Origin: a virus
Length of the DNA stretch: 64,000 nt
Strand: one strand, 5' to 3'
Virus record (IMG/VR): IMGVR_UViG_3300046692_000130
Span: 1-64,000 of that record
Shown: positions 1-64,000 of the stretch, piece by piece
Position numbering within the stretch: position 1 is the stretch's first letter
Layout: each line of letters begins with the position of its first letter
Program-made: the position numbers and the translations under genes
The notes under the pieces: generated by a model
Told to the model about the DNA's origin: nothing
The model's database searches: none
The model's input: only the letters and a program-made list of their open reading frames with translations

Positions 1-345
1 GCCGTCCGTTATGTCTGGCGCGATCTCTGGCGCGTCTTTGTTTGCATCTATTGAAACGGTAAACGCATGCGAGACTTGCCCGTCAAGTAAAAACTTTGCT
101 GGCGCTGGCGTATATGCGTCGACGCTGGCCCGTTGCTGGCCCGTGTGGCGTCCGTGTGGCGTCCGTTATGCTCTGGCCCGTCCGTCTACGCTGGCGCGTC
201 TCTGGCCCGTTGTGGCGATCTCTGGCCCGTTGCTCTGGCCGTTGCTTGGCGCTGGCGCTGGCGCTGGCCGTCGACGCTGGCCCGTGTGGCGATCTCTAAA
301 GCGCTTGGCCGTTGCGCTGGCGCTGGCGCGATCTCTGCCACAAAG
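1..345. repeat. Short-word repeat block A (CTGGCCCGT, GCGCTGGC, GCGATCTCTGG, GTCGACG), A-poor on + strand
   Basis: Mosaic of recurring 5-11 nt words visible directly; reverse-complement vocabulary of the block at 3280-3770. Confidence 0.85.
56..86 (-). promoter_or_regulatory. Putative promoter TTGACG-N19-TACCGT firing out of the window to the left
   Basis: Same -35 and same 19-nt spacer as the promoters at 1332-1362 and 2858-2888. Confidence 0.5.
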
Positions 346-375
346 TAAAACGGCCAGACTCTAAAGTCTGACCGT
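342..375 (-). terminator. Rho-independent terminator, near-identical copy at 1436-1470
   Basis: Minus strand hairpin ACGGTCAGAC...GTCTGGCCGT followed by TTTACTTT, just downstream of ORF 400-1092. Confidence 0.75.
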
Positions 376-399
376 GTAACCGTGTGATGTTCTGGCGCG

Positions 400-1092
400 C
401 TATTGAATGACGTTTAGAAGCGCTTTATTTGCCTTTTTCACTCCACTGCCATGTGTTGCAAAAGCGATTACAGCGCCAGTATCGCGCAAACGGTCAGCAT
501 TCATGCAAAGCTTGCATGATAGGCAATTTGCAGCTTTGCCCGTTTGTTGTGGGCAAGGAATTACCCTTACTCCGTCGACAACTTTAGCGCTGGCCGTATC
601 GTGATATTCGACAACAATAGCAGCGCCAAAACCCTTTGCCATGGCGTCTTTTGTATCGGCGATAGTCTCGCAAGATGCAAGCACGGACACATCACGCCAT
701 GACTGGCGCGAAACATTACGCCATGCATGCGTGTAAGACCATACACTCTGGCCATGCTTGGCGCGATACTCTGACGCTGCAGCGCTAACCGTCGACGCGC
801 CAGCATCCGTTGTGCAATCTCCCACAACGTGTAGACGCAACGGACGGACGCCAGACAATTCACGGATTGCCAGCGCTTCGTTATCGGCCAGCGTCTGTAG
901 ACTCTGACCCTTTGCTGCAGTGTTGAGACGCTTTGTATGTATCGCCATAGGGCCAGACTCGGCGTAGCATCCTGACCCTTGAAACGGGCAACTAGACGGG
1001 CAAGTCTCTTGTGATGCATATGTGGCCGATACTTCACCAATTTTGATGTTGCCAGACTTCTCAATTGCCATAACTCCAATGTGCTTTGCCAT
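400..1092 (-). CDS. Cys-rich phage protein (DUF7227/gp88-like, possible Fe-S or metal binding)
   Basis: 230 aa; TCPSSCPFQGSGCYAESGP, RLHVVGD, YTH, CPQQ..NCLSCKLC motifs; AAACGGAGAT RBS. Confidence 0.75.
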   Translation of the reverse strand: MAKHIGVMAIEKSGNIKIGEVSATYASQETCPSSCPFQGSGCYAESGPMAIHTKRLNTAAKGQSLQTLADNEALAIRELSGVRPLRLHVVGDCTTDAGASTVSAAASEYRAKHGQSVWSYTHAWRNVSRQSWRDVSVLASCETIADTKDAMAKGFGAAIVVEYHDTASAKVVDGVRVIPCPQQTGKAANCLSCKLCMNADRLRDTGAVIAFATHGSGVKKANKALLNVIQ

Positions 1093-1165
1093 GATTTTTT
1101 GATCTCCGTTTTTCTTGTTTTATAGTGCGTTTTTTGTTGTCTGTATCGTTTGAGATTGCAGCAAA

Positions 1166-1291
1166 TTACCGCGTCTTTGTGGGATAAACCATGTGGCAGA
1201 GTAGACGGGCCAGACCGTGCAAAATGACGTTGTGGAACATAGCAAAGATAATCATTCCGCTGCAGAATATCGGGCCAGCAAAGTTAGTCAT
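1166..1291 (-). CDS. 41-aa hydrophobic peptide (absent from ORF track)
   Basis: MTNFAGPIFCSGMIIFAMFHNVILHGLARLLCHMVYPTKTR*; preceded by the AAACGGAGAT RBS and a promoter. Confidence 0.6.
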   Translation of the reverse strand: MTNFAGPIFCSGMIIFAMFHNVILHGLARLLCHMVYPTKTR

Positions 1292-1331
1292 GCGCTTTTG
1301 ATCTCCGTTTCTTGAAATGTGTTGCATAAAC

Positions 1332-1362
1332 AAAATAGCACGTTTTCTAACTCATCCGTCAA
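1332..1362 (-). promoter_or_regulatory. Putative promoter TTGACG-N19-TATTTT with extended -10 TG
   Basis: Homologous to 2858-2888, including the downstream GCAACACAT and the RBS. Confidence 0.65.
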
Positions 1363-1435
1363 GAAAAATAATTGTCTTATTTTGCGCGATCTCTGGCGCG
1401 ATCTCTGGCCGTTGCTCTGGCGCGATCTCTGCCAC

Positions 1436-1470
1436 AAAGTAAAACGGCCAGACTATAGCGTCTGACCGTT
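1436..1470 (-). terminator. Rho-independent terminator (copy of 342-375)
   Basis: Hairpin plus U-tract downstream of ORF 1523-1798. Confidence 0.75.
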
Positions 1471-1522
1471 GCGTCTAATGCCTATTCTTGGCCCGATACT
1501 GGCCCGTGTAGTGCTTGGCGCG

Positions 1523-1798
1523 CTAATCGTGAGTAATTACAGCATCTATGGCCCGTTGCATCGCATGGCGTCCGTGTGATGAAGGATAAAAGACGCCAAT
1601 CATGCGCGCTGGCGCATTGCGTCCGTCCGGTCTCAAAAAAGCTTTGTAAGGGTTTTCAGTGTCTGGCGTATCGTGGAATTTTTCGATGTGACCCAAAACG
1701 GCATTGCCTCTAAAAATAAGCCACACGTCAGACTCGGAACCTACACGCGCATCCTGCAGAACAACACGGACGCCAGATATTGTGTTTTCGTTTGCCAT
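1523..1798 (-). CDS. Hypothetical protein, 91 aa
   Basis: AAACGGAGAT RBS; lies between a promoter and a terminator. Confidence 0.7.
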   Translation of the reverse strand: MANENTISGVRVVLQDARVGSESDVWLIFRGNAVLGHIEKFHDTPDTENPYKAFLRPDGRNAPARMIGVFYPSSHGRHAMQRAIDAVITHD

Positions 1799-1851
1799 GG
1801 TAATAAATCTCCGTTTCCAATAGGTCTTTTGTTGTCGGTATAGGGTAAGAA

Positions 1852-2817
1852 TTACTGGCCAGCGCTGGCCCGTGTTACGCGTGTACCTGCAGCGCCGAGT
1901 CTAAAGCGCAATGGTTGCCCGTCTATTTTGTTCGGAACATACACTCTGGCCGAATTGCCTAGCAGGTACAAACGGCAATCTTCGAATCTAAAGACGTTGC
2001 CCGTTGCGTCCGTCCAATCCAAAACGATTCCGTCAAGCTGGCAATCTGTATCGTCTGGCGTCAGACCTAGCAAAGCACGGGCAGACGTTGCAGCATCGCG
2101 CTGGCGATCTAACTTAGCGGCCAGCGTCAGAGGATACGCTGCAATTGCCTTTTGACGGTCAGATTCTATTTGCTCTGGCGTGAATACAAGCGAATTGCCT
2201 TTAGCGTCGACGCCAAGCGCTGGCGCGATCTCTGGCAAGTTGTGGCCGTTTCTGTTTTCTTGATTGTGCAAAATGCTGTACGGAATGCCCGAGTTATTCG
2301 CAATGATCATATTTTGCGAATGATCAAAAGCAACCTTTTGCTCTGACCGTTTCGCCATGCATACCATGCAAACTGGCGCATTGCGAACATATACGCGATG
2401 ATCTCCACACGTCGACGCGAAGCAATCGGAGCATGAATCTTTAGCGTCTTTGCATGGCACATCTGCAGTAGAGACCGGATGCGCGCATATGTGGCAATGG
2501 TTGGCCCGTTGCTCTGCCACATAATCCGCATAACCTTCTATCGCATGCATGGCGTGAACATCAGACATCCGCGTCTTAGCATCCGAGTTATAGAAACGGA
2601 CGGTAATGTTTCCGCGAGTGTCAGACGTTGCACGGGCAAAGATTCCACACGCCAAAACAGATTCAACACGGATTGTGTTGTAAGACCACGAAGGAACTGC
2701 AGGATTCTCTTTTGCAATCGTTTGGATTGCGCGCCAGATTGCCCGTCTAACCGTTTCAAGTTTGCTTTGTGCATCCGTTGCGATCTCAATTACCGTGTAT
2801 TCGATTTTGCTTGCCAT
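1852..2817 (-). CDS. Hypothetical protein with central Zn-finger-like Cys/His cluster, 321 aa
   Basis: Start moved to ATG 2817 behind the AAACGGAGAT RBS; CHIC..C..CSDC..CGDH..CMVC. Confidence 0.75.
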   Translation of the reverse strand: MASKIEYTVIEIATDAQSKLETVRRAIWRAIQTIAKENPAVPSWSYNTIRVESVLACGIFARATSDTRGNITVRFYNSDAKTRMSDVHAMHAIEGYADYVAEQRANHCHICAHPVSTADVPCKDAKDSCSDCFASTCGDHRVYVRNAPVCMVCMAKRSEQKVAFDHSQNMIIANNSGIPYSILHNQENRNGHNLPEIAPALGVDAKGNSLVFTPEQIESDRQKAIAAYPLTLAAKLDRQRDAATSARALLGLTPDDTDCQLDGIVLDWTDATGNVFRFEDCRLYLLGNSARVYVPNKIDGQPLRFRLGAAGTRVTRASAGQ

Positions 2818-2857
2818 GGTCTCTAATCTCCGTTTTTGTTTTATGTGTTGCACATCC

Positions 2858-2888
2858 AAAATAGCATGCAATCTAACGTATCCGTCAA
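2858..2888 (-). promoter_or_regulatory. Putative promoter TTGACG-N19-TATTTT overlapped by palindrome CGTCA-N10-TGACG
   Basis: CGTCAATTTATTTTCTGACG occurs at 2883 and again at 3261. Confidence 0.65.
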
Positions 2889-3279
2889 TTTATTTTCTGA
2901 CGGTATTACGTCAAGCATTCAAATTGAATGATTTTGATCTCATCTATATATAGCGAAAAAAAATCTCATGCGATACATGTTTACTAAATAGTAAAAATAT
3001 AGGCATTTTTAGTGAGTTTTCCACAAGCAATTAAACGCTATTAGAGACGCCACACGGACGCGGATGTCTGACCGTGTAGGGTAGGACGTTTCTTTTAGTC
3101 GACGTCTGTACGGGCCAGCAAACGGCCACAGCGTTTAAATTCGTTTTCGCTTTTCATACGCTTTTGACCTATTTTTCCTATTCGCCAGATTAGCTTTTGT
3201 GTCAATAGCTTTTTTTGAGACTCACGGAAAAAAGTTACAGTCAAGAAAAAAGTATGATTGCGTCAATTTATTTTCTGAC

Positions 3280-3770
3280 GCGCCAGACGGACGGCCACAC
3301 GTCGACGCCAGAGCAACGGCCAGCGCCAGACGCCAGCGCGCATGTATGCACGGACACGGACGGGCCAGACCGTACCCTATACGCGCCAGAGATCGCGCAA
3401 CGGACAACGGCCAGACCATTAGGACAACGGACGGCCAGACGGACAACGGCCAGCGCCAGACGTCGACGCGCCAAGCGATACAGACGGGCCAGTCTCGGGC
3501 CAGAGATCGCGCAACGGTCAGACGGCCAGAGCATGGCAACGGACGCCACACGGGCCAGTATGCGCGCCAGAGTACAGACGCCAGACACGGGCCAGCGCCA
3601 GAGTATGTAGACGTCAGACGGACGGGCCAGACCATGTGGCAGAGATCGCGCAACGGCCAGCGCGCCAGCATAGATAGAAGGTACGTATAGACGGACGGAC
3701 ACGGGCCAGCATACGGGCCAGATACAGACATAGTAGAAGGTGAGATATCAGACCATGGCGTCTATGCACG
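3280..3770. repeat. Short-word repeat block B (GCCAG, ACGGGCCAG, AGAGATCGCGC, ACGGACG), T-poor on + strand
   Basis: More than 20 GCCAG words; 3539-3558 is the exact reverse complement of 136-155. Confidence 0.85.
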
Positions 3771-3848
3771 GTCTTAGATAGGCAAAGTCTTTGCTTTGCT
3801 TAGACTTAGCACGGGCCAAGCATGGCCAAGCATACGCCAAGCACAACC

Positions 3849-4125
3849 TAAGTTATTGATTCTATTAGAGACCACGGCAATCCACGAAAGACTTCGTAGA
3901 TAGACGCCTATTAGATTCAATGACATACGGGCAAGCGCTTTGTAACCTATTGAATTCATTACGTTTGAATCTACGAACTTCATCGTACGAACATCATCGT
4001 AGGCTAAGTTGTTCATTTTGAATGAGATAGCGGGGGTGGGTTCAAAATCGCATTATCAGACCTACTCGCGACCGACGCGCAGGTTGAATTTACACACCTG
4101 CACATCATTTAGAATCAAGGAGATA
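3849..4125 (+). other. Putative cos / packaging initiation region with IHF-like sites
   Basis: GGGGGTGGGTTCAAAATC..GACCGACGCGCAGGTTGAATTTACAC resembles cos regions of HK97-type phages as I recall them; IHF consensus YAANNNNTTGATW perfect at 3849, one mismatch at 3943, 4005, 4113; sharp compositional boundary. Confidence 0.6.
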
Positions 4126-4423
4126 GGCAATTTCAGCACTTTCGCGCCCTCGGCCCCGGTGATGGTCTGCTTGGTTGTCATGGTGGGATTCATTGATCCT
4201 AAAAGAGTTCTGCCCCAATGTCAAGCATAAAGTGTGCAGTAATCACTGCATACATTTTCTTGTCAAATTAGGGTAATTTTTATGCTTATTGAGGCAACCA
4301 TACCTTCAGGGCAGACCGGCGCAGCCACGAGGCGCTAATGAGCAGGGCGAGGCACTCTAGGCGATGCTCTGACCCCCATGCTACGGCTTGGATCCACAGG
4401 TAGGTTTCGCCTATGATTCGCCC

Positions 4424-4771
4424 ATGTGGTTTATGGAGCCGATGAACGCCCGAGGCAAGCCAGCGACTCACCGCGTCCTGATGAACTACATGCTCCGTGA
4501 CGGGTGGCAGATCAGCTTCCTCGAAGCCGACTGTAAGACTTCCCTCCCCCACCGGCTGGTCTTCCGTGACCCGGGAAAGATTTTGGAGATGCAGATCCGG
4601 TGGGGTGAGGAGAAGTCATCAGCCAGAACGGGCGACATCGAGCGCGACATTCGAATGGGTCGACCCGGGGGAGTCTGGCTGATCCTTTCAACTGAGGACT
4701 ACGAGAAATTGCGGGTGGTGCGTAAACCAGTCAGATCGGTCAGCACGACCGTCAGACGGCGACAGGGCTAG
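4424..4771 (+). CDS. Conserved hypothetical protein (type recalled from Acidobacteriota genomes)
   Basis: HRVLMNYMLRDGWQISFLEAD..GRPGGVWLIL; probably leaderless from ATG 4424, 6 nt after TATGAT. Confidence 0.65.
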   Translation: MWFMEPMNARGKPATHRVLMNYMLRDGWQISFLEADCKTSLPHRLVFRDPGKILEMQIRWGEEKSSARTGDIERDIRMGRPGGVWLILSTEDYEKLRVVRKPVRSVSTTVRRRQG

Positions 4772-4977
4772 TCGGCGCGTAGTTCATCGCCCATGGTGCC
4801 AAGGAACTCGACCGGCCTACCGTCTTCGTCAACGAACTGTAGATCGCGACCATAGGGCATGGCGAACAACGGGCTGGCCGCTGCTGGGCGCTCAAGCCCA
4901 TTCGTTGATATCCCCAAAGCCGCCAGTGTAGTCTTCAATGAGTCGACATCGTCAGGATGAACTAGGAACGTGATCAA
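4768..4977 (-). CDS. Hypothetical protein
   Basis: Overlapping start/stop with 4974-5243; GGAGG RBS. Confidence 0.6.
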   Translation of the reverse strand: MITFLVHPDDVDSLKTTLAALGISTNGLERPAAASPLFAMPYGRDLQFVDEDGRPVEFLGTMGDELRAD

Positions 4978-5243
4978 AGCTTCCTCCGGTGGTCTCTCTG
5001 CTGAACTGGGTGGGGGCAGAGCGACATGTCAGCGTTGTGGATTGCTCGTGCTCGGGCGTAGAGACGGTGGTACTGTTCGCTAAAAACACTGTAGGCGACA
5101 CAGCCAACGATCTCGCCCGGGGTGCAGCCACAGACCTTAGGTTGATTCTCGGCTGCTCGTTTGGACGCCTCCATCTGCTCTTCCCGGCGCTGCGCCCAGA
5201 GGCTCAACAAGTACCATTTTTGCGGTATAGCTTGAGTGCTCAT
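4974..5243 (-). CDS. Hypothetical protein
   Basis: ATGA-coupled operon member. Confidence 0.6.
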   Translation of the reverse strand: MSTQAIPQKWYLLSLWAQRREEQMEASKRAAENQPKVCGCTPGEIVGCVAYSVFSEQYHRLYARARAIHNADMSLCPHPVQQRDHRRKL

Positions 5244-5650
5244 GCGATCCTCGCAGTTCCAAGCGCGGGGATCCTTAGCTTGTTCATGGCGCGTGAGAAG
5301 CCAGACTGGCGCTGGGTGTCTTGTGGCATCTCACCGGTCTCAAAAAACTCCATGCCGGTGGCAGTGATACGTGCGCCCTGTACGTTAGTACCTTTGAACT
5401 CGATCAATCCCCTGCGCCGTGCGCGCTCTATGGCCTGATCGATAAGTTGATGGTCTGCGGACGGTCGCGTGAAACGGAGTACAAGATCCCCGTATCGAAG
5501 ATCTGGTTTGTTTCCCTTAGGGGCAGATGAATCGAAGGTGCGATGGAGTTCTGCAATCATGAAGCCCCGAACTACTTGCAGATCGGTGATGTCTTCTCTG
5601 TGTTGCTGCTCCGCGTAAAGGTTAGGCACTACTGCGCTGCTGCCAGACAT
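5240..5650 (-). CDS. Hypothetical protein, possible winged-helix C-terminal half
   Basis: AAGGA RBS; RRRGLIEF..ARITATG pattern. Confidence 0.6.
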   Translation of the reverse strand: MSGSSAVVPNLYAEQQHREDITDLQVVRGFMIAELHRTFDSSAPKGNKPDLRYGDLVLRFTRPSADHQLIDQAIERARRRGLIEFKGTNVQGARITATGMEFFETGEMPQDTQRQSGFSRAMNKLRIPALGTARIA

Positions 5651-5663
5651 GGTACTTGTTCCT

Positions 5664-6200
5664 TCATGATTGAAATTCGTTTGCCGTCATGATCGTTGTA
5701 TTCGATCGGTCTCCCTCTGTAACGATTACCAGAGGCACTCGATTGCTTAGTGTGAACTTGCTTATGAGTCGTCCACCGTTCTTGGCACCCTTGTCGTTGA
5801 GGCGCTTCTGCTTCGGTGTAACTTCGCCCCAGTCGCCGGTCATATGGCGCGGAAGGAACGACGCAACATTCTCGTCGGCAGTGAAGAGAGCTTCCATCCC
5901 TGCCTTAGTCGTATGGCATTGACCAAGATCTGTATAGGGCAGGAGTGGCTTCTTCGGGAGCCGGTGCTTCGTTGCATTGACTCGTTGCCCGAGGTTGTAA
6001 CCTTCTTCAAAGATCGCCGTCTGGGCCTCTTCGCAAACGATCAACCTACGGACGATCTTCGTAACCTGCTCAGGAGTGAAGTACTCAGCAAACTCCTTCT
6101 TTGATTTCGTGCTTCTTCTCTTTGCGCTCTTCGCAATTCGCAATGCTTCATCGAGATCTATGTCGGTGCCTACGTACATGGGGAGTCCCTCGCAAATCAA
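5664..6200 (-). CDS. Protein with C-terminal plasmid/ICE-type domain (RH..GDWG..GGRLIS..TEGDRS.TT)
   Basis: Recognisable motif string of a widespread small mobile-element family; GAGG RBS. Confidence 0.7.
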   Translation of the reverse strand: MICEGLPMYVGTDIDLDEALRIAKSAKRRSTKSKKEFAEYFTPEQVTKIVRRLIVCEEAQTAIFEEGYNLGQRVNATKHRLPKKPLLPYTDLGQCHTTKAGMEALFTADENVASFLPRHMTGDWGEVTPKQKRLNDKGAKNGGRLISKFTLSNRVPLVIVTEGDRSNTTIMTANEFQS

Positions 6201-6227
6201 TAGAGCAGATGTCGGCGCAGAACTCGA

Positions 6228-6446
6228 TCAAGACATCTTTGTAAAATAGATGCTTGCAAGCTGGTCATCGATTGTGAGAACACCCGTCACCTTGAACACG
6301 CCGTCCAGTTCAAGATCTCCATCGGATTGGATTGACAGAAGATCACCTGATTTAGCTGGTCTCAATCCCTCAAACTCGGCTGGGAGACCCCCGGGGAAAG
6401 CCAACTTATACCGGCCATTCCCCATCTCGATGATCCGTTGCTTCAT
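6228..6446 (-). CDS. Hypothetical protein, probably leaderless
   Basis: TTGCAA-N17-TACTGT ends 6 nt before ATG 6446. Confidence 0.6.
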   Translation of the reverse strand: MKQRIIEMGNGRYKLAFPGGLPAEFEGLRPAKSGDLLSIQSDGDLELDGVFKVTGVLTIDDQLASIYFTKMS

Positions 6447-6515
6447 TTGCCAACAGTAGCATGATACTTGACTCTTTGCAACAAGCCTCGGCTGTATCGT
6501 CTGAGTAAGCACAAC

Positions 6516-7406
6516 TCAACCGATTTTGTCTGTACCACTCTTGTCGATATACGCCCAGTACTTCACATCCGCGCCGGGAAAGTGCGTGAACCAGACTTCG
6601 CCGTTCCTGCAGTCGCGCACCATTTGAGCGATTCCAGAGTCACCGCAGGTATGCAGCACAAGGATCTTCTCGCTCACTTCGTAGTCTCCGCGCCTCACGA
6701 ACGTGGGCAGGACAGTGACCGGGTTCCATGGAATGCCAGCACGACGCTCGTCGTTCAACTTCGCAATCTCAGCATTGAGCTTTGCAATCTCTGCCTCTTG
6801 CATGTCGAATGCAATTTTACGCTCGGCGGCTTCCTTGGAGACGGTTGGGTCGTTCGCGATCCGAATGTTTTGTTCGACGAGCTTGGCAAGGGCCGCTCGA
6901 TGGTTGCCGTCCTTGCAGCAGCCCCAGACTGTGGCGAGGTAGTCGTCGACCTGAACGAGACACGCCCTCGCTTCGTTCATTTCGTTCTGCAGCTTGGTCG
7001 CCCGGGCCTCGGCTTCCTTCTTCGTCCAATGCTCCCGGTAGAACTTGTTCTCTGCGTCAGTCATACGGTCGGCCAGCTTCCTGATGTGGTCGCGCTGTTC
7101 GTAGTTGGTGAACCGGCGAGGCTGGCCGTTGTACATCGTGTACGACTTGAGCTTGTCTTCGGCAAGTAGTGCGCGGGAGTTTCGCACCGTGCGCTTCTTC
7201 CAATCGATATGGACACCAGCCTTCTGCAGCGCCGACGTCAGCGTGTCTCTCAGTGACGTATTTGCAATGATGAGATCTTCGACATCTGTCCTGAGTTCCT
7301 GCGCCCGATCCTGCCACGCAAACTGACGAGCCAGTGTTGAGATGATCTTCCGCTTGCGCCTAAAGAATGGAATGGGTACGGAACGGGCCTTCAGTTCGTG
7401 CTCCAC
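6516..7406 (-). CDS. Coiled-coil hypothetical protein
   Basis: Long ORF in the operon; start uncertain (GTG 7406). Confidence 0.65.
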   Translation of the reverse strand: MEHELKARSVPIPFFRRKRKIISTLARQFAWQDRAQELRTDVEDLIIANTSLRDTLTSALQKAGVHIDWKKRTVRNSRALLAEDKLKSYTMYNGQPRRFTNYEQRDHIRKLADRMTDAENKFYREHWTKKEAEARATKLQNEMNEARACLVQVDDYLATVWGCCKDGNHRAALAKLVEQNIRIANDPTVSKEAAERKIAFDMQEAEIAKLNAEIAKLNDERRAGIPWNPVTVLPTFVRRGDYEVSEKILVLHTCGDSGIAQMVRDCRNGEVWFTHFPGADVKYWAYIDKSGTDKIG

Positions 7407-7428
7407 CTTGACGGCTATGTAGGGTCTG

Positions 7429-7641
7429 CTAGACAACCTTGACCTCCAGCTTCCGATCATCAACAGCGATGAGCTTCGCATCCTTTGGGTTCGCGAGATC
7501 CACTTCGAACGTCAGCTTGTGCTCGTAGCCAATGAACGAGAAATCCCGTGCTGCCTCTCCAGTGAGACCAAGCTGGTCAGCCTTGCTGTACATGTAATCG
7601 CCGTCGGCGTGGAGATGCACGTCGATAGTGGTCTTAGCCAT
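7429..7641 (-). CDS. Hypothetical protein
   Basis: AAGGA RBS, overlaps the upstream stop. Confidence 0.65.
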   Translation of the reverse strand: MAKTTIDVHLHADGDYMYSKADQLGLTGEAARDFSFIGYEHKLTFEVDLANPKDAKLIAVDDRKLEVKVV

Positions 7642-7972
7642 TGGTTTCCTTCTCGAAGCTCTTCATGGCTTCGTACACCGTGGTCAGGGTTGCGGTGTCG
7701 GCTTGGAGCCAGTTGAAGTTGCGAATGGCGTGTGACATGTTCGTGCGCTGGTTCGCGAGAAGCTGCTTGTCCCAGATCTCTTGATCGAACGCTTGTGCAT
7801 ACGCTCTGTGCCAGATCCCGCTGCCGATCTGTCGACCATCTGGTGTGTACTTCACGCCACCGGCGGTGAATCGACCAGTGCGCGTGACATTTGTAACTGC
7901 TTGTTTGTAGTAAGGGCCAGCGATACGGCGCACGAGTACGACATCACCGACCTTTACGGTGAGATTGTTCAT
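7634..7972 (-). CDS. Hypothetical small beta-barrel-like protein
   Basis: VKVGDVV..VTNVT.TG pattern; AAGGA RBS. Confidence 0.65.
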   Translation of the reverse strand: MNNLTVKVGDVVLVRRIAGPYYKQAVTNVTRTGRFTAGGVKYTPDGRQIGSGIWHRAYAQAFDQEIWDKQLLANQRTNMSHAIRNFNWLQADTATLTTVYEAMKSFEKETNG

Positions 7973-8019
7973 GTATTTCCTTTGTATTTGTGGGGTATTA
8001 GGGCTGCTTTAGCGCGCTT

Positions 8020-8325
8020 TCAGTCGCAGAATATGTCGTAGAAGTCGCCTTTTACGGGCAACGGCCATAGCAGTACAACGGTGCCATCCTCCGGTACTTG
8101 CACGGTGGGAGCGTTGGGTACGTTCTCACCTGTCTGTTGTACGAGGCAGTGAGCGCCTTTCTTGAGGTTGGGCAGCTTGAAGAGATCTGTGTGGTTGCCG
8201 GTCGACTCGACTGACATACGAAACGTGACAGGATCCATCGTTGAATTCTGGGCGATCATTCCGATGCCACAGCCGATGAGTGGAAGCGCCAGCGCGCCGA
8301 GTAAAGTTGCTGTGATGTTCCTCAT
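8020..8325 (-). CDS. Exported or lipoprotein-like hypothetical protein
   Basis: MRNITATLLGALALPLIGC: signal peptide with lipobox-like LIGC. Confidence 0.6.
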   Translation of the reverse strand: MRNITATLLGALALPLIGCGIGMIAQNSTMDPVTFRMSVESTGNHTDLFKLPNLKKGAHCLVQQTGENVPNAPTVQVPEDGTVVLLWPLPVKGDFYDIFCD

Positions 8326-8876
8326 GCTGCCTCCAACAATTGGAAGTCGGTCATGCGATATGCAGCCTTCTCACGGAACAGGACGGCAGCGCCGGTGAAT
8401 GTTGCTCTGGTCAGAGTCCAGATTGACTGACGCATGTCTTCGACGTGAGCATCGGCCAACTCATAGCTCATACCCATCTCAGTTGCGCCTTCGAGCTTCG
8501 TTGCCGCTTCGGGAAAGTCACGACCGAAGACGTGGCCACCGACGACGATGAAGTTATCGATGATCTCGGCTGTTGTGATGACGCCGATCTTCTGACGAGC
8601 ATCATGACCGTCCCATCCCACCTTGTAATCGACGGCCATACCGATGAGTGAAGGTAGTGCTTGCTCCGCAGCGCGACGTGTGAGGATCACGCGGTGACCA
8701 CGCGCACCGTTGGGTGCTTTGTCGCTGGGTTTGTCCAAGACGGTGAGTACGCCATGGAACGATTGGCGGTTTGGGTGCGAAGAGGCTCTGAGCGTCAGCC
8801 TCTTGTCACGCTTCCTTCTACCTTTCTCAAGGTAGAGTCTGTTGGGGTTATTCGTATCTGCGTAAATCGCGATCAA
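8322..8876 (-). CDS. Prohead-protease-like protein (orphan, early region)
   Basis: GHDARQKIGVI and GMSYEL parallel the His and Ser motifs of HK97/herpes-fold maturation proteases. Confidence 0.55.
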   Translation of the reverse strand: MIAIYADTNNPNRLYLEKGRRKRDKRLTLRASSHPNRQSFHGVLTVLDKPSDKAPNGARGHRVILTRRAAEQALPSLIGMAVDYKVGWDGHDARQKIGVITTAEIIDNFIVVGGHVFGRDFPEAATKLEGATEMGMSYELADAHVEDMRQSIWTLTRATFTGAAVLFREKAAYRMTDFQLLEAA

Positions 8877-9337
8877 CTCTTCTTGATTCCTTTCTTTGAC
8901 GAGACGACGCCGTGCGCGTCCTGAACCTGATTGCAGATGAGGTCAGCCAGCTTGTTCTCTTCTCTCTTCACATGGGTGAGAGTCACGCTGCAGTGTGCCT
9001 CGATCATCGAGAGCAGATCGCGGGTCTCACGGAAGATGCTGAGAAGGTTTTCGTCCTTCACTGCCCACTCGAAGCCCAACTGCTTGACGGCCAGTTGAGA
9101 GTCACTGATGAATTGGATCGTCGTGGGCAGATCCGCGACCGGCAGGGTGAGGACGTGCTGGCAAGCCATAAGGAAGCCTCGGTACTCAGCCTGATTGTTA
9201 GTTGTGAATGGAATGAAGCCAGAGTGTTGCTCGACTTCGCCTGTCTCTTTGGTGATGACGAAGGCCCATGCACCGGCCCCGGGATTATCCCTACATCCAC
9301 CGTCTGTATTTATCAGCCAACCTTTTACTTGTTGCAA
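8873..9337 (-). CDS. rnhA: Ribonuclease HI family protein
   Basis: TDGGCRDNPG, TNNQAEY, SDSQL, REENKLAD motifs. Confidence 0.92.
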   Translation of the reverse strand: MQQVKGWLINTDGGCRDNPGAGAWAFVITKETGEVEQHSGFIPFTTNNQAEYRGFLMACQHVLTLPVADLPTTIQFISDSQLAVKQLGFEWAVKDENLLSIFRETRDLLSMIEAHCSVTLTHVKREENKLADLICNQVQDAHGVVSSKKGIKKS

Positions 9338-9550
9338 ACATCTACCTTTCTGTCTGGCAAGATCATGTTCTCAGACATCAGTGCAAAATGCAATAAAAAT
9401 AATGCTGGTTTAGACAAGTTTTTTATTGTTTGTCCCAACCCAAAACCTCTCCCATTCGTGAGCCTAAGAAATAAAAGAATTTAGGTGCTTGACTTTCACA
9501 ATGAATACTGTCAGAATTTTGCTGTATGTAATTCTTCAAGGAGAAACATC

Positions 9551-9928
9551 GTGGTACAGACAAAAAAGCTAAAGTCACCCGGCTTCGCAATGGCCATGCA
9601 AAAGAAGATGGCCGAATTGGGCCTGTCCATTAACGATGTCGCCTCTTCTGCAGGTCATGCGTACGATCACATTCGCAAGGTCTACAACGGCGACACATTC
9701 CCCGGCCCGTATCTACTGCCCTCACTGTGCAAGACGCTGAAGCTCGACGTAAACGACATGCGTAAGAAAGTCATGGCCGACAAGGCACTGGAGAAGGGTT
9801 GGGAATCAGCCATCTCTGGTAAGGACAAGCGGCTGCTTCTGTTGGAGCGCTACTGGGCTTCCTTGAAGGACTCCGACAAAGAAGAATTGATTGCGATTGC
9901 TCGAATGAAGGCCAACGCCTCAGCTTGA
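9551..9928 (+). CDS. XRE-family HTH regulator (candidate repressor)
   Basis: ELGLSINDVA..HIRKVYNGDTFP; AAGGAG RBS before GTG 9551; divergent from the early operon; TTGACT-N17-CAGAAT promoter. Confidence 0.75.
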   Translation: MVQTKKLKSPGFAMAMQKKMAELGLSINDVASSAGHAYDHIRKVYNGDTFPGPYLLPSLCKTLKLDVNDMRKKVMADKALEKGWESAISGKDKRLLLLERYWASLKDSDKEELIAIARMKANASA

Positions 9929-9946
9929 TAGATTCACGAAAATGAG

Positions 9947-10000
9947 AAATGGCCTCTTGAGGGCGTCCAGCTTGCACCGGGACATTCTCAAGAGGCCATT
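9947..10000. terminator. Long inverted repeat between convergent genes
   Basis: AATGGCCTCTTGAG...CTCAAGAGGCCATT. Confidence 0.65.
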
Positions 10001-10005
10001 CGAGT

Positions 10006-10527
10006 TTATGACTGTGTTGCTTCAGTGCTCTCTTCGGCGACAGTCTCCACGACTACAGCCTCAGCCACTACAGACTTGGCGGTCGTGCCGGTGGATCCGA
10101 ATCCATTCGTGCCACGCGCAGTCGCTTCGAAGCCCTCAACCACAGAGATGTCGTCAGTCGCCAACACAGGTGTCGGTACGATCTGCGCGAACTTCTGCCC
10201 AGCCTTCAAAAGCTTCGGATGCGGGTACCCGGCCTGAAGCGTCAGCATCACGACGACCTCACCACGATAGCCACTATCGACCACGCGACCGACAGTGGAC
10301 ACACCCTGCTCTGCCATGGAAGAGCGGTCGTTGACCTTGAAGCCCAGTGGGTTGCCATCCTTGTCAGTACCCTTGATGGCGATGCCAGTGCGAACCTTAT
10401 TCACGACATTCAAATACAGCGGAGTCTCCTCCAGCGCGAACAAGTCGTAGCCGAGATCTCCTTCCTTACCAAGCTCGGGCAGCTTCGCGCCCTCTTCTAA
10501 CAGCTTCACTTCTAACTTCAAAATCAT
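10006..10527 (-). CDS. dut: Trimeric dUTPase
   Basis: GYDL, RSS, VDSGYRGE, AQ, RGTNGFGSTG motifs. Confidence 0.95.
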   Translation of the reverse strand: MILKLEVKLLEEGAKLPELGKEGDLGYDLFALEETPLYLNVVNKVRTGIAIKGTDKDGNPLGFKVNDRSSMAEQGVSTVGRVVDSGYRGEVVVMLTLQAGYPHPKLLKAGQKFAQIVPTPVLATDDISVVEGFEATARGTNGFGSTGTTAKSVVAEAVVVETVAEESTEATQS

Positions 10528-10539
10528 TGCTCCTTTTGG

Positions 10540-11061
10540 TTATGCTGCGTTGATGTTCTTCCATGTTCGTCGCATGACGACGTTGTAAATGGAGGCTGTG
10601 GTAACGCCATACTCACGGGCTAAAGCATCTTGATTTACGCCTAGTGCGAAACGTCTGCGTATTTCGATGACGTCATCGGCGTTAAGCTTGGCCAGTCTGC
10701 TTCGCTGAATGTTTATCGCGGCAGTGACCGGTTCCAGATGATCGGGATTTACGCAGAGTGTGTTCTTGCATAGATGATCGAGTTGAAGCTTTTTTGAGAG
10801 CTTCTTCTTGTACTTCTTGTAGATCACGCGATGCGCTGGTTGCTTATCGATCATGCCGTAGACGCCGTTGGTGCCTAGCACCCAGACCCAACATCTGGTG
10901 ACAGGATCCTTGACGTACATCTCGGATTCTTTCTTGCGTGTGTTGTGTCCGTGAATGAACCTGACCGGCTTGCCTTTGACGCGTCCCGCAGATAGCTTGG
11001 TGTGTGTTGCGAGGGGTGTTGGACGACCGCACCCACACTCGCAAAGTTTTACTTGCTCCAA
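10540..11061 (-). CDS. HNH homing-type endonuclease
   Basis: CECGCG, AHRV, LDHLCKNTLCVNPDHL, C-terminal HTH. Confidence 0.9.
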   Translation of the reverse strand: MEQVKLCECGCGRPTPLATHTKLSAGRVKGKPVRFIHGHNTRKKESEMYVKDPVTRCWVWVLGTNGVYGMIDKQPAHRVIYKKYKKKLSKKLQLDHLCKNTLCVNPDHLEPVTAAINIQRSRLAKLNADDVIEIRRRFALGVNQDALAREYGVTTASIYNVVMRRTWKNINAA

Positions 11062-13493
11062 TACTTAGAAATTGCTCCTTCCGATTCCATGGGGATAACA
11101 GTGACGAACTCGCCACCGCCGCGAATGATTGCGTCAGACACTTCGTCAGAAACCGCTTCACTGTGCTCTTCGGGACTCTCCGTCAATAATTCGTCGTAAA
11201 TGAATGAGAGCAACGAAGCACCGTACTTCGGCTCCAGAGTGTGCCAGAGATAAGGCTTGCCATTCGGGTCAAAGCCAGCCCCCATCGCAAGCTTCATCAT
11301 GTCGGCACCGGTTCCTTGGATCGCCATGTTGCCACCCTCACGCTTCACTGCAGCAATGAGTGAGTGGTACATCTGCATAGCCTTCTGCTGTGTGTAGTTC
11401 TTCTTGTGCTTGTTCATCGCAGCGGTCTTTGCTTGCTCATACGTGACCTGAGTGATCAAGCGCCGACGCCCAGAGAGCGTACGTGCCTCTCCGTTGTCGT
11501 ATGCATCATCGCGCAACATCTTCAACGTCTTCGAAGTCTGCGCGAACGTGCGGTGCCAGTTGTCGAGGAGTGCCTGAGCTTCTTCCTTCGAGATCTTCAA
11601 TTCGAGTGAAGTCGAGTAGGCTTGCTTATCATACGCAACACCGAAGTTGATGTTCTTCATCTTGTCGCGCTCTTTGCCGTGAGCAGGACACTTGCACTTC
11701 TGGTGATCGAGTGAGTAGTAGGCGCATGGCGGCAGAGTCTTCTGCTGGCCGTCGATAGTGACTGTGGTCGCTACCATCAGCGCAGCTTCGCGCCATGCCT
11801 TCTCGTTCAGCATCTCCGCTGAGATTGAGTGGACGTCCTGCCTCTTGTTGAAGGCCGCGATCCATGCTGGCTCTCGCGAGTACTGGACGAGGATCCGAAG
11901 CTCCTGACCAGAGCAGTCCTTGTCGACCATGTCGTAACCGGGCCGGGACTCGAAGCACATGCGATAGCGCTTGTCCTTTGGAAGATTCAGGATGTTGGGA
12001 TTGGTGGCAGACGGACGGCCAGTGTCAGTGCCAAGCTGGAGGAAGCGCGCATGTATGCGTCCTGTCTCTGGCGTGACAAAGCCGAACTTCTTCTTCTTGC
12101 CCTCGCCGACCTTCACATTGTTCGGTGAGATCCAGCGCAGACCGTACGTACCGATTGCCTTGTCGAGCGAACGCATCGTGCGTATGGCGTCGATGACAGG
12201 CTTCTCAGCATGCTTGTCGAGCATCTTGTCGTTCGTGCTCTTCAGGTTGGTCTTGTTCAGTCCGAACGGGCCTTTGTGAATTGCATCAAGCAACTGTGAC
12301 GGTGAGGCGTAGTTGATCGCAGCCTTACCACGCATGGTCGCGAGTTCTTCCATCGACCCCTTGTTGGCCTTCCTCGCTTCACGCTTCCACTCCTCGCTAA
12401 CGCGCTTCAACTGCACGTCACGCTCGGCCTGTGCAGACTTGCGCTCTTCTACCAACTGGGCGCGCCGTGCCTTCAACTCATTGACGCGGTCGATGGTTGC
12501 TTTCTTGGTACCCAACGACCGGATCTCGGCAGCGATGCTTTCGTATTCCTCGCCGTGCTCGACCTTCAGCGACAGAGCTTCCTTCTGCGCCTTGAGCCTT
12601 TCAATCAGGGCGTGGTCAGGTGGCTGCTTGAAGCCAACAATGGGCAGGAAGAACGAATCGAGACGGTCGATAGTCTCGTCCAGTTCCTTCTGGTTTGTGT
12701 CCATCAACGCCTTCCACTTTTCAGGGTTGACGTAGAGACCGTTGAGGTACATGTCACCGAAGGCAGGGATGGCGTCGTGCTCGATCTTGAACACACGCTC
12801 AAGACCGCACTCTTTCGCGACGTCGATCTGCTTCTTCTGGATTGCGTACGGCAAACGACAGTCCAGCGCGCAATACGTGATCTGCTCATCTGTCAGTGGC
12901 GTCTCCAGATCGAAGCTGGTCTGCAGCGCCTTGTCGATGCTGCGCTTGTAGTACCGGCGCATCAGGTCGCCCATGCCATAGAAGCCCTTCTGCATGGCTG
13001 GTACCTGACCGTTGTAGATCAGGCGTTCAGAGATCTGGGTGCAGTACAGATTCCAGATCCGCATGCCGAGGCACCACTTGGAGACGACGTATTCGAACTC
13101 CAGATTGTGGCCCAGCTTGTAGTGCGAGTTGGATTGCAGTGAAGGCCCGACCACGTTGATCACTGGATCGAGCATGGCAAGGAATTTGTCTGAAACGGCA
13201 GGACTGCGTCTGTATAGTCCTTGTGCCGCGATCAAGTTCTCTTTGGTCTCACAGAACGCCAGCAGATCGATGACGTACTGCTCGTCCTTGTTGCCAAGCT
13301 GCAGGGTACGGGCGCGCCGGTGGTAGAAACCTTCCACCATGTTTGTTTCGTAGTCAAAGGCGTAGTCGGTTACGCGGGTGAGAAAACGGCCAACCTTGTC
13401 CAGACCAGCGCCGTCCACTACCAGCGTTGGGTTGAGTTTTGGATTGAGGGTTGAAAGATCAAGAGGGGGTACTACGGGGTACTGGATCGTCAT
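11049..13493 (-). CDS. polA: DNA polymerase family A with 3'-5' exonuclease
   Basis: FDYET, HNLEFE, YCALD (exo); TDTGRPS..PN..NLP, DCSGQELR, KNINFG..Y, IQGTGAD, YDEL. Confidence 0.93.
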   Translation of the reverse strand: MTIQYPVVPPLDLSTLNPKLNPTLVVDGAGLDKVGRFLTRVTDYAFDYETNMVEGFYHRRARTLQLGNKDEQYVIDLLAFCETKENLIAAQGLYRRSPAVSDKFLAMLDPVINVVGPSLQSNSHYKLGHNLEFEYVVSKWCLGMRIWNLYCTQISERLIYNGQVPAMQKGFYGMGDLMRRYYKRSIDKALQTSFDLETPLTDEQITYCALDCRLPYAIQKKQIDVAKECGLERVFKIEHDAIPAFGDMYLNGLYVNPEKWKALMDTNQKELDETIDRLDSFFLPIVGFKQPPDHALIERLKAQKEALSLKVEHGEEYESIAAEIRSLGTKKATIDRVNELKARRAQLVEERKSAQAERDVQLKRVSEEWKREARKANKGSMEELATMRGKAAINYASPSQLLDAIHKGPFGLNKTNLKSTNDKMLDKHAEKPVIDAIRTMRSLDKAIGTYGLRWISPNNVKVGEGKKKKFGFVTPETGRIHARFLQLGTDTGRPSATNPNILNLPKDKRYRMCFESRPGYDMVDKDCSGQELRILVQYSREPAWIAAFNKRQDVHSISAEMLNEKAWREAALMVATTVTIDGQQKTLPPCAYYSLDHQKCKCPAHGKERDKMKNINFGVAYDKQAYSTSLELKISKEEAQALLDNWHRTFAQTSKTLKMLRDDAYDNGEARTLSGRRRLITQVTYEQAKTAAMNKHKKNYTQQKAMQMYHSLIAAVKREGGNMAIQGTGADMMKLAMGAGFDPNGKPYLWHTLEPKYGASLLSFIYDELLTESPEEHSEAVSDEVSDAIIRGGGEFVTVIPMESEGAISKYWSK

Positions 13494-13504
13494 GCTCTGG
13501 AAAC

Positions 13505-13548
13505 ATCATAAGACAGACTCATGCCGAATGCAACAGTTTTTATGCTGG
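13505..13548 (-). promoter_or_regulatory. Promoter TTGCAT-N17-TATGAT with upstream CCAGCATAAAAACTG element
   Basis: Element shared with four other promoters. Confidence 0.75.
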
Positions 13549-13642
13549 TCGATTAATTCATCAAAATGTGACTCTAAGTTCTTGAAAGCATTAGGCTTCT
13601 AAGGTAAAATCAGACTATAGTCAAAGCGAGGCAGCTACTTTC

Positions 13643-13772
13643 TGTGGAAAAAACTGTGGACGCCGAAAATCGATATTTATTTGCACCCTCTAACCTATTG
13701 AGGTACAGTCAGTTACGAGCCAGGATTTTCCACAGGGCTTGCAGAATGGAAATTCATGTGATACACTAAAGT
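13643..13772 (+). promoter_or_regulatory. Regulatory element copy 1: DnaA-box-like TTTTCCACA plus TTGCAG-N17-TACACT
   Basis: Diverged ~120-bp duplicate at 15149-15268. Confidence 0.55.
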
Positions 13773-14034
13773 AGTTGCCGGGTTGCACGTATATCTATAT
13801 GTGATCTGTACGACTTGTACGACGTACTAGCACTCTCCCCCAGCACTGTTACTCCCTATCGGTACACGTCTATTGGATGGACGATTGTATTTCACCCAGC
13901 ATTCAATCCAAGGTATTAGATCAATTGTTTTGCGAGTAGGGTTGTTGATTGTTTGTGCCGATACCCTTTTAGGGGGATTAGGCAATTGACCCCACTAGCA
14001 TTACAACGAATTTGTCTGACTTGAGGACTTTGGT

Positions 14035-14409
14035 TTGCAAGAAAAGGATTACAACTATCTGGGCGTATGGCTCAGAGCCAAGCTTGCGGCTCGTCAAGTG
14101 TCTATCAGCAAGTTCGTCCTGCTGATGAAATATGCAATGACGAATGCCACTGTCTTTCGATGGTTGAATGACACCTATCGACCCGAGGCAGAACACATGA
14201 AGCTCGTGTGTCAGACTCTTAGCGAGTTGCCGGTCAGGCTACCTGATGGCACCGAATACTTTGAGGACGTTCCATGGTCTGAGGGATTGGCGCAATATAC
14301 GCCCCGGCCAAAGGGATGGATTGTGCTCAAGGATCGGCAAGTGAAAGCAGCCAAGAAGAAGAGCACAGGCAAGCCGGTGAGGCGCGCCACCAATACGAAA
14401 AGGAAGTAA
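14035..14409 (+). CDS. HTH (XRE-like) DNA-binding protein
   Basis: TNATVFRWLNDTYRP recognition-helix pattern; GAGG RBS; basic tail. Confidence 0.65.
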   Translation: MQEKDYNYLGVWLRAKLAARQVSISKFVLLMKYAMTNATVFRWLNDTYRPEAEHMKLVCQTLSELPVRLPDGTEYFEDVPWSEGLAQYTPRPKGWIVLKDRQVKAAKKKSTGKPVRRATNTKRK

Positions 14410-14636
14410 CCGCTAGACACCTTTATAGCCCGTCTTCGAGAAACCCTTGTGGGGAGATCTCTGGACGGGCTACGGCACATACCTTAGGAGAGAATTACTT
14501 CAGGGGTAAATCAGCTAAACATGATCAGTGCGTAAGACAGTGAGTCGATGACGAGCGGAAGGCAAAGGGCAGAGACTGCACCAACGGTGTAGGCCCGAAC
14601 CTGCTTAGACGCTATTGCTCCTCTGGCGGTCGTTGC

Positions 14637-14885
14637 ATGGGTATCCTGTACTTCTTGAGGCAAATGAAGTGCAAGACATCCACCGGCCAATGGCTCACTG
14701 ACTGGGCCAGTCCAAGCACCCCACGACTCTACGACTGTGTCATCTGTGTCAGTGACGGCATACGGCCCCTTCAGTTTTTGAGGCTCCACGCCGAGGACGG
14801 TTCTAATTACATGGTTTGCTGCAACACGAATACTCTCGATTGGCGCACCCACAACACAGGGGCAGAAACAATCAGGGCAGATTGA
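14637..14885 (+). CDS. Small hypothetical protein
   Basis: ORF only; start uncertain. Confidence 0.4.
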   Translation: MGILYFLRQMKCKTSTGQWLTDWASPSTPRLYDCVICVSDGIRPLQFLRLHAEDGSNYMVCCNTNTLDWRTHNTGAETIRAD

Positions 14886-15148
14886 AGTACCGCAACAGGA
14901 AGTGAGATTTACTGCTATCGCAATGTGAAGCTTACGGCACACCCCGCAGTGCTGAAAATGGAAGGGTTGGTTATCAGGACTGCCGATTGGCAATTGTTCT
15001 TGTTCTAGCGACACTGGGTGCATGGAAACCGGAACTGCCTCCTCTTAGGCCGACAAATTACTGCTCTGTTGCTCGTCGACATGACTAACGATACAGTACG
15101 ATCTCAGACGATACAAGAAGAAATTACCCAGTGTTCATTTTAGCCCAA

Positions 15149-15268
15149 AAACAGTGAACGCCGAAAATGTCGATTTATTTTGTCTCGTAAGTATCTTATT
15201 ATTCAGCATGTTACAGACCTTGACTTTTTCCACATCTTGTAATATGAGAATTCCGTGATATACTATGT
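15149..15268 (+). promoter_or_regulatory. Regulatory element copy 2, probable tRNA/late operon promoter
   Basis: ACGCCGAAAAT..ATTTATTT..GTTAC..TTTTCCACA..GTGATATACT aligns with 13651-13772. Confidence 0.55.
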
Positions 15269-15425
15269 ATATAAGCTTGAGTAAGGGAAGTTTTCTATCT
15301 GTATCGGTAAAAACTTCCAACACGGGGTAACTCGCGAAACCCCTTATAAATCCTGTACTAAATGATTACTAACGGCTTCACAGTAATCATCTTTCAGTCA
15401 GTGATTCGCACACATATACAACTAT

Positions 15426-15502
15426 TGGGTGATAGCACAAGTTGGTAGTGCATTCCGCTGTTAACGGAACGGTTGTAGGTTCGAACCCTACTCGCCCAGC
15501 CA
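15426..15502 (+). tRNA. tRNA-Asn(GTT)
   Basis: Acceptor TGGGTGA/TCGCCCA, anticodon arm TTCCG-CTGTTAA-CGGAA, GTTCGAA T-loop, encoded CCA. Confidence 0.93.
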
Positions 15503-15565
15503 CATAAAGCCGCGTATACCAAGGCGGCTGGGGCCAACCCTAGTGGTGGCCCCCTTAGCATTCAC

Positions 15566-15639
15566 AGGTCGGTAAGCTAACGGCAAACTGTCTGGCTCCA
15601 AACCAGAACTTGCGGGTTCAAATCCTGCTCGACCTGCCA
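15566..15639 (+). tRNA. tRNA-Trp(CCA)
   Basis: Acceptor AGGTCGG/TCGACCT, anticodon arm TCTGG-CTCCAAA-CCAGA, GTTCAAA T-loop, encoded CCA. Confidence 0.93.
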
Positions 15640-15708
15640 AACATCAACAACAGACCCGCCACGCCTCTCACGGAAGCGCAACTGGCGGGTTTTCTATTTG
15701 GAGCAAAC

Positions 15709-16089
15709 TTGCCATCTCGAAGTCAACGACCATGCTCGGTTCCCGGGTGTACGAACCTGTGCGCGAACAGATGGTGCGAGATCCACGAGAAGGACAAGAC
15801 GGTCACACGGAAGTACGACCTCTACAGGGGCAGCAGCACTGAGAGAGGCTACGGCGGCGAGTGGCGCAAGGTTCGCCTTCAGATCCTGAAGCGCGACAAC
15901 TTCCTCTGCGTTGCCTGTCTGGCCACTGGCCGACCGACCACGGCAACTGACGTCGATCACATCGTGCCTATGGCGCGTGGCGGTGCTCGACTGGATCCTA
16001 ACAACCTGCAGTCACTTTGCAGTGTGTGCCACAAACGCAAGACCTATGAGCACGATGGGGCATTTGGCAACGACGTAAGCGAGATCTAA
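15709..16089 (+). CDS. Terminase-associated HNH endonuclease (HK97 gp74-like)
   Basis: Start reassigned to TTG 15709 (GGAG RBS); RPC..PGC, RGY..W, VDHIVP..GG..NLQSLC..CH..KT. Confidence 0.9.
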   Translation: MPSRSQRPCSVPGCTNLCANRWCEIHEKDKTVTRKYDLYRGSSTERGYGGEWRKVRLQILKRDNFLCVACLATGRPTTATDVDHIVPMARGGARLDPNNLQSLCSVCHKRKTYEHDGAFGNDVSEI

Positions 16090-16103
16090 GGAGCAGAGAC
16101 ACG

Positions 16104-16667
16104 ATGACGTGCATAGTAGGTCTCGTCGATAAAGACGGTGTTGTGCTTGGAGGAGATTCAGCGGGTGTCGATGAGTCGTTCGCTATAGAGTCGCGCACAG
16201 ACCCAAAAGTCTTCACGCGTGGCCCATTTGTCATTGGCTTCGCTGGCAGCTTCCGCATTGGGCAATTGCTGCGCTACAAGCTCACGACGCCTCAACATCA
16301 GATCAAGCTCGAAGATCACGAGTACATGGCGACACGTTTCGTGGACGCGGTACGAAAGTGCCTGAAGGACAACGGCGCGGTGAGTGATGACTTCAAGGCA
16401 GAGACCGGCGGTACCTTCTTGGTCGTCTATCGCAACAAGCTGTACTCGATTCAAGAAGACTACCAAGTCGCTTGTGTGCAGGATTCGTTCGACGCAATCG
16501 GGTGTGGATCTGACATCGCGAAGGGCGCACTTTACGTGCTCCCGAAAGACATGACGACTGAAGATCGAGCGCTGAAGGCACTACAGGCTGCTGAACGATT
16601 CAGCGCCGGTGTGCGCGGCCCGTTCCATCTCGTCCGAAGTAAAAAACAACGAAAGAAAGTGAAGTAA
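16104..16667 (+). CDS. HslV/proteasome-beta-like Ntn-hydrolase peptidase
   Basis: M-TCIVG N-terminal Thr, GGDS, PKVF, GFAGS, AIGCGS. Confidence 0.8.
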   Translation: MTCIVGLVDKDGVVLGGDSAGVDESFAIESRTDPKVFTRGPFVIGFAGSFRIGQLLRYKLTTPQHQIKLEDHEYMATRFVDAVRKCLKDNGAVSDDFKAETGGTFLVVYRNKLYSIQEDYQVACVQDSFDAIGCGSDIAKGALYVLPKDMTTEDRALKALQAAERFSAGVRGPFHLVRSKKQRKKVK

Positions 16668-17081
16668 ATGCCGACACCAAGAAAGACAGTCGACCAACTG
16701 CGACTGAGTGGAGCACTTGACGTGAACCCCGGTAGATATGCGGATCGCGTCGAGAACGAACCGGTACCAACTGGCGAGATCGGTGATCCTCCTGAGCACT
16801 TCAGGCATGCCAAGAAAAAGATCTGGCGCGAGATCGTTGCGAACTCTCCCCCGGGAGTGCTCAAGAATAGCGACCGCATGACAGTCGAACTTGCTGCTCA
16901 CCTAATGGACAAGCTTCGTAACGACGAGGAAGGAATCTTGAAGGCGAGTGAGTACACCTTGCTGCTGAACGTCCTCGCGAAGCTCGGTATGAACCCAATT
17001 GACCGCACACGAATCGCGGCAACCCCGCCCGACAAGAAAGAGAAAGCTGCCGATCCATGGGCAGAGCTACTGCAGCAGTGA
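16668..17081 (+). CDS. terS: Terminase small subunit (P27-like)
   Basis: PRK..NPGR, PPEH..AKKKIW, KLGMNP.DR; directly before TerL. Confidence 0.85.
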   Translation: MPTPRKTVDQLRLSGALDVNPGRYADRVENEPVPTGEIGDPPEHFRHAKKKIWREIVANSPPGVLKNSDRMTVELAAHLMDKLRNDEEGILKASEYTLLLNVLAKLGMNPIDRTRIAATPPDKKEKAADPWAELLQQ

Positions 17082-17092
17082 CCTAACCACAC

Positions 17093-18784
17093 ATGAACAT
17101 CTCGATCAATCACGCGCACGACGCGCACCAATACGCACATGACGTCGTCGCTGGAAAGATCACGTCCTGTAAGTGGGTCAAGCTTGCATGCGAACGACAC
17201 CTGAAAGGTCTCGACGAAGCAAAGCAGGATAGCTACCAGTGGGAGTTCGATGAAGCTAAAGCGAACAAGGTTTGCAAGTTCATGGAACTGCTCCCACATG
17301 TCAAAGGCAAATGGGCTGCTAAAGCTGAAACAGTACGGCTAGAACCATGGCAGAAATTCGTAATTGCGAACATGTTCGGATGGGTCGATAAGACCACCGG
17401 CCTTCGCAAGTACCGCATCGTCTACATCTGCGTTCCTCGTAAGAACGGCAAGAGCTTCTTGGCTGCTGGCATCGGGTTGTACTTGTTCGCGCTCGATGGT
17501 GAGTTTGGCGCTGAGGTTTATTCCGGTGCAACCACTGAGAAGCAAGCGTGGGAAATTTTCCGACCGGCGCAACAGATGTGTGAACGCACACCTGCACTGC
17601 GCGAACGTCTCGGGATCGCGGTCAACGCGAAGACACTGACGATTGAAAGCAACGGCTCCCGTATGTTGCCTGTCATCGGATCTCCCGGTGATGGTGCCTC
17701 GCCGTCTGGCTCCCTCATCGACGAATACCACGAGCATCCTACAGACGTCCTGCTCGACACCATGATCACTGGTATGGGTGCTCGTGAGCAGCCTCTGGCG
17801 ATCATCACTACGACTGCTGGCTCAAACACTGCTGGCCCTTGCCGAATGCTCCAGAGTGATCTGGAGAAGGTTCTGGAAGGGACTTTTACGAACAACGAAC
17901 TCTTCGGTGTGATCTACACCATCGACGAGGGCGACGACTGGCAAAGCGAGGAAGCACTTCGCAAAGCGAATCCGAACTACGACGTATCAGTATCGGGCGA
18001 CTTCTTGAAAGCGCGTGTCGCTGAGGCAGTACAGTCGAGTCGCAAACAAAACATCACCAAGACGAAGCACCTGAACGTCTGGGTAAACGCAACGAGTGCA
18101 TTCTTCAACGTAGCCAAGTGGATGACACTGGCCGACGCGAATCTACACGAAGACCAGTTCATTGGTCAGCCTTGCGTTACCGGTCTCGACCTTGCGTCAC
18201 AGATCGACATCGCAGCCTCAGTGAAAGTCTTCATGAGGCAGATAGATGGCGTCGAACACTACTACATCTTTGGGAAGTTTTATATCCCAACGGATACGGT
18301 GAACCTGCCGCAGAATCAGCACTACCAGCAGTGGCACCATGAAGAGCAACTCATAGCTACTCCCGGCAGTGAGACCGACTTCAGCTTTATCAAGCGAGGA
18401 ATCCTCGAAGACGCAGAGAAGTTCGCCGTCAAAGAGTTGGCGTTCGATAAATATCAAGCCACTCACTTGAAGCAGGAGATCGCGGCAGAGACATCCATCC
18501 TGACCACCGAGATCCCGCAGACACCCTTGATGTTGTCTGAGCCTATGAAGCAGCTTGAGGCAATGATCATCTCCGGTCGCATCCACCATGACGGCAACCC
18601 TGTGATGACGTGGATGATCGGCAACACCGTTGCCAGAGTCGATGCGAATGAGAATGTCTTTCCACGTAAGGAGAGACCTGAGAACAAAATAGACGGCGTC
18701 TCTGCCTTACTGAATGCGCTCGTTAGAGTTCGCTCTGCGATTACCGCACTTGATACAGAGTTCTTCGACTTCAACGGATTTTGA
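17093..18784 (+). CDS. terL: Terminase large subunit (HK97-type)
   Basis: PRKNGKS Walker A, IDEYHEH, ITTTAG, GLDLA, KIDG. Confidence 0.97.
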   Translation: MNISINHAHDAHQYAHDVVAGKITSCKWVKLACERHLKGLDEAKQDSYQWEFDEAKANKVCKFMELLPHVKGKWAAKAETVRLEPWQKFVIANMFGWVDKTTGLRKYRIVYICVPRKNGKSFLAAGIGLYLFALDGEFGAEVYSGATTEKQAWEIFRPAQQMCERTPALRERLGIAVNAKTLTIESNGSRMLPVIGSPGDGASPSGSLIDEYHEHPTDVLLDTMITGMGAREQPLAIITTTAGSNTAGPCRMLQSDLEKVLEGTFTNNELFGVIYTIDEGDDWQSEEALRKANPNYDVSVSGDFLKARVAEAVQSSRKQNITKTKHLNVWVNATSAFFNVAKWMTLADANLHEDQFIGQPCVTGLDLASQIDIAASVKVFMRQIDGVEHYYIFGKFYIPTDTVNLPQNQHYQQWHHEEQLIATPGSETDFSFIKRGILEDAEKFAVKELAFDKYQATHLKQEIAAETSILTTEIPQTPLMLSEPMKQLEAMIISGRIHHDGNPVMTWMIGNTVARVDANENVFPRKERPENKIDGVSALLNALVRVRSAITALDTEFFDFNGF

Positions 18785-18796
18785 GGCTAAACACTT

Positions 18797-18997
18797 TTGA
18801 ACTACACCGACGTTCTTTTTCTGCTCGGCATCATTTTGTTTTCTGTTGGACTCGGCTTTATTTACTGGCCGTTGGTCTTCCTTTGGTTCGGCGGCTGGTT
18901 CATGTTCCTCGCGTATCACAGCGCGAAACGGACGCTGCATTTCACGACTACAACACCCAGACAGTACGCCGTCACACCTGACTTCAACGACAACTAA
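18797..18997 (+). CDS. Small membrane protein between TerL and portal
   Basis: Two hydrophobic segments; GAGG RBS; typical position. Confidence 0.7.
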   Translation: MNYTDVLFLLGIILFSVGLGFIYWPLVFLWFGGWFMFLAYHSAKRTLHFTTTTPRQYAVTPDFNDN

Positions 18998-19007
18998 GGA
19001 ATAAAAC

Positions 19008-20741
19008 ATGTCCCTACTAACACGGCTGATCCGAAACGGCTCACCATTTGACAATCCAGCCGTGCCGTTGAATTCAGCGAACGTCGAATACTTCTTGGAT
19101 CTCTTTTCCGGTGGCGGTCGCGGCGATGCGAATGAGATCGTAACACCTATCACCGCGATGCAGACCACAGCAGTGTGGGCCTGTGTCACCAAGATCTCGG
19201 AGCAGATCGCAACATCCCCTCTCCTTGTTTACGAAGTCGATAAGAAGGGCAAGCATGTAGCGCTGGATCATCCGTACTACTACCTGCTCCACAGCAAGCC
19301 AAACGATGAGCAGGACTCGGTTCAGTTCCGCACATCTGCACAGGCAAGTCTGCTGCTCTGGGGTAATGCGTACATCCAACTGCAGCGCGACAACAGCAAT
19401 TCGATTCGACAGATGTGGCTTCGTCATCCCGCGAAGACACGCGCACTTCGGATTGATGGGACGCTATGGTACGAAACCACCGACAACCACAAAGGTGACA
19501 GAACGCTGATCGACGCCGACGACATGATTCACATCATGGGCATGACGTTCGACGGATTCAACGGTGTCAGTCCCATCGAGTTTGCACGACAGACCATCGG
19601 CACGAACATTGCCATGGATCGCTTCGGCGCTCAGTTCTTCGGTAACTTCGCAACTCCATCACTAGCGATCAAGACACCGAACGCAGTGAAGCCCGAAGAT
19701 AAGGCGCGCATGCGGTCACAGTGGGAAGCACTGCAATCTGGTTCGAACCGGCACCGCGTAGCTATCCTCGACAACGGTATGGACGTCGAGACGATCTCGA
19801 TCCCACCTGAGGCAGCACAGTTTCTTGAGTCGAAGATGATGACTCGCAGAGACATCGCAGCAATCTTTGGTGTTCCACCGGCAATGATCGGTGACGTTGA
19901 GAAGTCTGTACGAGCCAATGTCGAACAGCAGAGCATCGACTTCTTGAACTTCTGCTTGAAGCCATGGATTCGCCGCTGGGAGATTGCGCTATCGACGAAG
20001 CTCTTCCCTACTGTCGGACGCAACGCGAATAAGTTCATCGCCAAGTTCGATATGCGCGAGATGCTTCGCCCTGATGCTGCAGCGCGAACGACCTTCTACC
20101 AGTCTGGTATCCAGAACGGTGTGCTCTCGCCTGATGAGGCGCGTGAGATGGAAGGATTGAACCCGCTCGGTAACTACGGCGATCAGCACTTCATTCAGTT
20201 GAATATGCAGACGCTGAAGATGGCGAAGCAGGTTGAGGATATCGGCCCAGTCGACAATACGGCCCCGAACCCGACCGGCGATCAAGGTAAGACACCGAAG
20301 GCCGATCCTAAGACAGAGACCGACGACACACTCGAAGTCGAATCTGAAGAGAACTCTCTGATGAACCGAATCGGTACACCCTACTCGGGTTTGTATCGCG
20401 ACGGACTCAGCCGGTTGCTCCATCGCTCCAAGCGTGACGCAACGGCCATTCGTCAGTGCCTCAGCCCAACACTCATTGGTATTGCACTCTCTCTCCGGTC
20501 GCTTCATAAGATCCCGGGCGACGTGCTGACCACAAACGACGAATGCTATCGAGCGATCAACAAACTGGTCGACGGTATCGAACGGCGCGCTTCTAGCTGG
20601 AAGGAAGACGACGTTGAATCAATCAGCCGCGATGAACTGAAACGAGCCATGAGGAGCTTGGTCTTTGCTACACACAAAGATCTGGGAACGATTCGGGCGC
20701 TCAAGGACATCCGTGAGCTTGAAGACGACAAGGAAGAGTAA
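19008..20741 (+). CDS. HK97-family portal protein with C-terminal extension
   Basis: AVWACV..I, LLWGNAY, GVSPI, IAAIFGVPP, EAREMEGL. Confidence 0.96.
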   Translation: MSLLTRLIRNGSPFDNPAVPLNSANVEYFLDLFSGGGRGDANEIVTPITAMQTTAVWACVTKISEQIATSPLLVYEVDKKGKHVALDHPYYYLLHSKPNDEQDSVQFRTSAQASLLLWGNAYIQLQRDNSNSIRQMWLRHPAKTRALRIDGTLWYETTDNHKGDRTLIDADDMIHIMGMTFDGFNGVSPIEFARQTIGTNIAMDRFGAQFFGNFATPSLAIKTPNAVKPEDKARMRSQWEALQSGSNRHRVAILDNGMDVETISIPPEAAQFLESKMMTRRDIAAIFGVPPAMIGDVEKSVRANVEQQSIDFLNFCLKPWIRRWEIALSTKLFPTVGRNANKFIAKFDMREMLRPDAAARTTFYQSGIQNGVLSPDEAREMEGLNPLGNYGDQHFIQLNMQTLKMAKQVEDIGPVDNTAPNPTGDQGKTPKADPKTETDDTLEVESEENSLMNRIGTPYSGLYRDGLSRLLHRSKRDATAIRQCLSPTLIGIALSLRSLHKIPGDVLTTNDECYRAINKLVDGIERRASSWKEDDVESISRDELKRAMRSLVFATHKDLGTIRALKDIRELEDDKEE

Positions 20742-20743
20742 AC

Positions 20744-21538
20744 ATGAAACGTGAACGAAGGTTTTTGGCCCATGAGTTCCGCGTCGACGACTCCGGTGCA
20801 GCGCCTAAGATCTCTGGTTACGCAAGCAAGTTCGGCGTACTCAGTGAGGATCTCGGTGGCTTCCGTGAGCGAATTGACCCGGGCGCATTCGACGCCTGTC
20901 TAGCCTCCACTCCCGACATCGTCGGTCTCTTCAATCACAACCCCGAAAAGGTACTGGGCAGAACAACGTCTGGCACCATGGAAGTCAAGACCGATGCGGT
21001 CGGCCTCTTCTATGTGATTGATCCACCCGACACGCAGCTTGCCCGAGACCTGATGGTTTCGATGAAGCGCGGCGACATCAACAAGAGCAGCTTCGGCTTC
21101 TTCTGCCTCGAAGACACATGGGATTTGGCTGAGGACGGATCTTTGATTCGTACCGTGCTAAAGGCCAGCGTATTCGATTGCAGCCCTGTGACGTTCCCGG
21201 CTTACCCCGATGCGACCTCTCAGGTACGCTCGTTGTTCCCTGACGGCAAGCCTGAAGTACCTGAACCTGAAGCTCCTGCAGCGCCGGTAATTGAAGCGCC
21301 TGTCGAGACTGAAGTCCGTTCTGAAGATGCACCTGCTGCAGACAATGCAGAAGAGCGCAACAGTGAGGACGAAGACGAGGAAGGCGACGATTGCGAAGGC
21401 TGTGAAGACGACGACTGTGAGTTCTGCAGTGCTCGTCGCGAGTCTGAGCGCGCTGCCGCTGATGCTGCAAAGGCGACCGAAGATGCCGCTGTACACGAGA
21501 ACCTTACGCTCAAGCTGAAGTTGGCTTCGATCTCGTAA
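20744..21538 (+). CDS. HK97-family prohead protease
   Basis: GYASKF, FNHN..VLGRT, SSFGF, SPVTFPAY; acidic Cys-containing tail. Confidence 0.95.
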   Translation: MKRERRFLAHEFRVDDSGAAPKISGYASKFGVLSEDLGGFRERIDPGAFDACLASTPDIVGLFNHNPEKVLGRTTSGTMEVKTDAVGLFYVIDPPDTQLARDLMVSMKRGDINKSSFGFFCLEDTWDLAEDGSLIRTVLKASVFDCSPVTFPAYPDATSQVRSLFPDGKPEVPEPEAPAAPVIEAPVETEVRSEDAPAADNAEERNSEDEDEEGDDCEGCEDDDCEFCSARRESERAAADAAKATEDAAVHENLTLKLKLASIS

Positions 21539-21706
21539 ACAGCAACGAACAAGATTGGCAGTGATCAGTGTCCGTGTAATGCGGCCCCTTAGGTGGGAAC
21601 TCTTGATCCTGCAGCGACGAAGACACCATAGAGCGTGGCTGACTGTCTCGCAAACCCTGCACCACTCATTCTGTAACACCCAAATTCAAACAAGGAACTT
21701 ATCACA

Positions 21707-22942
21707 ATGAATACTCGCAATCTGCGGGAACAGCGCGCTGCGCTCATCACTCAGGCCAACGCTCTTTTGACCGAGAACGTCGCACTCAACGAAGAGCAGC
21801 GCTCGAAGTTTGACGCCCTCTATGCTGAGGCCGACGGTCTCAAGCAGACCATCGACCGTGCGGAGCGCGCAGCGGCTGCTGAGGCAGAGCTTCGTGAACT
21901 CCAGCCCGTCGTGAAGCCTGTTGTTGAGGGCGATGCAAAGGCTGCTGAGGTTCGTGCTGCCAAGTACACTTCGGCGTTCAACAAGTATCTGCGCGAGGGC
22001 AAGGAAGGTCTGAATGCTGAAGAGCGTTCGCTTCTGTCCGAGAATCGCGCACAGTCGGTGACGACTGGCTCCGGTGGAGCGTACACGGTGCCTCAGGGCT
22101 TCATGAACGAGCTTGCTGTAGCGCTGAAGCACTACGGCGGTATCCGCGACGTGGCGCGCAGCCTCGTTACTTCGACCGGCAATCCGCTGCCGTGGCCGAC
22201 GAACAACGATACCTCGAACATGGGTTCGCGCCTCGGTGCAACTTCTGTTCCCGGTACCGCTCAGGAAGTCGATCTGACCTTCGGTCAGGTGAACCTGAAT
22301 GCATGGACGTACACGTCTCAGGCGATCACGGTTCCGAACGAATTGCTGCAGGATTCGGCGTTCGATCTGGAGGCATTCATCAAGGAGCAGTTCGTCACAC
22401 GTATCGGTCGTATTCAGAACAACGAATTCACCGTCTACAGCGGTGGCAACGGCCCTCAGGGTGTTGTTCCCTTCGCTACCGGCTCTGCAACCGGCGTAAC
22501 TGCTGCCACGGGCGGCACGACCGCGATCACCTACGACAACCTCGTAGACCTGATCCACTCGGTCGATCTGGCGTACCGCAAGAACGGTACCCTGATGTTC
22601 AACGACCTCACGTTCTCCGTGATCCGCAAGATCAAGGACAACTACGGTCGTCCGCTGCTGGCCCCGGGCATCGACGGTTCGGATCCCGACAAGATCCTCG
22701 GTTACAAGTACGTGGTCAACAACGACATGGCTGTACCCGGTGCCAACGCCTACTCCATGCTGTTCGGTGACTTCTCCAAGTACATCGTCCGCGACATCGC
22801 GAACAGCACGGCCATCATGCGCCTCGACCAGTTGAACGCGCTCAACAACCAGACCACCTTCGTTGCGTTCACGCGCTCCGATGCTCGTGGTGTGGATGCT
22901 GGTACGCACCCGATCAGCTTCTTCAAGCAGTCGGCAACTTAA
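21707..22942 (+). CDS. Major capsid protein, HK97 fold
   Basis: Coiled-coil delta domain, GGAYTVP, ELLQDS, KDNYGRPL, FGDFSKY. Confidence 0.96.
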   Translation: MNTRNLREQRAALITQANALLTENVALNEEQRSKFDALYAEADGLKQTIDRAERAAAAEAELRELQPVVKPVVEGDAKAAEVRAAKYTSAFNKYLREGKEGLNAEERSLLSENRAQSVTTGSGGAYTVPQGFMNELAVALKHYGGIRDVARSLVTSTGNPLPWPTNNDTSNMGSRLGATSVPGTAQEVDLTFGQVNLNAWTYTSQAITVPNELLQDSAFDLEAFIKEQFVTRIGRIQNNEFTVYSGGNGPQGVVPFATGSATGVTAATGGTTAITYDNLVDLIHSVDLAYRKNGTLMFNDLTFSVIRKIKDNYGRPLLAPGIDGSDPDKILGYKYVVNNDMAVPGANAYSMLFGDFSKYIVRDIANSTAIMRLDQLNALNNQTTFVAFTRSDARGVDAGTHPISFFKQSAT

Positions 22943-22947
22943 TCAAG

Positions 22948-22985
22948 TGGCTCCTCAGTCTTCACGGGCTGGGGAGCCTCTTTCC
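22948..22985 (+). terminator. Rho-independent terminator
   Basis: GGCTCCTCAG...CTGGGGAGCC followed by TCTTT. Confidence 0.65.
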
Positions 22986-22997
22986 TTGTAAGGACAC

Positions 22998-23291
22998 ATG
23001 AAAGAACTCATCATTCTCACTTCCATAAGTGGAACAGGTAACCCAGACGGCATCAGCCCCGGCGTATTCAGCTTCTCACGCGGAATGTACGTGAAGATCC
23101 AAGACGATCATCTCGCTGATGTATGGGTAGCCACTGGTCGCGCCAAGTACGCCGACCCTGAGCCTGTAACAGATTTTGTAGCCCCTCAGGCACCGGCGAT
23201 CACTCCCGAACCTGAGACAGCAACCATCCCCACATCTCACGAGACGGCCATTTCTCCACAAGGGAGGAGGCCACGAAAGCGCGGTAAGTAA
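22998..23291 (+). CDS. Small post-capsid hypothetical protein
   Basis: AAGGA RBS; conserved position; basic tail. Confidence 0.7.
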   Translation: MKELIILTSISGTGNPDGISPGVFSFSRGMYVKIQDDHLADVWVATGRAKYADPEPVTDFVAPQAPAITPEPETATIPTSHETAISPQGRRPRKRGK

Positions 23292-24184
23292 TGTCAATTG
23301 CTCTGAAGCAGATCATGCCCCCGATGATCGAGCCAATCAGTCTCGACGAGGCAAAGCAACATTTGCGTGTCGACATAGACGCTGAAGATGATCTCATCCT
23401 TTCGATCATCAGCGCAGCGCGGTCGAGGGCAGAGGGTTATACCGGCCTGAGTCTGATGCCACAGAAGTGGATGTACGCAATGGATCGATTCCCGGTCTTC
23501 AGGCGCACAGGCACTGCACCATCCCGCTCAGACTTTGACCAACTCGGAAACAGCACATGGGAAGGCGAGTTGCAATTCAATCGCTCCCAGCAGGTTAGCC
23601 TTCCGCGCTCTCCACTGATCTCCGTCGATCTCGTCACATACATTGACCTGAACAGCCAGCAGAGAGTCACACTGGCAGCAAACAATTACATCGTCGACGA
23701 CATGTCGATGCCCGGACGCTTAGTCCCACCGGTTGGTGCAAGCTGGCCACTCGCGCAGCCCGTCGCCAATTCAGTACAGATCAGCTTCACTACTGGCTTC
23801 GTCGTCACGATCACTGAGTCTTATGTGGTGCCAAGCAGCGCGCCGTATACGGTCACATTGAATGCTGTGACTGCGAACAAGAAAGTGATCGGCATATCGA
23901 CAGTCATCGACACGACGTCGAACCAATCAATCAATTACACGAACGCAGACGGCATCCTGACATTTACTGCAGACTCTGCAGGAAAGACGGTCTCTGTCAC
24001 ATACACGATCTCGACTGTTCCTGAATCACTCGTCATGGCGATCAAGCTCATGATCGGCGCGTTCTATGAGAACCGAGAGTCGTTCGTTGTAGGCGTCGGC
24101 AATGCAGTCTCGACACCGATCTCTGCTGAACACCTTATGAACGAACACCGTCAGTCGGTCTTCGGCTTCACGATGGGTGGCTAA
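23291..24184 (+). CDS. Head-tail connector (gp6-like) with beta-rich insertion
   Basis: EPISLDEAKQHLRVD, AIKLMIGAFYENRE. Confidence 0.9.
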   Translation: MSIALKQIMPPMIEPISLDEAKQHLRVDIDAEDDLILSIISAARSRAEGYTGLSLMPQKWMYAMDRFPVFRRTGTAPSRSDFDQLGNSTWEGELQFNRSQQVSLPRSPLISVDLVTYIDLNSQQRVTLAANNYIVDDMSMPGRLVPPVGASWPLAQPVANSVQISFTTGFVVTITESYVVPSSAPYTVTLNAVTANKKVIGISTVIDTTSNQSINYTNADGILTFTADSAGKTVSVTYTISTVPESLVMAIKLMIGAFYENRESFVVGVGNAVSTPISAEHLMNEHRQSVFGFTMGG

Positions 24185-24186
24185 TT

Positions 24187-24540
24187 ATGGCAAAGAACGT
24201 AGTGCTACAGGCTGGCCAACTTCGCCATCGCATCACCATTCAAACTCCCCCGGCTGACGTGAACAACCCGTTCACACAAGATCTGCCATGGGTTGATCTG
24301 ATCACATGCTGGGCGCGCATCCAGCCGCTCACTACGCGTGAGATCTACCAAGGCACTCAGGACGGCTCAGGCGTCACGCACCGAATCACGATGCGTTACC
24401 CGGGCAGCGTCGGCATACGTGCCGGGTACAAGATCAAGTTCGGTACTCGCATCTTCGAACTCAAAGACGGCTTCATAAACGTCGAAGAGCGCAACCGCGT
24501 GATTCAGCTTTCGGCGCGTGAACTCAACCCAACGGAGTAA
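24187..24540 (+). CDS. Head closure / head-tail adaptor (SPP1 gp16-like)
   Basis: AGQLRHRITIQ, WARIQP, THRITMRY. Confidence 0.9.
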   Translation: MAKNVVLQAGQLRHRITIQTPPADVNNPFTQDLPWVDLITCWARIQPLTTREIYQGTQDGSGVTHRITMRYPGSVGIRAGYKIKFGTRIFELKDGFINVEERNRVIQLSARELNPTE

Positions 24541-24545
24541 ACGCC

Positions 24546-24932
24546 ATGGAAGTGCAAGTTGTCGTTGATCTCAACGGCATTGAAGAAGCTCTACACCAAC
24601 TCGGCCCTCGACTAGCAAAGAAGACTATGCGTAAGTCGCTGCGGAAAGCTGCCAAGGTCTGGCAGAAGGAAATGAAGATTCGCACTCCAGTCGACACCGG
24701 CCAACTGCGAGACGACATCGACATCTTCCTATTCGTCAACGGCAGAAACGATGAGGGCAGCGTACTAGTCGGGCCAACCAAGCATTCGTTCTACGGAAGG
24801 TTCTTGGAATTTGGCACGAAGAACATGACAGCAAAACCATTCGTCAGACCAACCTTCGACGCCAAGGCCAATGAGGTTTTGGAGACGTTCGTTGAATCGC
24901 TCAGATCGGATTTAGAGGAGGTACTAAGGTAA
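24546..24932 (+). CDS. HK97 gp10-family tail component
   Basis: PVDTGQLR, FLEFGT..M.AKPFVRP. Confidence 0.92.
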   Translation: MEVQVVVDLNGIEEALHQLGPRLAKKTMRKSLRKAAKVWQKEMKIRTPVDTGQLRDDIDIFLFVNGRNDEGSVLVGPTKHSFYGRFLEFGTKNMTAKPFVRPTFDAKANEVLETFVESLRSDLEEVLR

Positions 24933-25667
24933 GTGATCGAAGAAGGACTGTACCTCCAACTGAACCAGACTGATGGTCTGACTTGTCTCATTGGTCACCA
25001 CGCAGTCCACTTGAACTTTGCGCCACAGGTTGCACCCAACCCATGCATCGTCATGCAGGGCATCTCATCCACTCCTGACTACACGTTCTACGGCCCCAGC
25101 GGCTTCAACACGCGACGATACCAGTTCAGTTGCTACGGCGACACGTATCCACAAGCGAAACGCGTACAGGAGGCTCTGAGGCTTGCTCTCGATGGCTTCA
25201 ATGGCTATCTGCCCAATGGGGCGCTCGTCTTCGACATTCGACGCGACAACGAGCAAGACCTATACGACAACGAGAGCAATTCACATCGCATCATCACTGA
25301 CTTCTACATCGACTTCCAAGAGTTGGGTCAGGGGCAGGTGAGCAACATCACGCAGAACGTCGCACCACAACTTATCACGGAGACATACCAACCTGTAATG
25401 CTTATCGACTTCTCCGTTCGCAACGCAATACACAGTTTGACGCTGACTGGTGATGTGGAATTCACATTCACTGGAGGCGTAGCTGGACAACTCATTACGC
25501 TCATCATCACTCAGGATGGAGTCGGTGGTCACCAGATTACAAGCTGGTCGCCCAACATCACTAGCGGTGTGCAGGTAGGACAGGTCGCTGGAGCGTCAAC
25601 TGCGCTGCAGTTCTTGTTCGACGGTGCGAACTACCTCTTGCTGAACGCACCGATCAGCAGTCAATAA
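24933..25667 (+). CDS. Tail terminator (DUF3168-like) fused to an extra C-terminal beta domain
   Basis: RYQFSCYG..Y..AK..LRLALDG; C-terminal ~90 aa resembles the C-terminus of 37309-37977. Confidence 0.8.
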   Translation: MIEEGLYLQLNQTDGLTCLIGHHAVHLNFAPQVAPNPCIVMQGISSTPDYTFYGPSGFNTRRYQFSCYGDTYPQAKRVQEALRLALDGFNGYLPNGALVFDIRRDNEQDLYDNESNSHRIITDFYIDFQELGQGQVSNITQNVAPQLITETYQPVMLIDFSVRNAIHSLTLTGDVEFTFTGGVAGQLITLIITQDGVGGHQITSWSPNITSGVQVGQVAGASTALQFLFDGANYLLLNAPISSQ

Positions 25668-25746
25668 CAACCAGTTCTTTCCTTGCATATCTGCGGGAAT
25701 CGAGCGACACGCAACAATCCAACCCAATTCATAAAGGAAAACATCC

Positions 25747-26232
25747 ATGCCTACTACTTTGGCTCCTGTAGATGGAGTGAGCAAAGCATTTTCTGGTAAA
25801 GGCACAGTACTCGGTATCGGCCCCATAGTCGGCTCGACCGGCACCGCCACTTTTGTACCGATTGCCGAACTCAAGACATTCAACTTCAGCGGCACCAAGA
25901 ACGACATCGAAGACGTAACGAACAGCGACTCCGCTGGCCGTGCGCGTGAATACCTCGTCACGCTGCTCGACTCCGGTGACATCTCTGTCAGCGGTAACTA
26001 CATCGCTGGTGATGCTGGTCAGACCGCGTTCCGCGCTGCCTTCAATCTCGGCAGTGTAAATGAGTGGGAGATCCAGCTTCCCAAGACTCCCTTGCAGACG
26101 ACTACCGGCGACTTGATCACATTCAACGGCGTTGTGACTGAGAACTCCCTTGACATCCAGTTCGACAAGGCTGTGACCTTCTCGGGCAAGATCAAGGTCT
26201 CAGGCGTCATCACCTTCGTCTCTGGCAGCTAA
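25747..26232 (+). CDS. Major tail tube protein
   Basis: IEDVTNSDS..REY..L.DSGD; position. Confidence 0.88.
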   Translation: MPTTLAPVDGVSKAFSGKGTVLGIGPIVGSTGTATFVPIAELKTFNFSGTKNDIEDVTNSDSAGRAREYLVTLLDSGDISVSGNYIAGDAGQTAFRAAFNLGSVNEWEIQLPKTPLQTTTGDLITFNGVVTENSLDIQFDKAVTFSGKIKVSGVITFVSGS

Positions 26233-26244
26233 CACAACCTACAC

Positions 26245-26290
26245 ATGCAGCATTATCCTTGACTGGGTAGTGCTGCATTCTTTCTCTTTC
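26245..26290 (+). terminator. Rho-independent terminator
   Basis: ATGCAGCATTATCC...GGGTAGTGCTGCAT followed by T-rich tract. Confidence 0.7.
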
Positions 26291-26316
26291 GAATGACAAA
26301 AGGAAAAACACTACTC

Positions 26317-26697
26317 ATGGCTCGTAAGACCGTTGCCGGTATCCCCGGCTCTGACCCAACCCTCTCCAGCGCATCGGTCACAATCCACGACCGCACCTAC
26401 AAGCTTTGCTTCGACTTCAACGCCCTCGCCACCGCTGAGGAGCTTACAGGAATCAACCTGCTGACCAGCCTCGATCTGTCGAGCCTGTCCGTCGTCAAGT
26501 TCCGCGCCATCTTCTACGCTGCACTCCTCAAGGATCAGCCCGAGATCACGCTTGGACAAGCCGGTTCCCTGATCACCATGAAGTCGATGAACGACATCAC
26601 ACTCGCGCTCATTGAGGCATGGACTGGTTCTCGCCCAGAAGTAGATGAGGCAGAGACGAAGGCAAACCCTCACGGGGAGTCGAGCAGCGAGAGCTAA
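26317..26697 (+). CDS. Tail assembly chaperone (gpG-like)
   Basis: YKLCFDFNALATAEE; between tube and tape measure. Confidence 0.8.
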   Translation: MARKTVAGIPGSDPTLSSASVTIHDRTYKLCFDFNALATAEELTGINLLTSLDLSSLSVVKFRAIFYAALLKDQPEITLGQAGSLITMKSMNDITLALIEAWTGSRPEVDEAETKANPHGESSSES

Positions 26698-27077
26698 CCT
26701 CGGCTCAACAATGGCTTGAGTACTGGTCAATAGGGCGCTTCCATCTTCATCTCTCCGATGAGCAATTCTACGATCTGACGCCACGTCAGTTCCATGCGTT
26801 GATGCTCCGCTTCAAAGAAGCCCGTGAGCACACCGAACTCCTCTTCGGAATCAACACGGCTGTCACGATCAACACATCATTTAGCCCACCCAAAGAAGCG
26901 AAGTCACCCTTCGACTTCATGCCCTCCAAGATGGGCGAAGCCTCTCCTGACAAACACGCACCGGCACCGCCGAAGCGATTCAACAGGCAGAAGTTCGCTG
27001 ACGGTATTCGCAAGTTCCTTACTGCGATGCCACCCCACTTGGTCAAAGTCATTCCACCTGCTGAGAAAAAGGAGTAG
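26664..27077 (+). CDS. Tail assembly chaperone -1 frameshift extension (gpGT-like)
   Basis: A AAC CCT slippery heptamer at 26664-26670; -1 frame open to 27077 (..LSDEQFYDLTPRQF..). Confidence 0.8.
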   Translation, partial: KPSRGVEQRELTSAQQWLEYWSIGRFHLHLSDEQFYDLTPRQFHALMLRFKEAREHTELLFGINTAVTINTSFSPPKEAKSPFDFMPSKMGEASPDKHAPAPPKRFNRQKFADGIRKFLTAMPPHLVKVIPPAEKKE

Positions 27078-27080
27078 TCA

Positions 27081-30000
27081 ATGGCGACGACAAAAGTCGG
27101 CACGATAAGTGTCGAACTCATCGCGAAGACAACAAGCTTCAGTGACGCGATGACGAAGGCGTCCCAGATCTCACTGAACACAAGCAGGAACGTGCAGCGG
27201 TCACTGGGTTTGATCTCAGTGGCTGCAACGGCTATGGCTGGAGGCGTCACCGCTGCCCTCACTGCAGTCATCACGAAGTCTGAAGAGTTCGTCTTCACGA
27301 TGCAGCAGATGGCTGAGAAGACCGGCACAACGGTTGAAAACTTCTCCCGGCTGGCCTACGCGGCCCGTTCTGCTGGCGTACCTGTAGATCTGCTCAAGAC
27401 GTCCATGGAGCGCCTTGCTCGTACGTCCTACGCTGCACAGAGCGGTCAGAAAGGTTCTGCCGAAGCCTTCGCTGCACTTGGCATATCGGTCAATGACCTC
27501 AAGGGGCCACTCAACGATTCATCGGCCCTGATGATCGAAGTTGCAAAGCGGCTCGATAAGTACAAAGACTCGACTAACAAAACAGGTCTGGAACAGAAAC
27601 TCTTCAGCCGTTCGGGCGCTGAACTCGCTCCCATTCTTCGGCTCACAGGCAACAATTTCGAAGAGCTTTCCAGACAGGCTGAGAAGTACGGCGTAGTCAT
27701 CAGTGGTGAGGCTGCAGAGAAGTCCCGCCAGCTTCATCAGAACATCGTTCAGCTACAGTCAGCCATACAGGGCATGGGAGTGAAGATTCTCACAAGCGCT
27801 TCCCCAGCGCTCTCTGAGCTTGCCCAGAAGTTCCTCGCGTTCGCAACTAGCGCAAAGGGGCAGGATGCAATCGCGCGGTTCGGTGATGTAGTAGCCAAGG
27901 GCGTCACGCTGGCAGGTAAGGCGTTCGACTTCCTCGTGCAACATGCCACAGCAGTAAAGCTCATTCTCGAAGCAATCGCAATCAGCAAGGTCACTGGCTT
28001 CATGCTCAGTGTCGCGACAAACAACGGCAAGGCTGGCGCGTCATTCGCCAATCTAGCAACGGGTGCTGGGCGGTTCCTCGCGAACATGACCGGCTTTGGT
28101 GACATAGAGCGCTCGGTCAAGAGCCTCACTCCTGTCGTATCGGGACTAGCGTCCTCCTTCGGTGGAGTACTCACGACCGGCATGCGTAACTTCGCAGCGT
28201 CGTCTGCAGCGGGTAAAGCAAGCGTTGCTGAGTTCCTAGCATCGATTCCTACGCTGGCTGCTTCGGCGGTCGCTGCGATCAAAGGAATCTCGTTCAATGG
28301 CATCTCGTTCACCGCTCTAACGCAGTCGCTGCAAGGCATGGTCTCTTCAGGACTCATCGCCGCTAAGACCGGACTACAGACACTGAAGTTCGCCATTCTC
28401 GATTCTGCTGTAGCTGCTGACGTCTTCGTCAAGGCTAACGGCGGTATCAAGAACGTCATGATGGATCTGGTCAGTGTTGGTCAGGTTCTTGTGAATCAGG
28501 GGCTGGACAAGATCAGAGTCGCTTTCGTTGCGATTCAGAATCTGAACGTCACTGGACTGTTTACTGGTTTCGGCGCAGCGATCAGTCAGTTCGCAACAAC
28601 TGCCGTAGCCTCAATCGGAGGTGTCACTGCTGCACTGTGGGACTTGACAGTGGCTGCTGTAGTGAATCCGTTGACGTGGCTCGTCGTAGGCGCTGCCGCC
28701 CTCGCTGCTGCAACGGTTGCGATGTACAGGTTCCGCGACTCTGCGATCACGGTAAATGGCGAAGGCTTCCTGCTTCGCGATACGTGGCAAGGCGCATGGA
28801 TCGGAATCAAATCTGGACTCGATTCACTGTGGGAGAGGTTCAAAGGCTTCTGCAGCACGGTAAAGAGTCTGTGGGGCGACGTCATTGGCTGGTTCAGCAA
28901 GACGGCGTTCGGCTCGATCATCCTTGAGCAGATCAGCAAAGCGGTCGAAGGCGTCAAGTCTTTGATTCGGTCGCTGGCTTCTTACCTACATGTACCGGCA
29001 TGGCTCCTCAAAGGCATGGAGGAATCCAAGCGCCAGCGTGAGCAGTCAGAGAAGCAGAAGAGCGCCCCAGCATCAACAGGGGCAGGATCTACTGACAAGC
29101 CAGTCGCACCGCCACTCCCCGGCCCACCCGCTAAGGTGGATGAATTGATGAAGCGTCTCAAAGAGCTTCAAGATTCGGCCATAGAGGCGAAGAAGGCGCT
29201 CAACGACGTCGGCAACGGCCCAGACTACCTAAGGGCAGACAAGATCGATAAGGACGTCATCAAGTTCCTCGATCAGTACGCTGACAAGATCAAGCTTCTG
29301 AGCAAAGCACAACAGGATAAGCTACGCGCCGATGTTCGCGCTGCTGTGACCCTGCAGGTGAACTCGGATGCTGAACGTGAACTTGATCAGCAGATCATCG
29401 ACGGCACACGGTCTATTGAAGAGCAGACCAATGCAACGCTGCTCCGCAACGACGCAATCCGCGCCGGTACGAAGGCGATGCATGACGCTGTTGTTCAGTC
29501 TCAGTTGAATACATTCCTCTCAGGCAAGAGTGATGAGTGGAAGCGTGGCCATCCTCAAGAGATCGAGAAGTATCGCTCTGCGATTGACAAGAGTACCTCT
29601 GTCAACGAAGACGCAAAGATCACGCAGGACATTGCAAGTCTGCAGGATGAAGTCAACACACAGGACATGCTGAACAAGGCAATCCTGAGAGGCTCTGATG
29701 CGCGCCAACAGGCATCGCTTCAGATCCAGATTCAGCAGATGAGGCTGGAGAAGTTCAATGGTGATCAGTCGACCAACAACGACGGGATCAACAAGCAAAT
29801 CGATCTGCTCACACGGCTCGACGAGTTGAAGCAGCGCTCTGCTGCACTCGACAAAGCTGCAAGCATGAATCCTCAGATCGCCTACTTGGAAGCAATCAAG
29901 CGCACGAGTGAAGCTGCACAGGCGGCTCGTGGAGAGGGACAGCCTCTGGACGACCGTGCAGTCATGGCGGCGAACAAGGAAGCTCTTGATCAGTACTACG

Positions 30001-30833
30001 ACTCCGTCAACAAGACCAATCTCGCGGTTGGTAATGGTCTCGACGGTATTCGTACCTACTTCCAAGAGATGGCCCGAGGCGCTGAGTCGGCTGCACAGCA
30101 GATTCACGACGTACTTGGTGGAGCGTTCGAATCATTGAACGATACCGTCCTGAAGGTCATGAATGGGCAGAAGGCAAGCTGGTCGAGCTTCTTCCATGGC
30201 ATCGGCGATTCGCTCGTGAAGATCAGCCTCCAGAAGACTGAGCAGGGTATCGCAAATGTCATTCTGGGCGCGGCGGGACAGGGTCAGAAAGGCCCGGGCG
30301 GCTCACCTATAAAGGGTGGCGTCGGTGGCATTCTCGGCGGGATCCTCGGCGGTGGTAAAGCGCCGGTCGGTACCTCTGGCGATCCACTGCACGTAAAGGT
30401 CGTCGGTATGGCTGGATCTGGTATGCCGAGTCTGGGTGGTCTGTCACTTCCGAAGGTTACAAGCTCGGGCGACGACAACGGGGGCGGGGGTTGGTTCTCC
30501 AAGTTCCTCGGCTTCGGTAGTCACATGGCTTCATCGTTCGCTGGCCACTTGGCTGGCGGCGGCGACGTCAAGGCTGGCTACATGTACGACGTCGGCGAGA
30601 TGGGACGTGAACGATTCGTTCCAACACAGAACGGAAGGATAGTCCCGAACAACAAGCTCGGCGGCGACTCGCACACGTACCACATCGACGCATCTGGTAG
30701 CAGCAACCCTGCAGCCACAGAGGCGGCGGTTCATCGCGCTATGCAGAAGGCTTTGCCACACTCAGTCGCTGCAAGTGTGCAGACACAACATCAACAGAAA
30801 CTCAGATCACCTGCAGGAGCACGGAGAGGCTAA
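27081..30833 (+). CDS. Tail tape measure protein
   Basis: 1250 aa, Ala-rich helical; C-terminal AGGGDV..Y.VGE.G.E.FVP. Confidence 0.95.
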   Translation: MATTKVGTISVELIAKTTSFSDAMTKASQISLNTSRNVQRSLGLISVAATAMAGGVTAALTAVITKSEEFVFTMQQMAEKTGTTVENFSRLAYAARSAGVPVDLLKTSMERLARTSYAAQSGQKGSAEAFAALGISVNDLKGPLNDSSALMIEVAKRLDKYKDSTNKTGLEQKLFSRSGAELAPILRLTGNNFEELSRQAEKYGVVISGEAAEKSRQLHQNIVQLQSAIQGMGVKILTSASPALSELAQKFLAFATSAKGQDAIARFGDVVAKGVTLAGKAFDFLVQHATAVKLILEAIAISKVTGFMLSVATNNGKAGASFANLATGAGRFLANMTGFGDIERSVKSLTPVVSGLASSFGGVLTTGMRNFAASSAAGKASVAEFLASIPTLAASAVAAIKGISFNGISFTALTQSLQGMVSSGLIAAKTGLQTLKFAILDSAVAADVFVKANGGIKNVMMDLVSVGQVLVNQGLDKIRVAFVAIQNLNVTGLFTGFGAAISQFATTAVASIGGVTAALWDLTVAAVVNPLTWLVVGAAALAAATVAMYRFRDSAITVNGEGFLLRDTWQGAWIGIKSGLDSLWERFKGFCSTVKSLWGDVIGWFSKTAFGSIILEQISKAVEGVKSLIRSLASYLHVPAWLLKGMEESKRQREQSEKQKSAPASTGAGSTDKPVAPPLPGPPAKVDELMKRLKELQDSAIEAKKALNDVGNGPDYLRADKIDKDVIKFLDQYADKIKLLSKAQQDKLRADVRAAVTLQVNSDAERELDQQIIDGTRSIEEQTNATLLRNDAIRAGTKAMHDAVVQSQLNTFLSGKSDEWKRGHPQEIEKYRSAIDKSTSVNEDAKITQDIASLQDEVNTQDMLNKAILRGSDARQQASLQIQIQQMRLEKFNGDQSTNNDGINKQIDLLTRLDELKQRSAALDKAASMNPQIAYLEAIKRTSEAAQAARGEGQPLDDRAVMAANKEALDQYYDSVNKTNLAVGNGLDGIRTYFQEMARGAESAAQQIHDVLGGAFESLNDTVLKVMNGQKASWSSFFHGIGDSLVKISLQKTEQGIANVILGAAGQGQKGPGGSPIKGGVGGILGGILGGGKAPVGTSGDPLHVKVVGMAGSGMPSLGGLSLPKVTSSGDDNGGGGWFSKFLGFGSHMASSFAGHLAGGGDVKAGYMYDVGEMGRERFVPTQNGRIVPNNKLGGDSHTYHIDASGSSNPAATEAAVHRAMQKALPHSVAASVQTQHQQKLRSPAGARRG

Positions 30834-31459
30834 TGGCAATAGTTGGACAGTTCAACGGCAACAAGATCATCTCCGTGCCGTCCTCGCCGGGATTCAGAAG
30901 CATAGATTGGAACGCCACCGACATCGTCGGCGTAGGCACCAATACCTTCACCGGGCAACAGCAGGTTCAGTCGTGGCAGTCTGGCTTTCTTTCAGGGACT
31001 GTCACGCTACCTGCTATGACACGGCAACAGGCGCGCACTTGGATCAGCTTCTTGCTGCAAGCCCAAGGCTCGTACAACGTCTTCCAGATCGGCGACAAGT
31101 TCTGCGTCAACCCTCTGGGCAGCGCGCTAGGCAGTCCCGTCACACTCGGCTTCGGCCAGTCTGGCTACACGCTGAACACGAACGGCTGGGATGCATCGGC
31201 ACAGGGTGTGTTGCTGGCTGGCGACTACGTCCAGTTGGGCTACCGGCTGTACCGCTGTCTCGACGACGTCAATGCAGACGGCACCGGCAACGCAAGCTTC
31301 TCGATCTGGCCACAGATAAGAGAGACGGTACCAAGTGGTACTCCTCTGATCACCACAAACACAAAAGGACTCTTCCGGTTGGCGTCGAACCAGCGCTCGT
31401 GGAATGAGTCGTACATCCGCACCGTTGGACTCAGCTTCCACATCATTGAGGCGCTATAG
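30833..31459 (+). CDS. Distal tail protein
   Basis: Follows tape measure; FTGQQQVQSW, AGDYVQLG..LY. Confidence 0.75.
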   Translation: MAIVGQFNGNKIISVPSSPGFRSIDWNATDIVGVGTNTFTGQQQVQSWQSGFLSGTVTLPAMTRQQARTWISFLLQAQGSYNVFQIGDKFCVNPLGSALGSPVTLGFGQSGYTLNTNGWDASAQGVLLAGDYVQLGYRLYRCLDDVNADGTGNASFSIWPQIRETVPSGTPLITTNTKGLFRLASNQRSWNESYIRTVGLSFHIIEAL

Positions 31460-32044
31460 ATGCCACGTAAAGCAAGTGACGCATATGTAGCAGCCCTCGC
31501 TGCACCTACGATGCTTCCGGTTCTATTCGTGGAATGCAACTTCGTCTCTGGCCCAGTGAACATCTGGACGGGCTTAGGGCAGACCACATGGAATGGCAAG
31601 ACGTGGATCGGCATGGGTTCGCTGCTCTCGATCTCAACTATTGAAGAGGGCGCTGACGTACAGGCGCGAGGAATTTCCCTCACGCTCTCGGGTATTGACC
31701 TTGAACTACTTCAAGACACTTTGAACGAGTTTCAGGTTGGCTTGCCGGTAACGATCTGGCTGGGCCTGAGAGATCCTCAAACGAACAACCTCATCCCTGA
31801 CCCAGTGGTCAGCTTCTTGGGGCGCACCGACGAACCAACTATAGACATCGACGGGAAGAAAGCATCGATCACAGTCGCATGCGAGTCCCGGCTGATGGAT
31901 ATGAACACCCCAGTTCCCTATCGCTACACGCAGGTGGATCAGCAATTGTTCTACCCCGGCGATCAAGGTTTCATGTGGGTCAACAGCATCCAGAGCATCC
32001 CCATCTACTGGGGGCAGACGAACACTACAGACGGTAACCCGTAA
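31460..32044 (+). CDS. Minor tail / baseplate protein
   Basis: W.G.G.L..IS.IEE, LSGI, DQQ..YPGD.GF. Confidence 0.8.
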   Translation: MPRKASDAYVAALAAPTMLPVLFVECNFVSGPVNIWTGLGQTTWNGKTWIGMGSLLSISTIEEGADVQARGISLTLSGIDLELLQDTLNEFQVGLPVTIWLGLRDPQTNNLIPDPVVSFLGRTDEPTIDIDGKKASITVACESRLMDMNTPVPYRYTQVDQQLFYPGDQGFMWVNSIQSIPIYWGQTNTTDGNP

Positions 32045-32562
32045 TGAGACATTCCGACTGGGTTTCTGCGCTGGACGCTTACTTCACAACCCACAAGGAT
32101 GCACCTTTCAGCTACGACCAGTCGAAGGGTCTCGATTGTTGCACATTCGCATTTGGCGCAATCGAGGCCCAGACCGGTATCGACATCGGGAAGGCATTCA
32201 GGGGCAACTACAACACTCGCAAAGAATCACTCAGAGTCATACACGCTTACAGCGGCAAAGCATCGCTGGAGAGTGGGGTGGAAGCGCTCATGAACGAGCA
32301 TCGCTTCCCTGAGATCCCACTACTAAGAGCACAGCGCGGCGATGCCGTGCTTATTCGCAAAGGGCAAAGATATTCGTCTCTCGGGATCGTCGCATTGAAC
32401 GGACGAGAGATTCTCACTATTTCAAACAAAGGAATTTGGCGACTTCCGCTCACTAGCGGATTTCGTGCGTGGAGTCTATGTCAAAAACAGCAGCAGAGAT
32501 CGGAATCGGCGCAGCCATGGTTGGCGCTGCCTTCTTCACAGGTGGTCTCTCACTCTCCCTGA
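32044..32562 (+). CDS. NlpC/P60-like tail tip protein (DUF6950-like)
   Basis: PFSY..DCC.F, AQRGD; 3' end overlaps the next gene by ~85 nt. Confidence 0.75.
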   Translation: MRHSDWVSALDAYFTTHKDAPFSYDQSKGLDCCTFAFGAIEAQTGIDIGKAFRGNYNTRKESLRVIHAYSGKASLESGVEALMNEHRFPEIPLLRAQRGDAVLIRKGQRYSSLGIVALNGREILTISNKGIWRLPLTSGFRAWSLCQKQQQRSESAQPWLALPSSQVVSHSP

Positions 32563-35500
32563 CGGCCTTCGGTTCAGCATTCTCGCTGTCCGGTACTGCC
32601 ATCACATCATTCCTCGCTACAACCGGCGCTGGCTTCGTTATGTCAGGCGTTGGAACTCTTCTCGGTCAACGAGCGACTGGTGTACAGACGACGTCGCGCA
32701 ACCCTCTCCATCCGTGGCAGGTAATTTACGGACGGACTAAGGTCGGCGGCAACATTGTCTATCTGGAGGAAGTAGGTTCGAACAACCGCATTCTCCTTCT
32801 CGTCATCGCGTTGGCATGTCATCCCTGTCAGGAAATCGAGCAGGTTTGGCTCAACAACAAAAAGCTCCAGATGCGGCTCAATACGAGCTTCAACGATTCA
32901 TCCAATCCCAACGGGTTCATGAATAGCTTCAACCCGCCTCAAGGTATCTGGAACATACAGACCATCAGCCGAGTCAACGACGTCGTTACAGTGACGTTCG
33001 CGCAGAATCCGAACTCACTCTATACCGGCTTCAACGGCGAGACGCTATGGATTCGCAACACAATCGACAACGTCGGTGGCAACTCCTTCAACGGCTACTG
33101 GCCCGTGCAACAGACCGGCCCGAACTCTTTCACATTCACAGCAGGTGGCCCTCAAGGCGCTGGCCGTTCCTTCACAGGGACAATCAAGAGCACATGGCCT
33201 GTCTATAACAACAACGTCACCACTGGCTTCTACCTCGGCAATCAGACACAAGCGTCTGGCATCGTTCTCGGCAACACCGCTGGGTACTGGACGAATGATT
33301 GTCTGCTCAGTGGCAGAACGTACGTGACGATGAAGCTAGAGTATGACTCGTCACTCTTCAACGGCATGCCTGAGATCAGCTTCGTGGTCAAGGGTAAGAA
33401 CGACATCTACGATCCACGCACCGGCACGACGGGCTATTCGAACAACCCAGCGCTTTGCATTGCTGACTACCTAGCGCATCCAGTGTTTGGCTTCGGCGCG
33501 CACTACGGTGCCGAGATCCCGATTGACGAACTCATCGCTGCAGCTAACGTCTGCGACGAACAGGTTCCGCTGGCTCTGGGAGGCACTGAGAACCGCTACT
33601 CCTGCGATGGGTACTTCGATGTGAGCGTACCGCGTGGAGACGTCCTGCAGAACCTCCTGACGTCGTGTGGTGGTCGCCTGACATACAACGGTGGTCAGTT
33701 CGTCATTCAACCTGCTGGCTGGTATCCCCCGGCCAACCTGATTGACATAGCTGACGGCGACTCTGGGCAGAAGATGCTTGTCTCTGATCAAGGCTTGGTC
33801 GTTCACCCATTCAACAATCCCCCGGCTCCGCAGTTCGTTCCTGACAGTAGCGGAACGGTCAAGGATCAGATGACGTTCATCATCGGCATGCTCAATGCCT
33901 ATGTAGCGACACAGAGCACCGTGGCGCTGTCCATGGCAAAGCTCTGCCTCGACGCCATCTTCCATACGATCTACCGCGACATGGTTCTGCCAGACATCGT
34001 CGACGACACGCACATCTGGCCACCCCACTGGCTCTACAACGTCAAGCAGCCCATGCTGGACGCGAATGGCGACATCCTCCAAGTTGGGCAGAACATGGAC
34101 AACGTCCCTGCGTTGCGCGGCCTGTCTCCTTCAAGTGGCGAGATCGACGCGACCGGCGACTCCTTCAACTGGTGCATGAGAGCCTACCTTCTGGCGGCTC
34201 AGGTACTGGACGGAGTATCACCTGTCTCTGATATCCATCACGGATACGGCGACGACTACGGCTTCGACTACGGCAACCCGGTACGGTTCGACCAGACAAC
34301 ACTCAGCTTCTGGCAGCACATGGCTCTTGCAACTATGCAGGAAGCTCGGTATGCCTACAACATCAGCAACCAACGTCAGTGGATCCGTCGATCGATCAAC
34401 AAAAATCCTTTCGCAATCACTGGCTCCTCTGCAACGTCAAACCTTGCTGTCGCTCCTGCAGTATCGTGCGATAGCTCGGGCAACATCGTGATCACGTTCG
34501 TCAATCAGGTGATTACCAATGCGAATACTCGCTACAGTGTCACCGGCATCAACGACGCGTTCAACACTGGCGACTACACCATCTTCTCCTTCATAGGCAA
34601 CACGAAGGGCGACTCGTTCCAGATCCAATTGATCCTGAACGACGGCAGCACGGACTGGGTATTCACCACGACGGCACAGAGCGACAACGACTACAACCTG
34701 CGCTTGAACAACACGGACTTCCTGAACGGTTCAGGGGAGCAGATGCCGTATGGCACACCTGTACACACTGCTACCGTGAATATCCCTGAGTCTCTTGGTG
34801 GTAACGAGAGCATCGTAATCAAGGGCGTTCGCCAGTATCCGAACAAGTCTGTACCTTATGGCAACGGTGGGGCAATCCCCTACACGGCGACATACCAAGG
34901 CCCACTCCGCGAAGGTTCACGCCTCGGATGGGAAGGGCCAGTCTACATCGGCTACCAGAGTCCATGGGCAATCAAGCAGCTTGGCGACGAGAACAACGTA
35001 GCAACGAACGTCCAGCTTCTGTATGACGCCCAGATGGCATGGGGCAGTACAACCCTCGCCATTCTCCAGCCAGATGTCATTCGCTTCGTGATCTCTGGAG
35101 CAAACCCCCAGACGATCAACGCACCCATCACCATTGATCGCAGTGGTAATGGTTCAGCGCAGATCACCCTCGACGGTCTCAACGAAGGTACTGATTCGAT
35201 CCAAGCGTTTCTGGATTCGAAGAGCCTGAGTTCGAACATCGCAAGGTATGCGTGGAATCCATTGTCTGGAGGCATCGGCCTCACGACCGTGAACTCAACC
35301 ACCATGGTTGCAGACGGATCAAGCTTCTTCCACGGACTGAGCGCAGTGATTGGGCAGCAGACCTTCAACAGTCTGATGTTCAACTCACACGAGCTTCCAT
35401 TCGACTGGGGAGATCCACATGAGTCCCAGAACGTCGCTGACCCGATTCAGAACAATCCTCAGACTCCTGATGGTCTTTACGCTGGGGATATCCCGGTGCA

Positions 35501-37265
35501 AGGCTCGGGCGGTAGTCGCTCCATCAACATGGTCTTTACTGGTCAGTTCGTTGTCACGAGCGCTGGCCCAGTCAACTTCCAAGCCATTCTGAACGCATCG
35601 TTTGTCATCGGTGTTCGTGGTGCTTCATACGTGAGCGGCCCTCAGCACTTTGGCCCAATCACAACCACGCCAATGACTGGCATCCAGAGCTTGGCTGGCT
35701 TCAACGAACCGGGCTACTGGCCGGGTGGTAATCAGGCGCACGAGTTCTTCACCCTGAACTTCCCTGCGCCGGGAGTCTACGACTACGAGATCTGCTTCAC
35801 GGCTGGCAACTTCCACGAGAAGATGTTCTGCCTCATTGCAAATAACGCGATGATCAAGCAGGTACAGGCTCCTACAACAGCTACCGGTGACAATCCAACT
35901 GGGCAGCTTGCTCTCGCACCTGTGAGCGGCGGCGGCTTTGTTGGTGGATCTCAGGACTACACGCTGACGGTTACTGGTGTCTCGGTACCGCCCGACTCCG
36001 ATACACACGGCACAGGGCCACTCGCTCCGGTCTTCTACTTCGACCAGCAAGACGTATCGCAGTTCGGCACAGTCAACACCTTCGGCTTCATTGGGGTGGA
36101 CGACGCGTCGTGGGTCGGATACCAGTTGCGACCTCTCGTCGAGTTGACGTCACTGATGCGCGCATGCACCGGCTCAGAGAGCTACTACACACAGGCGTCA
36201 ACCGTCGTGAATAAGTTGCTGTCTTGGTTCGATACGAACTGGACTGACACATACGGTGGGCCTCCGACACGCTTCACACAGACCGGCGCATCGAGGGACT
36301 ACACCGATCCTCACGCTGTCGGATTACTGATGAGGGCAGTGCTCGACATGGACATGCTTCATCGTCCTAGCGGCAACGCCAGTGGCACCATGGACGCAAC
36401 TCTGCAGTCACTCTTCAACAAGTCAATGCTGTTCTTCAATCACTGGTTCCTTCAAGACGGGCCAATGAAGGGAACATTCTGCACGAACCCGACCGGCGCA
36501 CAAGACTGGTTTGGCTTCTGGCATGGTGAACTGCTAACGACTTGCTCTCAGTTGTACAAGTGGGCGATCAACGCCAACATCAATGACCTCACGACTGCAT
36601 CCGAGGCATTGGCGTTCGTTTATGGATTGATCGACTTCGCAGTGGGCAACACGGCACACGTCGACCCAGATCTTGGCTACACAGTCACCGATCTGCGCGG
36701 CGGTATCAAGTGGAAGCCGAAGCTGCCGAAGCACAATCTGTACAACGGCGTGAAAGGCACATACGTCAGTGAAGCGAATCAGTGGCAGCAAAGTGACTTC
36801 CCGACGTACTGTCAGGACGCGCTACACGGCTACAGCAATGGCTCACCGGCTTATGACTATGACGCCAACTGGGAAGCAGACAAGCAGCGCTTGTTCAAGG
36901 ATGTCCAGTTACCATTCACGACCTCTGTGAGCACGGCACAGCGCCTCGCGAAGATCGAACTCCTGCGAGTACGACAGCAGGGACGCGGTGTTCTGCAGGG
37001 CATGATGTCGATGTACAAGTCGACGCCTCTGGACGTGGTCATGGTCTCGTTCGCGCCATTCAATTGGCAGAACAAGATCGTTGAGATCGCGAACACGCGC
37101 TTGGTGCAGGAACGGTCAGACGATGGTGACGCAGTCTTTCTCGGAACAGAAGTAGATATCGCGGAGACATCCAAGAAGGTCTACGACTGGGACACGAAGG
37201 AAGAGCTTTCAAGCCAAGGCTACTCATACCTCCCGAATCAACTCAACACATCACCCGATGCATAA
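32478..37265 (+). CDS. Tail tip/hub protein (J-like) with large inserted domains
   Basis: VIYGRTKVGG, KGKNDIYDPR..YSNNPALC..DYL, AANVCDE, NGVKGTY, LPFT..AQRLAKI. Confidence 0.9.
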   Translation: MSKTAAEIGIGAAMVGAAFFTGGLSLSLTAFGSAFSLSGTAITSFLATTGAGFVMSGVGTLLGQRATGVQTTSRNPLHPWQVIYGRTKVGGNIVYLEEVGSNNRILLLVIALACHPCQEIEQVWLNNKKLQMRLNTSFNDSSNPNGFMNSFNPPQGIWNIQTISRVNDVVTVTFAQNPNSLYTGFNGETLWIRNTIDNVGGNSFNGYWPVQQTGPNSFTFTAGGPQGAGRSFTGTIKSTWPVYNNNVTTGFYLGNQTQASGIVLGNTAGYWTNDCLLSGRTYVTMKLEYDSSLFNGMPEISFVVKGKNDIYDPRTGTTGYSNNPALCIADYLAHPVFGFGAHYGAEIPIDELIAAANVCDEQVPLALGGTENRYSCDGYFDVSVPRGDVLQNLLTSCGGRLTYNGGQFVIQPAGWYPPANLIDIADGDSGQKMLVSDQGLVVHPFNNPPAPQFVPDSSGTVKDQMTFIIGMLNAYVATQSTVALSMAKLCLDAIFHTIYRDMVLPDIVDDTHIWPPHWLYNVKQPMLDANGDILQVGQNMDNVPALRGLSPSSGEIDATGDSFNWCMRAYLLAAQVLDGVSPVSDIHHGYGDDYGFDYGNPVRFDQTTLSFWQHMALATMQEARYAYNISNQRQWIRRSINKNPFAITGSSATSNLAVAPAVSCDSSGNIVITFVNQVITNANTRYSVTGINDAFNTGDYTIFSFIGNTKGDSFQIQLILNDGSTDWVFTTTAQSDNDYNLRLNNTDFLNGSGEQMPYGTPVHTATVNIPESLGGNESIVIKGVRQYPNKSVPYGNGGAIPYTATYQGPLREGSRLGWEGPVYIGYQSPWAIKQLGDENNVATNVQLLYDAQMAWGSTTLAILQPDVIRFVISGANPQTINAPITIDRSGNGSAQITLDGLNEGTDSIQAFLDSKSLSSNIARYAWNPLSGGIGLTTVNSTTMVADGSSFFHGLSAVIGQQTFNSLMFNSHELPFDWGDPHESQNVADPIQNNPQTPDGLYAGDIPVQGSGGSRSINMVFTGQFVVTSAGPVNFQAILNASFVIGVRGASYVSGPQHFGPITTTPMTGIQSLAGFNEPGYWPGGNQAHEFFTLNFPAPGVYDYEICFTAGNFHEKMFCLIANNAMIKQVQAPTTATGDNPTGQLALAPVSGGGFVGGSQDYTLTVTGVSVPPDSDTHGTGPLAPVFYFDQQDVSQFGTVNTFGFIGVDDASWVGYQLRPLVELTSLMRACTGSESYYTQASTVVNKLLSWFDTNWTDTYGGPPTRFTQTGASRDYTDPHAVGLLMRAVLDMDMLHRPSGNASGTMDATLQSLFNKSMLFFNHWFLQDGPMKGTFCTNPTGAQDWFGFWHGELLTTCSQLYKWAINANINDLTTASEALAFVYGLIDFAVGNTAHVDPDLGYTVTDLRGGIKWKPKLPKHNLYNGVKGTYVSEANQWQQSDFPTYCQDALHGYSNGSPAYDYDANWEADKQRLFKDVQLPFTTSVSTAQRLAKIELLRVRQQGRGVLQGMMSMYKSTPLDVVMVSFAPFNWQNKIVEIANTRLVQERSDDGDAVFLGTEVDIAETSKKVYDWDTKEELSSQGYSYLPNQLNTSPDA

Positions 37266-37308
37266 CTTGGAGGGGCGCAGCGATGCGCTCCTCGCCTTTT
37301 GAGGATTC

Positions 37309-37977
37309 ATGGCAACTTCAACTCCAAATCTTAGTCTCGTGCAACCTCCTGCGGGTACGGATGGTTGGGCTGGCTCGATGAACGATAACCTCGACAAGCT
37401 CGATCAGGCTATCCAAGCCCTGCGCGCACAAGTCGCAACCACTGTACAAGGCCCACCGGGCGCAACGGGTGCTACTGGCCCGACCGGCCTCGTTTGGATG
37501 GGGCCATGGTCATCTGTGATCTCTTACCCCAAGAACGCAGGTGTGAGCTACAACGGTGCTTCCTACATCGCGCTCGGCCCCAACAGCGCAGTACAACCAG
37601 ACATCAACCCAAACACATGGGGAGTGCTAGCAGTTGGTGGTGTAGGTGGTGGCGACACGGTCGTCCCTCCGTCCCTCAACAACTTGCCCTTTACTAGCAG
37701 CTTGACAGTGGACTTCTCTACCTTGAACGCCACGCAACGCGTCGTCGTTACAACTGACGTGAGCATCACCTTGACCGGCGCTGTAGCTGGGCAGGACTGC
37801 AAGCTCATCGTCGTCCAAGACAGCGTAGGTGGTCACCAGATCTCGGGCTGGGCATCGAACGTGCTCGGCGGTGCGCTGCTCCCATCTGGAGCCACACCCA
37901 ACACATCTGCGCTCTTCGTCTTCCACTACGACGGCACGAACTATCTCCTGTCGAACATCCCAATCGCTAATCAGTAA
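37309..37977 (+). CDS. Fibre adaptor-like protein: collagen-like GXY repeats, small beta module, C-terminal beta domain
   Basis: TPNLSL..P, N.DKLD, GPPGATGATGPTG, W.G.W....Y....VSYNG.SY. Confidence 0.75.
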   Translation: MATSTPNLSLVQPPAGTDGWAGSMNDNLDKLDQAIQALRAQVATTVQGPPGATGATGPTGLVWMGPWSSVISYPKNAGVSYNGASYIALGPNSAVQPDINPNTWGVLAVGGVGGGDTVVPPSLNNLPFTSSLTVDFSTLNATQRVVVTTDVSITLTGAVAGQDCKLIVVQDSVGGHQISGWASNVLGGALLPSGATPNTSALFVFHYDGTNYLLSNIPIANQ

Positions 37978-37987
37978 AAGGATCACA

Positions 37988-40900
37988 ATGAAACTTATGA
38001 AATACATTGCCAGCTTTTTGCTGGTGATGTTCGCACTCCTGCCTATGTCATTTGGACAGGCGAAACAGGTGGCCCCTGCTGGCGGTATCGATACACCGCA
38101 GATCAATCATCTGGTCATTTGTGATAACCATTACGCAAGTCTGCAGCAGTGCGTGAACGTCGCTGGCACGACGAGTAGTGTGTTGGTTCCCTACGCCCAG
38201 CATCCGGGTGAAACCTATTCGAACCCTCACTCAGTTACCGTGCTCGACATTCGCCAGACACTGCCGTCCGGTGCGAATCCTGCCGGTACAATCTTTCAGG
38301 ATCAACTCAACAATGGTAGCGGTGGTTTAGCGGCTGGAATCACGCACGGTGGCCCTAACAACCTCGACCTTCTGAACCCCGGTGCTATACAGGCGTTCCG
38401 TCTCAACTACGTCACACCGGGAACAGATACTCAAACGTATCCGCATCAGCACACGAACATCTACAACTCGTCGTCCTCGAAGCGGTACATGAGCAACGAC
38501 GATATCACCCACACGATGCTGAACCTCTACATCCCAAGCGGTGGCAAGAACTACAGCAATCAGTATTCAGGTGGAGAATCGACAGCCTTTGAGAAGCCAA
38601 ACCACGCCATCCTAACGCTGAACTCTCTCAAGCAAACCGAGGGACAGGGTGGTGGATACTTCGCTTCTCTTGTGAAGAATCTCGGCGTCGGCGACACGAT
38701 GATGAACACGCAGCAAGGTGTAGCGACAGGTGTGAGCGATGGTGACGACGAAGGTTTGAAGTTCTTTCGCGCCAACCTAATTCACAATCCTAGCCGCTTC
38801 GGAATGTCCATCACTTCGATTGCATCCGACTCCTATGGTAACTACGTGTTTCGTGGAACAAACACAGGCTCTTACAATGGTCTACCTTCTGAGGGACTGC
38901 CTGTCATCAATCTGTCGAAAGACTTAAATCCTTCGCAGACTGGAAACATTACTGACATTCGTGCGTATGCAGCCGACAATCGCTTTGCACAGGTGACGCC
39001 AGACACTGGCATCAACATCGCTACCCTCCTGGGTAATTCGACAGTAAGCTATACCACTTCTTCGATTGTGCCTAGCAATCTAAGTGCTGGTATCCTCACT
39101 GCCAAGAATGGTTCAGGTGGTTTGTCGAGCGCCACTGTGACAGTTACAAACGCAACCGGCTTCACTGCAAGTAGCACGATTCCGGTTTGTATTGGATCTG
39201 TGGCAGCAAACTACGAACAGACCTATATCTCAGCAGTCAATACCTCCACTAACACGCTGACCCTACAGTACGCTCGATATCAGCATGGCACGAACGATAT
39301 GGTGTCTCAGGGTGGAGCTTGTGGTTACGCTATCGCGATGAGCGCCGACGAGAAGGCTCCCGGCACTGTACCGGCCAACGATCTTGCAAGTCAGACCACG
39401 ACACTCCATAACGCTTACTACGTGATGGGTACGATCAGCGGAAACTTCATCGTCTACACGAACATGCATGCAAGTGCCGATGCCGTCCTTCATACAGCGG
39501 CTTACACCAACACCACCCCGTTAGTGGCAGGGACGCTTACACCCTCAGTGGGTGGAGGGCAGCTTAATGGATTAGCGATCAATGGTGATGCCAACTACTC
39601 CAACTACAGAGGAAATTTCGTAGGACAGACGACGCTTGCCTATCCTACGATCACCTTCAGTGGCGGGGGCTGCACAACTCAGCCGGTAGCAAGCGTGACG
39701 AGCTATGCCCGTCCAAGTGCTTCTCAGATCCTTCCCGTCATCACCATAACCAATCCCGGCGCAGGATGCAGTGGTTCACTCACTGCAACAATGCAAAGCA
39801 GCTACGCCAACCCGTATCACCTTTATCCTGCTACGGTCAGCTTCAAAGTAATTGACCCAAGCGCAGCCATCGATCCGAATACTGGTGAGCCTTCAGCCAG
39901 CGGCAACTACGTAATGACTGAGGCCGTCAATCCAGCGAACTGGGCGAACGGCGACACGCTCGAAATCAGTGGCTGGTGGAATCAGTACGCAGGGTCAAAT
40001 GTGACGCTCGGTACTATCTACGGTGGGCAGAGCAACAACTTCAGTCTCAGACATGCTTTGCTCTTTGCTGGAGACTGGGCGGGTTCTGAACCTGTGGGCA
40101 ATACCCTTAGCGGTATCGTCAACAGAACACCTTCCTCGCACTACTACAGCCCCAATGGCCCATCTCCCGGCGTTGCCTACGAACTGCCTCCAGATGGTTT
40201 CGAGTTGGGCGGCATGATGAAGAATTCCATCTGGACATCAGATGCTCCAACTGATTCCGTGATGGCCGTAAGGTGCGTCAGTGGTGGATCCTTCTATGTG
40301 GATGCTCTTTCCCCCTGCAACTTTGGAGTGGCGCAGAGCTATCACATCTGGAAAGGCTTCACGGCTTCCAACATCGCGGCCTACGACAGCATCGACTACA
40401 ACAACGGCACGAGAACCATCACCTACAATGTGCCTAACTTTGTGTTCCAGAACGGCAACATCAGCTTTGGTTCAACGTCAGGATTTGGAACGACACCTAG
40501 TTTCCATACTGGCCTACAGATCAAGCATGACAACGGTGTGACCTTTGTGAATGACAACGGGCCAACGCAGATTATTCATATTTGCAATCCGTTGTTCTCT
40601 GCTTCGAATGTGCTTGGCGTAGGTGCTTGCCATCCGAGAGCGGGAGACACTGCCGACTACAACTTCGATGGTCGTTGGGATGCAGGTTATCTCAATGCCA
40701 ACGTAGCCTCTCGTACTCCTGCTTTGAGCGTGAGTCTTGCGCCTCCGGTGTTTTTGGGGTCAGCTACATGGAGTGGTACAGGCAGCGGCCATAACTATCA
40801 GTTTGTCTTTGCTGCTATTAGCCCTCTTGGAATCATGGGGCCAATATCAGCGGATACTTTGGGCGTCTTCAATCAGGGCACTCTCGGCGGCGGCAACTCG

Positions 40901-41578
40901 ATCACAATAAGCTGCAGCACGACGGCGGCACAAATCGGATACCCTTCAGGGACTACGATTGCTGCTTTGCTCCCTGACGGAGCAGGAAACTACATCAACG
41001 AAGGCACCTGCGGTTCAGGTGGCACGATTACTGTAGACGGATCTCACACCACCAATGTTGTGCTTCCGACCCACGCCTACAACAGCTTCATCGGTGCGGG
41101 ACAGTACAGGGTCGAGGCAAGTGGCGATATCTCGTTCCTACCATCGCAAACCACAGAGACAGGTGATACACACATAGCGAGAACAGGCGCGAATGATGTA
41201 TCAATCGGCTCAACCAAGGGCGCATCTGATGGCGCACTGCACGTCGGATCTCTGACCATCGGTGGCAACGCTGTATGTCAGTCAACCGGAACCAATTGCC
41301 CATCGAGCGGTGGCGGTACCCCACTTGGCGGTACGGTGACTCTCACTTCCCCATCATCGGGAATCGAGGGAGGCATTTGTTGGAGCAACACTGTGACGGT
41401 AACCGGCGCAACAGTAGGACACGCTGTGGCTGTATCCACTGCTGACGGTAGCGACGGCAATGCATTCAGCATCGTGAAAGCGACCGTATCAGCGGCCAAC
41501 ACGATCAAGGTGCAGGAATGCGCGTATGCTACGGCACCGTTCGATCCGACTACAACCTACGCAGTGTCGACCTACTAA
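37988..41578 (+). CDS. Fibre/spike-position beta-rich protein with Sec-type signal peptide
   Basis: Start reassigned to ATG 37988 (AAGGA RBS); MKLMKYIASFLLVMFALLPMSFG; Gly/Ser/Thr/Asn-rich; 16 Cys. Confidence 0.8.
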   Translation: MKLMKYIASFLLVMFALLPMSFGQAKQVAPAGGIDTPQINHLVICDNHYASLQQCVNVAGTTSSVLVPYAQHPGETYSNPHSVTVLDIRQTLPSGANPAGTIFQDQLNNGSGGLAAGITHGGPNNLDLLNPGAIQAFRLNYVTPGTDTQTYPHQHTNIYNSSSSKRYMSNDDITHTMLNLYIPSGGKNYSNQYSGGESTAFEKPNHAILTLNSLKQTEGQGGGYFASLVKNLGVGDTMMNTQQGVATGVSDGDDEGLKFFRANLIHNPSRFGMSITSIASDSYGNYVFRGTNTGSYNGLPSEGLPVINLSKDLNPSQTGNITDIRAYAADNRFAQVTPDTGINIATLLGNSTVSYTTSSIVPSNLSAGILTAKNGSGGLSSATVTVTNATGFTASSTIPVCIGSVAANYEQTYISAVNTSTNTLTLQYARYQHGTNDMVSQGGACGYAIAMSADEKAPGTVPANDLASQTTTLHNAYYVMGTISGNFIVYTNMHASADAVLHTAAYTNTTPLVAGTLTPSVGGGQLNGLAINGDANYSNYRGNFVGQTTLAYPTITFSGGGCTTQPVASVTSYARPSASQILPVITITNPGAGCSGSLTATMQSSYANPYHLYPATVSFKVIDPSAAIDPNTGEPSASGNYVMTEAVNPANWANGDTLEISGWWNQYAGSNVTLGTIYGGQSNNFSLRHALLFAGDWAGSEPVGNTLSGIVNRTPSSHYYSPNGPSPGVAYELPPDGFELGGMMKNSIWTSDAPTDSVMAVRCVSGGSFYVDALSPCNFGVAQSYHIWKGFTASNIAAYDSIDYNNGTRTITYNVPNFVFQNGNISFGSTSGFGTTPSFHTGLQIKHDNGVTFVNDNGPTQIIHICNPLFSASNVLGVGACHPRAGDTADYNFDGRWDAGYLNANVASRTPALSVSLAPPVFLGSATWSGTGSGHNYQFVFAAISPLGIMGPISADTLGVFNQGTLGGGNSITISCSTTAAQIGYPSGTTIAALLPDGAGNYINEGTCGSGGTITVDGSHTTNVVLPTHAYNSFIGAGQYRVEASGDISFLPSQTTETGDTHIARTGANDVSIGSTKGASDGALHVGSLTIGGNAVCQSTGTNCPSSGGGTPLGGTVTLTSPSSGIEGGICWSNTVTVTGATVGHAVAVSTADGSDGNAFSIVKATVSAANTIKVQECAYATAPFDPTTTYAVSTY

Positions 41579-41685
41579 ACGACAACGAAACACGAGCACT
41601 GGGCGATCTTCACCAAAACAGCGGTGGGTCGCCCTTTGTGCTTCACAACACTACACGGGACTCCGTGACTCTGAGGTATTTTCTA

Positions 41686-42051
41686 ATGGCCATCCCAGCG
41701 CTTCAAATCACTGCAATCGCAGTGTCTGTCCTTGGCTTCTTGTTCGGCGGTGGGCTGCTCAAGTATTTGTCCAACCGTATTGAGGAGAAAGCGATCATCA
41801 AGACGAAAGTCCTTGATCTTGAGAAGAGGGCAGACAAGCTCTCTGCGAAGATTCAGGCTCACGATACGACGATTGCTTTGCAGGGACAGAGTATTGCTTC
41901 GCTCAGTGAGGCAATGAAGAAGCTCGACGATCTGCCCAAGATCCTTACTGCCTTGGGTGTGCTGGGCGAAAAGATCGCCTCAATCGAACGACAGTTGAAT
42001 CGATTGGATGGGGTCAAGGGCGAACCAGACGACCCGTTTTGCCAGCGCTAA
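41686..42051 (+). CDS. Holin-like single-TM coiled-coil protein
   Basis: N-terminal TM helix then coiled coil; GAGG RBS; follows the tail module. Confidence 0.6.
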   Translation: MAIPALQITAIAVSVLGFLFGGGLLKYLSNRIEEKAIIKTKVLDLEKRADKLSAKIQAHDTTIALQGQSIASLSEAMKKLDDLPKILTALGVLGEKIASIERQLNRLDGVKGEPDDPFCQR

Positions 42052-42054
42052 AAA

Positions 42055-42099
42055 CCAGCATAAAAACTATTGACTTCAGCGCGGACTGTGTTGTACATT
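42055..42099 (+). promoter_or_regulatory. Promoter CCAGCATAAAAACTA-TTGACT-N18-TACATT
   Basis: Shared upstream element. Confidence 0.75.
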
Positions 42100-42142
42100 A
42101 CACATAGTCCTCGTTGCCTACCGGAAACGTGGAGATTGCATT

Positions 42143-43087
42143 TTGAAAACAGTGCGACCTCGGCTTACAGACGAACAGAAGTCTGTGATCCTTGCAAGCT
42201 TGCGTTATGGCGCTTCAAACCGTGCCATTGCGCGTGATCTAGCTGTCGATGAGAAGACTATTCGCCGCTTCAGGGCGTCTCTCGACGTAACAGAAAAACA
42301 TGGACGGGAGGAGACCCTTGGGCAGTCGCATCTAAGCAACAACGCTGTAAAGCGCTTCATTGCAGTATCTGACATCCACTGGCCTTACGTCCATAAACCC
42401 ACCATCAAGCTCATCCTGAGTCTCCTTGGAGACATTCAGTTCGACGGGTTCGTCTTCCTCGGCGATCAGTTCGACAACTCCGTCATCAGCCACCACAACA
42501 AGGGTAAGAACCTTCTCAAGCCGCGTGGTTCCTACTACGCAGAAGAGACGTCGTTCGACAAGGAATTCCTGCGCCCAGTTGAGCAGTTGATTGGCGACGG
42601 TAAGAAGATCTGGATCAAGGGAAACCACGATCACTGGGAGACCCAGTACGTCGAAGAGTTCCCTGAACTCGAAGGCAAGATCGAGCGCGACATCAGCCTC
42701 AAGCTGGAGGAGCGTGGTTGGGAAGTTGTTGAGTGTGGCAAGTCCTACACGTACGGCAAGCTTACCTATCTCCATGGTGAGACGCTGACCGGCGCACAAC
42801 ACGCTAAGAAGGCGCTGGAAGTCTTCTGCACCAACGTCCTGTACGGACACTTCCACAGCCCTCAGAGCGCGACCAAGGTGCTCCCACATAACCAGACACA
42901 GAAGTGGAGTGCATGGTGCAGCCCCATTGCTGGGGATTGCAACCCGTACTACATGCGTAACAAGCCGTCTGGCTGGGTGAATGGCTTCACGCTCATCGAG
43001 TACACACGCAACGGAAACTTCAATCTCTACCCAATCATCACGAGCGGGAACGAGATCGCCTATGGAGGCAAGATCTACAAGGCATGA
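42143..43087 (+). CDS. Calcineurin-like metallophosphoesterase with N-terminal HTH
   Basis: SDIHWP, LGDQFD, GNHD, HG, GHFH. Confidence 0.9.
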   Translation: MKTVRPRLTDEQKSVILASLRYGASNRAIARDLAVDEKTIRRFRASLDVTEKHGREETLGQSHLSNNAVKRFIAVSDIHWPYVHKPTIKLILSLLGDIQFDGFVFLGDQFDNSVISHHNKGKNLLKPRGSYYAEETSFDKEFLRPVEQLIGDGKKIWIKGNHDHWETQYVEEFPELEGKIERDISLKLEERGWEVVECGKSYTYGKLTYLHGETLTGAQHAKKALEVFCTNVLYGHFHSPQSATKVLPHNQTQKWSAWCSPIAGDCNPYYMRNKPSGWVNGFTLIEYTRNGNFNLYPIITSGNEIAYGGKIYKA

Positions 43088-43130
43088 CAAGCTATACAGC
43101 CAGCAACATACTGGAGCGGATTCGCAAATA

Positions 43131-43781
43131 ATGCAACCCAGCCCCAAGACACCACTCATCATTGCATTCGGTTACAAGGCACAGTCGGGCAAGGGGGAAA
43201 GCGCTGAGACCATTCGGCGCTCCCGCTCGACCTTCAGTGGCCACATCGGTATCTTCAGCTTCGCTACGGCGCTCCGCGACGAGATCCATGGCGCTGTGCT
43301 CGATCTGATCGAGAAGACAGGTGTGACGCCACAGTTGGCCTTGCAGGAGCTTTGCTCCAAGTTTGGGGTCACCTACGACGAGAACGCCAAGGTCGACAAG
43401 CTCAACCCATGGGGCAAGCAACGCGCCCTCCAGCAGTACTGGGGAACTGAGTATCGGCGCGCACAAGATCCACAGTATTGGGTCAAGAAGCTGCACACGT
43501 CCATCGCCGACAGTTGCGTTGATATCGCGCTGATCGACGACATGCGATTCCCTAACGAGTACGCATGGGCAGATACCAATGGCTACACCGTGAAGGTTGA
43601 ACGTCGTGACTTCGCCGGTCTTGAAGGTGATGCAGCAATGCACTCATCGGAGACCAGCTTGGACGGCTATGACTTCGACTACTACATCTCTGCAGGTGCT
43701 GATGGCCTTGCAGAGTTGCGCGCACAGGCTCTGCATGTGTTCGACACCGTCCTTGAACTTTTCCAAACGAAAGAGAAGTAA
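43131..43781 (+). CDS. Deoxynucleoside monophosphate kinase
   Basis: GYKAQSGK, SFA..L, R.LQQYWGTEY.R, IDDMRFPNE, HSSE. Confidence 0.88.
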   Translation: MQPSPKTPLIIAFGYKAQSGKGESAETIRRSRSTFSGHIGIFSFATALRDEIHGAVLDLIEKTGVTPQLALQELCSKFGVTYDENAKVDKLNPWGKQRALQQYWGTEYRRAQDPQYWVKKLHTSIADSCVDIALIDDMRFPNEYAWADTNGYTVKVERRDFAGLEGDAAMHSSETSLDGYDFDYYISAGADGLAELRAQALHVFDTVLELFQTKEK

Positions 43782-43787
43782 CCAGCA

Positions 43788-43922
43788 ATGACTCAGACAG
43801 ACCGGACGTACCGAGGAGGCACGTTCGCCGAACTCATCAAGCAGTATCACCACGACCGCATCACCACCGATCCACAGTACAAGGCTGCGGTTGAAGCTGC
43901 CAAAGGAAGTAATCGCAAGTGA
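43788..43922 (+). CDS. 44-aa hypothetical peptide (absent from ORF track)
   Basis: MTQTDRTYRGG..GSNRK*; fills the gap and is GTGA-coupled to the next gene. Confidence 0.5.
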   Translation: MTQTDRTYRGGTFAELIKQYHHDRITTDPQYKAAVEAAKGSNRK

Positions 43923-44173
43923 TTCTCAACCCAATGGACGCGGTGCTCGTAGCCTACATCGCCCTTCTGAACGTCAACGCCCTCGTCATCTCTATGAATC
44001 CACCCAAGAGTGAAGACGGCGTGTACGCGTTCTTTTACCGGTACACGAGGCAGATCACCAACACCGTCGACACGATCTTTGAACGTCGATACAACCTCAC
44101 CGTTCCCCACGCTGCCCTGCTCGATCCGAAGCCAGAACAGGTGGAAACCGAAAACCCTACTCAGGAGAAATAA
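43919..44173 (+). CDS. Small membrane protein, holin-like
   Basis: Hydrophobic N-terminus, M.PP....Y.FFY. Confidence 0.55.
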   Translation: MILNPMDAVLVAYIALLNVNALVISMNPPKSEDGVYAFFYRYTRQITNTVDTIFERRYNLTVPHAALLDPKPEQVETENPTQEK

Positions 44174-44175
44174 TC

Positions 44176-44586
44176 TTGGCAAACAAGTTCGAATCATTTT
44201 TGAAGAAGGTCGGCACTGTAACTGAGCATGGTCTGGAGAAGATCCTGCCCATCGCAATTCGTGCTGCGACCGTCGCTGTGCCTGTACTGGCAGTGTCTGG
44301 CAATGCACCGGCTGCAGCAGTCATTCAGACCATCATCGGCATCGTCGTTCAGACAGAGCAGAAGTATGCAGCCACTCCCGGCACCGGCCAGCAGAAGTTC
44401 GCTGAAGCTGTCGCTGTCGCCTCCCCGGCTGTCACCGCGCTGCTGTCCAACGCTGGCGTCACTGTCAACGCTACGACCGTCAACGCGTGGGTTCAGGTCG
44501 TTGTCGATGCCCTCAACATGGTACCGGCTGCTGAACTCGATGCTGCAATCGTCGCCGCTGGCGTCCAGACTGTGAAGGCTGCTTAG
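44176..44586 (+). CDS. Holin-like (LL-H type) or virion membrane-associated protein
   Basis: Ala/Val-rich; E.K....TGQQKFAEA; AGGAG RBS. Confidence 0.55.
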   Translation: MANKFESFLKKVGTVTEHGLEKILPIAIRAATVAVPVLAVSGNAPAAAVIQTIIGIVVQTEQKYAATPGTGQQKFAEAVAVASPAVTALLSNAGVTVNATTVNAWVQVVVDALNMVPAAELDAAIVAAGVQTVKAA

Positions 44587-44589
44587 TCC

Positions 44590-45165
44590 ATGGCAACTCA
44601 CATCGCAGACGTCGTGAGTAGTGGGTTGCCGTTGCTCACCAAGGAAGAGTTTGTTGCCCAGATCAAGGACGGTGACATGCTCTTCCTCGGTGGCGACTAC
44701 CTGATCTCGCACCTGATTGAGAAGCGCACAGGATCGCCATGGAGCCACGTAGGCATGCTCTTCACTGAGCAGAACACCAAGGCTGTACTTTGCCTCGAAG
44801 CAGTGCATGAGGCTGGCATTCGCATAGGTAGCCTCGATCATTACATGAACCACTACAAGGGTACGGCCATCCTTGCGCGCATCCCCACGGCCAGCTATGA
44901 GCAGTTCAAGAAGGCACTCAACGTCGGCATCTTGAAGCTCGATGGCGGCTACGACACCAACCAGTTGCTCCAGATCGGCGCACAGGCCGTGCTGCCCTTT
45001 GTGAAGCCTACGTCAAGCGACGACTCTGCATTCTGCTCTGGCTTGATGGAGATAGTCTGGACGGCTGCAGGTGTGCAATTGAATCACAACGCCCACGGCA
45101 ACCTCTCCCCTGAAGAACTTTGGAACCAGCCCCTCGTCGTAGGGATCTGCGGTACCCAACTCTAA
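44590..45165 (+). CDS. Permuted papain-like amidase (YiiX/YaeF family)
   Basis: GD.LF, I...T.SPWSHVG, LEA, YD, FCS.L, SP.EL. Confidence 0.85.
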   Translation: MATHIADVVSSGLPLLTKEEFVAQIKDGDMLFLGGDYLISHLIEKRTGSPWSHVGMLFTEQNTKAVLCLEAVHEAGIRIGSLDHYMNHYKGTAILARIPTASYEQFKKALNVGILKLDGGYDTNQLLQIGAQAVLPFVKPTSSDDSAFCSGLMEIVWTAAGVQLNHNAHGNLSPEELWNQPLVVGICGTQL

Positions 45166-45176
45166 TTTCATATCTC

Positions 45177-45213
45177 GCCCATCGTCCCTCACACGGATGG
45201 TGGGCTTCTTTTC
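45177..45213 (+). terminator. Rho-independent terminator
   Basis: GCCCATCGTCC...GGATGGTGGGC followed by TTCTTTT. Confidence 0.7.
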
Positions 45214-45229
45214 CCGTTTAGGAGCCATT

Positions 45230-45487
45230 TTGTCAAAGCTTGAACTCGTCCAACCCACAACCCCAACCCCCAAACCAGACGACCATCTACTGACCATGGA
45301 TGAAGTCGCTACCATGCTAGGCGTCAGCATCAGCTTCGTGAAGAATCACTCGACACGCGTCAAGCCATTCATCCCTTCAGTGAAGTGGGGTGACGAAGGA
45401 ACACGGTCGACGCGCCGGTACCGCAAAGCCGACATCATGAAGTTCATCGAAGACCACTTGGAGAACCGGCCTCGCAAGACGGCATAG
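45230..45487 (+). CDS. Excisionase-like HTH protein
   Basis: LLTMDEVATMLGVS..RRYRKADI; GGAG RBS before TTG 45230; adjacent to integrase. Confidence 0.8.
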   Translation: MSKLELVQPTTPTPKPDDHLLTMDEVATMLGVSISFVKNHSTRVKPFIPSVKWGDEGTRSTRRYRKADIMKFIEDHLENRPRKTA

Positions 45488-45540
45488 GCAGCATTTTGCT
45501 TGTTGCATTCATCATTGTTTGAGCGGTATAGTGAAACATT

Positions 45541-46752
45541 ATGACCAGAGCACGATTCCAAGAAGGATCGCTCCAGATCAAGGGCAAGGGCGCGAAGGCT
45601 GAGTACTTCACGCGGATCCGTGTCTATGACGACATAACTGGGAAGTCCACCCAGCCACGCATCTCGCTCGGCCTCGTCTCCAAGATGAGCAAGCGCGAAG
45701 CCCTGAAGAAGAGGGCAGAGATCATCGGAGAACGTCTTCACCAGTTGCCGAAGTCTGCGCCGACTGCCTCCATGCGTGGATCCACCACACTTGAGAACTT
45801 CTACCGTGAGCGCTTCCTGATCATGAAGTCTCATTGGAGCCAAGCCCAGCGCGACAGCTTCGCATACATCATGGACAGCTTCGTCCTGCCCCGGTTCGGC
45901 AAGTATGCCATCAGCGACATCGACAAGGTTCTGGTGCAGAGTCTTCTCAACTCTCTTGAGGAAAAGTACAGCAAGAGCACACTGACCCACGTACGCACCA
46001 AGATGGTCGAAGTCTTCGAAGAGGCTGTCGAGCAGGACTACGCAGTAAAGAACCCCGCCGCGAAGACCAAGATCCCGGCTGGAGCGCGCCTACCAGAGCG
46101 GCCCGTCCTGACGTCTGAATGGCTCATGCAGATCATCGCCAAGGTCACCGACGCCCGGGACAAGGCAGTGTTCATGGTGGCCACCTTCTGCGCCCTACGT
46201 ACCAGTGAGGCGTTCGGTCTTCCATGGGGCAACTTCCACCACGATGAAGCGACCGGCACCGGCTGGTTCCTGATCGACCAGATCGCGTACCGAGGCAAGC
46301 GCTACAAGCGCACCAAGAACGACGCCAGCAAGGCCCGGGTGCATATCAGCAAGAAGACGCTGGCGGCAATCCTCCAGTGGCAGAAGGAGTGCAAAGACAC
46401 GAGTCCTGACGCTCTGATGTTCCCCAGCACGAACAAGAATGGCCGGTCGAAGAAAGGCGCGCCTATGTACCCACCTACGTGGCTCCAGAAGCGCCTACAA
46501 CCGATTGCTGACTCTCTGGGTATCCCATTCAAGGTCAACTTCAGGGCGACCCGTAGGACGGCCATTACGCTGGTACAGGAGCAAGGATCCTCACTGGCTT
46601 CGGCTCAGGGTATGGCTCGGCATGCATCGCCCAAGTCGACGTCCGAGATCTACACACAGATCGTGCCAGAGAACGTGAAGAAGGCAGTCAACGACTATGA
46701 AGAGATGGTGTTTGCTGCGAAGCCTAAAGCCAAACTCACCCGAGTGAAATAG
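45541..46752 (+). CDS. int: Tyrosine integrase
   Basis: R.R.Q.GS N-terminus, ALRTSEAFGL, TK, RATRRT, RH....T.EIY. Confidence 0.92.
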   Translation: MTRARFQEGSLQIKGKGAKAEYFTRIRVYDDITGKSTQPRISLGLVSKMSKREALKKRAEIIGERLHQLPKSAPTASMRGSTTLENFYRERFLIMKSHWSQAQRDSFAYIMDSFVLPRFGKYAISDIDKVLVQSLLNSLEEKYSKSTLTHVRTKMVEVFEEAVEQDYAVKNPAAKTKIPAGARLPERPVLTSEWLMQIIAKVTDARDKAVFMVATFCALRTSEAFGLPWGNFHHDEATGTGWFLIDQIAYRGKRYKRTKNDASKARVHISKKTLAAILQWQKECKDTSPDALMFPSTNKNGRSKKGAPMYPPTWLQKRLQPIADSLGIPFKVNFRATRRTAITLVQEQGSSLASAQGMARHASPKSTSEIYTQIVPENVKKAVNDYEEMVFAAKPKAKLTRVK

Positions 46753-46771
46753 AGCAACCAGATCTGTAGCA

Positions 46772-46800
46772 GAGGGTCACCTTCGGGTGGCCTTTTCTGT
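46772..46800 (+). terminator. Rho-independent terminator
   Basis: GGGTCACC TTCG GGTGGCC TTTT. Confidence 0.8.
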
Positions 46801-46810
46801 TGCCTAAATC

Positions 46811-47000
46811 GTGGCACAACAGTGGCACAATAAGGAGCACAATGGGGTACTTAGAGCACTTATAGCACTCAAAAACCCCAGTAAATACGCTATGCACCAC
46901 GAATCGAACTGCCTTACAAGCAGAATTTCTGTGGCTGGAACCGCCTTAATTTGCAGTAAGATACAAAAATTGTGTGGCACAAAACGGCACAATAAGGAAG
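46811..47000 (+). repeat. attP arm-type direct repeats (GGCACAA)
   Basis: GTGGCACAA...GGCACAATAAGGA at 46811 and 46974; five GCACAA cores between integrase and tRNA. Confidence 0.7.
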
Positions 47001-47005
47001 TAAAC

Positions 47006-47082
47006 GGGCGGTTAGCTCAGTTGGTTAGAGCGGGTGCCTTACAAGCACTAGGTCGGGGGTTCGAATCCCTCACTGCCCACCA
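47006..47082 (+). tRNA. tRNA-Val(TAC), probable attP core
   Basis: GGGCGGT/ACTGCCC acceptor, GGTGC-CTTACAA-GCACT anticodon arm, TTCGAAT, ACCA end. Confidence 0.95.
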
Positions 47083-47362
47083 CAAACACCCCCGCCCCGC
47101 CCCCATGGCGACACACTGGGATCTCCTGAAAATAAAGTTCTCTGAGAGTGAAGGCTTGGGAACTGCTACGCCCGAGTGAAATAGGCGTGTCCGGTGTGAT
47201 TTCTGTATCTTACTGATTTTAATTAACTTATGGGACACAAGTAGTATTCGCATGTCATTGCAAAAGAATGCACTTGTAGGAATCAAGAACGGTATGGGAT
47301 ACTCGCTGCCATCTCACGGGCCGCGCTTCTAAATTGAGCTTTACAGAAGGGCACCAACTCTC

Positions 47363-48211
47363 ATGAATCGTAGATCGTTCCTTACATCGGCAGGTGCTAC
47401 TGCAGCCTGTCTTGCGACTGCTGGCGGGTCTACCTCCCGCAAGCTATTTGCCCAAGATGTTGACCCCGGCCTCCTCAATGCTTGTGTCGATAACAACGCA
47501 ATTGCTGCGGCCAACATGTACTACAACTCTGCAGGGGCCGGTGACTTCTACGGACTCGCATGGGCGAACTCAACCCTCGCACAGCATTGCAGGGATACCG
47601 GAGTTGATGCCGCCTTCAACCAAACAGCCTTATGGCTCTCACCGGGTCAACTCAACCCAAGCCAAGTCGATGTAGCAGGGGTCACGGCCAACATACAACG
47701 GTTCTGCCCTGATCTTCAGGTGTCAGATATGCAGGACATCTTCAATCGGCTCCCGACTGATCCCGACTCGATTGCTTCAGGTCTTGCAACCGTGCAACAG
47801 TATGGCCTTTCCTCGATGCTAGATTCCTCCGCTGCTGGTTATTATGCGAAGGCAGGCTACCTCTCAGGTAACGGCGAACCCACTCCTATTGCATACAAGG
47901 GAACTCGCACTCCCTCATATCCCCGCGTCATCAACAAGGTTCATCGTCCGCAGATGAAGCCACATCTCCAGAAAGCGATGTACGCCTTTCGTCCTTTCAT
48001 GACGATTACTCCAGAAGGTGGCGCACCACCTCACAAGCCGTATACCTGTGAGAGCGATAACAGGATGCAAGCGGCGTTCGGTACGTTCACATTCATGGTC
48101 ACCATAGTCTGTATGGCTGGTTGGGTTACAGGGCTGGTATGTGGCCCGGTCTTCGGTATAATCTCAGGCGTCTGGCTGATCGGTCATATCGCAGTTTGTG
48201 GCGGCGTATAA
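47363..48211 (+). CDS. Tat-exported precursor with C-terminal hydrophobic Cys-containing peptide (bacteriocin-like)
   Basis: MNRRSFL twin-arginine motif; C-terminal ~55 aa with 4 Cys and two hydrophobic helices. Confidence 0.75.
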   Translation: MNRRSFLTSAGATAACLATAGGSTSRKLFAQDVDPGLLNACVDNNAIAAANMYYNSAGAGDFYGLAWANSTLAQHCRDTGVDAAFNQTALWLSPGQLNPSQVDVAGVTANIQRFCPDLQVSDMQDIFNRLPTDPDSIASGLATVQQYGLSSMLDSSAAGYYAKAGYLSGNGEPTPIAYKGTRTPSYPRVINKVHRPQMKPHLQKAMYAFRPFMTITPEGGAPPHKPYTCESDNRMQAAFGTFTFMVTIVCMAGWVTGLVCGPVFGIISGVWLIGHIAVCGGV

Positions 48212-48220
48212 GGAGAGTCT

Positions 48221-48439
48221 ATGGTCACTTTAGCGAACTTCGTAGCGCATCACGCTTTCTGGGTCAATGTGTGCATGGTCACGTTGATCATTGCCAATAC
48301 CATCGGGATAACTCTGTACAAGAAGAGGCACTCCAACCAACTGCCACAGGGGAAGACAAAGGCCATCCTCATCATTGGATATGGCCTCGCTGCCGTCTTC
48401 GGTTGCTTTGTTGTAGGTGTCCTGTCGGCGCGCGGCTGA
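48221..48439 (+). CDS. Two-TM membrane protein (candidate immunity)
   Basis: AAGGAG RBS; two TM helices around a basic loop. Confidence 0.7.
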   Translation: MVTLANFVAHHAFWVNVCMVTLIIANTIGITLYKKRHSNQLPQGKTKAILIIGYGLAAVFGCFVVGVLSARG

Positions 48440-48454
48440 TTTCAGGCAAGAAAA

Positions 48455-48490
48455 TGCCCCTTAGGATTGATCTCCTAAGGGGCTAATTTG
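48455..48490. terminator. Bidirectional terminator between convergent operons
   Basis: GCCCCTTAGGA...TCCTAAGGGGC. Confidence 0.75.
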
Positions 48491-48511
48491 CGGTTATGTT
48501 TTGTGTGGAAT

Positions 48512-48721
48512 CTAGCCGACTTCTTCTCCCTCGTAAGCTCCCGGCAATACGGTGAACAAGTTCAGTCCCTTTTCTTTACGTTCAGCGTTAGCCTTAGTGA
48601 CGCACGGCTCACAAACAGGTTGTCTCGTGCCGTCGATGCGAAGAGAAGGTACCAGATCAGGGTTGTAGTTGAAGACCTTACCACAGAGGACGCAGGGCGA
48701 CATACAAGTCATGTACCCCAT
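48512..48721 (-). CDS. Small Zn-finger-like protein
   Basis: CVLC...CEPC; start at ATG 48721. Confidence 0.65.
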   Translation of the reverse strand: MGYMTCMSPCVLCGKVFNYNPDLVPSLRIDGTRQPVCEPCVTKANAERKEKGLNLFTVLPGAYEGEEVG

Positions 48722-48723
48722 GG

Positions 48724-48978
48724 CTACGCCGCTACCTTCATCTGCTTTGAGATCCTGATGTGATCGCTGCCTCGTAACCAGTTCTCGCGAACGTCGCCGT
48801 TGGTGACCGTCTTGCCGTCTACCACGAGGTAGGTATCTCCGTCTGGGCCAAGAGAGTTGAGCCAGTCGGCGGTCGTCACGCCACTGCAGAAGCCCTTGTT
48901 CGCCCAGCGCGTTTGGCAACCGCCGCTACCGTTGACACCCTGCCCATCGTGTACAGCTTCGACCATGGTTGTCTTCAT
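48724..48978 (-). CDS. Hypothetical protein
   Basis: ATGA-coupled to hicB; GAGGT RBS. Confidence 0.6.
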   Translation of the reverse strand: MKTTMVEAVHDGQGVNGSGGCQTRWANKGFCSGVTTADWLNSLGPDGDTYLVVDGKTVTNGDVRENWLRGSDHIRISKQMKVAA

Positions 48979-49193
48979 GCCGCCACCTCGATCACTGATG
49001 CTTGAGACTTAGCTGCTGGGATCGGCTCACCGCTCCGCTTGGCTTCCTCGATCCAGATCTCGATTCCCTCACGCATGTTCTGCTGGGCCTCTTCCAGAGT
49101 CTCACCGCTGGCCACGACCACCGGAAGGTCTGGAACGTACCCGCCCCAACTTCCATCCGCAGCTTGCTCGAATACTGCCGTGTAGTTCGCCAT
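48975..49193 (-). CDS. hicB: HicB antitoxin (short form, no DNA-binding domain)
   Basis: Y.AVFE....WGGYVPDLP....GETLEEA..NMREGI; TAATG coupling to hicA. Confidence 0.92.
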   Translation of the reverse strand: MANYTAVFEQAADGSWGGYVPDLPVVVASGETLEEAQQNMREGIEIWIEEAKRSGEPIPAAKSQASVIEVAA

Positions 49194-49381
49194 TACCGTA
49201 ACCCCGCTTGCTTCATGATACTGTTTGCCGTCCCGGGTGGCACGTCCGAACTTAGCTTGTGCGCGGCCACTACGACGATGCCCGACTTGGTCACATGCTT
49301 GTAGACCCGATGACTTCCCTTCGTGCGTTCTAACTGCCATCCATCCTCCTCCAAGAGCTTGATGATGTCACGGTATTTCAC
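49193..49381 (-). CDS. hicA: HicA toxin (mRNA interferase)
   Basis: LEEDGW..R.KGSH..YKH..PPGT..SI.KQAGL. Confidence 0.95.
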   Translation of the reverse strand: MKYRDIIKLLEEDGWQLERTKGSHRVYKHVTKSGIVVVAAHKLSSDVPPGTANSIMKQAGLR

Positions 49382-49410
49382 TTGGTGTCCCTCACTGGCT
49401 TACATCCATT

Positions 49411-49454
49411 ACTCTACGGAACCATGTGGCAGAAGTCAACAATTATTTTGCTTG
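49411..49454 (-). promoter_or_regulatory. Promoter TTGACT-N17-TAGAGT with variant CAAGCA element
   Basis: Directly upstream of hicA. Confidence 0.65.
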
Positions 49455-49545
49455 TTACGCTAATTTTCTTTCTTGTCTGCATGTCTGCACAAACACAAAC
49501 GCCCCGGTCAAAGCCGAGGCGAATGCGAGAGGGACTGACGAAGGT

Positions 49546-50253
49546 TTACGCTACATTCTTCCAACGTGGGCTGTAGCGACCGTAGAGCTTCTTGCGACCG
49601 GCTGGGCCAAGCTTACGCAGGGCGACGATGTTCTTCACGATCTCGGCCCGTTCGAATGAATCCTTACGACCGCCGTCCAAGTAACGAGCGATCTGGTCGT
49701 CGAGGATCCCGGCGAACTCCGTAGGACGAACATAGTGAACAGCATCGAGCAACCAGCCATGGCGGCGATTGACTTCGGCCTTGACAACCTTGTTCCGCGC
49801 CACAGAGCAGCTAGGGCAGAAGAGGCGTTCAGCTTTGTAGGCTGTGATAGCGGTGCCACACTCAGGGTTTGAGCAGACGGCAAGGTTGACGCCAAGCTGG
49901 CGAAGGATATCCAGATCGATCTTCCATGCTGAGTCGCCCATAGCTACCGACTTGAAGACGTTGTAGCAGCGGTTCTGCAGAGAGTGGGTAGCAGCCTTAC
50001 CGGCGTTCTGCTTGGTGTCGTACTTGCTGATGGGCATACCGCCCCAGAGAGCGATGAAGTTATCCTCGACCACAACCCCGGGCAGAGAGACGGAGAACCA
50101 TTCAGGGTGCTTGTCGCTGAAGGACACATACACCGGGTACTCACCGGCCTCGACCTCGACGTCCTGCCACCATGCAGCGCACTCGTAGCTGGCGTTGCGG
50201 AAGATTGCCTTCTCAGAAACCTTGAATGTGCCGACCTGAATGCTCTGGTTCAT
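49546..50253 (-). CDS. Hypothetical protein with Zn ribbon
   Basis: CSNPEC..FCPSC. Confidence 0.7.
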   Translation of the reverse strand: MNQSIQVGTFKVSEKAIFRNASYECAAWWQDVEVEAGEYPVYVSFSDKHPEWFSVSLPGVVVEDNFIALWGGMPISKYDTKQNAGKAATHSLQNRCYNVFKSVAMGDSAWKIDLDILRQLGVNLAVCSNPECGTAITAYKAERLFCPSCSVARNKVVKAEVNRRHGWLLDAVHYVRPTEFAGILDDQIARYLDGGRKDSFERAEIVKNIVALRKLGPAGRKKLYGRYSPRWKNVA

Positions 50254-50292
50254 TGCCTTATCCCCTTAGAAATAGTGTACTCAATCCTGCGT

Positions 50293-50547
50293 TTACTTGA
50301 TCAACGCCTCGACTGCCTCAACATCGACGGCCCAAGTTGTCTGCGTCCAAGTTCCTGAATCTGTGGTTACGTCGCCATGGACTATGACGATGCCCTTCTG
50401 TGCGAGTGACGACATCACACCTGCTAGTTGTCTCGGGTGTTCGACCGCCCCACGGCACTCCTGCACCAAGCCGAAGTCGTGGCCGTTGCCCTTGCTGCTC
50501 TTGAACAGCGCTACCAGAACCTTCTTCTCCATCGGTGTGATCGTCAT
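50293..50547 (-). CDS. Small winged-helix-like protein
   Basis: AAGGAG RBS; T..EK.VL..GVMSSL.QKGIV. Confidence 0.7.
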   Translation of the reverse strand: MTITPMEKKVLVALFKSSKGNGHDFGLVQECRGAVEHPRQLAGVMSSLAQKGIVIVHGDVTTDSGTWTQTTWAVDVEAVEALIK

Positions 50548-50571
50548 CTCGTAATCTCCTTTACATTTTCT

Positions 50572-50615
50572 AAGTTACAGAGGGATTCGGATCGTGTCAA
50601 TAGTTTTTATGCTTG
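50572..50615 (-). promoter_or_regulatory. Promoter CAAGCATAAAAACTA-TTGACA-N17-TAACTT
   Basis: Shared upstream element. Confidence 0.78.
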
Positions 50616-50683
50616 TTTCTATAATTTTCTTTCTGACGCACAAAAGCCCCAGCCGAAGCCGGGGCAAATGTTGGGAGATGGGT

Positions 50684-51589
50684 TTAGCGCTGGGGATCCC
50701 CACCAGACTCGTGCCTGAAGTACTTGCGATACTGCTTCCAGCCACGGAAGTTCCCGATGTAGTCGGAGTCGACCATGGCCTCGGCCTGATGCTCAAACGG
50801 CGAAGCATGGATCGGCGCGGACTGAGACAGGCGCTGGCACAGGGCGAAGTCATCCTCGTACTTGGACAGCTTGTCAGATCCCACCAGTGTGTACGAGGTA
50901 CGGGCGCAACGTGCCGCCGAGACCGACCGTGCCTGATGCAGTGACAGCTTATCGACTTCATCGCTGGTCAGGAAGGGCAGATGCCACTCTCCCGGCTTCA
51001 GGATCTGATACTTCCACTTGCCGCCGTAGCCGAGACGGGCATGCATATCGAAGCCGTCCATGGTGGCCAGCGTCCCTTTTGCAATGCGGATCTCACGCTC
51101 CATCTGCTTTGCCAGTTCACGGAAGTGAGGCTCGGCGTCAGAGTGATTCCTGAGGAGCAGAAGGTTCTCGACTTCAGTCACGCTGAAGACCTGACGCACC
51201 CACGAGTACGGCTCCAGATAACGCCCAGCAATGCCCTTGTGGACGCCCAGCTTGGTCAAGAGGTAGGCAAGGGCCACCGGCGCGTAACGGAAGCCCCTAA
51301 TGAGCGCTAATGCAGTCTTACGACGCCATCCGTCAAGCTCTGCCCCCGGGTTCATACCCTTCTGATTCTGGCCGATGAAGATCGGAATGTATGGATCCTC
51401 GATCACGGCCTTGATCATCTTGGACGTCGGTATGGCCCGAGTGCTAGACGTGTTGCGCGAGGCAACCCGGTGCGTAAGAACCTCACCCAGCAGCGGTCGG
51501 GGATATGTCAGGACGAAGGTGTAGATCATGTCGCCGGTCGCACTGTTGCGCGAGGCGAGGTTGAGTTCTGCTTTGATTTGTGTGGTCAC
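50684..51589 (-). CDS. thyX: FAD-dependent thymidylate synthase, phage type
   Basis: YPR..L.E..THRV.SRN.SS.RAIP, HK....R.LEP, LR.H.DA.P, SAARCAR.SY, HASPFEHQA. Confidence 0.88.
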   Translation of the reverse strand: MTTQIKAELNLASRNSATGDMIYTFVLTYPRPLLGEVLTHRVASRNTSSTRAIPTSKMIKAVIEDPYIPIFIGQNQKGMNPGAELDGWRRKTALALIRGFRYAPVALAYLLTKLGVHKGIAGRYLEPYSWVRQVFSVTEVENLLLLRNHSDAEPHFRELAKQMEREIRIAKGTLATMDGFDMHARLGYGGKWKYQILKPGEWHLPFLTSDEVDKLSLHQARSVSAARCARTSYTLVGSDKLSKYEDDFALCQRLSQSAPIHASPFEHQAEAMVDSDYIGNFRGWKQYRKYFRHESGGDPQR

Positions 51590-51602
51590 TGAATGCTTTC
51601 TG

Positions 51603-51791
51603 TTAGAGGTATGTGAGATCGAGCGGGTGGCAAGGGACGGAGTGCTTGGTGCCATCGAACTTCACGTAGACGTAGTGGTCGTAACTTCGTCGACGGGCGA
51701 TGATGCCAGACATCTTTCCATTGGGGCCGATGACACGCTGTCCCGGGACTGGGTTGACGCCGTAGTGTTGCTTCACGTACTCGTATGCCAT
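51603..51791 (-). CDS. Hypothetical protein
   Basis: YEYV..YGV...G.RV..V.FDG....CHP; operon position. Confidence 0.7.
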   Translation of the reverse strand: MAYEYVKQHYGVNPVPGQRVIGPNGKMSGIIARRRSYDHYVYVKFDGTKHSVPCHPLDLTYL

Positions 51792-51794
51792 CGT

Positions 51795-52370
51795 CTATTG
51801 CCCATAGGCTGGCGCACAGGCGCTGGCAGCTTCGTAAGGATCGATCTCAGGCTTGTAGTGGTGAAGGATGTCACCAAGGTCGCAGTCGCTAATTGCCCAG
51901 CCTCTTGACGTGAACTTCAGCGCACGGCGCAAAGGACACAAGGTGCCACGATCCTTCTCGGCCTTCCTGAAGGTGAGCGTCTTGGTCGCGCAGTCGGTGT
52001 AGAAGCCTTCGAGGCAAAGACCGACGAAGCTCTCAGTCGCCTTGTCCCAGTGGATCTCCGCGCAACTCATGAGGTAGTCGAAAGACTTGATCAGATCGAG
52101 ACCGTCGATGAATGGCTTGTAGTAGACGTACTGGACGATGAGTCCGTTGAGATTGATTGTGAAGGAGAGGAAAGTCTTCTTGATCAGACTCCCATGACTG
52201 GCATCTAGGGCAAGTCGCGCAGCTTGCTCCTCAGAGTGGCAGAAGATATCGATGTCTCGAATCTGCTCACCAGTGACTATGCTTCGTATCGCGCCACCGG
52301 CCAGTACGACGTCATCTTCTTTCATCTGTTGTAGAACGATCTCAGGTAGCGACCCAAGAACGATCTTCAT
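51795..52370 (-). CDS. Nucleotidyltransferase (CCA/poly(A) polymerase head-like)
   Basis: LAGGAIRS......DIDIF, FD, R..K...RGW. Confidence 0.75.
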   Translation of the reverse strand: MKIVLGSLPEIVLQQMKEDDVVLAGGAIRSIVTGEQIRDIDIFCHSEEQAARLALDASHGSLIKKTFLSFTINLNGLIVQYVYYKPFIDGLDLIKSFDYLMSCAEIHWDKATESFVGLCLEGFYTDCATKTLTFRKAEKDRGTLCPLRRALKFTSRGWAISDCDLGDILHHYKPEIDPYEAASACAPAYGQ

Positions 52371-52377
52371 TGTGGTT

Positions 52378-52713
52378 TCAGTTAGCTGTGGAACGGCAGT
52401 AATCCTTTCTGGTTGGTTGATAGCTCACGACGCCAAGACCATGGATGCCGAGATCCCGGGCGACCGCAGGAGTCATGTCGAGCACACGCCCATGGATGAA
52501 CGGGCCTCGATCAGTGATCACTGCATACGTGCGCTGATGATTGATGGTGTTGTCGATCTGGATGCAAGTGCCAAGCGCATAACGCCGACTCGCTACGCTA
52601 TGGGCAGATGGGTTGTAACGATTCCCATTCGCCATGCGATGACCTACAAAGTGTGTGCTGTAGATTGACGCGATCCCTAACACAGCAACTGCTACGGCTC
52701 TGTGCCTAAGCAA
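52378..52713 (-). CDS. RlpA-like lytic transglycosylase (DPBB fold)
   Basis: ASIY..F.G..MANG..Y, ITDRGPF..GRVLDM. Confidence 0.88.
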   Translation of the reverse strand: MLRHRAVAVAVLGIASIYSTHFVGHRMANGNRYNPSAHSVASRRYALGTCIQIDNTINHQRTYAVITDRGPFIHGRVLDMTPAVARDLGIHGLGVVSYQPTRKDYCRSTAN

Positions 52714-53029
52714 ATGCCAGCGTTCCTTCTAGGAAGGTTGAGCGTGTATCGCGCTTGAGCGGTGCGTCATACCGGTGAACAAAGATCTTGGCTGCATGTT
52801 GCGCTTCTTCAACGATCTCTTCATCAGTGAACTTGATTCCAAGACTACGCTCGACGTACATCAACTCTTCAGTTGAGTGGAGCACTTCACCGTTCTGCCA
52901 TAGAGCTACACGTAGCGAACCATGAGGGCTACGCAGGGACTCCATCGCAGCACGAAGAGCGTCGACGTAATTTTCATCGAATGACTGAGAGCAACCAGTC
53001 TCATCAACAAGAACGATATCTTCAAGCAT
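52706..53029 (-). CDS. Hypothetical protein
   Basis: AAGGA RBS before ATG 53029. Confidence 0.6.
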   Translation of the reverse strand: MLEDIVLVDETGCSQSFDENYVDALRAAMESLRSPHGSLRVALWQNGEVLHSTEELMYVERSLGIKFTDEEIVEEAQHAAKIFVHRYDAPLKRDTRSTFLEGTLAFA

Positions 53030-53255
53030 GTTCCTTCTCTTTCTTGGTTTCGGATTTTTCTTCGTAGAGTAGTGCTGGCTTGTCGTCGAAGTACCACCAG
53101 ACCATGAATGCTGCAGCATATTGCAAGTAGACCCTCGGGCAGATCTCAGCCTTAGCTGCCTTCTCTAGTGCTGATGTAACGCGGTAACGCCAATAGTCTT
53201 CGTGATTTCTACTAACCTGCTCGGGGATGAGTCGGGGTAAGGGCGAATCAATCAT
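53022..53255 (-). CDS. Hypothetical protein
   Basis: Tightly packed operon member. Confidence 0.55.
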   Translation of the reverse strand: MIDSPLPRLIPEQVSRNHEDYWRYRVTSALEKAAKAEICPRVYLQYAAAFMVWWYFDDKPALLYEEKSETKKEKEHA

Positions 53256-53384
53256 TAGCGGTTCACTTACTCCTCGATCAGTTCAGCGGCTTCGTTGCAC
53301 TCGGGGTGACTACATAGCACGATGTCTTCAGGATCAACATCGGGCCTATTGATCACCCGTTCGGTCTCGTGGCCCTCAGGACAC

Positions 53385-53678
53385 TCATAAATTGCCAGCA
53401 CGGTTCCTCACCTTCTTGACACGTTGCAATGCTGATTCACGCTGCTCCAGACGACGTTGTAGCTGGTTATTCCTATCAGCCATACGTTGTAGCGCACAGG
53501 TCTTGCACTCGTTGTAGTATCCGAAGTCCATTTGCAGGAGGTGGATTGTGCAGTACCCGTTGCGTCGAAGCACCTTGAGATCGGCGCGCTGCTGTAGCCG
53601 TCTCTCGATGCGTTCAATCAAGCGGTTGGACAATACCAGCCCGACAATGGCAGAGATGATAAGAAGGCAACCAGTCAC
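53385..53678 (-). CDS. Single-TM hypothetical protein
   Basis: GTGA-coupled to lysozyme; N-terminal TM; C..H..C..C. Confidence 0.6.
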   Translation of the reverse strand: MTGCLLIISAIVGLVLSNRLIERIERRLQQRADLKVLRRNGYCTIHLLQMDFGYYNECKTCALQRMADRNNQLQRRLEQRESALQRVKKVRNRAGNL

Positions 53679-54205
53679 AGTAGATCCTGAGTCCTTTCTG
53701 GGTAGTCGCGCTGCACACTTGCGCCTTCCTTGATCAAGCGGACAACGTCAAAGGCACGAGTCTTGACCTCACGGAACCATGCACTGTTGGTGAACTGGGC
53801 AGCGGCCACGTTGTAGTTCTCTGCTTGGAGGGCAGCAATCGCCTTGTAGAAACCAGCGAACTTGGTAGCACCCATGTTGAAGACCATGTCGATCACGGCA
53901 GCGCGCACAGGATCTGGGAGATGGTCAAAGTTCGAAACAGCGCCACGAGCACCTTTGATTGCGTCGGCCAGACTGGCTTGGAACAACGTGTCGATTTGTG
54001 CGTCGTTGAGTGGAAGGTGACCACTGAGTACCCACTTGTATGTAAGGCCCAGTGCTTCGATCTTCTGCTGCGCGCCATCAGCCTTGAGATTGAAGCCGAT
54101 GCCGATAGTGGGAATGCCCTTGGAGTCGAGATACATTGAAGACCGTCTGCCCTCGTGCTTTGCAATAAGGTCTTCTACAAACTTGGCGAATTCTGCAGGG
54201 TTCAA
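53675..54205 (-). CDS. T4-like lysozyme (GH24)
   Basis: HEG.....YLDS.G.PTIGIG, DMVFNMG, SAW..EVK.RA. Confidence 0.92.
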   Translation of the reverse strand: MNPAEFAKFVEDLIAKHEGRRSSMYLDSKGIPTIGIGFNLKADGAQQKIEALGLTYKWVLSGHLPLNDAQIDTLFQASLADAIKGARGAVSNFDHLPDPVRAAVIDMVFNMGATKFAGFYKAIAALQAENYNVAAAQFTNSAWFREVKTRAFDVVRLIKEGASVQRDYPERTQDLL

Positions 54206-54214
54206 CTTTGTCCT

Positions 54215-54427
54215 TTACGTAGTTAGTCGGAACAGGTTTTCGAGTTCCATGATTTGCATGTCGGCAGACATCTTGAGCGCCGGTTCGCGCCGTTCGATAT
54301 TGACCTCTTCGTCAGCAATGAATGCGTTCGTAAGTCGGCAATGGTGGCAGAGCACACCGTCTGCCTCGGTCTCGATCAGGTCGTTAGCATCACCGCATGA
54401 GCGGCACCTGTATTCGGGCCAGAGCAC
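54215..54427 (-). CDS. Small Zn-finger-like protein
   Basis: CRSC..CHHC; coupled to neighbours. Confidence 0.55.
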   Translation of the reverse strand: MLWPEYRCRSCGDANDLIETEADGVLCHHCRLTNAFIADEEVNIERREPALKMSADMQIMELENLFRLTT

Positions 54428-54990
54428 TACTCACCCTTGGCGACGAAGTGTTCGAAGCGCTCGATTGCAATGAGTCCCATGGCCCTGCGCTTGTGGTTGA
54501 TACTGCGAGTAGACTTGGCACGGTCGCTTGGCCTCGCGAAGTCAGTGATAAGGTGGATCCGCTCCTCGTTGTTCACCTGCGTCTCAAGCTGCTCGTACGC
54601 GAACCGGAACCTCTGTGGCCAGTTATGTACGAAGAACAGGTTGCGAGTCACTTCCCACTTCAGTCCAAGCAGCGCCGATGCGAGATCCCCGGGATCAGTG
54701 ATCTTCTTCATGACACGCTTTGGAATACGCTGTGTCGACTCTGGCCACTTGGGCGCATCTTCCGTCTTCAGGAAGTCGTCCAACGACCCGCGCATATAGG
54801 TCATCTTTGTCTGGAAGTCGACCGGGAACCCACATTCGACGTTGATGTTCCCAGCAATGCATGCTGTAGTGCCACACGAGTTGCCTTCGCGAACCCAGCT
54901 ATCCATGTCGATCAGTTGCGGAGCGGACTTCATGCGTTCCAGTACGCGCTTCAGAATGCTCTTTGCTTCCTTCTTCAATCTCACTGCCAT
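54427..54990 (-). CDS. Hypothetical protein (CGTTACIAG family)
   Basis: DM..W....CGTTACIAG; GGGAG RBS. Confidence 0.7.
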   Translation of the reverse strand: MAVRLKKEAKSILKRVLERMKSAPQLIDMDSWVREGNSCGTTACIAGNINVECGFPVDFQTKMTYMRGSLDDFLKTEDAPKWPESTQRIPKRVMKKITDPGDLASALLGLKWEVTRNLFFVHNWPQRFRFAYEQLETQVNNEERIHLITDFARPSDRAKSTRSINHKRRAMGLIAIERFEHFVAKGE

Positions 54991-55036
54991 GTAAGTCTCC
55001 CCTCGGTCGTCGACCGGTTATTTGCTGTCTGTATCG

Positions 55037-55417
55037 TTAGAAGTCGCCGGTGTTGCTTCCGTCGTAACCTTCGTCCTCGCTGCCAAAGTCATCAGACTCG
55101 TCATCATCGAAGAATTGGTCGTACTCAGACTTGTAGTCCTCGTCGTCGTTGCCTTCGTCTTCGCCTGAAAGAACGTGTTCAGGTGCGTCGTCGTAGTCGT
55201 CCAGACTGGGCAGAGGCTTGCGGTGTGCAACGTCTGAGACGATTCCGAATCCGAACTTGCCTTCGTCCTGATAGACAGCTTCAATGTCGCTGTTTGCGCG
55301 CTTTACGAGACCGACTGACGCGTCATGGTGATTGTTGAGGATGAGCGCGACGTCGATGCCGGTTAGCTCAGAATCTTCGAAGAGTTGGTCGTGATGTTGG
55401 CGGCAGAGTTGGTGCAT
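55037..55417 (-). CDS. Hypothetical protein with very acidic C-terminus
   Basis: AGGAG RBS before ATG 55417. Confidence 0.65.
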   Translation of the reverse strand: MHQLCRQHHDQLFEDSELTGIDVALILNNHHDASVGLVKRANSDIEAVYQDEGKFGFGIVSDVAHRKPLPSLDDYDDAPEHVLSGEDEGNDDEDYKSEYDQFFDDDESDDFGSEDEGYDGSNTGDF

Positions 55418-55419
55418 TG

Positions 55420-55872
55420 CTATGCAGTCACTCCTACGCGTGAAATCATCCAACGTGCAGCCGGGGATCCCGAGTACACTGTGCTTCCAGTTCCTACACG
55501 CTCGATCTCACCAGCGTCGGCCATCTCAGAGATGCGCGCCGTAACGGTTGAGTAGCGCCATGCCGGGAATGCTGCCAGTACGTCTTCTGCCATGCAGCCG
55601 GGGTGGCTTGCGATGTAGTCCAGAATCTGCTGGCGCTTGCTGACCTTGGTCTTGTTGGCGATCTCATTCGCTGCGGTCGAGTTGGGCGTCGTGCTTACTG
55701 AGTCAACGACAAAGATGTGGGTAGGGGTCGTGCCGGTGAGAGGCTGATCGGCTTTGCTCTTGAAATTGTCGTACTGGGCCTGTTCGGACGGGGTAAGCTT
55801 GACTCCCAAGAAAACCTTCGTGCGAAGGATGGTTCCTAGTTCCTGCTGTGACGCGATTGCTGCTGGCGACAT
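55420..55872 (-). CDS. Winged-helix DNA-binding protein
   Basis: QILDYI..HPG..STVTARISEM...G.I; first gene after the promoter. Confidence 0.7.
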   Translation of the reverse strand: MSPAAIASQQELGTILRTKVFLGVKLTPSEQAQYDNFKSKADQPLTGTTPTHIFVVDSVSTTPNSTAANEIANKTKVSKRQQILDYIASHPGCMAEDVLAAFPAWRYSTVTARISEMADAGEIERVGTGSTVYSGSPAARWMISRVGVTA

Positions 55873-55922
55873 TCTGTGGGTGTTCCTCCATGAGTTGGTC
55901 AGCACTGCTCTGACCTGAAGTA

Positions 55923-55966
55923 ACTATAGCAAATTGTTTGACTGAATGCAATAGTTTTTATGCTGG
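55923..55966 (-). promoter_or_regulatory. Promoter CCAGCATAAAAACTA-TTGCAT-N17-TATAGT
   Basis: Shared upstream element; extended -10. Confidence 0.8.
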
Positions 55967-55980
55967 TTTTTCATGCAAAG

Positions 55981-56022
55981 TAAAAGCGGTGTCTACAAGG
56001 TTTTGGCCCTGTAAACACCGCG
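55981..56022 (-). terminator. Rho-independent terminator after nrdA
   Basis: GCGGTGT.TACA.GG hairpin followed by TTTT on the minus strand. Confidence 0.7.
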
Positions 56023-56028
56023 TGTGAT

Positions 56029-57681
56029 TTATGCACTACAGGACGCGCAGTCAAGAAGTGAACGGCTCAACTCTTGCGCTGCATTGACACTGTACTGGTA
56101 ATAGAGACTCTTGACGCCAAGCTCGTGCGCCAGAAGGAACAGAGCATTGACATCCTTGATCGGATCCTTCGGCGAGATCATCAGATTCAGAGACACGCCC
56201 TGATCGATGAAGCGCTGGCGCGCACCGGCCTGAATGATCACTTCCTTAGGCGAGATCTCGGCAAACGTCTTGAAGACAGCCTTCTCATGATCACTGAGGA
56301 AGTCCAGATGCTGAACGCTTCCCTTCTTGGACAGAATGCTATCCCAGACCTCAGGTGTGTTCCTGCCCATGGACTCAAGCAGCGCCTCCAAGTGGACGTT
56401 CTTGATCGTGAACTTACCCTTGGCGAGATCCTTGATGTAGTAGTTCGCCTTGTGTGGCTCGATACCCTCAGAGACCTGACCGAGAATGAACGCAGACGAC
56501 TTGGTCGGCGCAATGGCCAATAGCGTCGTGTTACGGCGTCCGTAGCCCTTCAGATAGTAAGGCTCCCCAAAGATCTGTGCGAGGTCAGTAGAGGCAGCGT
56601 ATGCCTGTTCCTTGATGGTCTTAGCGATCTCCACGTTGAGGAACTTAGCCTCCATGGATTCGAACGGAATCATCTTGCTCTGCAGGTAGCTGTGCCAGCC
56701 AAGCTGACCGATACCGAGAGCACGGTGACGCTTTGCGAACAGCACTGCGCGCTCAAGGAACCTGATGCCAGCCGCCTTCTCGATGAACTCCGACATGACT
56801 GCGTCGAGAAAGAAGGTCAGAAGCTCTACAGCGTCCGTATTCTTCCACGCGTCATAATGCAAAAGGTTCATGCTCGACAGGTCACAGACGAACGACTCGG
56901 TCTCAGAGTCTGGCAGCATAATCTCGCTGCACAGATTCGAGTGAGTGATCTTCATGCCCTTGTCGCGATAGACATCAGGCGCGCCGTTGTTGGCGTTGTC
57001 GATGAAGAGGATGTATGGGTAGCCGACGTTGGCCCGTACCTCAAGCACCTTGGCCCAGATCTTGCGCTTCTCAGCATCACCGGCCTTCATCTCTGCCAGC
57101 CAGTAGTCTGGTACTGAGACGCCAAACGAGAGATCCTGTACCGGGCTTCCCTCGCTCCTGATTGTCAGGAACTCCATGATGTCGCCGTGATCGATCGGCA
57201 AGTACGCGGCGAAGTTTCCACGGCGTGTGCGACCTTGTGAGACCACGTTGATCAGGTTGTCGAACAGGCGCATGAAGTGGACTGCACCTGAACTCTCACC
57301 GTTGTCAGTGATCGGTGCGCCACGCTTACGAAGCTCACCAAAATAGGCCGACGTACCGCCACCATACTTGGTCATGGCTCCGACTTCAGAGACTGTGTGA
57401 AGGATTGATTCAATCGTGTCGCCCATGTACGAGCCAAAGCACGATATGGGCAGACCACGGTTAGTGCCGAAGTTAGCCCAGATGGGTGTAGAGAGGGACA
57501 CCCAGCCCTTCTGAATGATTGCCTTGAAGCGCGCTGCGAAGCCGGAGATCCCCAGCCTACGCTCTGCCTCTGAGCAGATGATGTCTACGCGCTCGTCAAG
57601 CGTCTGGCCGGGTAAAAGGTAGTCCCGGTCTAGGAATTGCTGGCTCATTTCTGTAAGCCAGACGTAATCTGTGTTGCTCAA
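56029..57681 (-). CDS. nrdA: Ribonucleotide reductase class I alpha subunit
   Basis: LPISCF, GGGTS, SNLCSEI, AIAPT.SS, SLYY, C-terminal CASC. Confidence 0.96.
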   Translation of the reverse strand: MSNTDYVWLTEMSQQFLDRDYLLPGQTLDERVDIICSEAERRLGISGFAARFKAIIQKGWVSLSTPIWANFGTNRGLPISCFGSYMGDTIESILHTVSEVGAMTKYGGGTSAYFGELRKRGAPITDNGESSGAVHFMRLFDNLINVVSQGRTRRGNFAAYLPIDHGDIMEFLTIRSEGSPVQDLSFGVSVPDYWLAEMKAGDAEKRKIWAKVLEVRANVGYPYILFIDNANNGAPDVYRDKGMKITHSNLCSEIMLPDSETESFVCDLSSMNLLHYDAWKNTDAVELLTFFLDAVMSEFIEKAAGIRFLERAVLFAKRHRALGIGQLGWHSYLQSKMIPFESMEAKFLNVEIAKTIKEQAYAASTDLAQIFGEPYYLKGYGRRNTTLLAIAPTKSSAFILGQVSEGIEPHKANYYIKDLAKGKFTIKNVHLEALLESMGRNTPEVWDSILSKKGSVQHLDFLSDHEKAVFKTFAEISPKEVIIQAGARQRFIDQGVSLNLMISPKDPIKDVNALFLLAHELGVKSLYYQYSVNAAQELSRSLLDCASCSA

Positions 57682-57689
57682 AAACTCTC

Positions 57690-57902
57690 CTATCCTTTGT
57701 TGCTGTAGATAACCTTGCCGTCGACTCGCGCTTCTTCCATATCCTCAGGGGCATACTGTGCAGCGAGGAACGCAGTTGCGTCATGGATGAGGCTCTGGAC
57801 TTCTGTTAGTGGCTGGCCAGCTTTGATCGGTGGATCGTACTCGGCCTTCAGGGACAAGGTGCCATCTGGGTTCTCGGTGACTGTCAGTGTTGCTTTGCTC
57901 AA
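57690..57902 (-). CDS. Small hypothetical protein between nrdB and nrdA
   Basis: GGAG RBS before TTG 57902. Confidence 0.6.
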   Translation of the reverse strand: MSKATLTVTENPDGTLSLKAEYDPPIKAGQPLTEVQSLIHDATAFLAAQYAPEDMEEARVDGKVIYSNKG

Positions 57903-57912
57903 TACGTTCTCC

Positions 57913-58887
57913 TTAGAACAAATCGTCTGCAGTGAAGCTCTGCATCTTCTTGCTGTAGGCGACACTCTTCTTGTTGAAGAAGTCGTTGTTGACTTCGGTC
58001 TGAAGCTCTTCATCGAACCAGCGCAGAGTCTCCAGCTTGTCCTTGTCGACCTCGAATACCAACGGCGCGTCGATCAGCACCATGGACTCATTGAAGCGCT
58101 GCTTGATGAATTCCTTGACAGTTTCTTTGGGCAGGAACGGAAGCTCACCGGCCTCGAAGATCCAGTCGATGATCTGGCACTCAGCCTCGAATGCCTTCTT
58201 GGCGGCGCGGTGGATCGTCTTGTAGAAGTCCTCGTTGAACCACTCAGGGTTCTCGGTCTTGATGTACTTGACGATGGTCGCGCCGAGGAGAGCATGAATT
58301 GTCTCTTCCTTCTGCGTGGCCTGTACGACGTTGTCAATGTCCTTCAGCAGATTGCGATGCTTGTTGAATGACTTGATGATTGCGAACTGGCTGAACAGCG
58401 ACACGTTCTCAATGAACATAGAGAAGAGCGTCAGCGTGAGTGCGTAGTTCTGGTTGCTGCTGTCGGCTGCACCTTTGAGGTACTTGGTCAGGTAATCGAC
58501 CCGGCCCTGAATGACAGGATTCTGGAGCAGCATGGTGAAGTCGTCGTTCAGGCCAAGCACCTGTAGGAGATGAGAGTAGGCGTCAGCGTGGCGTACTTCG
58601 CTCTCGCCGAACGTCACACCCACCTGCTCAAACTCAGCCTTGGGGAACCTGTCGCCCAGCTTCGTCCAGAATCGCTTCACTGAGATCTCGATCTGTGAGA
58701 TGGCCAGCAGAGTGTTCTTGATGGCATTGCGCTCGACCGCGTCCAGCTTGACATTGAAGTCCTGCAAGTCTGCAGTGAAGTTCCACTCCGAGACCAGCCA
58801 GAAGCTGTGGTTGATTGCGTCTTTGAATGCGACTACATCTGGATATTCGAATGGCTTGAACGCCACTCGTTTGGTAAAGATACTCAA
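57913..58887 (-). CDS. nrdB: Ribonucleotide reductase class I beta subunit
   Basis: KPFEYP, EVRHADAY, ENVSLFSQF, EETIH, DFF. Confidence 0.96.
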   Translation of the reverse strand: MSIFTKRVAFKPFEYPDVVAFKDAINHSFWLVSEWNFTADLQDFNVKLDAVERNAIKNTLLAISQIEISVKRFWTKLGDRFPKAEFEQVGVTFGESEVRHADAYSHLLQVLGLNDDFTMLLQNPVIQGRVDYLTKYLKGAADSSNQNYALTLTLFSMFIENVSLFSQFAIIKSFNKHRNLLKDIDNVVQATQKEETIHALLGATIVKYIKTENPEWFNEDFYKTIHRAAKKAFEAECQIIDWIFEAGELPFLPKETVKEFIKQRFNESMVLIDAPLVFEVDKDKLETLRWFDEELQTEVNNDFFNKKSVAYSKKMQSFTADDLF

Positions 58888-59408
58888 GACTTCCCTTTCA
58901 CGTAGTGGTTGTAGATGTACTCTGCCGCTTCTTCAGTGGGCAGCAAATGACTATGAGGCAGAAGCTTCCACCCGATGAGTAGAGAGAGAAGATCCGTGTC
59001 GATCCGTTTGGCTTCCTCTTTTGTCTGGCCACGTCCGACTGTCATGTAGGGACGGTCGCCACGTTTGAGGTAAAACAGAAGGTTGTCGTAGCTTTCCCAA
59101 ACCTGCTTTACAAGTGGGAAGAAAGCGCGGTGGTAGTCGGATGACGCGTAGTTAGCACACAGCAAAAGTGGACTGTCACATATAGCCCAGTCCACCTTGC
59201 CTTGAAGTCTTTGCAACCTTCGATTCTGTTTGGCGAGTACGTATAGTTGGTCGGACAGCACATTGCTGCGCTCTTCCCAGACCATGTCCTTCGCATACTC
59301 GTTCACCAGTTCGACGTTGTATCCTGCCTTCTTCATCAGGACAAACAACTCAGCCGCTGTTGTGCTCTTACCTGCGCCCGGGCCAGCAATCAGGTTGATA
59401 ACTTTCAT
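58884..59408 (-). CDS. P-loop kinase/ATPase (NadR/AAA_28-like)
   Basis: INLIAGPGAGKST, EYAKD, CDSPLL, GR.QT.EEA. Confidence 0.85.
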   Translation of the reverse strand: MKVINLIAGPGAGKSTTAAELFVLMKKAGYNVELVNEYAKDMVWEERSNVLSDQLYVLAKQNRRLQRLQGKVDWAICDSPLLLCANYASSDYHRAFFPLVKQVWESYDNLLFYLKRGDRPYMTVGRGQTKEEAKRIDTDLLSLLIGWKLLPHSHLLPTEEAAEYIYNHYVKGKS

Positions 59409-60424
59409 GCCGCCATCGCCGCCTTGATGTAGTCCTCAGACTTGCCCATCACCTTGAGCGTGGCAATCTTGGTCGCCCTGTAAGCTTCTACATCATCGGT
59501 CAGCAACTGACGTACGCCAGCCTTGCCCATAATCGTGGTGCCGTCGAAGGTATAGTTCTTGCTGCTCTGCTTCCAGACGTTGCTCTTGATCGCGTACTGG
59601 GCGAGACTTGCGAAGTCGTCCAGACCATGGCCGAACATGAGATCTTCTTCGACCTCGCGGAACGGACTGGCAACCTTGTTCTTGATCGCCTTGATCTTCG
59701 TCCTGTTGCCAGCGTTGACGTCGCCTTCCTTCACCTGTGCCAGACGACGAACGTCCAAGCGAACGGATGCGAAGAATGGAAGCGCACGGCCACCCGGCGT
59801 CGTCTCATTGGATCCGAACGTCACACCGATCTTCTCGCGAATCTGGTTGATGAAGCAGACGATGGTGCCGGTCTGGTTTGCAGCCGCTGTGATCTTACGC
59901 AGCGCCTTTGCCATCATGCGCGCCTGAAGTCCAACGTGAGCATCTTCCATCTCGCCATCGAGTTCTGCCTTCGGTGTAAGGGCAGCGACTGAGTCGACCA
60001 CACAGATCCCAACACCACGACTGTGGATAAGATCGATAGTGGCCTGTAGTGCTTGCTCACCGTAGTCAGGCTGGCCGACGAGGAGGTTGTCGACGTCTAC
60101 ACCCAGCGCATTGGCATAGGTGACGTCCAGTGCATGCTCTGCGTCGACGAAGGCTGCATTCTTGCCAAGCTTCTGGGCGCTGGCGATCAGGTGCAGGTTA
60201 GTGGTTGTCTTGCCCGATGAGGCTGGGCCAATCATCTCGACGACGCGCCCGTCTGGGACGCCTCCAATGCCGAGTACATGATGATCGATACCGAAGACAC
60301 CGATTGGAATGTTGGGTAGGATCCGGTCGACCTTGTCGCCGAGGCGTTGGAAGTTCAGCCCCAGATCCTTCTTGATTTTCTTGACTGCTGCCTCTAGGGC
60401 TTCATTCTGTTCTTTCGTACTCAG
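59405..60424 (-). CDS. recA: RecA recombinase
   Basis: GPASSGKTT, DAEHALD, VDSVAAL, FINQIREKIG, GGRAL.F; likely CTG start at 60424. Confidence 0.96.
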   Translation of the reverse strand: MSTKEQNEALEAAVKKIKKDLGLNFQRLGDKVDRILPNIPIGVFGIDHHVLGIGGVPDGRVVEMIGPASSGKTTTNLHLIASAQKLGKNAAFVDAEHALDVTYANALGVDVDNLLVGQPDYGEQALQATIDLIHSRGVGICVVDSVAALTPKAELDGEMEDAHVGLQARMMAKALRKITAAANQTGTIVCFINQIREKIGVTFGSNETTPGGRALPFFASVRLDVRRLAQVKEGDVNAGNRTKIKAIKNKVASPFREVEEDLMFGHGLDDFASLAQYAIKSNVWKQSSKNYTFDGTTIMGKAGVRQLLTDDVEAYRATKIATLKVMGKSEDYIKAAMAA

Positions 60425-60888
60425 ATGAACTCCTTCGGTTCTTTTGGGCCAATCTCCACGACCACGCACTCGGACTGCTTACCCTGCATTGCGAGATGCG
60501 CCATCGGCAAAAGCCACTGGAGATTAGGGACGTGATTGAGGAGCGAGACTTCGCGCCAGTTGTGAATGCGAATTGGTTCGTCAGTCGGCGACTGCAACTG
60601 CTTCAACGGGCCTGTAGCGACAAAGAAGTAGACGCAGAAACCATCACCAACCAAGGTGCAGAACGGCTTCCAGTCACTTGTCTTCGTCTCGTACCCAGTC
60701 TCCTCACGGAACTCGCGCACCATAGCGTCGACTGTTATCTCACCCGCTTCGACGTGACCGCCGACAGCGTTGAGCTTCCTCGCTTGCCACTCTGGGCGCT
60801 TCTTCCTGATGAGTGCAACACGGTTGCTCACTCCAGCTTCGAGTACATCGAACATGAACCCTGCAACGTATCTAATCGACGTCGCCAT
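60421..60888 (-). CDS. Nudix hydrolase
   Basis: GGHVEAGE....AMVREFREETG Nudix box. Confidence 0.92.
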   Translation of the reverse strand: MATSIRYVAGFMFDVLEAGVSNRVALIRKKRPEWQARKLNAVGGHVEAGEITVDAMVREFREETGYETKTSDWKPFCTLVGDGFCVYFFVATGPLKQLQSPTDEPIRIHNWREVSLLNHVPNLQWLLPMAHLAMQGKQSECVVVEIGPKEPKEFI

Positions 60889-61270
60889 TGACTACCTCTC
60901 TTCCATGCGTAAGGGTGATTGTCTTGTCCTGCTCTGGCAGGTACTCTTTCCACGTCTTCGACCACGGGCCTCGTACCGAGAACACCCACGTCGTTCCCAC
61001 ACTCTTTACCTTGTGGAACATGTCTCGTGGCGTCTTGATCCATGCCAGAGAAGGCATGTACACATTTACGTACTGGCCTCGTGGGTACTCAATCAAACAA
61101 CCTTTGAGCACCCATGACCGGGCGTTGAATGCGTGACTGTGGTATGCCTCGCGTGATCCATCAGCAAAGCGTAGAAACACGATGCTGAAGAGGCTCTTTG
61201 CTTCGATGAGGAAGTAGCCATGTACACGCGACTCTGGCCCACCGTCCTTCATACGTTTGAAGAGCTTCAA
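60872..61270 (-). CDS. Cupin-like phage protein
   Basis: KDGGPES.V, HSHAFN..S.VL.G.L.E, FHKV. Confidence 0.7.
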   Translation of the reverse strand: MKLFKRMKDGGPESRVHGYFLIEAKSLFSIVFLRFADGSREAYHSHAFNARSWVLKGCLIEYPRGQYVNVYMPSLAWIKTPRDMFHKVKSVGTTWVFSVRGPWSKTWKEYLPEQDKTITLTHGREVVNGDVD

Positions 61271-61668
61271 GCGGCAGACTCCTCAGAAATGATTGCGTCG
61301 GCGTCTGTAACGTCTGCGAGGGTTTCCTTCTGCTCGATCAGAAACTCGCGGAGATGCTTCAGATGCTTGGCATACTTGACGCCCGTCTTCTGACGAAGAA
61401 GGATCTCGCCGCCGTCAGTCTGCAGCACGAGCAGGTTCTGCTTAGTTGAGTCTGGGTTGGCCGTGAAGAATGTCAGCCAGCAGCCGGGACAGTTTGTGTT
61501 GGGAACAGTGATCGGGCTGATGCGGTGACCGCAGTTCAGTCCGTCGATGTTGTTACTGTTCGGGTAGATTCGGCACATCAGTTTTTCAGGCTTTGGGTTG
61601 TCTGGTGACATTTCGTCGTACGTCCTTTGTGCAGACATAAGCTGCATATGGTGAGAGTTCAACATCAA
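61267..61668 (-). CDS. Hypothetical protein
   Basis: CGH..C..C; start uncertain. Confidence 0.55.
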   Translation of the reverse strand: MMLNSHHMQLMSAQRTYDEMSPDNPKPEKLMCRIYPNSNNIDGLNCGHRISPITVPNTNCPGCWLTFFTANPDSTKQNLLVLQTDGGEILLRQKTGVKYAKHLKHLREFLIEQKETLADVTDADAIISEESAA

Positions 61669-62014
61669 TGAAGCGCTGGCCCACGAGATCGCGAACCTGT
61701 ACGTCGTAGTCGGCGAACTCTGGCGGTACTGCGTCTAACTGACCGTAGTTGTGGTAGAACTCCACGAAGTAGCGCAGAAGATGAGGATGGCCTTGCAGTG
61801 CGCGACGTGCGTTCGTCTCTGTGTCGCAGACAAAGTCTGACTGTGATGGCCTGATCTTCGCCGTGCTACGCGTGTACGTGGCTTTACCGGCCTCGTTACC
61901 ACGGTCGTACGCTATTGCTTGGATCCCGCCGCCAGCAGCTTTCATCTCCTGCCAGAGTGGAATGTTCTGTCTGAATGCTTTGTGTGCCTCTCGGCGCTCT
62001 GCCCTAGTTGGCAT
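61586..62014 (-). CDS. Hypothetical protein
   Basis: GGGAG RBS before ATG 62014. Confidence 0.6.
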   Translation of the reverse strand: MPTRAERREAHKAFRQNIPLWQEMKAAGGGIQAIAYDRGNEAGKATYTRSTAKIRPSQSDFVCDTETNARRALQGHPHLLRYFVEFYHNYGQLDAVPPEFADYDVQVRDLVGQRFIDVELSPYAAYVCTKDVRRNVTRQPKA

Positions 62015-62393
62015 TGGTGACGCTCCCGTTCTTGCGAAGCGCAACCAACTCTGTGACAAGGCCCATAAACTGTTCGAACTCCATCGTTACCTGAGTCATC
62101 TCTTTGTTCTTTCCATGGAAGAGAAGCTTGATGGTCGGTCGACTGACGTATTTGAGGAAGTGCTTCTTGAATGTGGTGAAGACGTTGAGTGCTTCTACTT
62201 GCTTGCACTCGATGTCGAAGTTGAAGATCTTACGGGCAGCGGGTGTCAGTATCACGTCCACGCCGGTCACGCCCATCGATGTTGATTTGATATCGTCCGG
62301 TTCAAGTTCGTAGAGCGCGCCGATCTCTCGCAGAGCATCGCGCACTTTGTCTTGGCACCGGCGACCTTTCGCCTTGGCGCTGCTGGTTCTGAT
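62004..62393 (-). CDS. Holliday junction resolvase (PD-(D/E)XK)
   Basis: SAKAKGR..Q, S.SMG..G.DV.L, IECK..E; N-terminus needs a start upstream of the track's GTG. Confidence 0.85.
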   Translation of the reverse strand: MRTSSAKAKGRRCQDKVRDALREIGALYELEPDDIKSTSMGVTGVDVILTPAARKIFNFDIECKQVEALNVFTTFKKHFLKYVSRPTIKLLFHGKNKEMTQVTMEFEQFMGLVTELVALRKNGSVTNAN

Positions 62394-62474
62394 AAGTCTT
62401 TTCCTATTTGGGGATTTGTCGCGCTGGGGGAAATGCTCACCCCAGCTAACGACGATGTGTTGCGAACTTCTGGG

Positions 62475-62714
62475 TTACGACCGAACGACTACTGGGTACC
62501 CGCGCCCAACCGTCTGGAATCCAAGTTCATGGTTCTCGTCGGTATGGGGCATGAGATGAAGTGTCCCATCGGTCTTGATGAGGAGAATGTCGCCGAATGG
62601 CTTGCGACTGCCGTTATCGTCTGCTGCGTAAAGCATGACCCCTTCATGCGTATTGCGAAGTGCGTAGTCGGTTACCTTGTTGCGCCTGAAACGCTTGAGA
62701 AGCTTCTTGAGCAT
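62475..62714 (-). CDS. Hypothetical protein
   Basis: AAGGA RBS, own promoter. Confidence 0.65.
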   Translation of the reverse strand: MLKKLLKRFRRNKVTDYALRNTHEGVMLYAADDNGSRKPFGDILLIKTDGTLHLMPHTDENHELGFQTVGRGYPVVVRS

Positions 62715-62741
62715 TAGTTCCTTTCTGTTTGGGATGTCCTA

Positions 62742-62785
62742 ATAGTACGACAACTCTTTACCGAATGCAATAGTTTTTATGCTGG
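62742..62785 (-). promoter_or_regulatory. Promoter CCAGCATAAAAACTA-TTGCAT-N17-TACTAT
   Basis: Shared upstream element. Confidence 0.8.
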
Positions 62786-63034
62786 TTCTGGAACGATTTG
62801 TTCAAGCACTGGAAGTGGAGGCTTGCCTGTCGCTTCACGGTAGACATTGACGACCTTGTAGAGCCACTGGTTGTAGGCTTCGACAAACTTCAGTTCAGCG
62901 AACTCGGGCGTCTTATCCTTGACGCTAACCTCGCCGTCCTTGGAGCGAATGACGAACTCGCCATCCTCTTCCCACGACATGACAGCGATGGCCATGGTCG
63001 CGCCGGTAACAAATTCTTTTACATTGGTGATCAA
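62777..63034 (-). CDS. Hypothetical protein
   Basis: Coupled to the ligase stop. Confidence 0.6.
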   Translation of the reverse strand: MITNVKEFVTGATMAIAVMSWEEDGEFVIRSKDGEVSVKDKTPEFAELKFVEAYNQWLYKVVNVYREATGKPPLPVLEQIVPEPA

Positions 63035-64000
63035 CTCATGTCCTCTTCTAACCGGATAGCATGTCCGATTGGTAAATTGGGCAGACCGTCTACGGTGCGA
63101 CCGAAGAAGCGAACCGTCAGCTTCTGCCCCTTGTACTTGTTTGAGATCTTGAGAAGTTCGCGCCGGTCGTTGTGCGTACCACGGGGCCGAGTCTCAAACT
63201 CCAGATTGTTGGTATCGTTCCTGCACTTCCAGATGACGAGATCGGCTTCGACAGACCCGGGTTCACCACCACGAGAACCGATTATCTCGAATTCAGCGTC
63301 CTCGAATTCTTTGAGCTTCAGCAGATTGCGTGACCGTGCGCCCCACTCATACACACCGTTGTAGTCGCGCACGATGAGACCTTCATAGCCTTGTAGGACA
63401 AGTGTGTCGTGTTGCTTCTTGACCTCAATGGCGTTCAGAGCGATATCAGTCTCAACCATGAACACAATGCTCTGTGGAGACTCGGTCGACATGTATGCGT
63501 CTTCCAGTTCGGCCTCGTCGAGTTCGCGCATACGCCTATACCACGCGTGGTCGTCTTCACCCTTGATCACTGGCATGTCGTAGACGTGGTACTGAAGCTT
63601 GTCAGTCTCGCCCGGGTAGAACTTCTTCGTGCGTGAGTTGATCCACTGCAGCGTCTTACCGTGCAGATAGATCTCACCATCGAACACACAGTTCTTGGGC
63701 AACTCCCTTTCAAGCTTCTTGTTGATGTGCTTGACCTCAGTCCATTCCTTACCACCACGCGAGATCAGGACTACGCGATCACCGTCCCACTTCGCCAACG
63801 CTCGAACACCGTCGAGCTTGTGCTGCGTATAGACCGGGTAGATGACCTTCTTCTCATTCTTGCTGAACTCATGCGCCAGCATAGGCAAGAACGGCTTCTC
63901 GACAGCGTCGTCAACCGTCAGCCGATACTTGCGCTCCAGCTTGTGCTTGTGCATCGCCTCTGCCTCGACCATGGCCTGTTCCTCAGGCGTCGTAGCATTA
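63031..64000 (-). CDS. ATP-dependent DNA ligase (5' end outside window)
   Basis: PMLA, KLDGVR, DGEIY, EGLIVR, R...LLKLK.F.DAEF. Confidence 0.95.
   Translation of the reverse strand, partial: NATTPEEQAMVEAEAMHKHKLERKYRLTVDDAVEKPFLPMLAHEFSKNEKKVIYPVYTQHKLDGVRALAKWDGDRVVLISRGGKEWTEVKHINKKLERELPKNCVFDGEIYLHGKTLQWINSRTKKFYPGETDKLQYHVYDMPVIKGEDDHAWYRRMRELDEAELEDAYMSTESPQSIVFMVETDIALNAIEVKKQHDTLVLQGYEGLIVRDYNGVYEWGARSRNLLKLKEFEDAEFEIIGSRGGEPGSVEADLVIWKCRNDTNNLEFETRPRGTHNDRRELLKISNKYKGQKLTVRFFGRTVDGLPNLPIGHAIRLEEDMS

Follow-up and report, generated by a model that had tools for sequence, protein, structure and literature searches.

A tail-module gene of a temperate siphovirus encodes a fibre-like protein with a predicted Sec signal peptide and paired cysteines

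The stretch of DNA analyzed here (the window) comprises 64,000 nucleotides, positions 1 to 64,000 of the IMG/VR record IMGVR_UViG_3300046692_000130. It belongs to a temperate siphovirus of roughly 95 kb, whose lifestyle is marked by an integrase gene at 45541-46752 and which we infer to be a soil phage with a host among the Acidobacteriaceae. The host-recognition candidate is an open reading frame on the + strand (37988-41578) that starts with ATG at 37988, stops at 41576-41578 and encodes a product of 1196 aa. It is the final large gene of the tail module, which has the order tape measure, Dit, tail protein, DUF6950, J-like central fibre, 222-aa small fibre and 1196-aa gene. The gene is co-oriented and closely coupled with the tail genes, a spacer of 10 nt with a Shine-Dalgarno sequence separating its ATG from the stop codon of the small-fibre gene (37975-37977). 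No promoter-like or terminator-like sites were found flanking it on the + strand, and its GC content (53.0% versus 53.9% for the window) revealed no anomaly.

These ORF coordinates agree with the first-pass annotation of the region, which had placed the gene at the end of the tail operon, 10 nt downstream of its neighbour. The same annotation named the upstream gene a fibre adaptor; the position was right but the name was not, since small fibre fits the 222-aa protein better in view of its collagen-like stretch and duplicated C-terminal domain. It had also offered a secreted adhesin or decoy as an alternative, which is possible on the present evidence, and a moron adhesin as an option. A moron of the lom/bor type is disfavoured by the 10-nt gap to the tail gene, by the normal composition and by the missing promoter and terminator of its own, and the evidence supports membership of the 1196-aa gene in the late structural operon.

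The small fibre (P0008) consists of an N-terminal TPNLSL...W...LD motif, a collagen-like GPPGATGATGPTG repeat and, at the C-terminus, a domain of about 100 aa. The N-terminus of P0008 is similar to that of mature gp337, a signal-bearing protein of phage Tunturi_5 (z 4.9; an equal score in 2 of 2000 shuffles). The C-terminal domain is similar to an extension of the tail terminator (Table 1), indicating that the same surface domain is present at the neck and at the tail tip; hypothetically, this duplicated domain could be a docking site. Comparison of the duplicated domain with the 1196-aa protein and its relatives gave no significant link (hhalign 18%, BLAST E about 1), and its identity with the domain that follows the signal in P0006, P0007 and P0025 was unsupported (BLASTP E about 1, hhalign probability 18%). 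Since a J-like central fibre is encoded upstream, a conventional tip protein is present beside the putatively exported one. The downstream 121-aa protein has an N-terminal transmembrane helix, a coiled coil and a weak Rz-like spanin match. It is probably not a dedicated partner, because the related phage Tunturi_4 encodes a similarly built protein at this position without an exported fibre. No convincing candidate for an embedded o-spanin was found in 41500-42200.

Table 1. Features of the 1196-aa gene, its product and the neighbouring genes, in coordinates of the window
Feature	Position	Strand	Remarks
Tail terminator C-terminal extension (gene 24933-25667)	25359..25664	+	43% identity to P0008 residues 119-222
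J-like central tail fibre, 1598 aa	32469..37265	+	No signal peptide
Small fibre P0008, 222 aa	37309..37977	+	No signal peptide, one Cys
Shine-Dalgarno AAGGA	37978..37982	+	5 nt 5' of ATG 37988, inside the 10-nt spacer
Sec-type signal peptide, residues 1-23 MKLMKYIASFLLVMFALLPMSFG	37988..38056	+	Predicted SPase I cut before Gln24
Mature N-terminal module, residues 24-95	38057..38272	+	Small alpha/beta domain, Cys45-Cys55; candidate anchoring domain
Conserved all-beta core, about residues 128-820	38369..40447	+	AlphaFold pLDDT 80-95 over residues 265-665
Beta-sandwich, about residues 915-1030	40730..41077	+	AlphaFold; includes Cys976-Cys1008
C-terminal module, residues 1072-1196 and stop	41201..41578	+	Cys1097-1104, Cys1131-1178; AlphaFold confidence low
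Downstream 121-aa protein	41686..42051	+	Counted from Met57 of ORF 41518-42051

The N-terminus of the 1196-aa protein, MKLMK-YIASFLLVMFALLP-MSFG/QAKQ (the slash marks the predicted cut), has the n/h/c layout of a signal peptide. Signals of this protein and of its relatives were called by heuristic criteria (n/h/c regions and small residues at -3 and -1). The features of a Sec/SPase I signal were all found, namely a charged n-region (Lys K2 and K5), an h-region within 10-15 residues (a core of 14, Kyte-Doolittle maximum 2.8-3.2) and small residues before the cut (-3 Ser and -1 Gly; S-F-G/Q). Neither a twin-arginine motif nor a lipobox was found in this N-terminus, the first Cys being residue 45. 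AlphaFold predicted a helix at residues 3-20 followed by a disordered linker.

The family of relatives was defined as 52 representative clusters (40 N-terminally complete and 12 N-terminal fragments, one ambiguous). A signal was present in all 40 N-terminally complete representatives, 36 by the strict test and 4 by a hydrophobic core plus A/Q; Gln was at +1 in 30 representatives, and P0017 has a lipobox instead. Signals were also found in Tunturi_5 gp341 and in the Acidobacteriaceae copies G001, G058, G059, G117 and G261. The G182 copy, whose neighbours are TonB-receptor-like and not phage genes, has a merely weak, atypical N-terminus. The n/h/c layout is kept although the N-terminal regions of the relatives are otherwise unalignable, and among them the signal is not followed by a conserved internal Met. 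Their signals resemble those of the secreted proteins of Acidobacteriaceae hosts, which likewise end in A/Q. As judged from sequence, the signal is a trait of the whole family, selected for export and obligatory there. In at least five Acidobacteriaceae genomes a relative lies on the chromosome in a compact phage-like element, by terminase, portal and adaptor genes. No match was obtained in a family-alignment search for the loci of relatives in viral, genome and metagenome contigs, in a search of P0002 against viral contigs or in a word-based search of shorter proteins for residues 1-135.

The 16 Cys of the protein form eight close pairs (45/55, 401/445, 562/594, 763/777, 866/881, 976/1008, 1097/1104 and 1131/1178), with gaps of 7-47 residues inside pairs against 27-346 between pairs. 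Compared with 16 random positions, the gaps inside pairs were short (P = 0.002 for their sum, P = 0.001 for the largest); the pattern was not seen in the neighbouring J-like protein, which likewise has 16 Cys (P = 0.07). The number of Cys in the mature protein was even in 33 of 36 relatives. Pairs 562/594 and 763/777 were both kept in 31 of 32, and the 401/445 pair had both Cys in 4 relatives, neither in 27 and a single one in 1. VKOR (PF07884) and a DsbA-like Thioredoxin_4 (PF13462) scored above the cut-offs in five of five genomes of the inferred host lineage. Since signal and paired Cys occur in this protein and in all its relatives, folding almost certainly takes place away from the cytoplasm, the compartment in which particles are built.

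The first-pass annotation had described a classic Sec signal and eight neighbouring Cys pairs, had proposed export with oxidative folding and had suggested a survey of signal peptides in fibre-position genes of related phages. The signal is confirmed by its charge, core and -3/-1 residues and by the lack of a Tat motif and a lipobox, and the family comparison extended it to every N-terminally complete representative (40/40). The pairs hold as well, being placed non-randomly (P about 0.002) and kept or lost jointly. Export and oxidative folding are strongly supported by the family-wide signal, the even Cys numbers, the conservation of pairs and the VKOR/DsbA-like genes of the host lineage. The predicted course for the 1196-aa protein, which we regard as very probable, is export and oxidative folding, with disulfide bonds formed outside the cytoplasm.

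The mature protein was analyzed for domains and fold. The model of the N-terminal module matched PDB folds with Z of at most 4.0, and no known virion-attachment fold was recognised. The all-beta core contains the near-invariant pairs Cys562-Cys594 and Cys763-Cys777 and the lineage-specific Cys401-Cys445. For the beta-sandwich, the tail muzzle protein of phicrAss001 (7qok_A; Z 6.3, rmsd 3.4, 101 aligned) and the SPO1 capsid protein (9vel_C; Z 6.3, rmsd 3.6, 98 aligned) were weak matches. The C-terminal module (residues 1072-1196) is common to P0036, P0055 and P0056 and is likely to be the distal tip. Neither the whole 1196-aa protein nor five sub-regions matched Pfam or PHROGs, and a PDB profile search found no relative. 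VIA matches had Z of at most 6.5. The whole-protein AlphaFold model had a mean pLDDT of 57, and the lone lead in the ESM Atlas, 0.77 to a Beta_helix cluster, was under the reliability threshold. The best PDB matches by Foldseek (E 2e-5) were phage endosialidases, which were rejected as a fold assignment on TM-scores of about 0.1. BFVD gave 53 matches at E 0.001 or better, mostly phage fibre, baseplate and neck proteins, with low TM-scores.

Four proteins (P0027, P0041, P0053 and P0057) have the residues 24-95 module in common with the 1196-aa protein and are unrelated past it. Module identity was 28-42% by MAFFT and 43-52% over the phmmer-matched stretch for P0027 and P0041. These proteins run on into different fibre-type shafts, with ATKxYVD or NLSDL...ARxNLGLG motifs and a LamG tip, and relatives P0006 and P0034 carry the C-terminal phage tailspike domain K1-lyase_C. 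The N-terminal module feeding varied shafts, the K1-lyase_C domain in relatives and the BFVD matches support a fibre-like character of the 1196-aa protein. A conserved N-terminal module with exchangeable distal parts, the arrangement that bears on attachment, was found for residues 24-95 in these four proteins.

The explanation that we favour, tentatively and with close to an even chance, is that the exported fibre attaches to virions at lysis. The gene product would be a large, probably trimeric, fibre-like host-recognition protein synthesized late, alongside the tail proteins. Directed by its signal, the chain would pass the Sec translocon while still unfolded, be cleaved before Gln24 by signal peptidase I and fold in the periplasm, acquiring up to eight disulfides through the VKOR/DsbA-type system of the host. 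Mature fibre would then pile up in the periplasm, since a mature chain of 1173 residues, and a trimer even more so, has no evident outer-membrane route. Once holin, endolysin and spanin breach the envelope, particles made in the cytoplasm would encounter the fibre made in the periplasm, and the residues 24-95 module could dock onto the tail, with the domain of about 100 aa on P0008 and the tail terminator as candidate site. Export, cleavage and disulfide formation are strongly indicated; the trimer state, the docking site and attachment at lysis we infer. Attachment is weakened by the signal-less tip proteins that the phage already encodes, by Tunturi_4, whose tail proteins carry no signal, by the non-significant link between the candidate docking domain and the exported protein or its relatives, and by the failure to recognise a virion-attachment fold in the N-terminal module.

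The main rival holds that the protein is secreted late and is never on the particle, acting instead from the periplasm on the envelope or polysaccharide of the infected cell. It could bind, trim or mask receptor or exopolysaccharide, working from within the cell or during lysis, and would thereby keep progeny from being trapped on debris or matrix, or would block superinfection. Such a role is possible but less likely than attachment at lysis. Export is well supported, Acidobacteria are heavy exopolysaccharide producers, and an exported fibre is not strictly required by this phage, as the J-like tip protein and the small fibre, both signal-less, are already present and could be enough for adsorption. 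Tunturi_5 gp342, with a signal, LamG and two SGNH esterase domains, is of the receptor-modifying enzyme type, and bacteria export tailspike-like enzymes for their own polysaccharide, e.g. WceF (PMC7949094). On the other hand, Pfam, a sequence search of the PDB, Foldseek and VIA revealed neither a catalytic domain nor an enzyme fold in the 1196-aa protein. A fixed N-terminal module with swapped distal parts is characteristic of appendages docking to a conserved partner, and a free receptor-binding protein at lysis would be expected to rival the phage's own progeny.

It is unlikely that the protein is a cell-surface fibre or adhesin of the lysogen or infected cell, a phage-borne analogue of the mosaic adhesive trimer (MAT) fibres of Bdellovibrio that would serve lysogenic conversion and not form part of the virion. 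MAT fibres do have the same layout (PMC10769870), the phage carries an integrase and is temperate, and the G182 relative sits among TonB-receptor-like genes. However, the close coupling to tail genes and the lack of an own promoter make expression in lysogens unlikely, no outer-membrane anchor, beta-signal, lipobox or sorting signal was found at either end, and relatives are also encoded by the jumbo phage Tunturi_5 and by compact elements beside terminase. We consider it very improbable that the N-terminus is unused for export, whether translation starts at Met20 to yield a cytoplasmic fibre or the hydrophobic segment forms a buried or membrane-tethering helix, with Cys oxidised only after release. 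Some phage proteins made in the cytoplasm do gain disulfides after lysis, and Met20 is in frame, but it has no preceding ribosome site and relatives have no conserved internal Met. Moreover, the n/h/c layout, the small -3/-1 residues and Gln at +1 are retained among divergent relatives, P0017 having swapped to a lipoprotein signal, and the Leu/Phe-rich core is unlike the weakly hydrophobic signal-anchor-release (SAR) segments.

Tailed-phage virions are, in the textbook account, assembled wholly in the cytoplasm with leaderless fibres, and disulfides form in the periplasm. A fibre-type protein that crosses the inner membrane unfolded and is stabilised by disulfides would imply a late extracytoplasmic assembly step or a late secreted class that reshapes the envelope. 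Extracytoplasmic assembly, if true, bears on chaperone-free fibre folding, lysis timing and particle stability in acidic soil, as well as on the engineering and expression of such receptor-binding proteins; the secreted class, if true, would consist of phage proteins remodelling the host envelope. With somewhat less assurance than for attachment at lysis, we suggest that some tailed phages may be built in two compartments, with head and tail made in the cytoplasm and Sec-exported, periplasm-folded fibres added at lysis, the present family being one instance. The analysis contributes a family with a predicted obligatory signal, six adjacent Tunturi_5 genes and relatives in a compact chromosomal element of Acidobacteriaceae, and the cultured pair Tunturi_5 and Tunturiibacter psychrotolerans makes the two-compartment question directly testable.

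In the limited full-text set of the literature searched for signals in tail fibres, tailspikes and receptor-binding proteins, no account of tail fibres that are exported was found. The sole match in the phage collection was gp341 of Tunturi_5 (XOB77784.1, 'tail fiber protein'; 25% identity, 78% of the query, E 2e-33). This cultured Tunturiibacter phage (PP885688) carries signals on six adjacent genes, gp337-342, of which three have the annotation tail fibre protein. gp341 is alike in its core and in the pairs 562/594 and 763/777, the signals of gp337-342 end in A/Q or G/Q, and the host belongs to the Acidobacteriaceae, as inferred for the present phage. In contrast, Tunturi_5 is a 309-kb jumbo myovirus and the present phage a temperate siphovirus, and gp341 has another N-terminal module (TPNLxL motif) and no 401/445 pair. 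The Tunturi paper (PMC11924767) does not mention signals and does not report virion proteomics. The related phage Tunturi_4 has no tail protein with a signal.

The MAT fibres of Bdellovibrio bacteriovorus (PMC10769870) start with a signal peptide, followed by an N-terminal domain of about 130 aa that is conserved and by a phage-like fibre whose tips vary. They resemble the 1196-aa protein in the signal, the conserved N-terminal domain and the tail-fibre-like shaft with swapped tips, and they are exported and act at the surface. They differ in being chromosomal in a predatory bacterium and often carrying an S74 chaperone-protease, whereas the 1196-aa gene is phage-borne and without S74; no sequence relation between the two was detected. 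WceF of Pantoea stewartii, a Tat-exported tailspike-like protein acting on the bacterium's own exopolysaccharide (PMC7949094), is alike in export and in its phage tailspike-like build and is a model for a late secreted protein. It is unlike in being exported pre-folded by Tat, encoded in a cellular EPS cluster and clearly a beta-helix, whereas the present protein is Sec-type, phage-borne and of unrecognised fold.

Among phage proteins, the side tail fibres and tailspikes encoded behind the J gene of siphophages (lambda Stf, the K1F and phi92 endosialidases and K1 lyase) are similar in position, size, mosaic N-terminal anchor, variable distal parts and all-beta build, and no Pfam or PHROG family is held in common with them. 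They are leaderless, and their folding is cytoplasmic and often chaperone-assisted, whereas signal and paired Cys are always found in the present family. Lambda Lom and Cor, T5 Llp and fOg44 Lys44 are phage proteins with genuine Sec or lipoprotein signals; Lom is encoded between J and stf, and Lys44 is a late phage protein exported before lysis (PMC12309495, PMC6116005). These are, however, small envelope proteins or enzymes and not fibre-like proteins of about 1200 aa, and the morons among them have their own promoters, whereas the 1196-aa gene is tightly coupled to the tail operon.

The N-terminus of P0001, the protein encoded by the last large gene of the tail module, reads MKLMK-YIASFLLVMFALLP-MSFG↓Q and shows the tripartite build of a Sec/SPase I signal, bearing out the Sec signal proposed in the first-pass annotation; a Tat motif and a lipobox are both absent from it. 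The eight cysteine pairs claimed there also stood. The 16 Cys of P0001 form eight near-neighbour pairs, and pairing this tight is rare under random placement (P ~0.002), whereas the adjacent J-like protein also has 16 Cys without such pairing (P = 0.07). Other structural proteins are Cys-poor (1 Cys among the 1250 residues of the tape measure, 0 in the capsid protein). Export of P0001 together with oxidative folding is very probable.

P0001 had no match in Pfam or PHROGs. When 1.84 billion representatives were searched exhaustively with HMMER, 52 clusters were retrieved at E <=0.001, 10 of them at <=1e-30. Ten clusters were looked up, and each was a singleton from a metagenome contig (contig sizes 4-142 kb). 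The N-termini of 36 relatives meet a strict n/h/c test, and 4 further relatives show A↓Q after a hydrophobic core but have no basic residue or a miscalled start. Another 12 are fragments starting well within the family core and the N-terminus of P0044 is ambiguous. No complete family member is without a signal. Gln occupies position +1 in 30 relatives. P0017 carries a lipoprotein signal (LLLMG↓C) in place of the usual one, an exchange that argues for selection on location rather than on sequence. The mature Cys count is even in 33 of 36 relatives; the pairs 562/594 and 763/777 are each complete in 31 of 32, and the pair 401/445 is complete in 4, absent in 27 and reduced to a single Cys in 1. 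It is also missing as a pair from the relative gp341 of the cultured Tunturiibacter phage Tunturi_5.

The 94.6-kb IMG/VR viral contig, estimated to be 77% complete, carries in its first 64 kb (the window) a complete siphovirus late operon on the + strand (table). The ATG of P0001 lies 10 nt past the preceding stop and is preceded by AAGGA at 5 nt; no promoter-like or terminator-like site was seen in its + strand flanks, and its GC content (53.0%) is close to that of the window (53.9%). On its 3' side follow, in order, a transmembrane coiled-coil ORF, a promoter-like site, and genes for an HTH-metallophosphoesterase, a dNMP kinase and an integrase.

Coordinates of the late operon and of related features
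Feature	Coordinates	Strand	Location
Terminase, portal, protease, capsid genes		+	late operon
Adaptor, head closure, Neck1		+	late operon
Tail terminator	24933-25667	+	window
Major tail protein		+	late operon
Tape measure	27081-30833	+	window
Dit, a tail protein, DUF6950		+	late operon
J-like central fibre, 1598 aa	32469-37265	+	window
Small fibre P0008, 222 aa	37309-37977	+	window
Target P0001, 1196 aa	37988-41578	+	window
Tunturi_4-like replication/nucleotide-metabolism genes	43131-43781, 56029-58887; 64540-68590 of the whole contig (G000)		window; past window
Six signal-bearing genes gp337-gp342	L002:456-14790 (284114-298448)		Tunturi_5, PP885688
Chromosomal phage-like element	L031:16372 to L032:13482 (~1139400-1156500)		G117:C2
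Equivalent element clusters			G001:C1 (L005-L007), G261:C37, G058:C1, G059:C12

The 121-aa protein encoded directly 3' of the fibre gene (41686-42051) combines a transmembrane helix at the N-terminus with a coiled coil and a C-terminal Cys, and weakly matches Rz-like spanins. Tunturi_4 gp22 has the same build and position; no embedded o-spanin was found around the 121-aa gene, and the endolysin (53675-54136) is distant from it. The 101-aa ORF at 8020-8325 (- strand), in the early region and without a PHROG match, has a lipoprotein signal (LPLIG↓C) and may encode a superinfection-exclusion or envelope lipoprotein; the 50-aa ORF at 49424-49576, with a strong signal-like N-terminus ending SA↓QTQ and then a basic tail, may encode a small secreted peptide or be a chance ORF.

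Three lines point to Acidobacteriaceae as host. Over 47 nt, the phage tRNA-Val (47006-47082) is matched exactly in only one of ~186,000 species genomes, that of an uncultured Acidobacteriaceae MAG. The ribonucleotide reductase (RNR) subunits are 63-69% identical to those of Tunturiibacter phage Tunturi_4, the helicase 41%, the primase-helicase 37.5% and the dNMP kinase 36%, but the structural modules have nothing in common with those of Tunturi_4, indicating that the modules differ in ancestry. The sole match to P0001 in the phage collection was gp341, annotated 'tail fiber protein', of Tunturi_5, a 309-kb jumbo myovirus. The consecutive gp337, 338, 339, 340, 341 and 342 of this phage, of which three carry the annotation 'tail fiber protein' and another is listed as 'virion structural protein', each start with a Sec-type signal ending A/G↓Q, and gp342 additionally has LamG and two SGNH esterase domains; no signal with this ending was found in gp343-346. 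The published description of the Tunturi phages mentions neither signals nor proteomics. No signal-bearing protein is present in the Tunturi_4 tail module; the signal thus comes as a modular trait that not all of these phages share. Secreted proteins of the Acidobacteriaceae genomes read have signals with the same ending as the P0001 family, and VKOR and DsbA-like proteins are encoded in all five genomes of the candidate host lineage.

Family members were also found in 12 of 301 Acidobacteriaceae genomes. In five of these (G001, G058, G059, G117 and G261) the member is a fibre-like protein of 1410-1550 aa with a signal ending A↓Q, located within a compact phage-like element of ~17-20 kb that is thus conserved in at least five genomes of the family. 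Besides this protein, the element has genes for a sigma-like regulator, the large terminase, the portal and the head-tail adaptor, as well as for two proteins of 326 and 773 aa outside known families; it adjoins the purine-synthesis gene purK in four of the five genomes. Possible identities for this element are an old prophage, a domesticated particle and a GTA-like element. The copy in another genome, G182, lies among TonB-receptor-like genes and its signal is weak.

AlphaFold, run on a 33-sequence alignment, confidently modelled residues 265-665 of P0001 as an all-beta core (pLDDT 80-95) and gave a beta-sandwich at residues 920-1020. The remainder was poorly modelled; poor monomer models are usual for intertwined trimers. 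Residues 24-95 were modelled as a small alpha/beta module (pLDDT ~80) containing Cys45-Cys55. No convincing match to a solved structure was obtained with Foldseek, VIA or BFVD. The best Foldseek matches were phage endosialidases (E 2e-5, TM-scores only ~0.1), VIA matched single small domains only (Z <=6.5), and the 53 BFVD matches at E <=0.001, most of them to fibre, baseplate or neck proteins of phages, had low TM-scores. No catalytic domain was found in P0001. The 24-95 module and the signal are common to the relatives P0027, P0041, P0053 and P0057, which past the module diverge into unrelated shafts and tips of fibre type; these carry repeats of the ATKxYVD and NLSDL...ARxNLGLG kinds and a LamG domain, motifs that we take to be typical of fibres. 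Tail fibres docking on a conserved partner evolve by keeping an N-terminal module and exchanging the distal parts.

P0008, the small fibre encoded upstream, lacks a signal, yet the motif at its N-terminus (TPNLSL..P..G...W......L..LD) resembles the N-terminus of mature, signal-bearing gp337 (z 4.9, a score reached by 2 of 2000 shuffles) and that of the mature relative P0040 (z 3.8). One N-terminal motif thus serves both proteins that have a signal and a protein that has none. The C-terminal ~100 aa of P0008 are 43% identical to the C-terminal extension of the tail terminator, and both match phrog_19976, which places one surface domain at both neck and tail tip. We hypothesize that this domain is a docking site; no significant link between it and the exported family was found.

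We tentatively favour P0001 being a Sec-exported, disulfide-stabilised fibre that joins virions at lysis. After export the protein would wait in the periplasm, stabilised by its disulfides, until lysis mixed the compartments and allowed the fibre to attach to particles built in the cytoplasm. The late-operon coupling of the gene, the fibre-type mosaic architecture and the location among phage structural genes in elements of three unrelated kinds all support this reading, and a free receptor-binding protein would otherwise compete with the progeny at lysis. The main alternative, that P0001 is secreted late, acts on the envelope or exopolysaccharide and is never built into the virion, is plausible though rather doubtful; its precedents are the SGNH esterase gp342 of Tunturi_5 and the Tat-exported, tailspike-like WceF (PMC7949094).

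A role as surface fibre of lysogens is improbable, since the P0001 gene has no promoter of its own. It is very improbable that the signal is unused or that translation starts internally, because the signal is conserved throughout the family and no ribosome site precedes Met20.

The exported phage proteins on record are either small proteins of the envelope (Lom, Cor, Llp) or endolysins (PMC12309495, PMC6116005), and no description of signal-bearing tail fibres was found in a full-text literature search. New here are a family with an obligatory signal, its tie to a phage and host that are both in culture (Tunturi_5 and Tunturiibacter psychrotolerans X4BP1), and the phage-like elements in chromosomes. 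In its module layout the P0001 family is like the MAT fibres of Bdellovibrio, in which the N-terminal module is likewise conserved and the distal parts are exchanged (PMC10769870).
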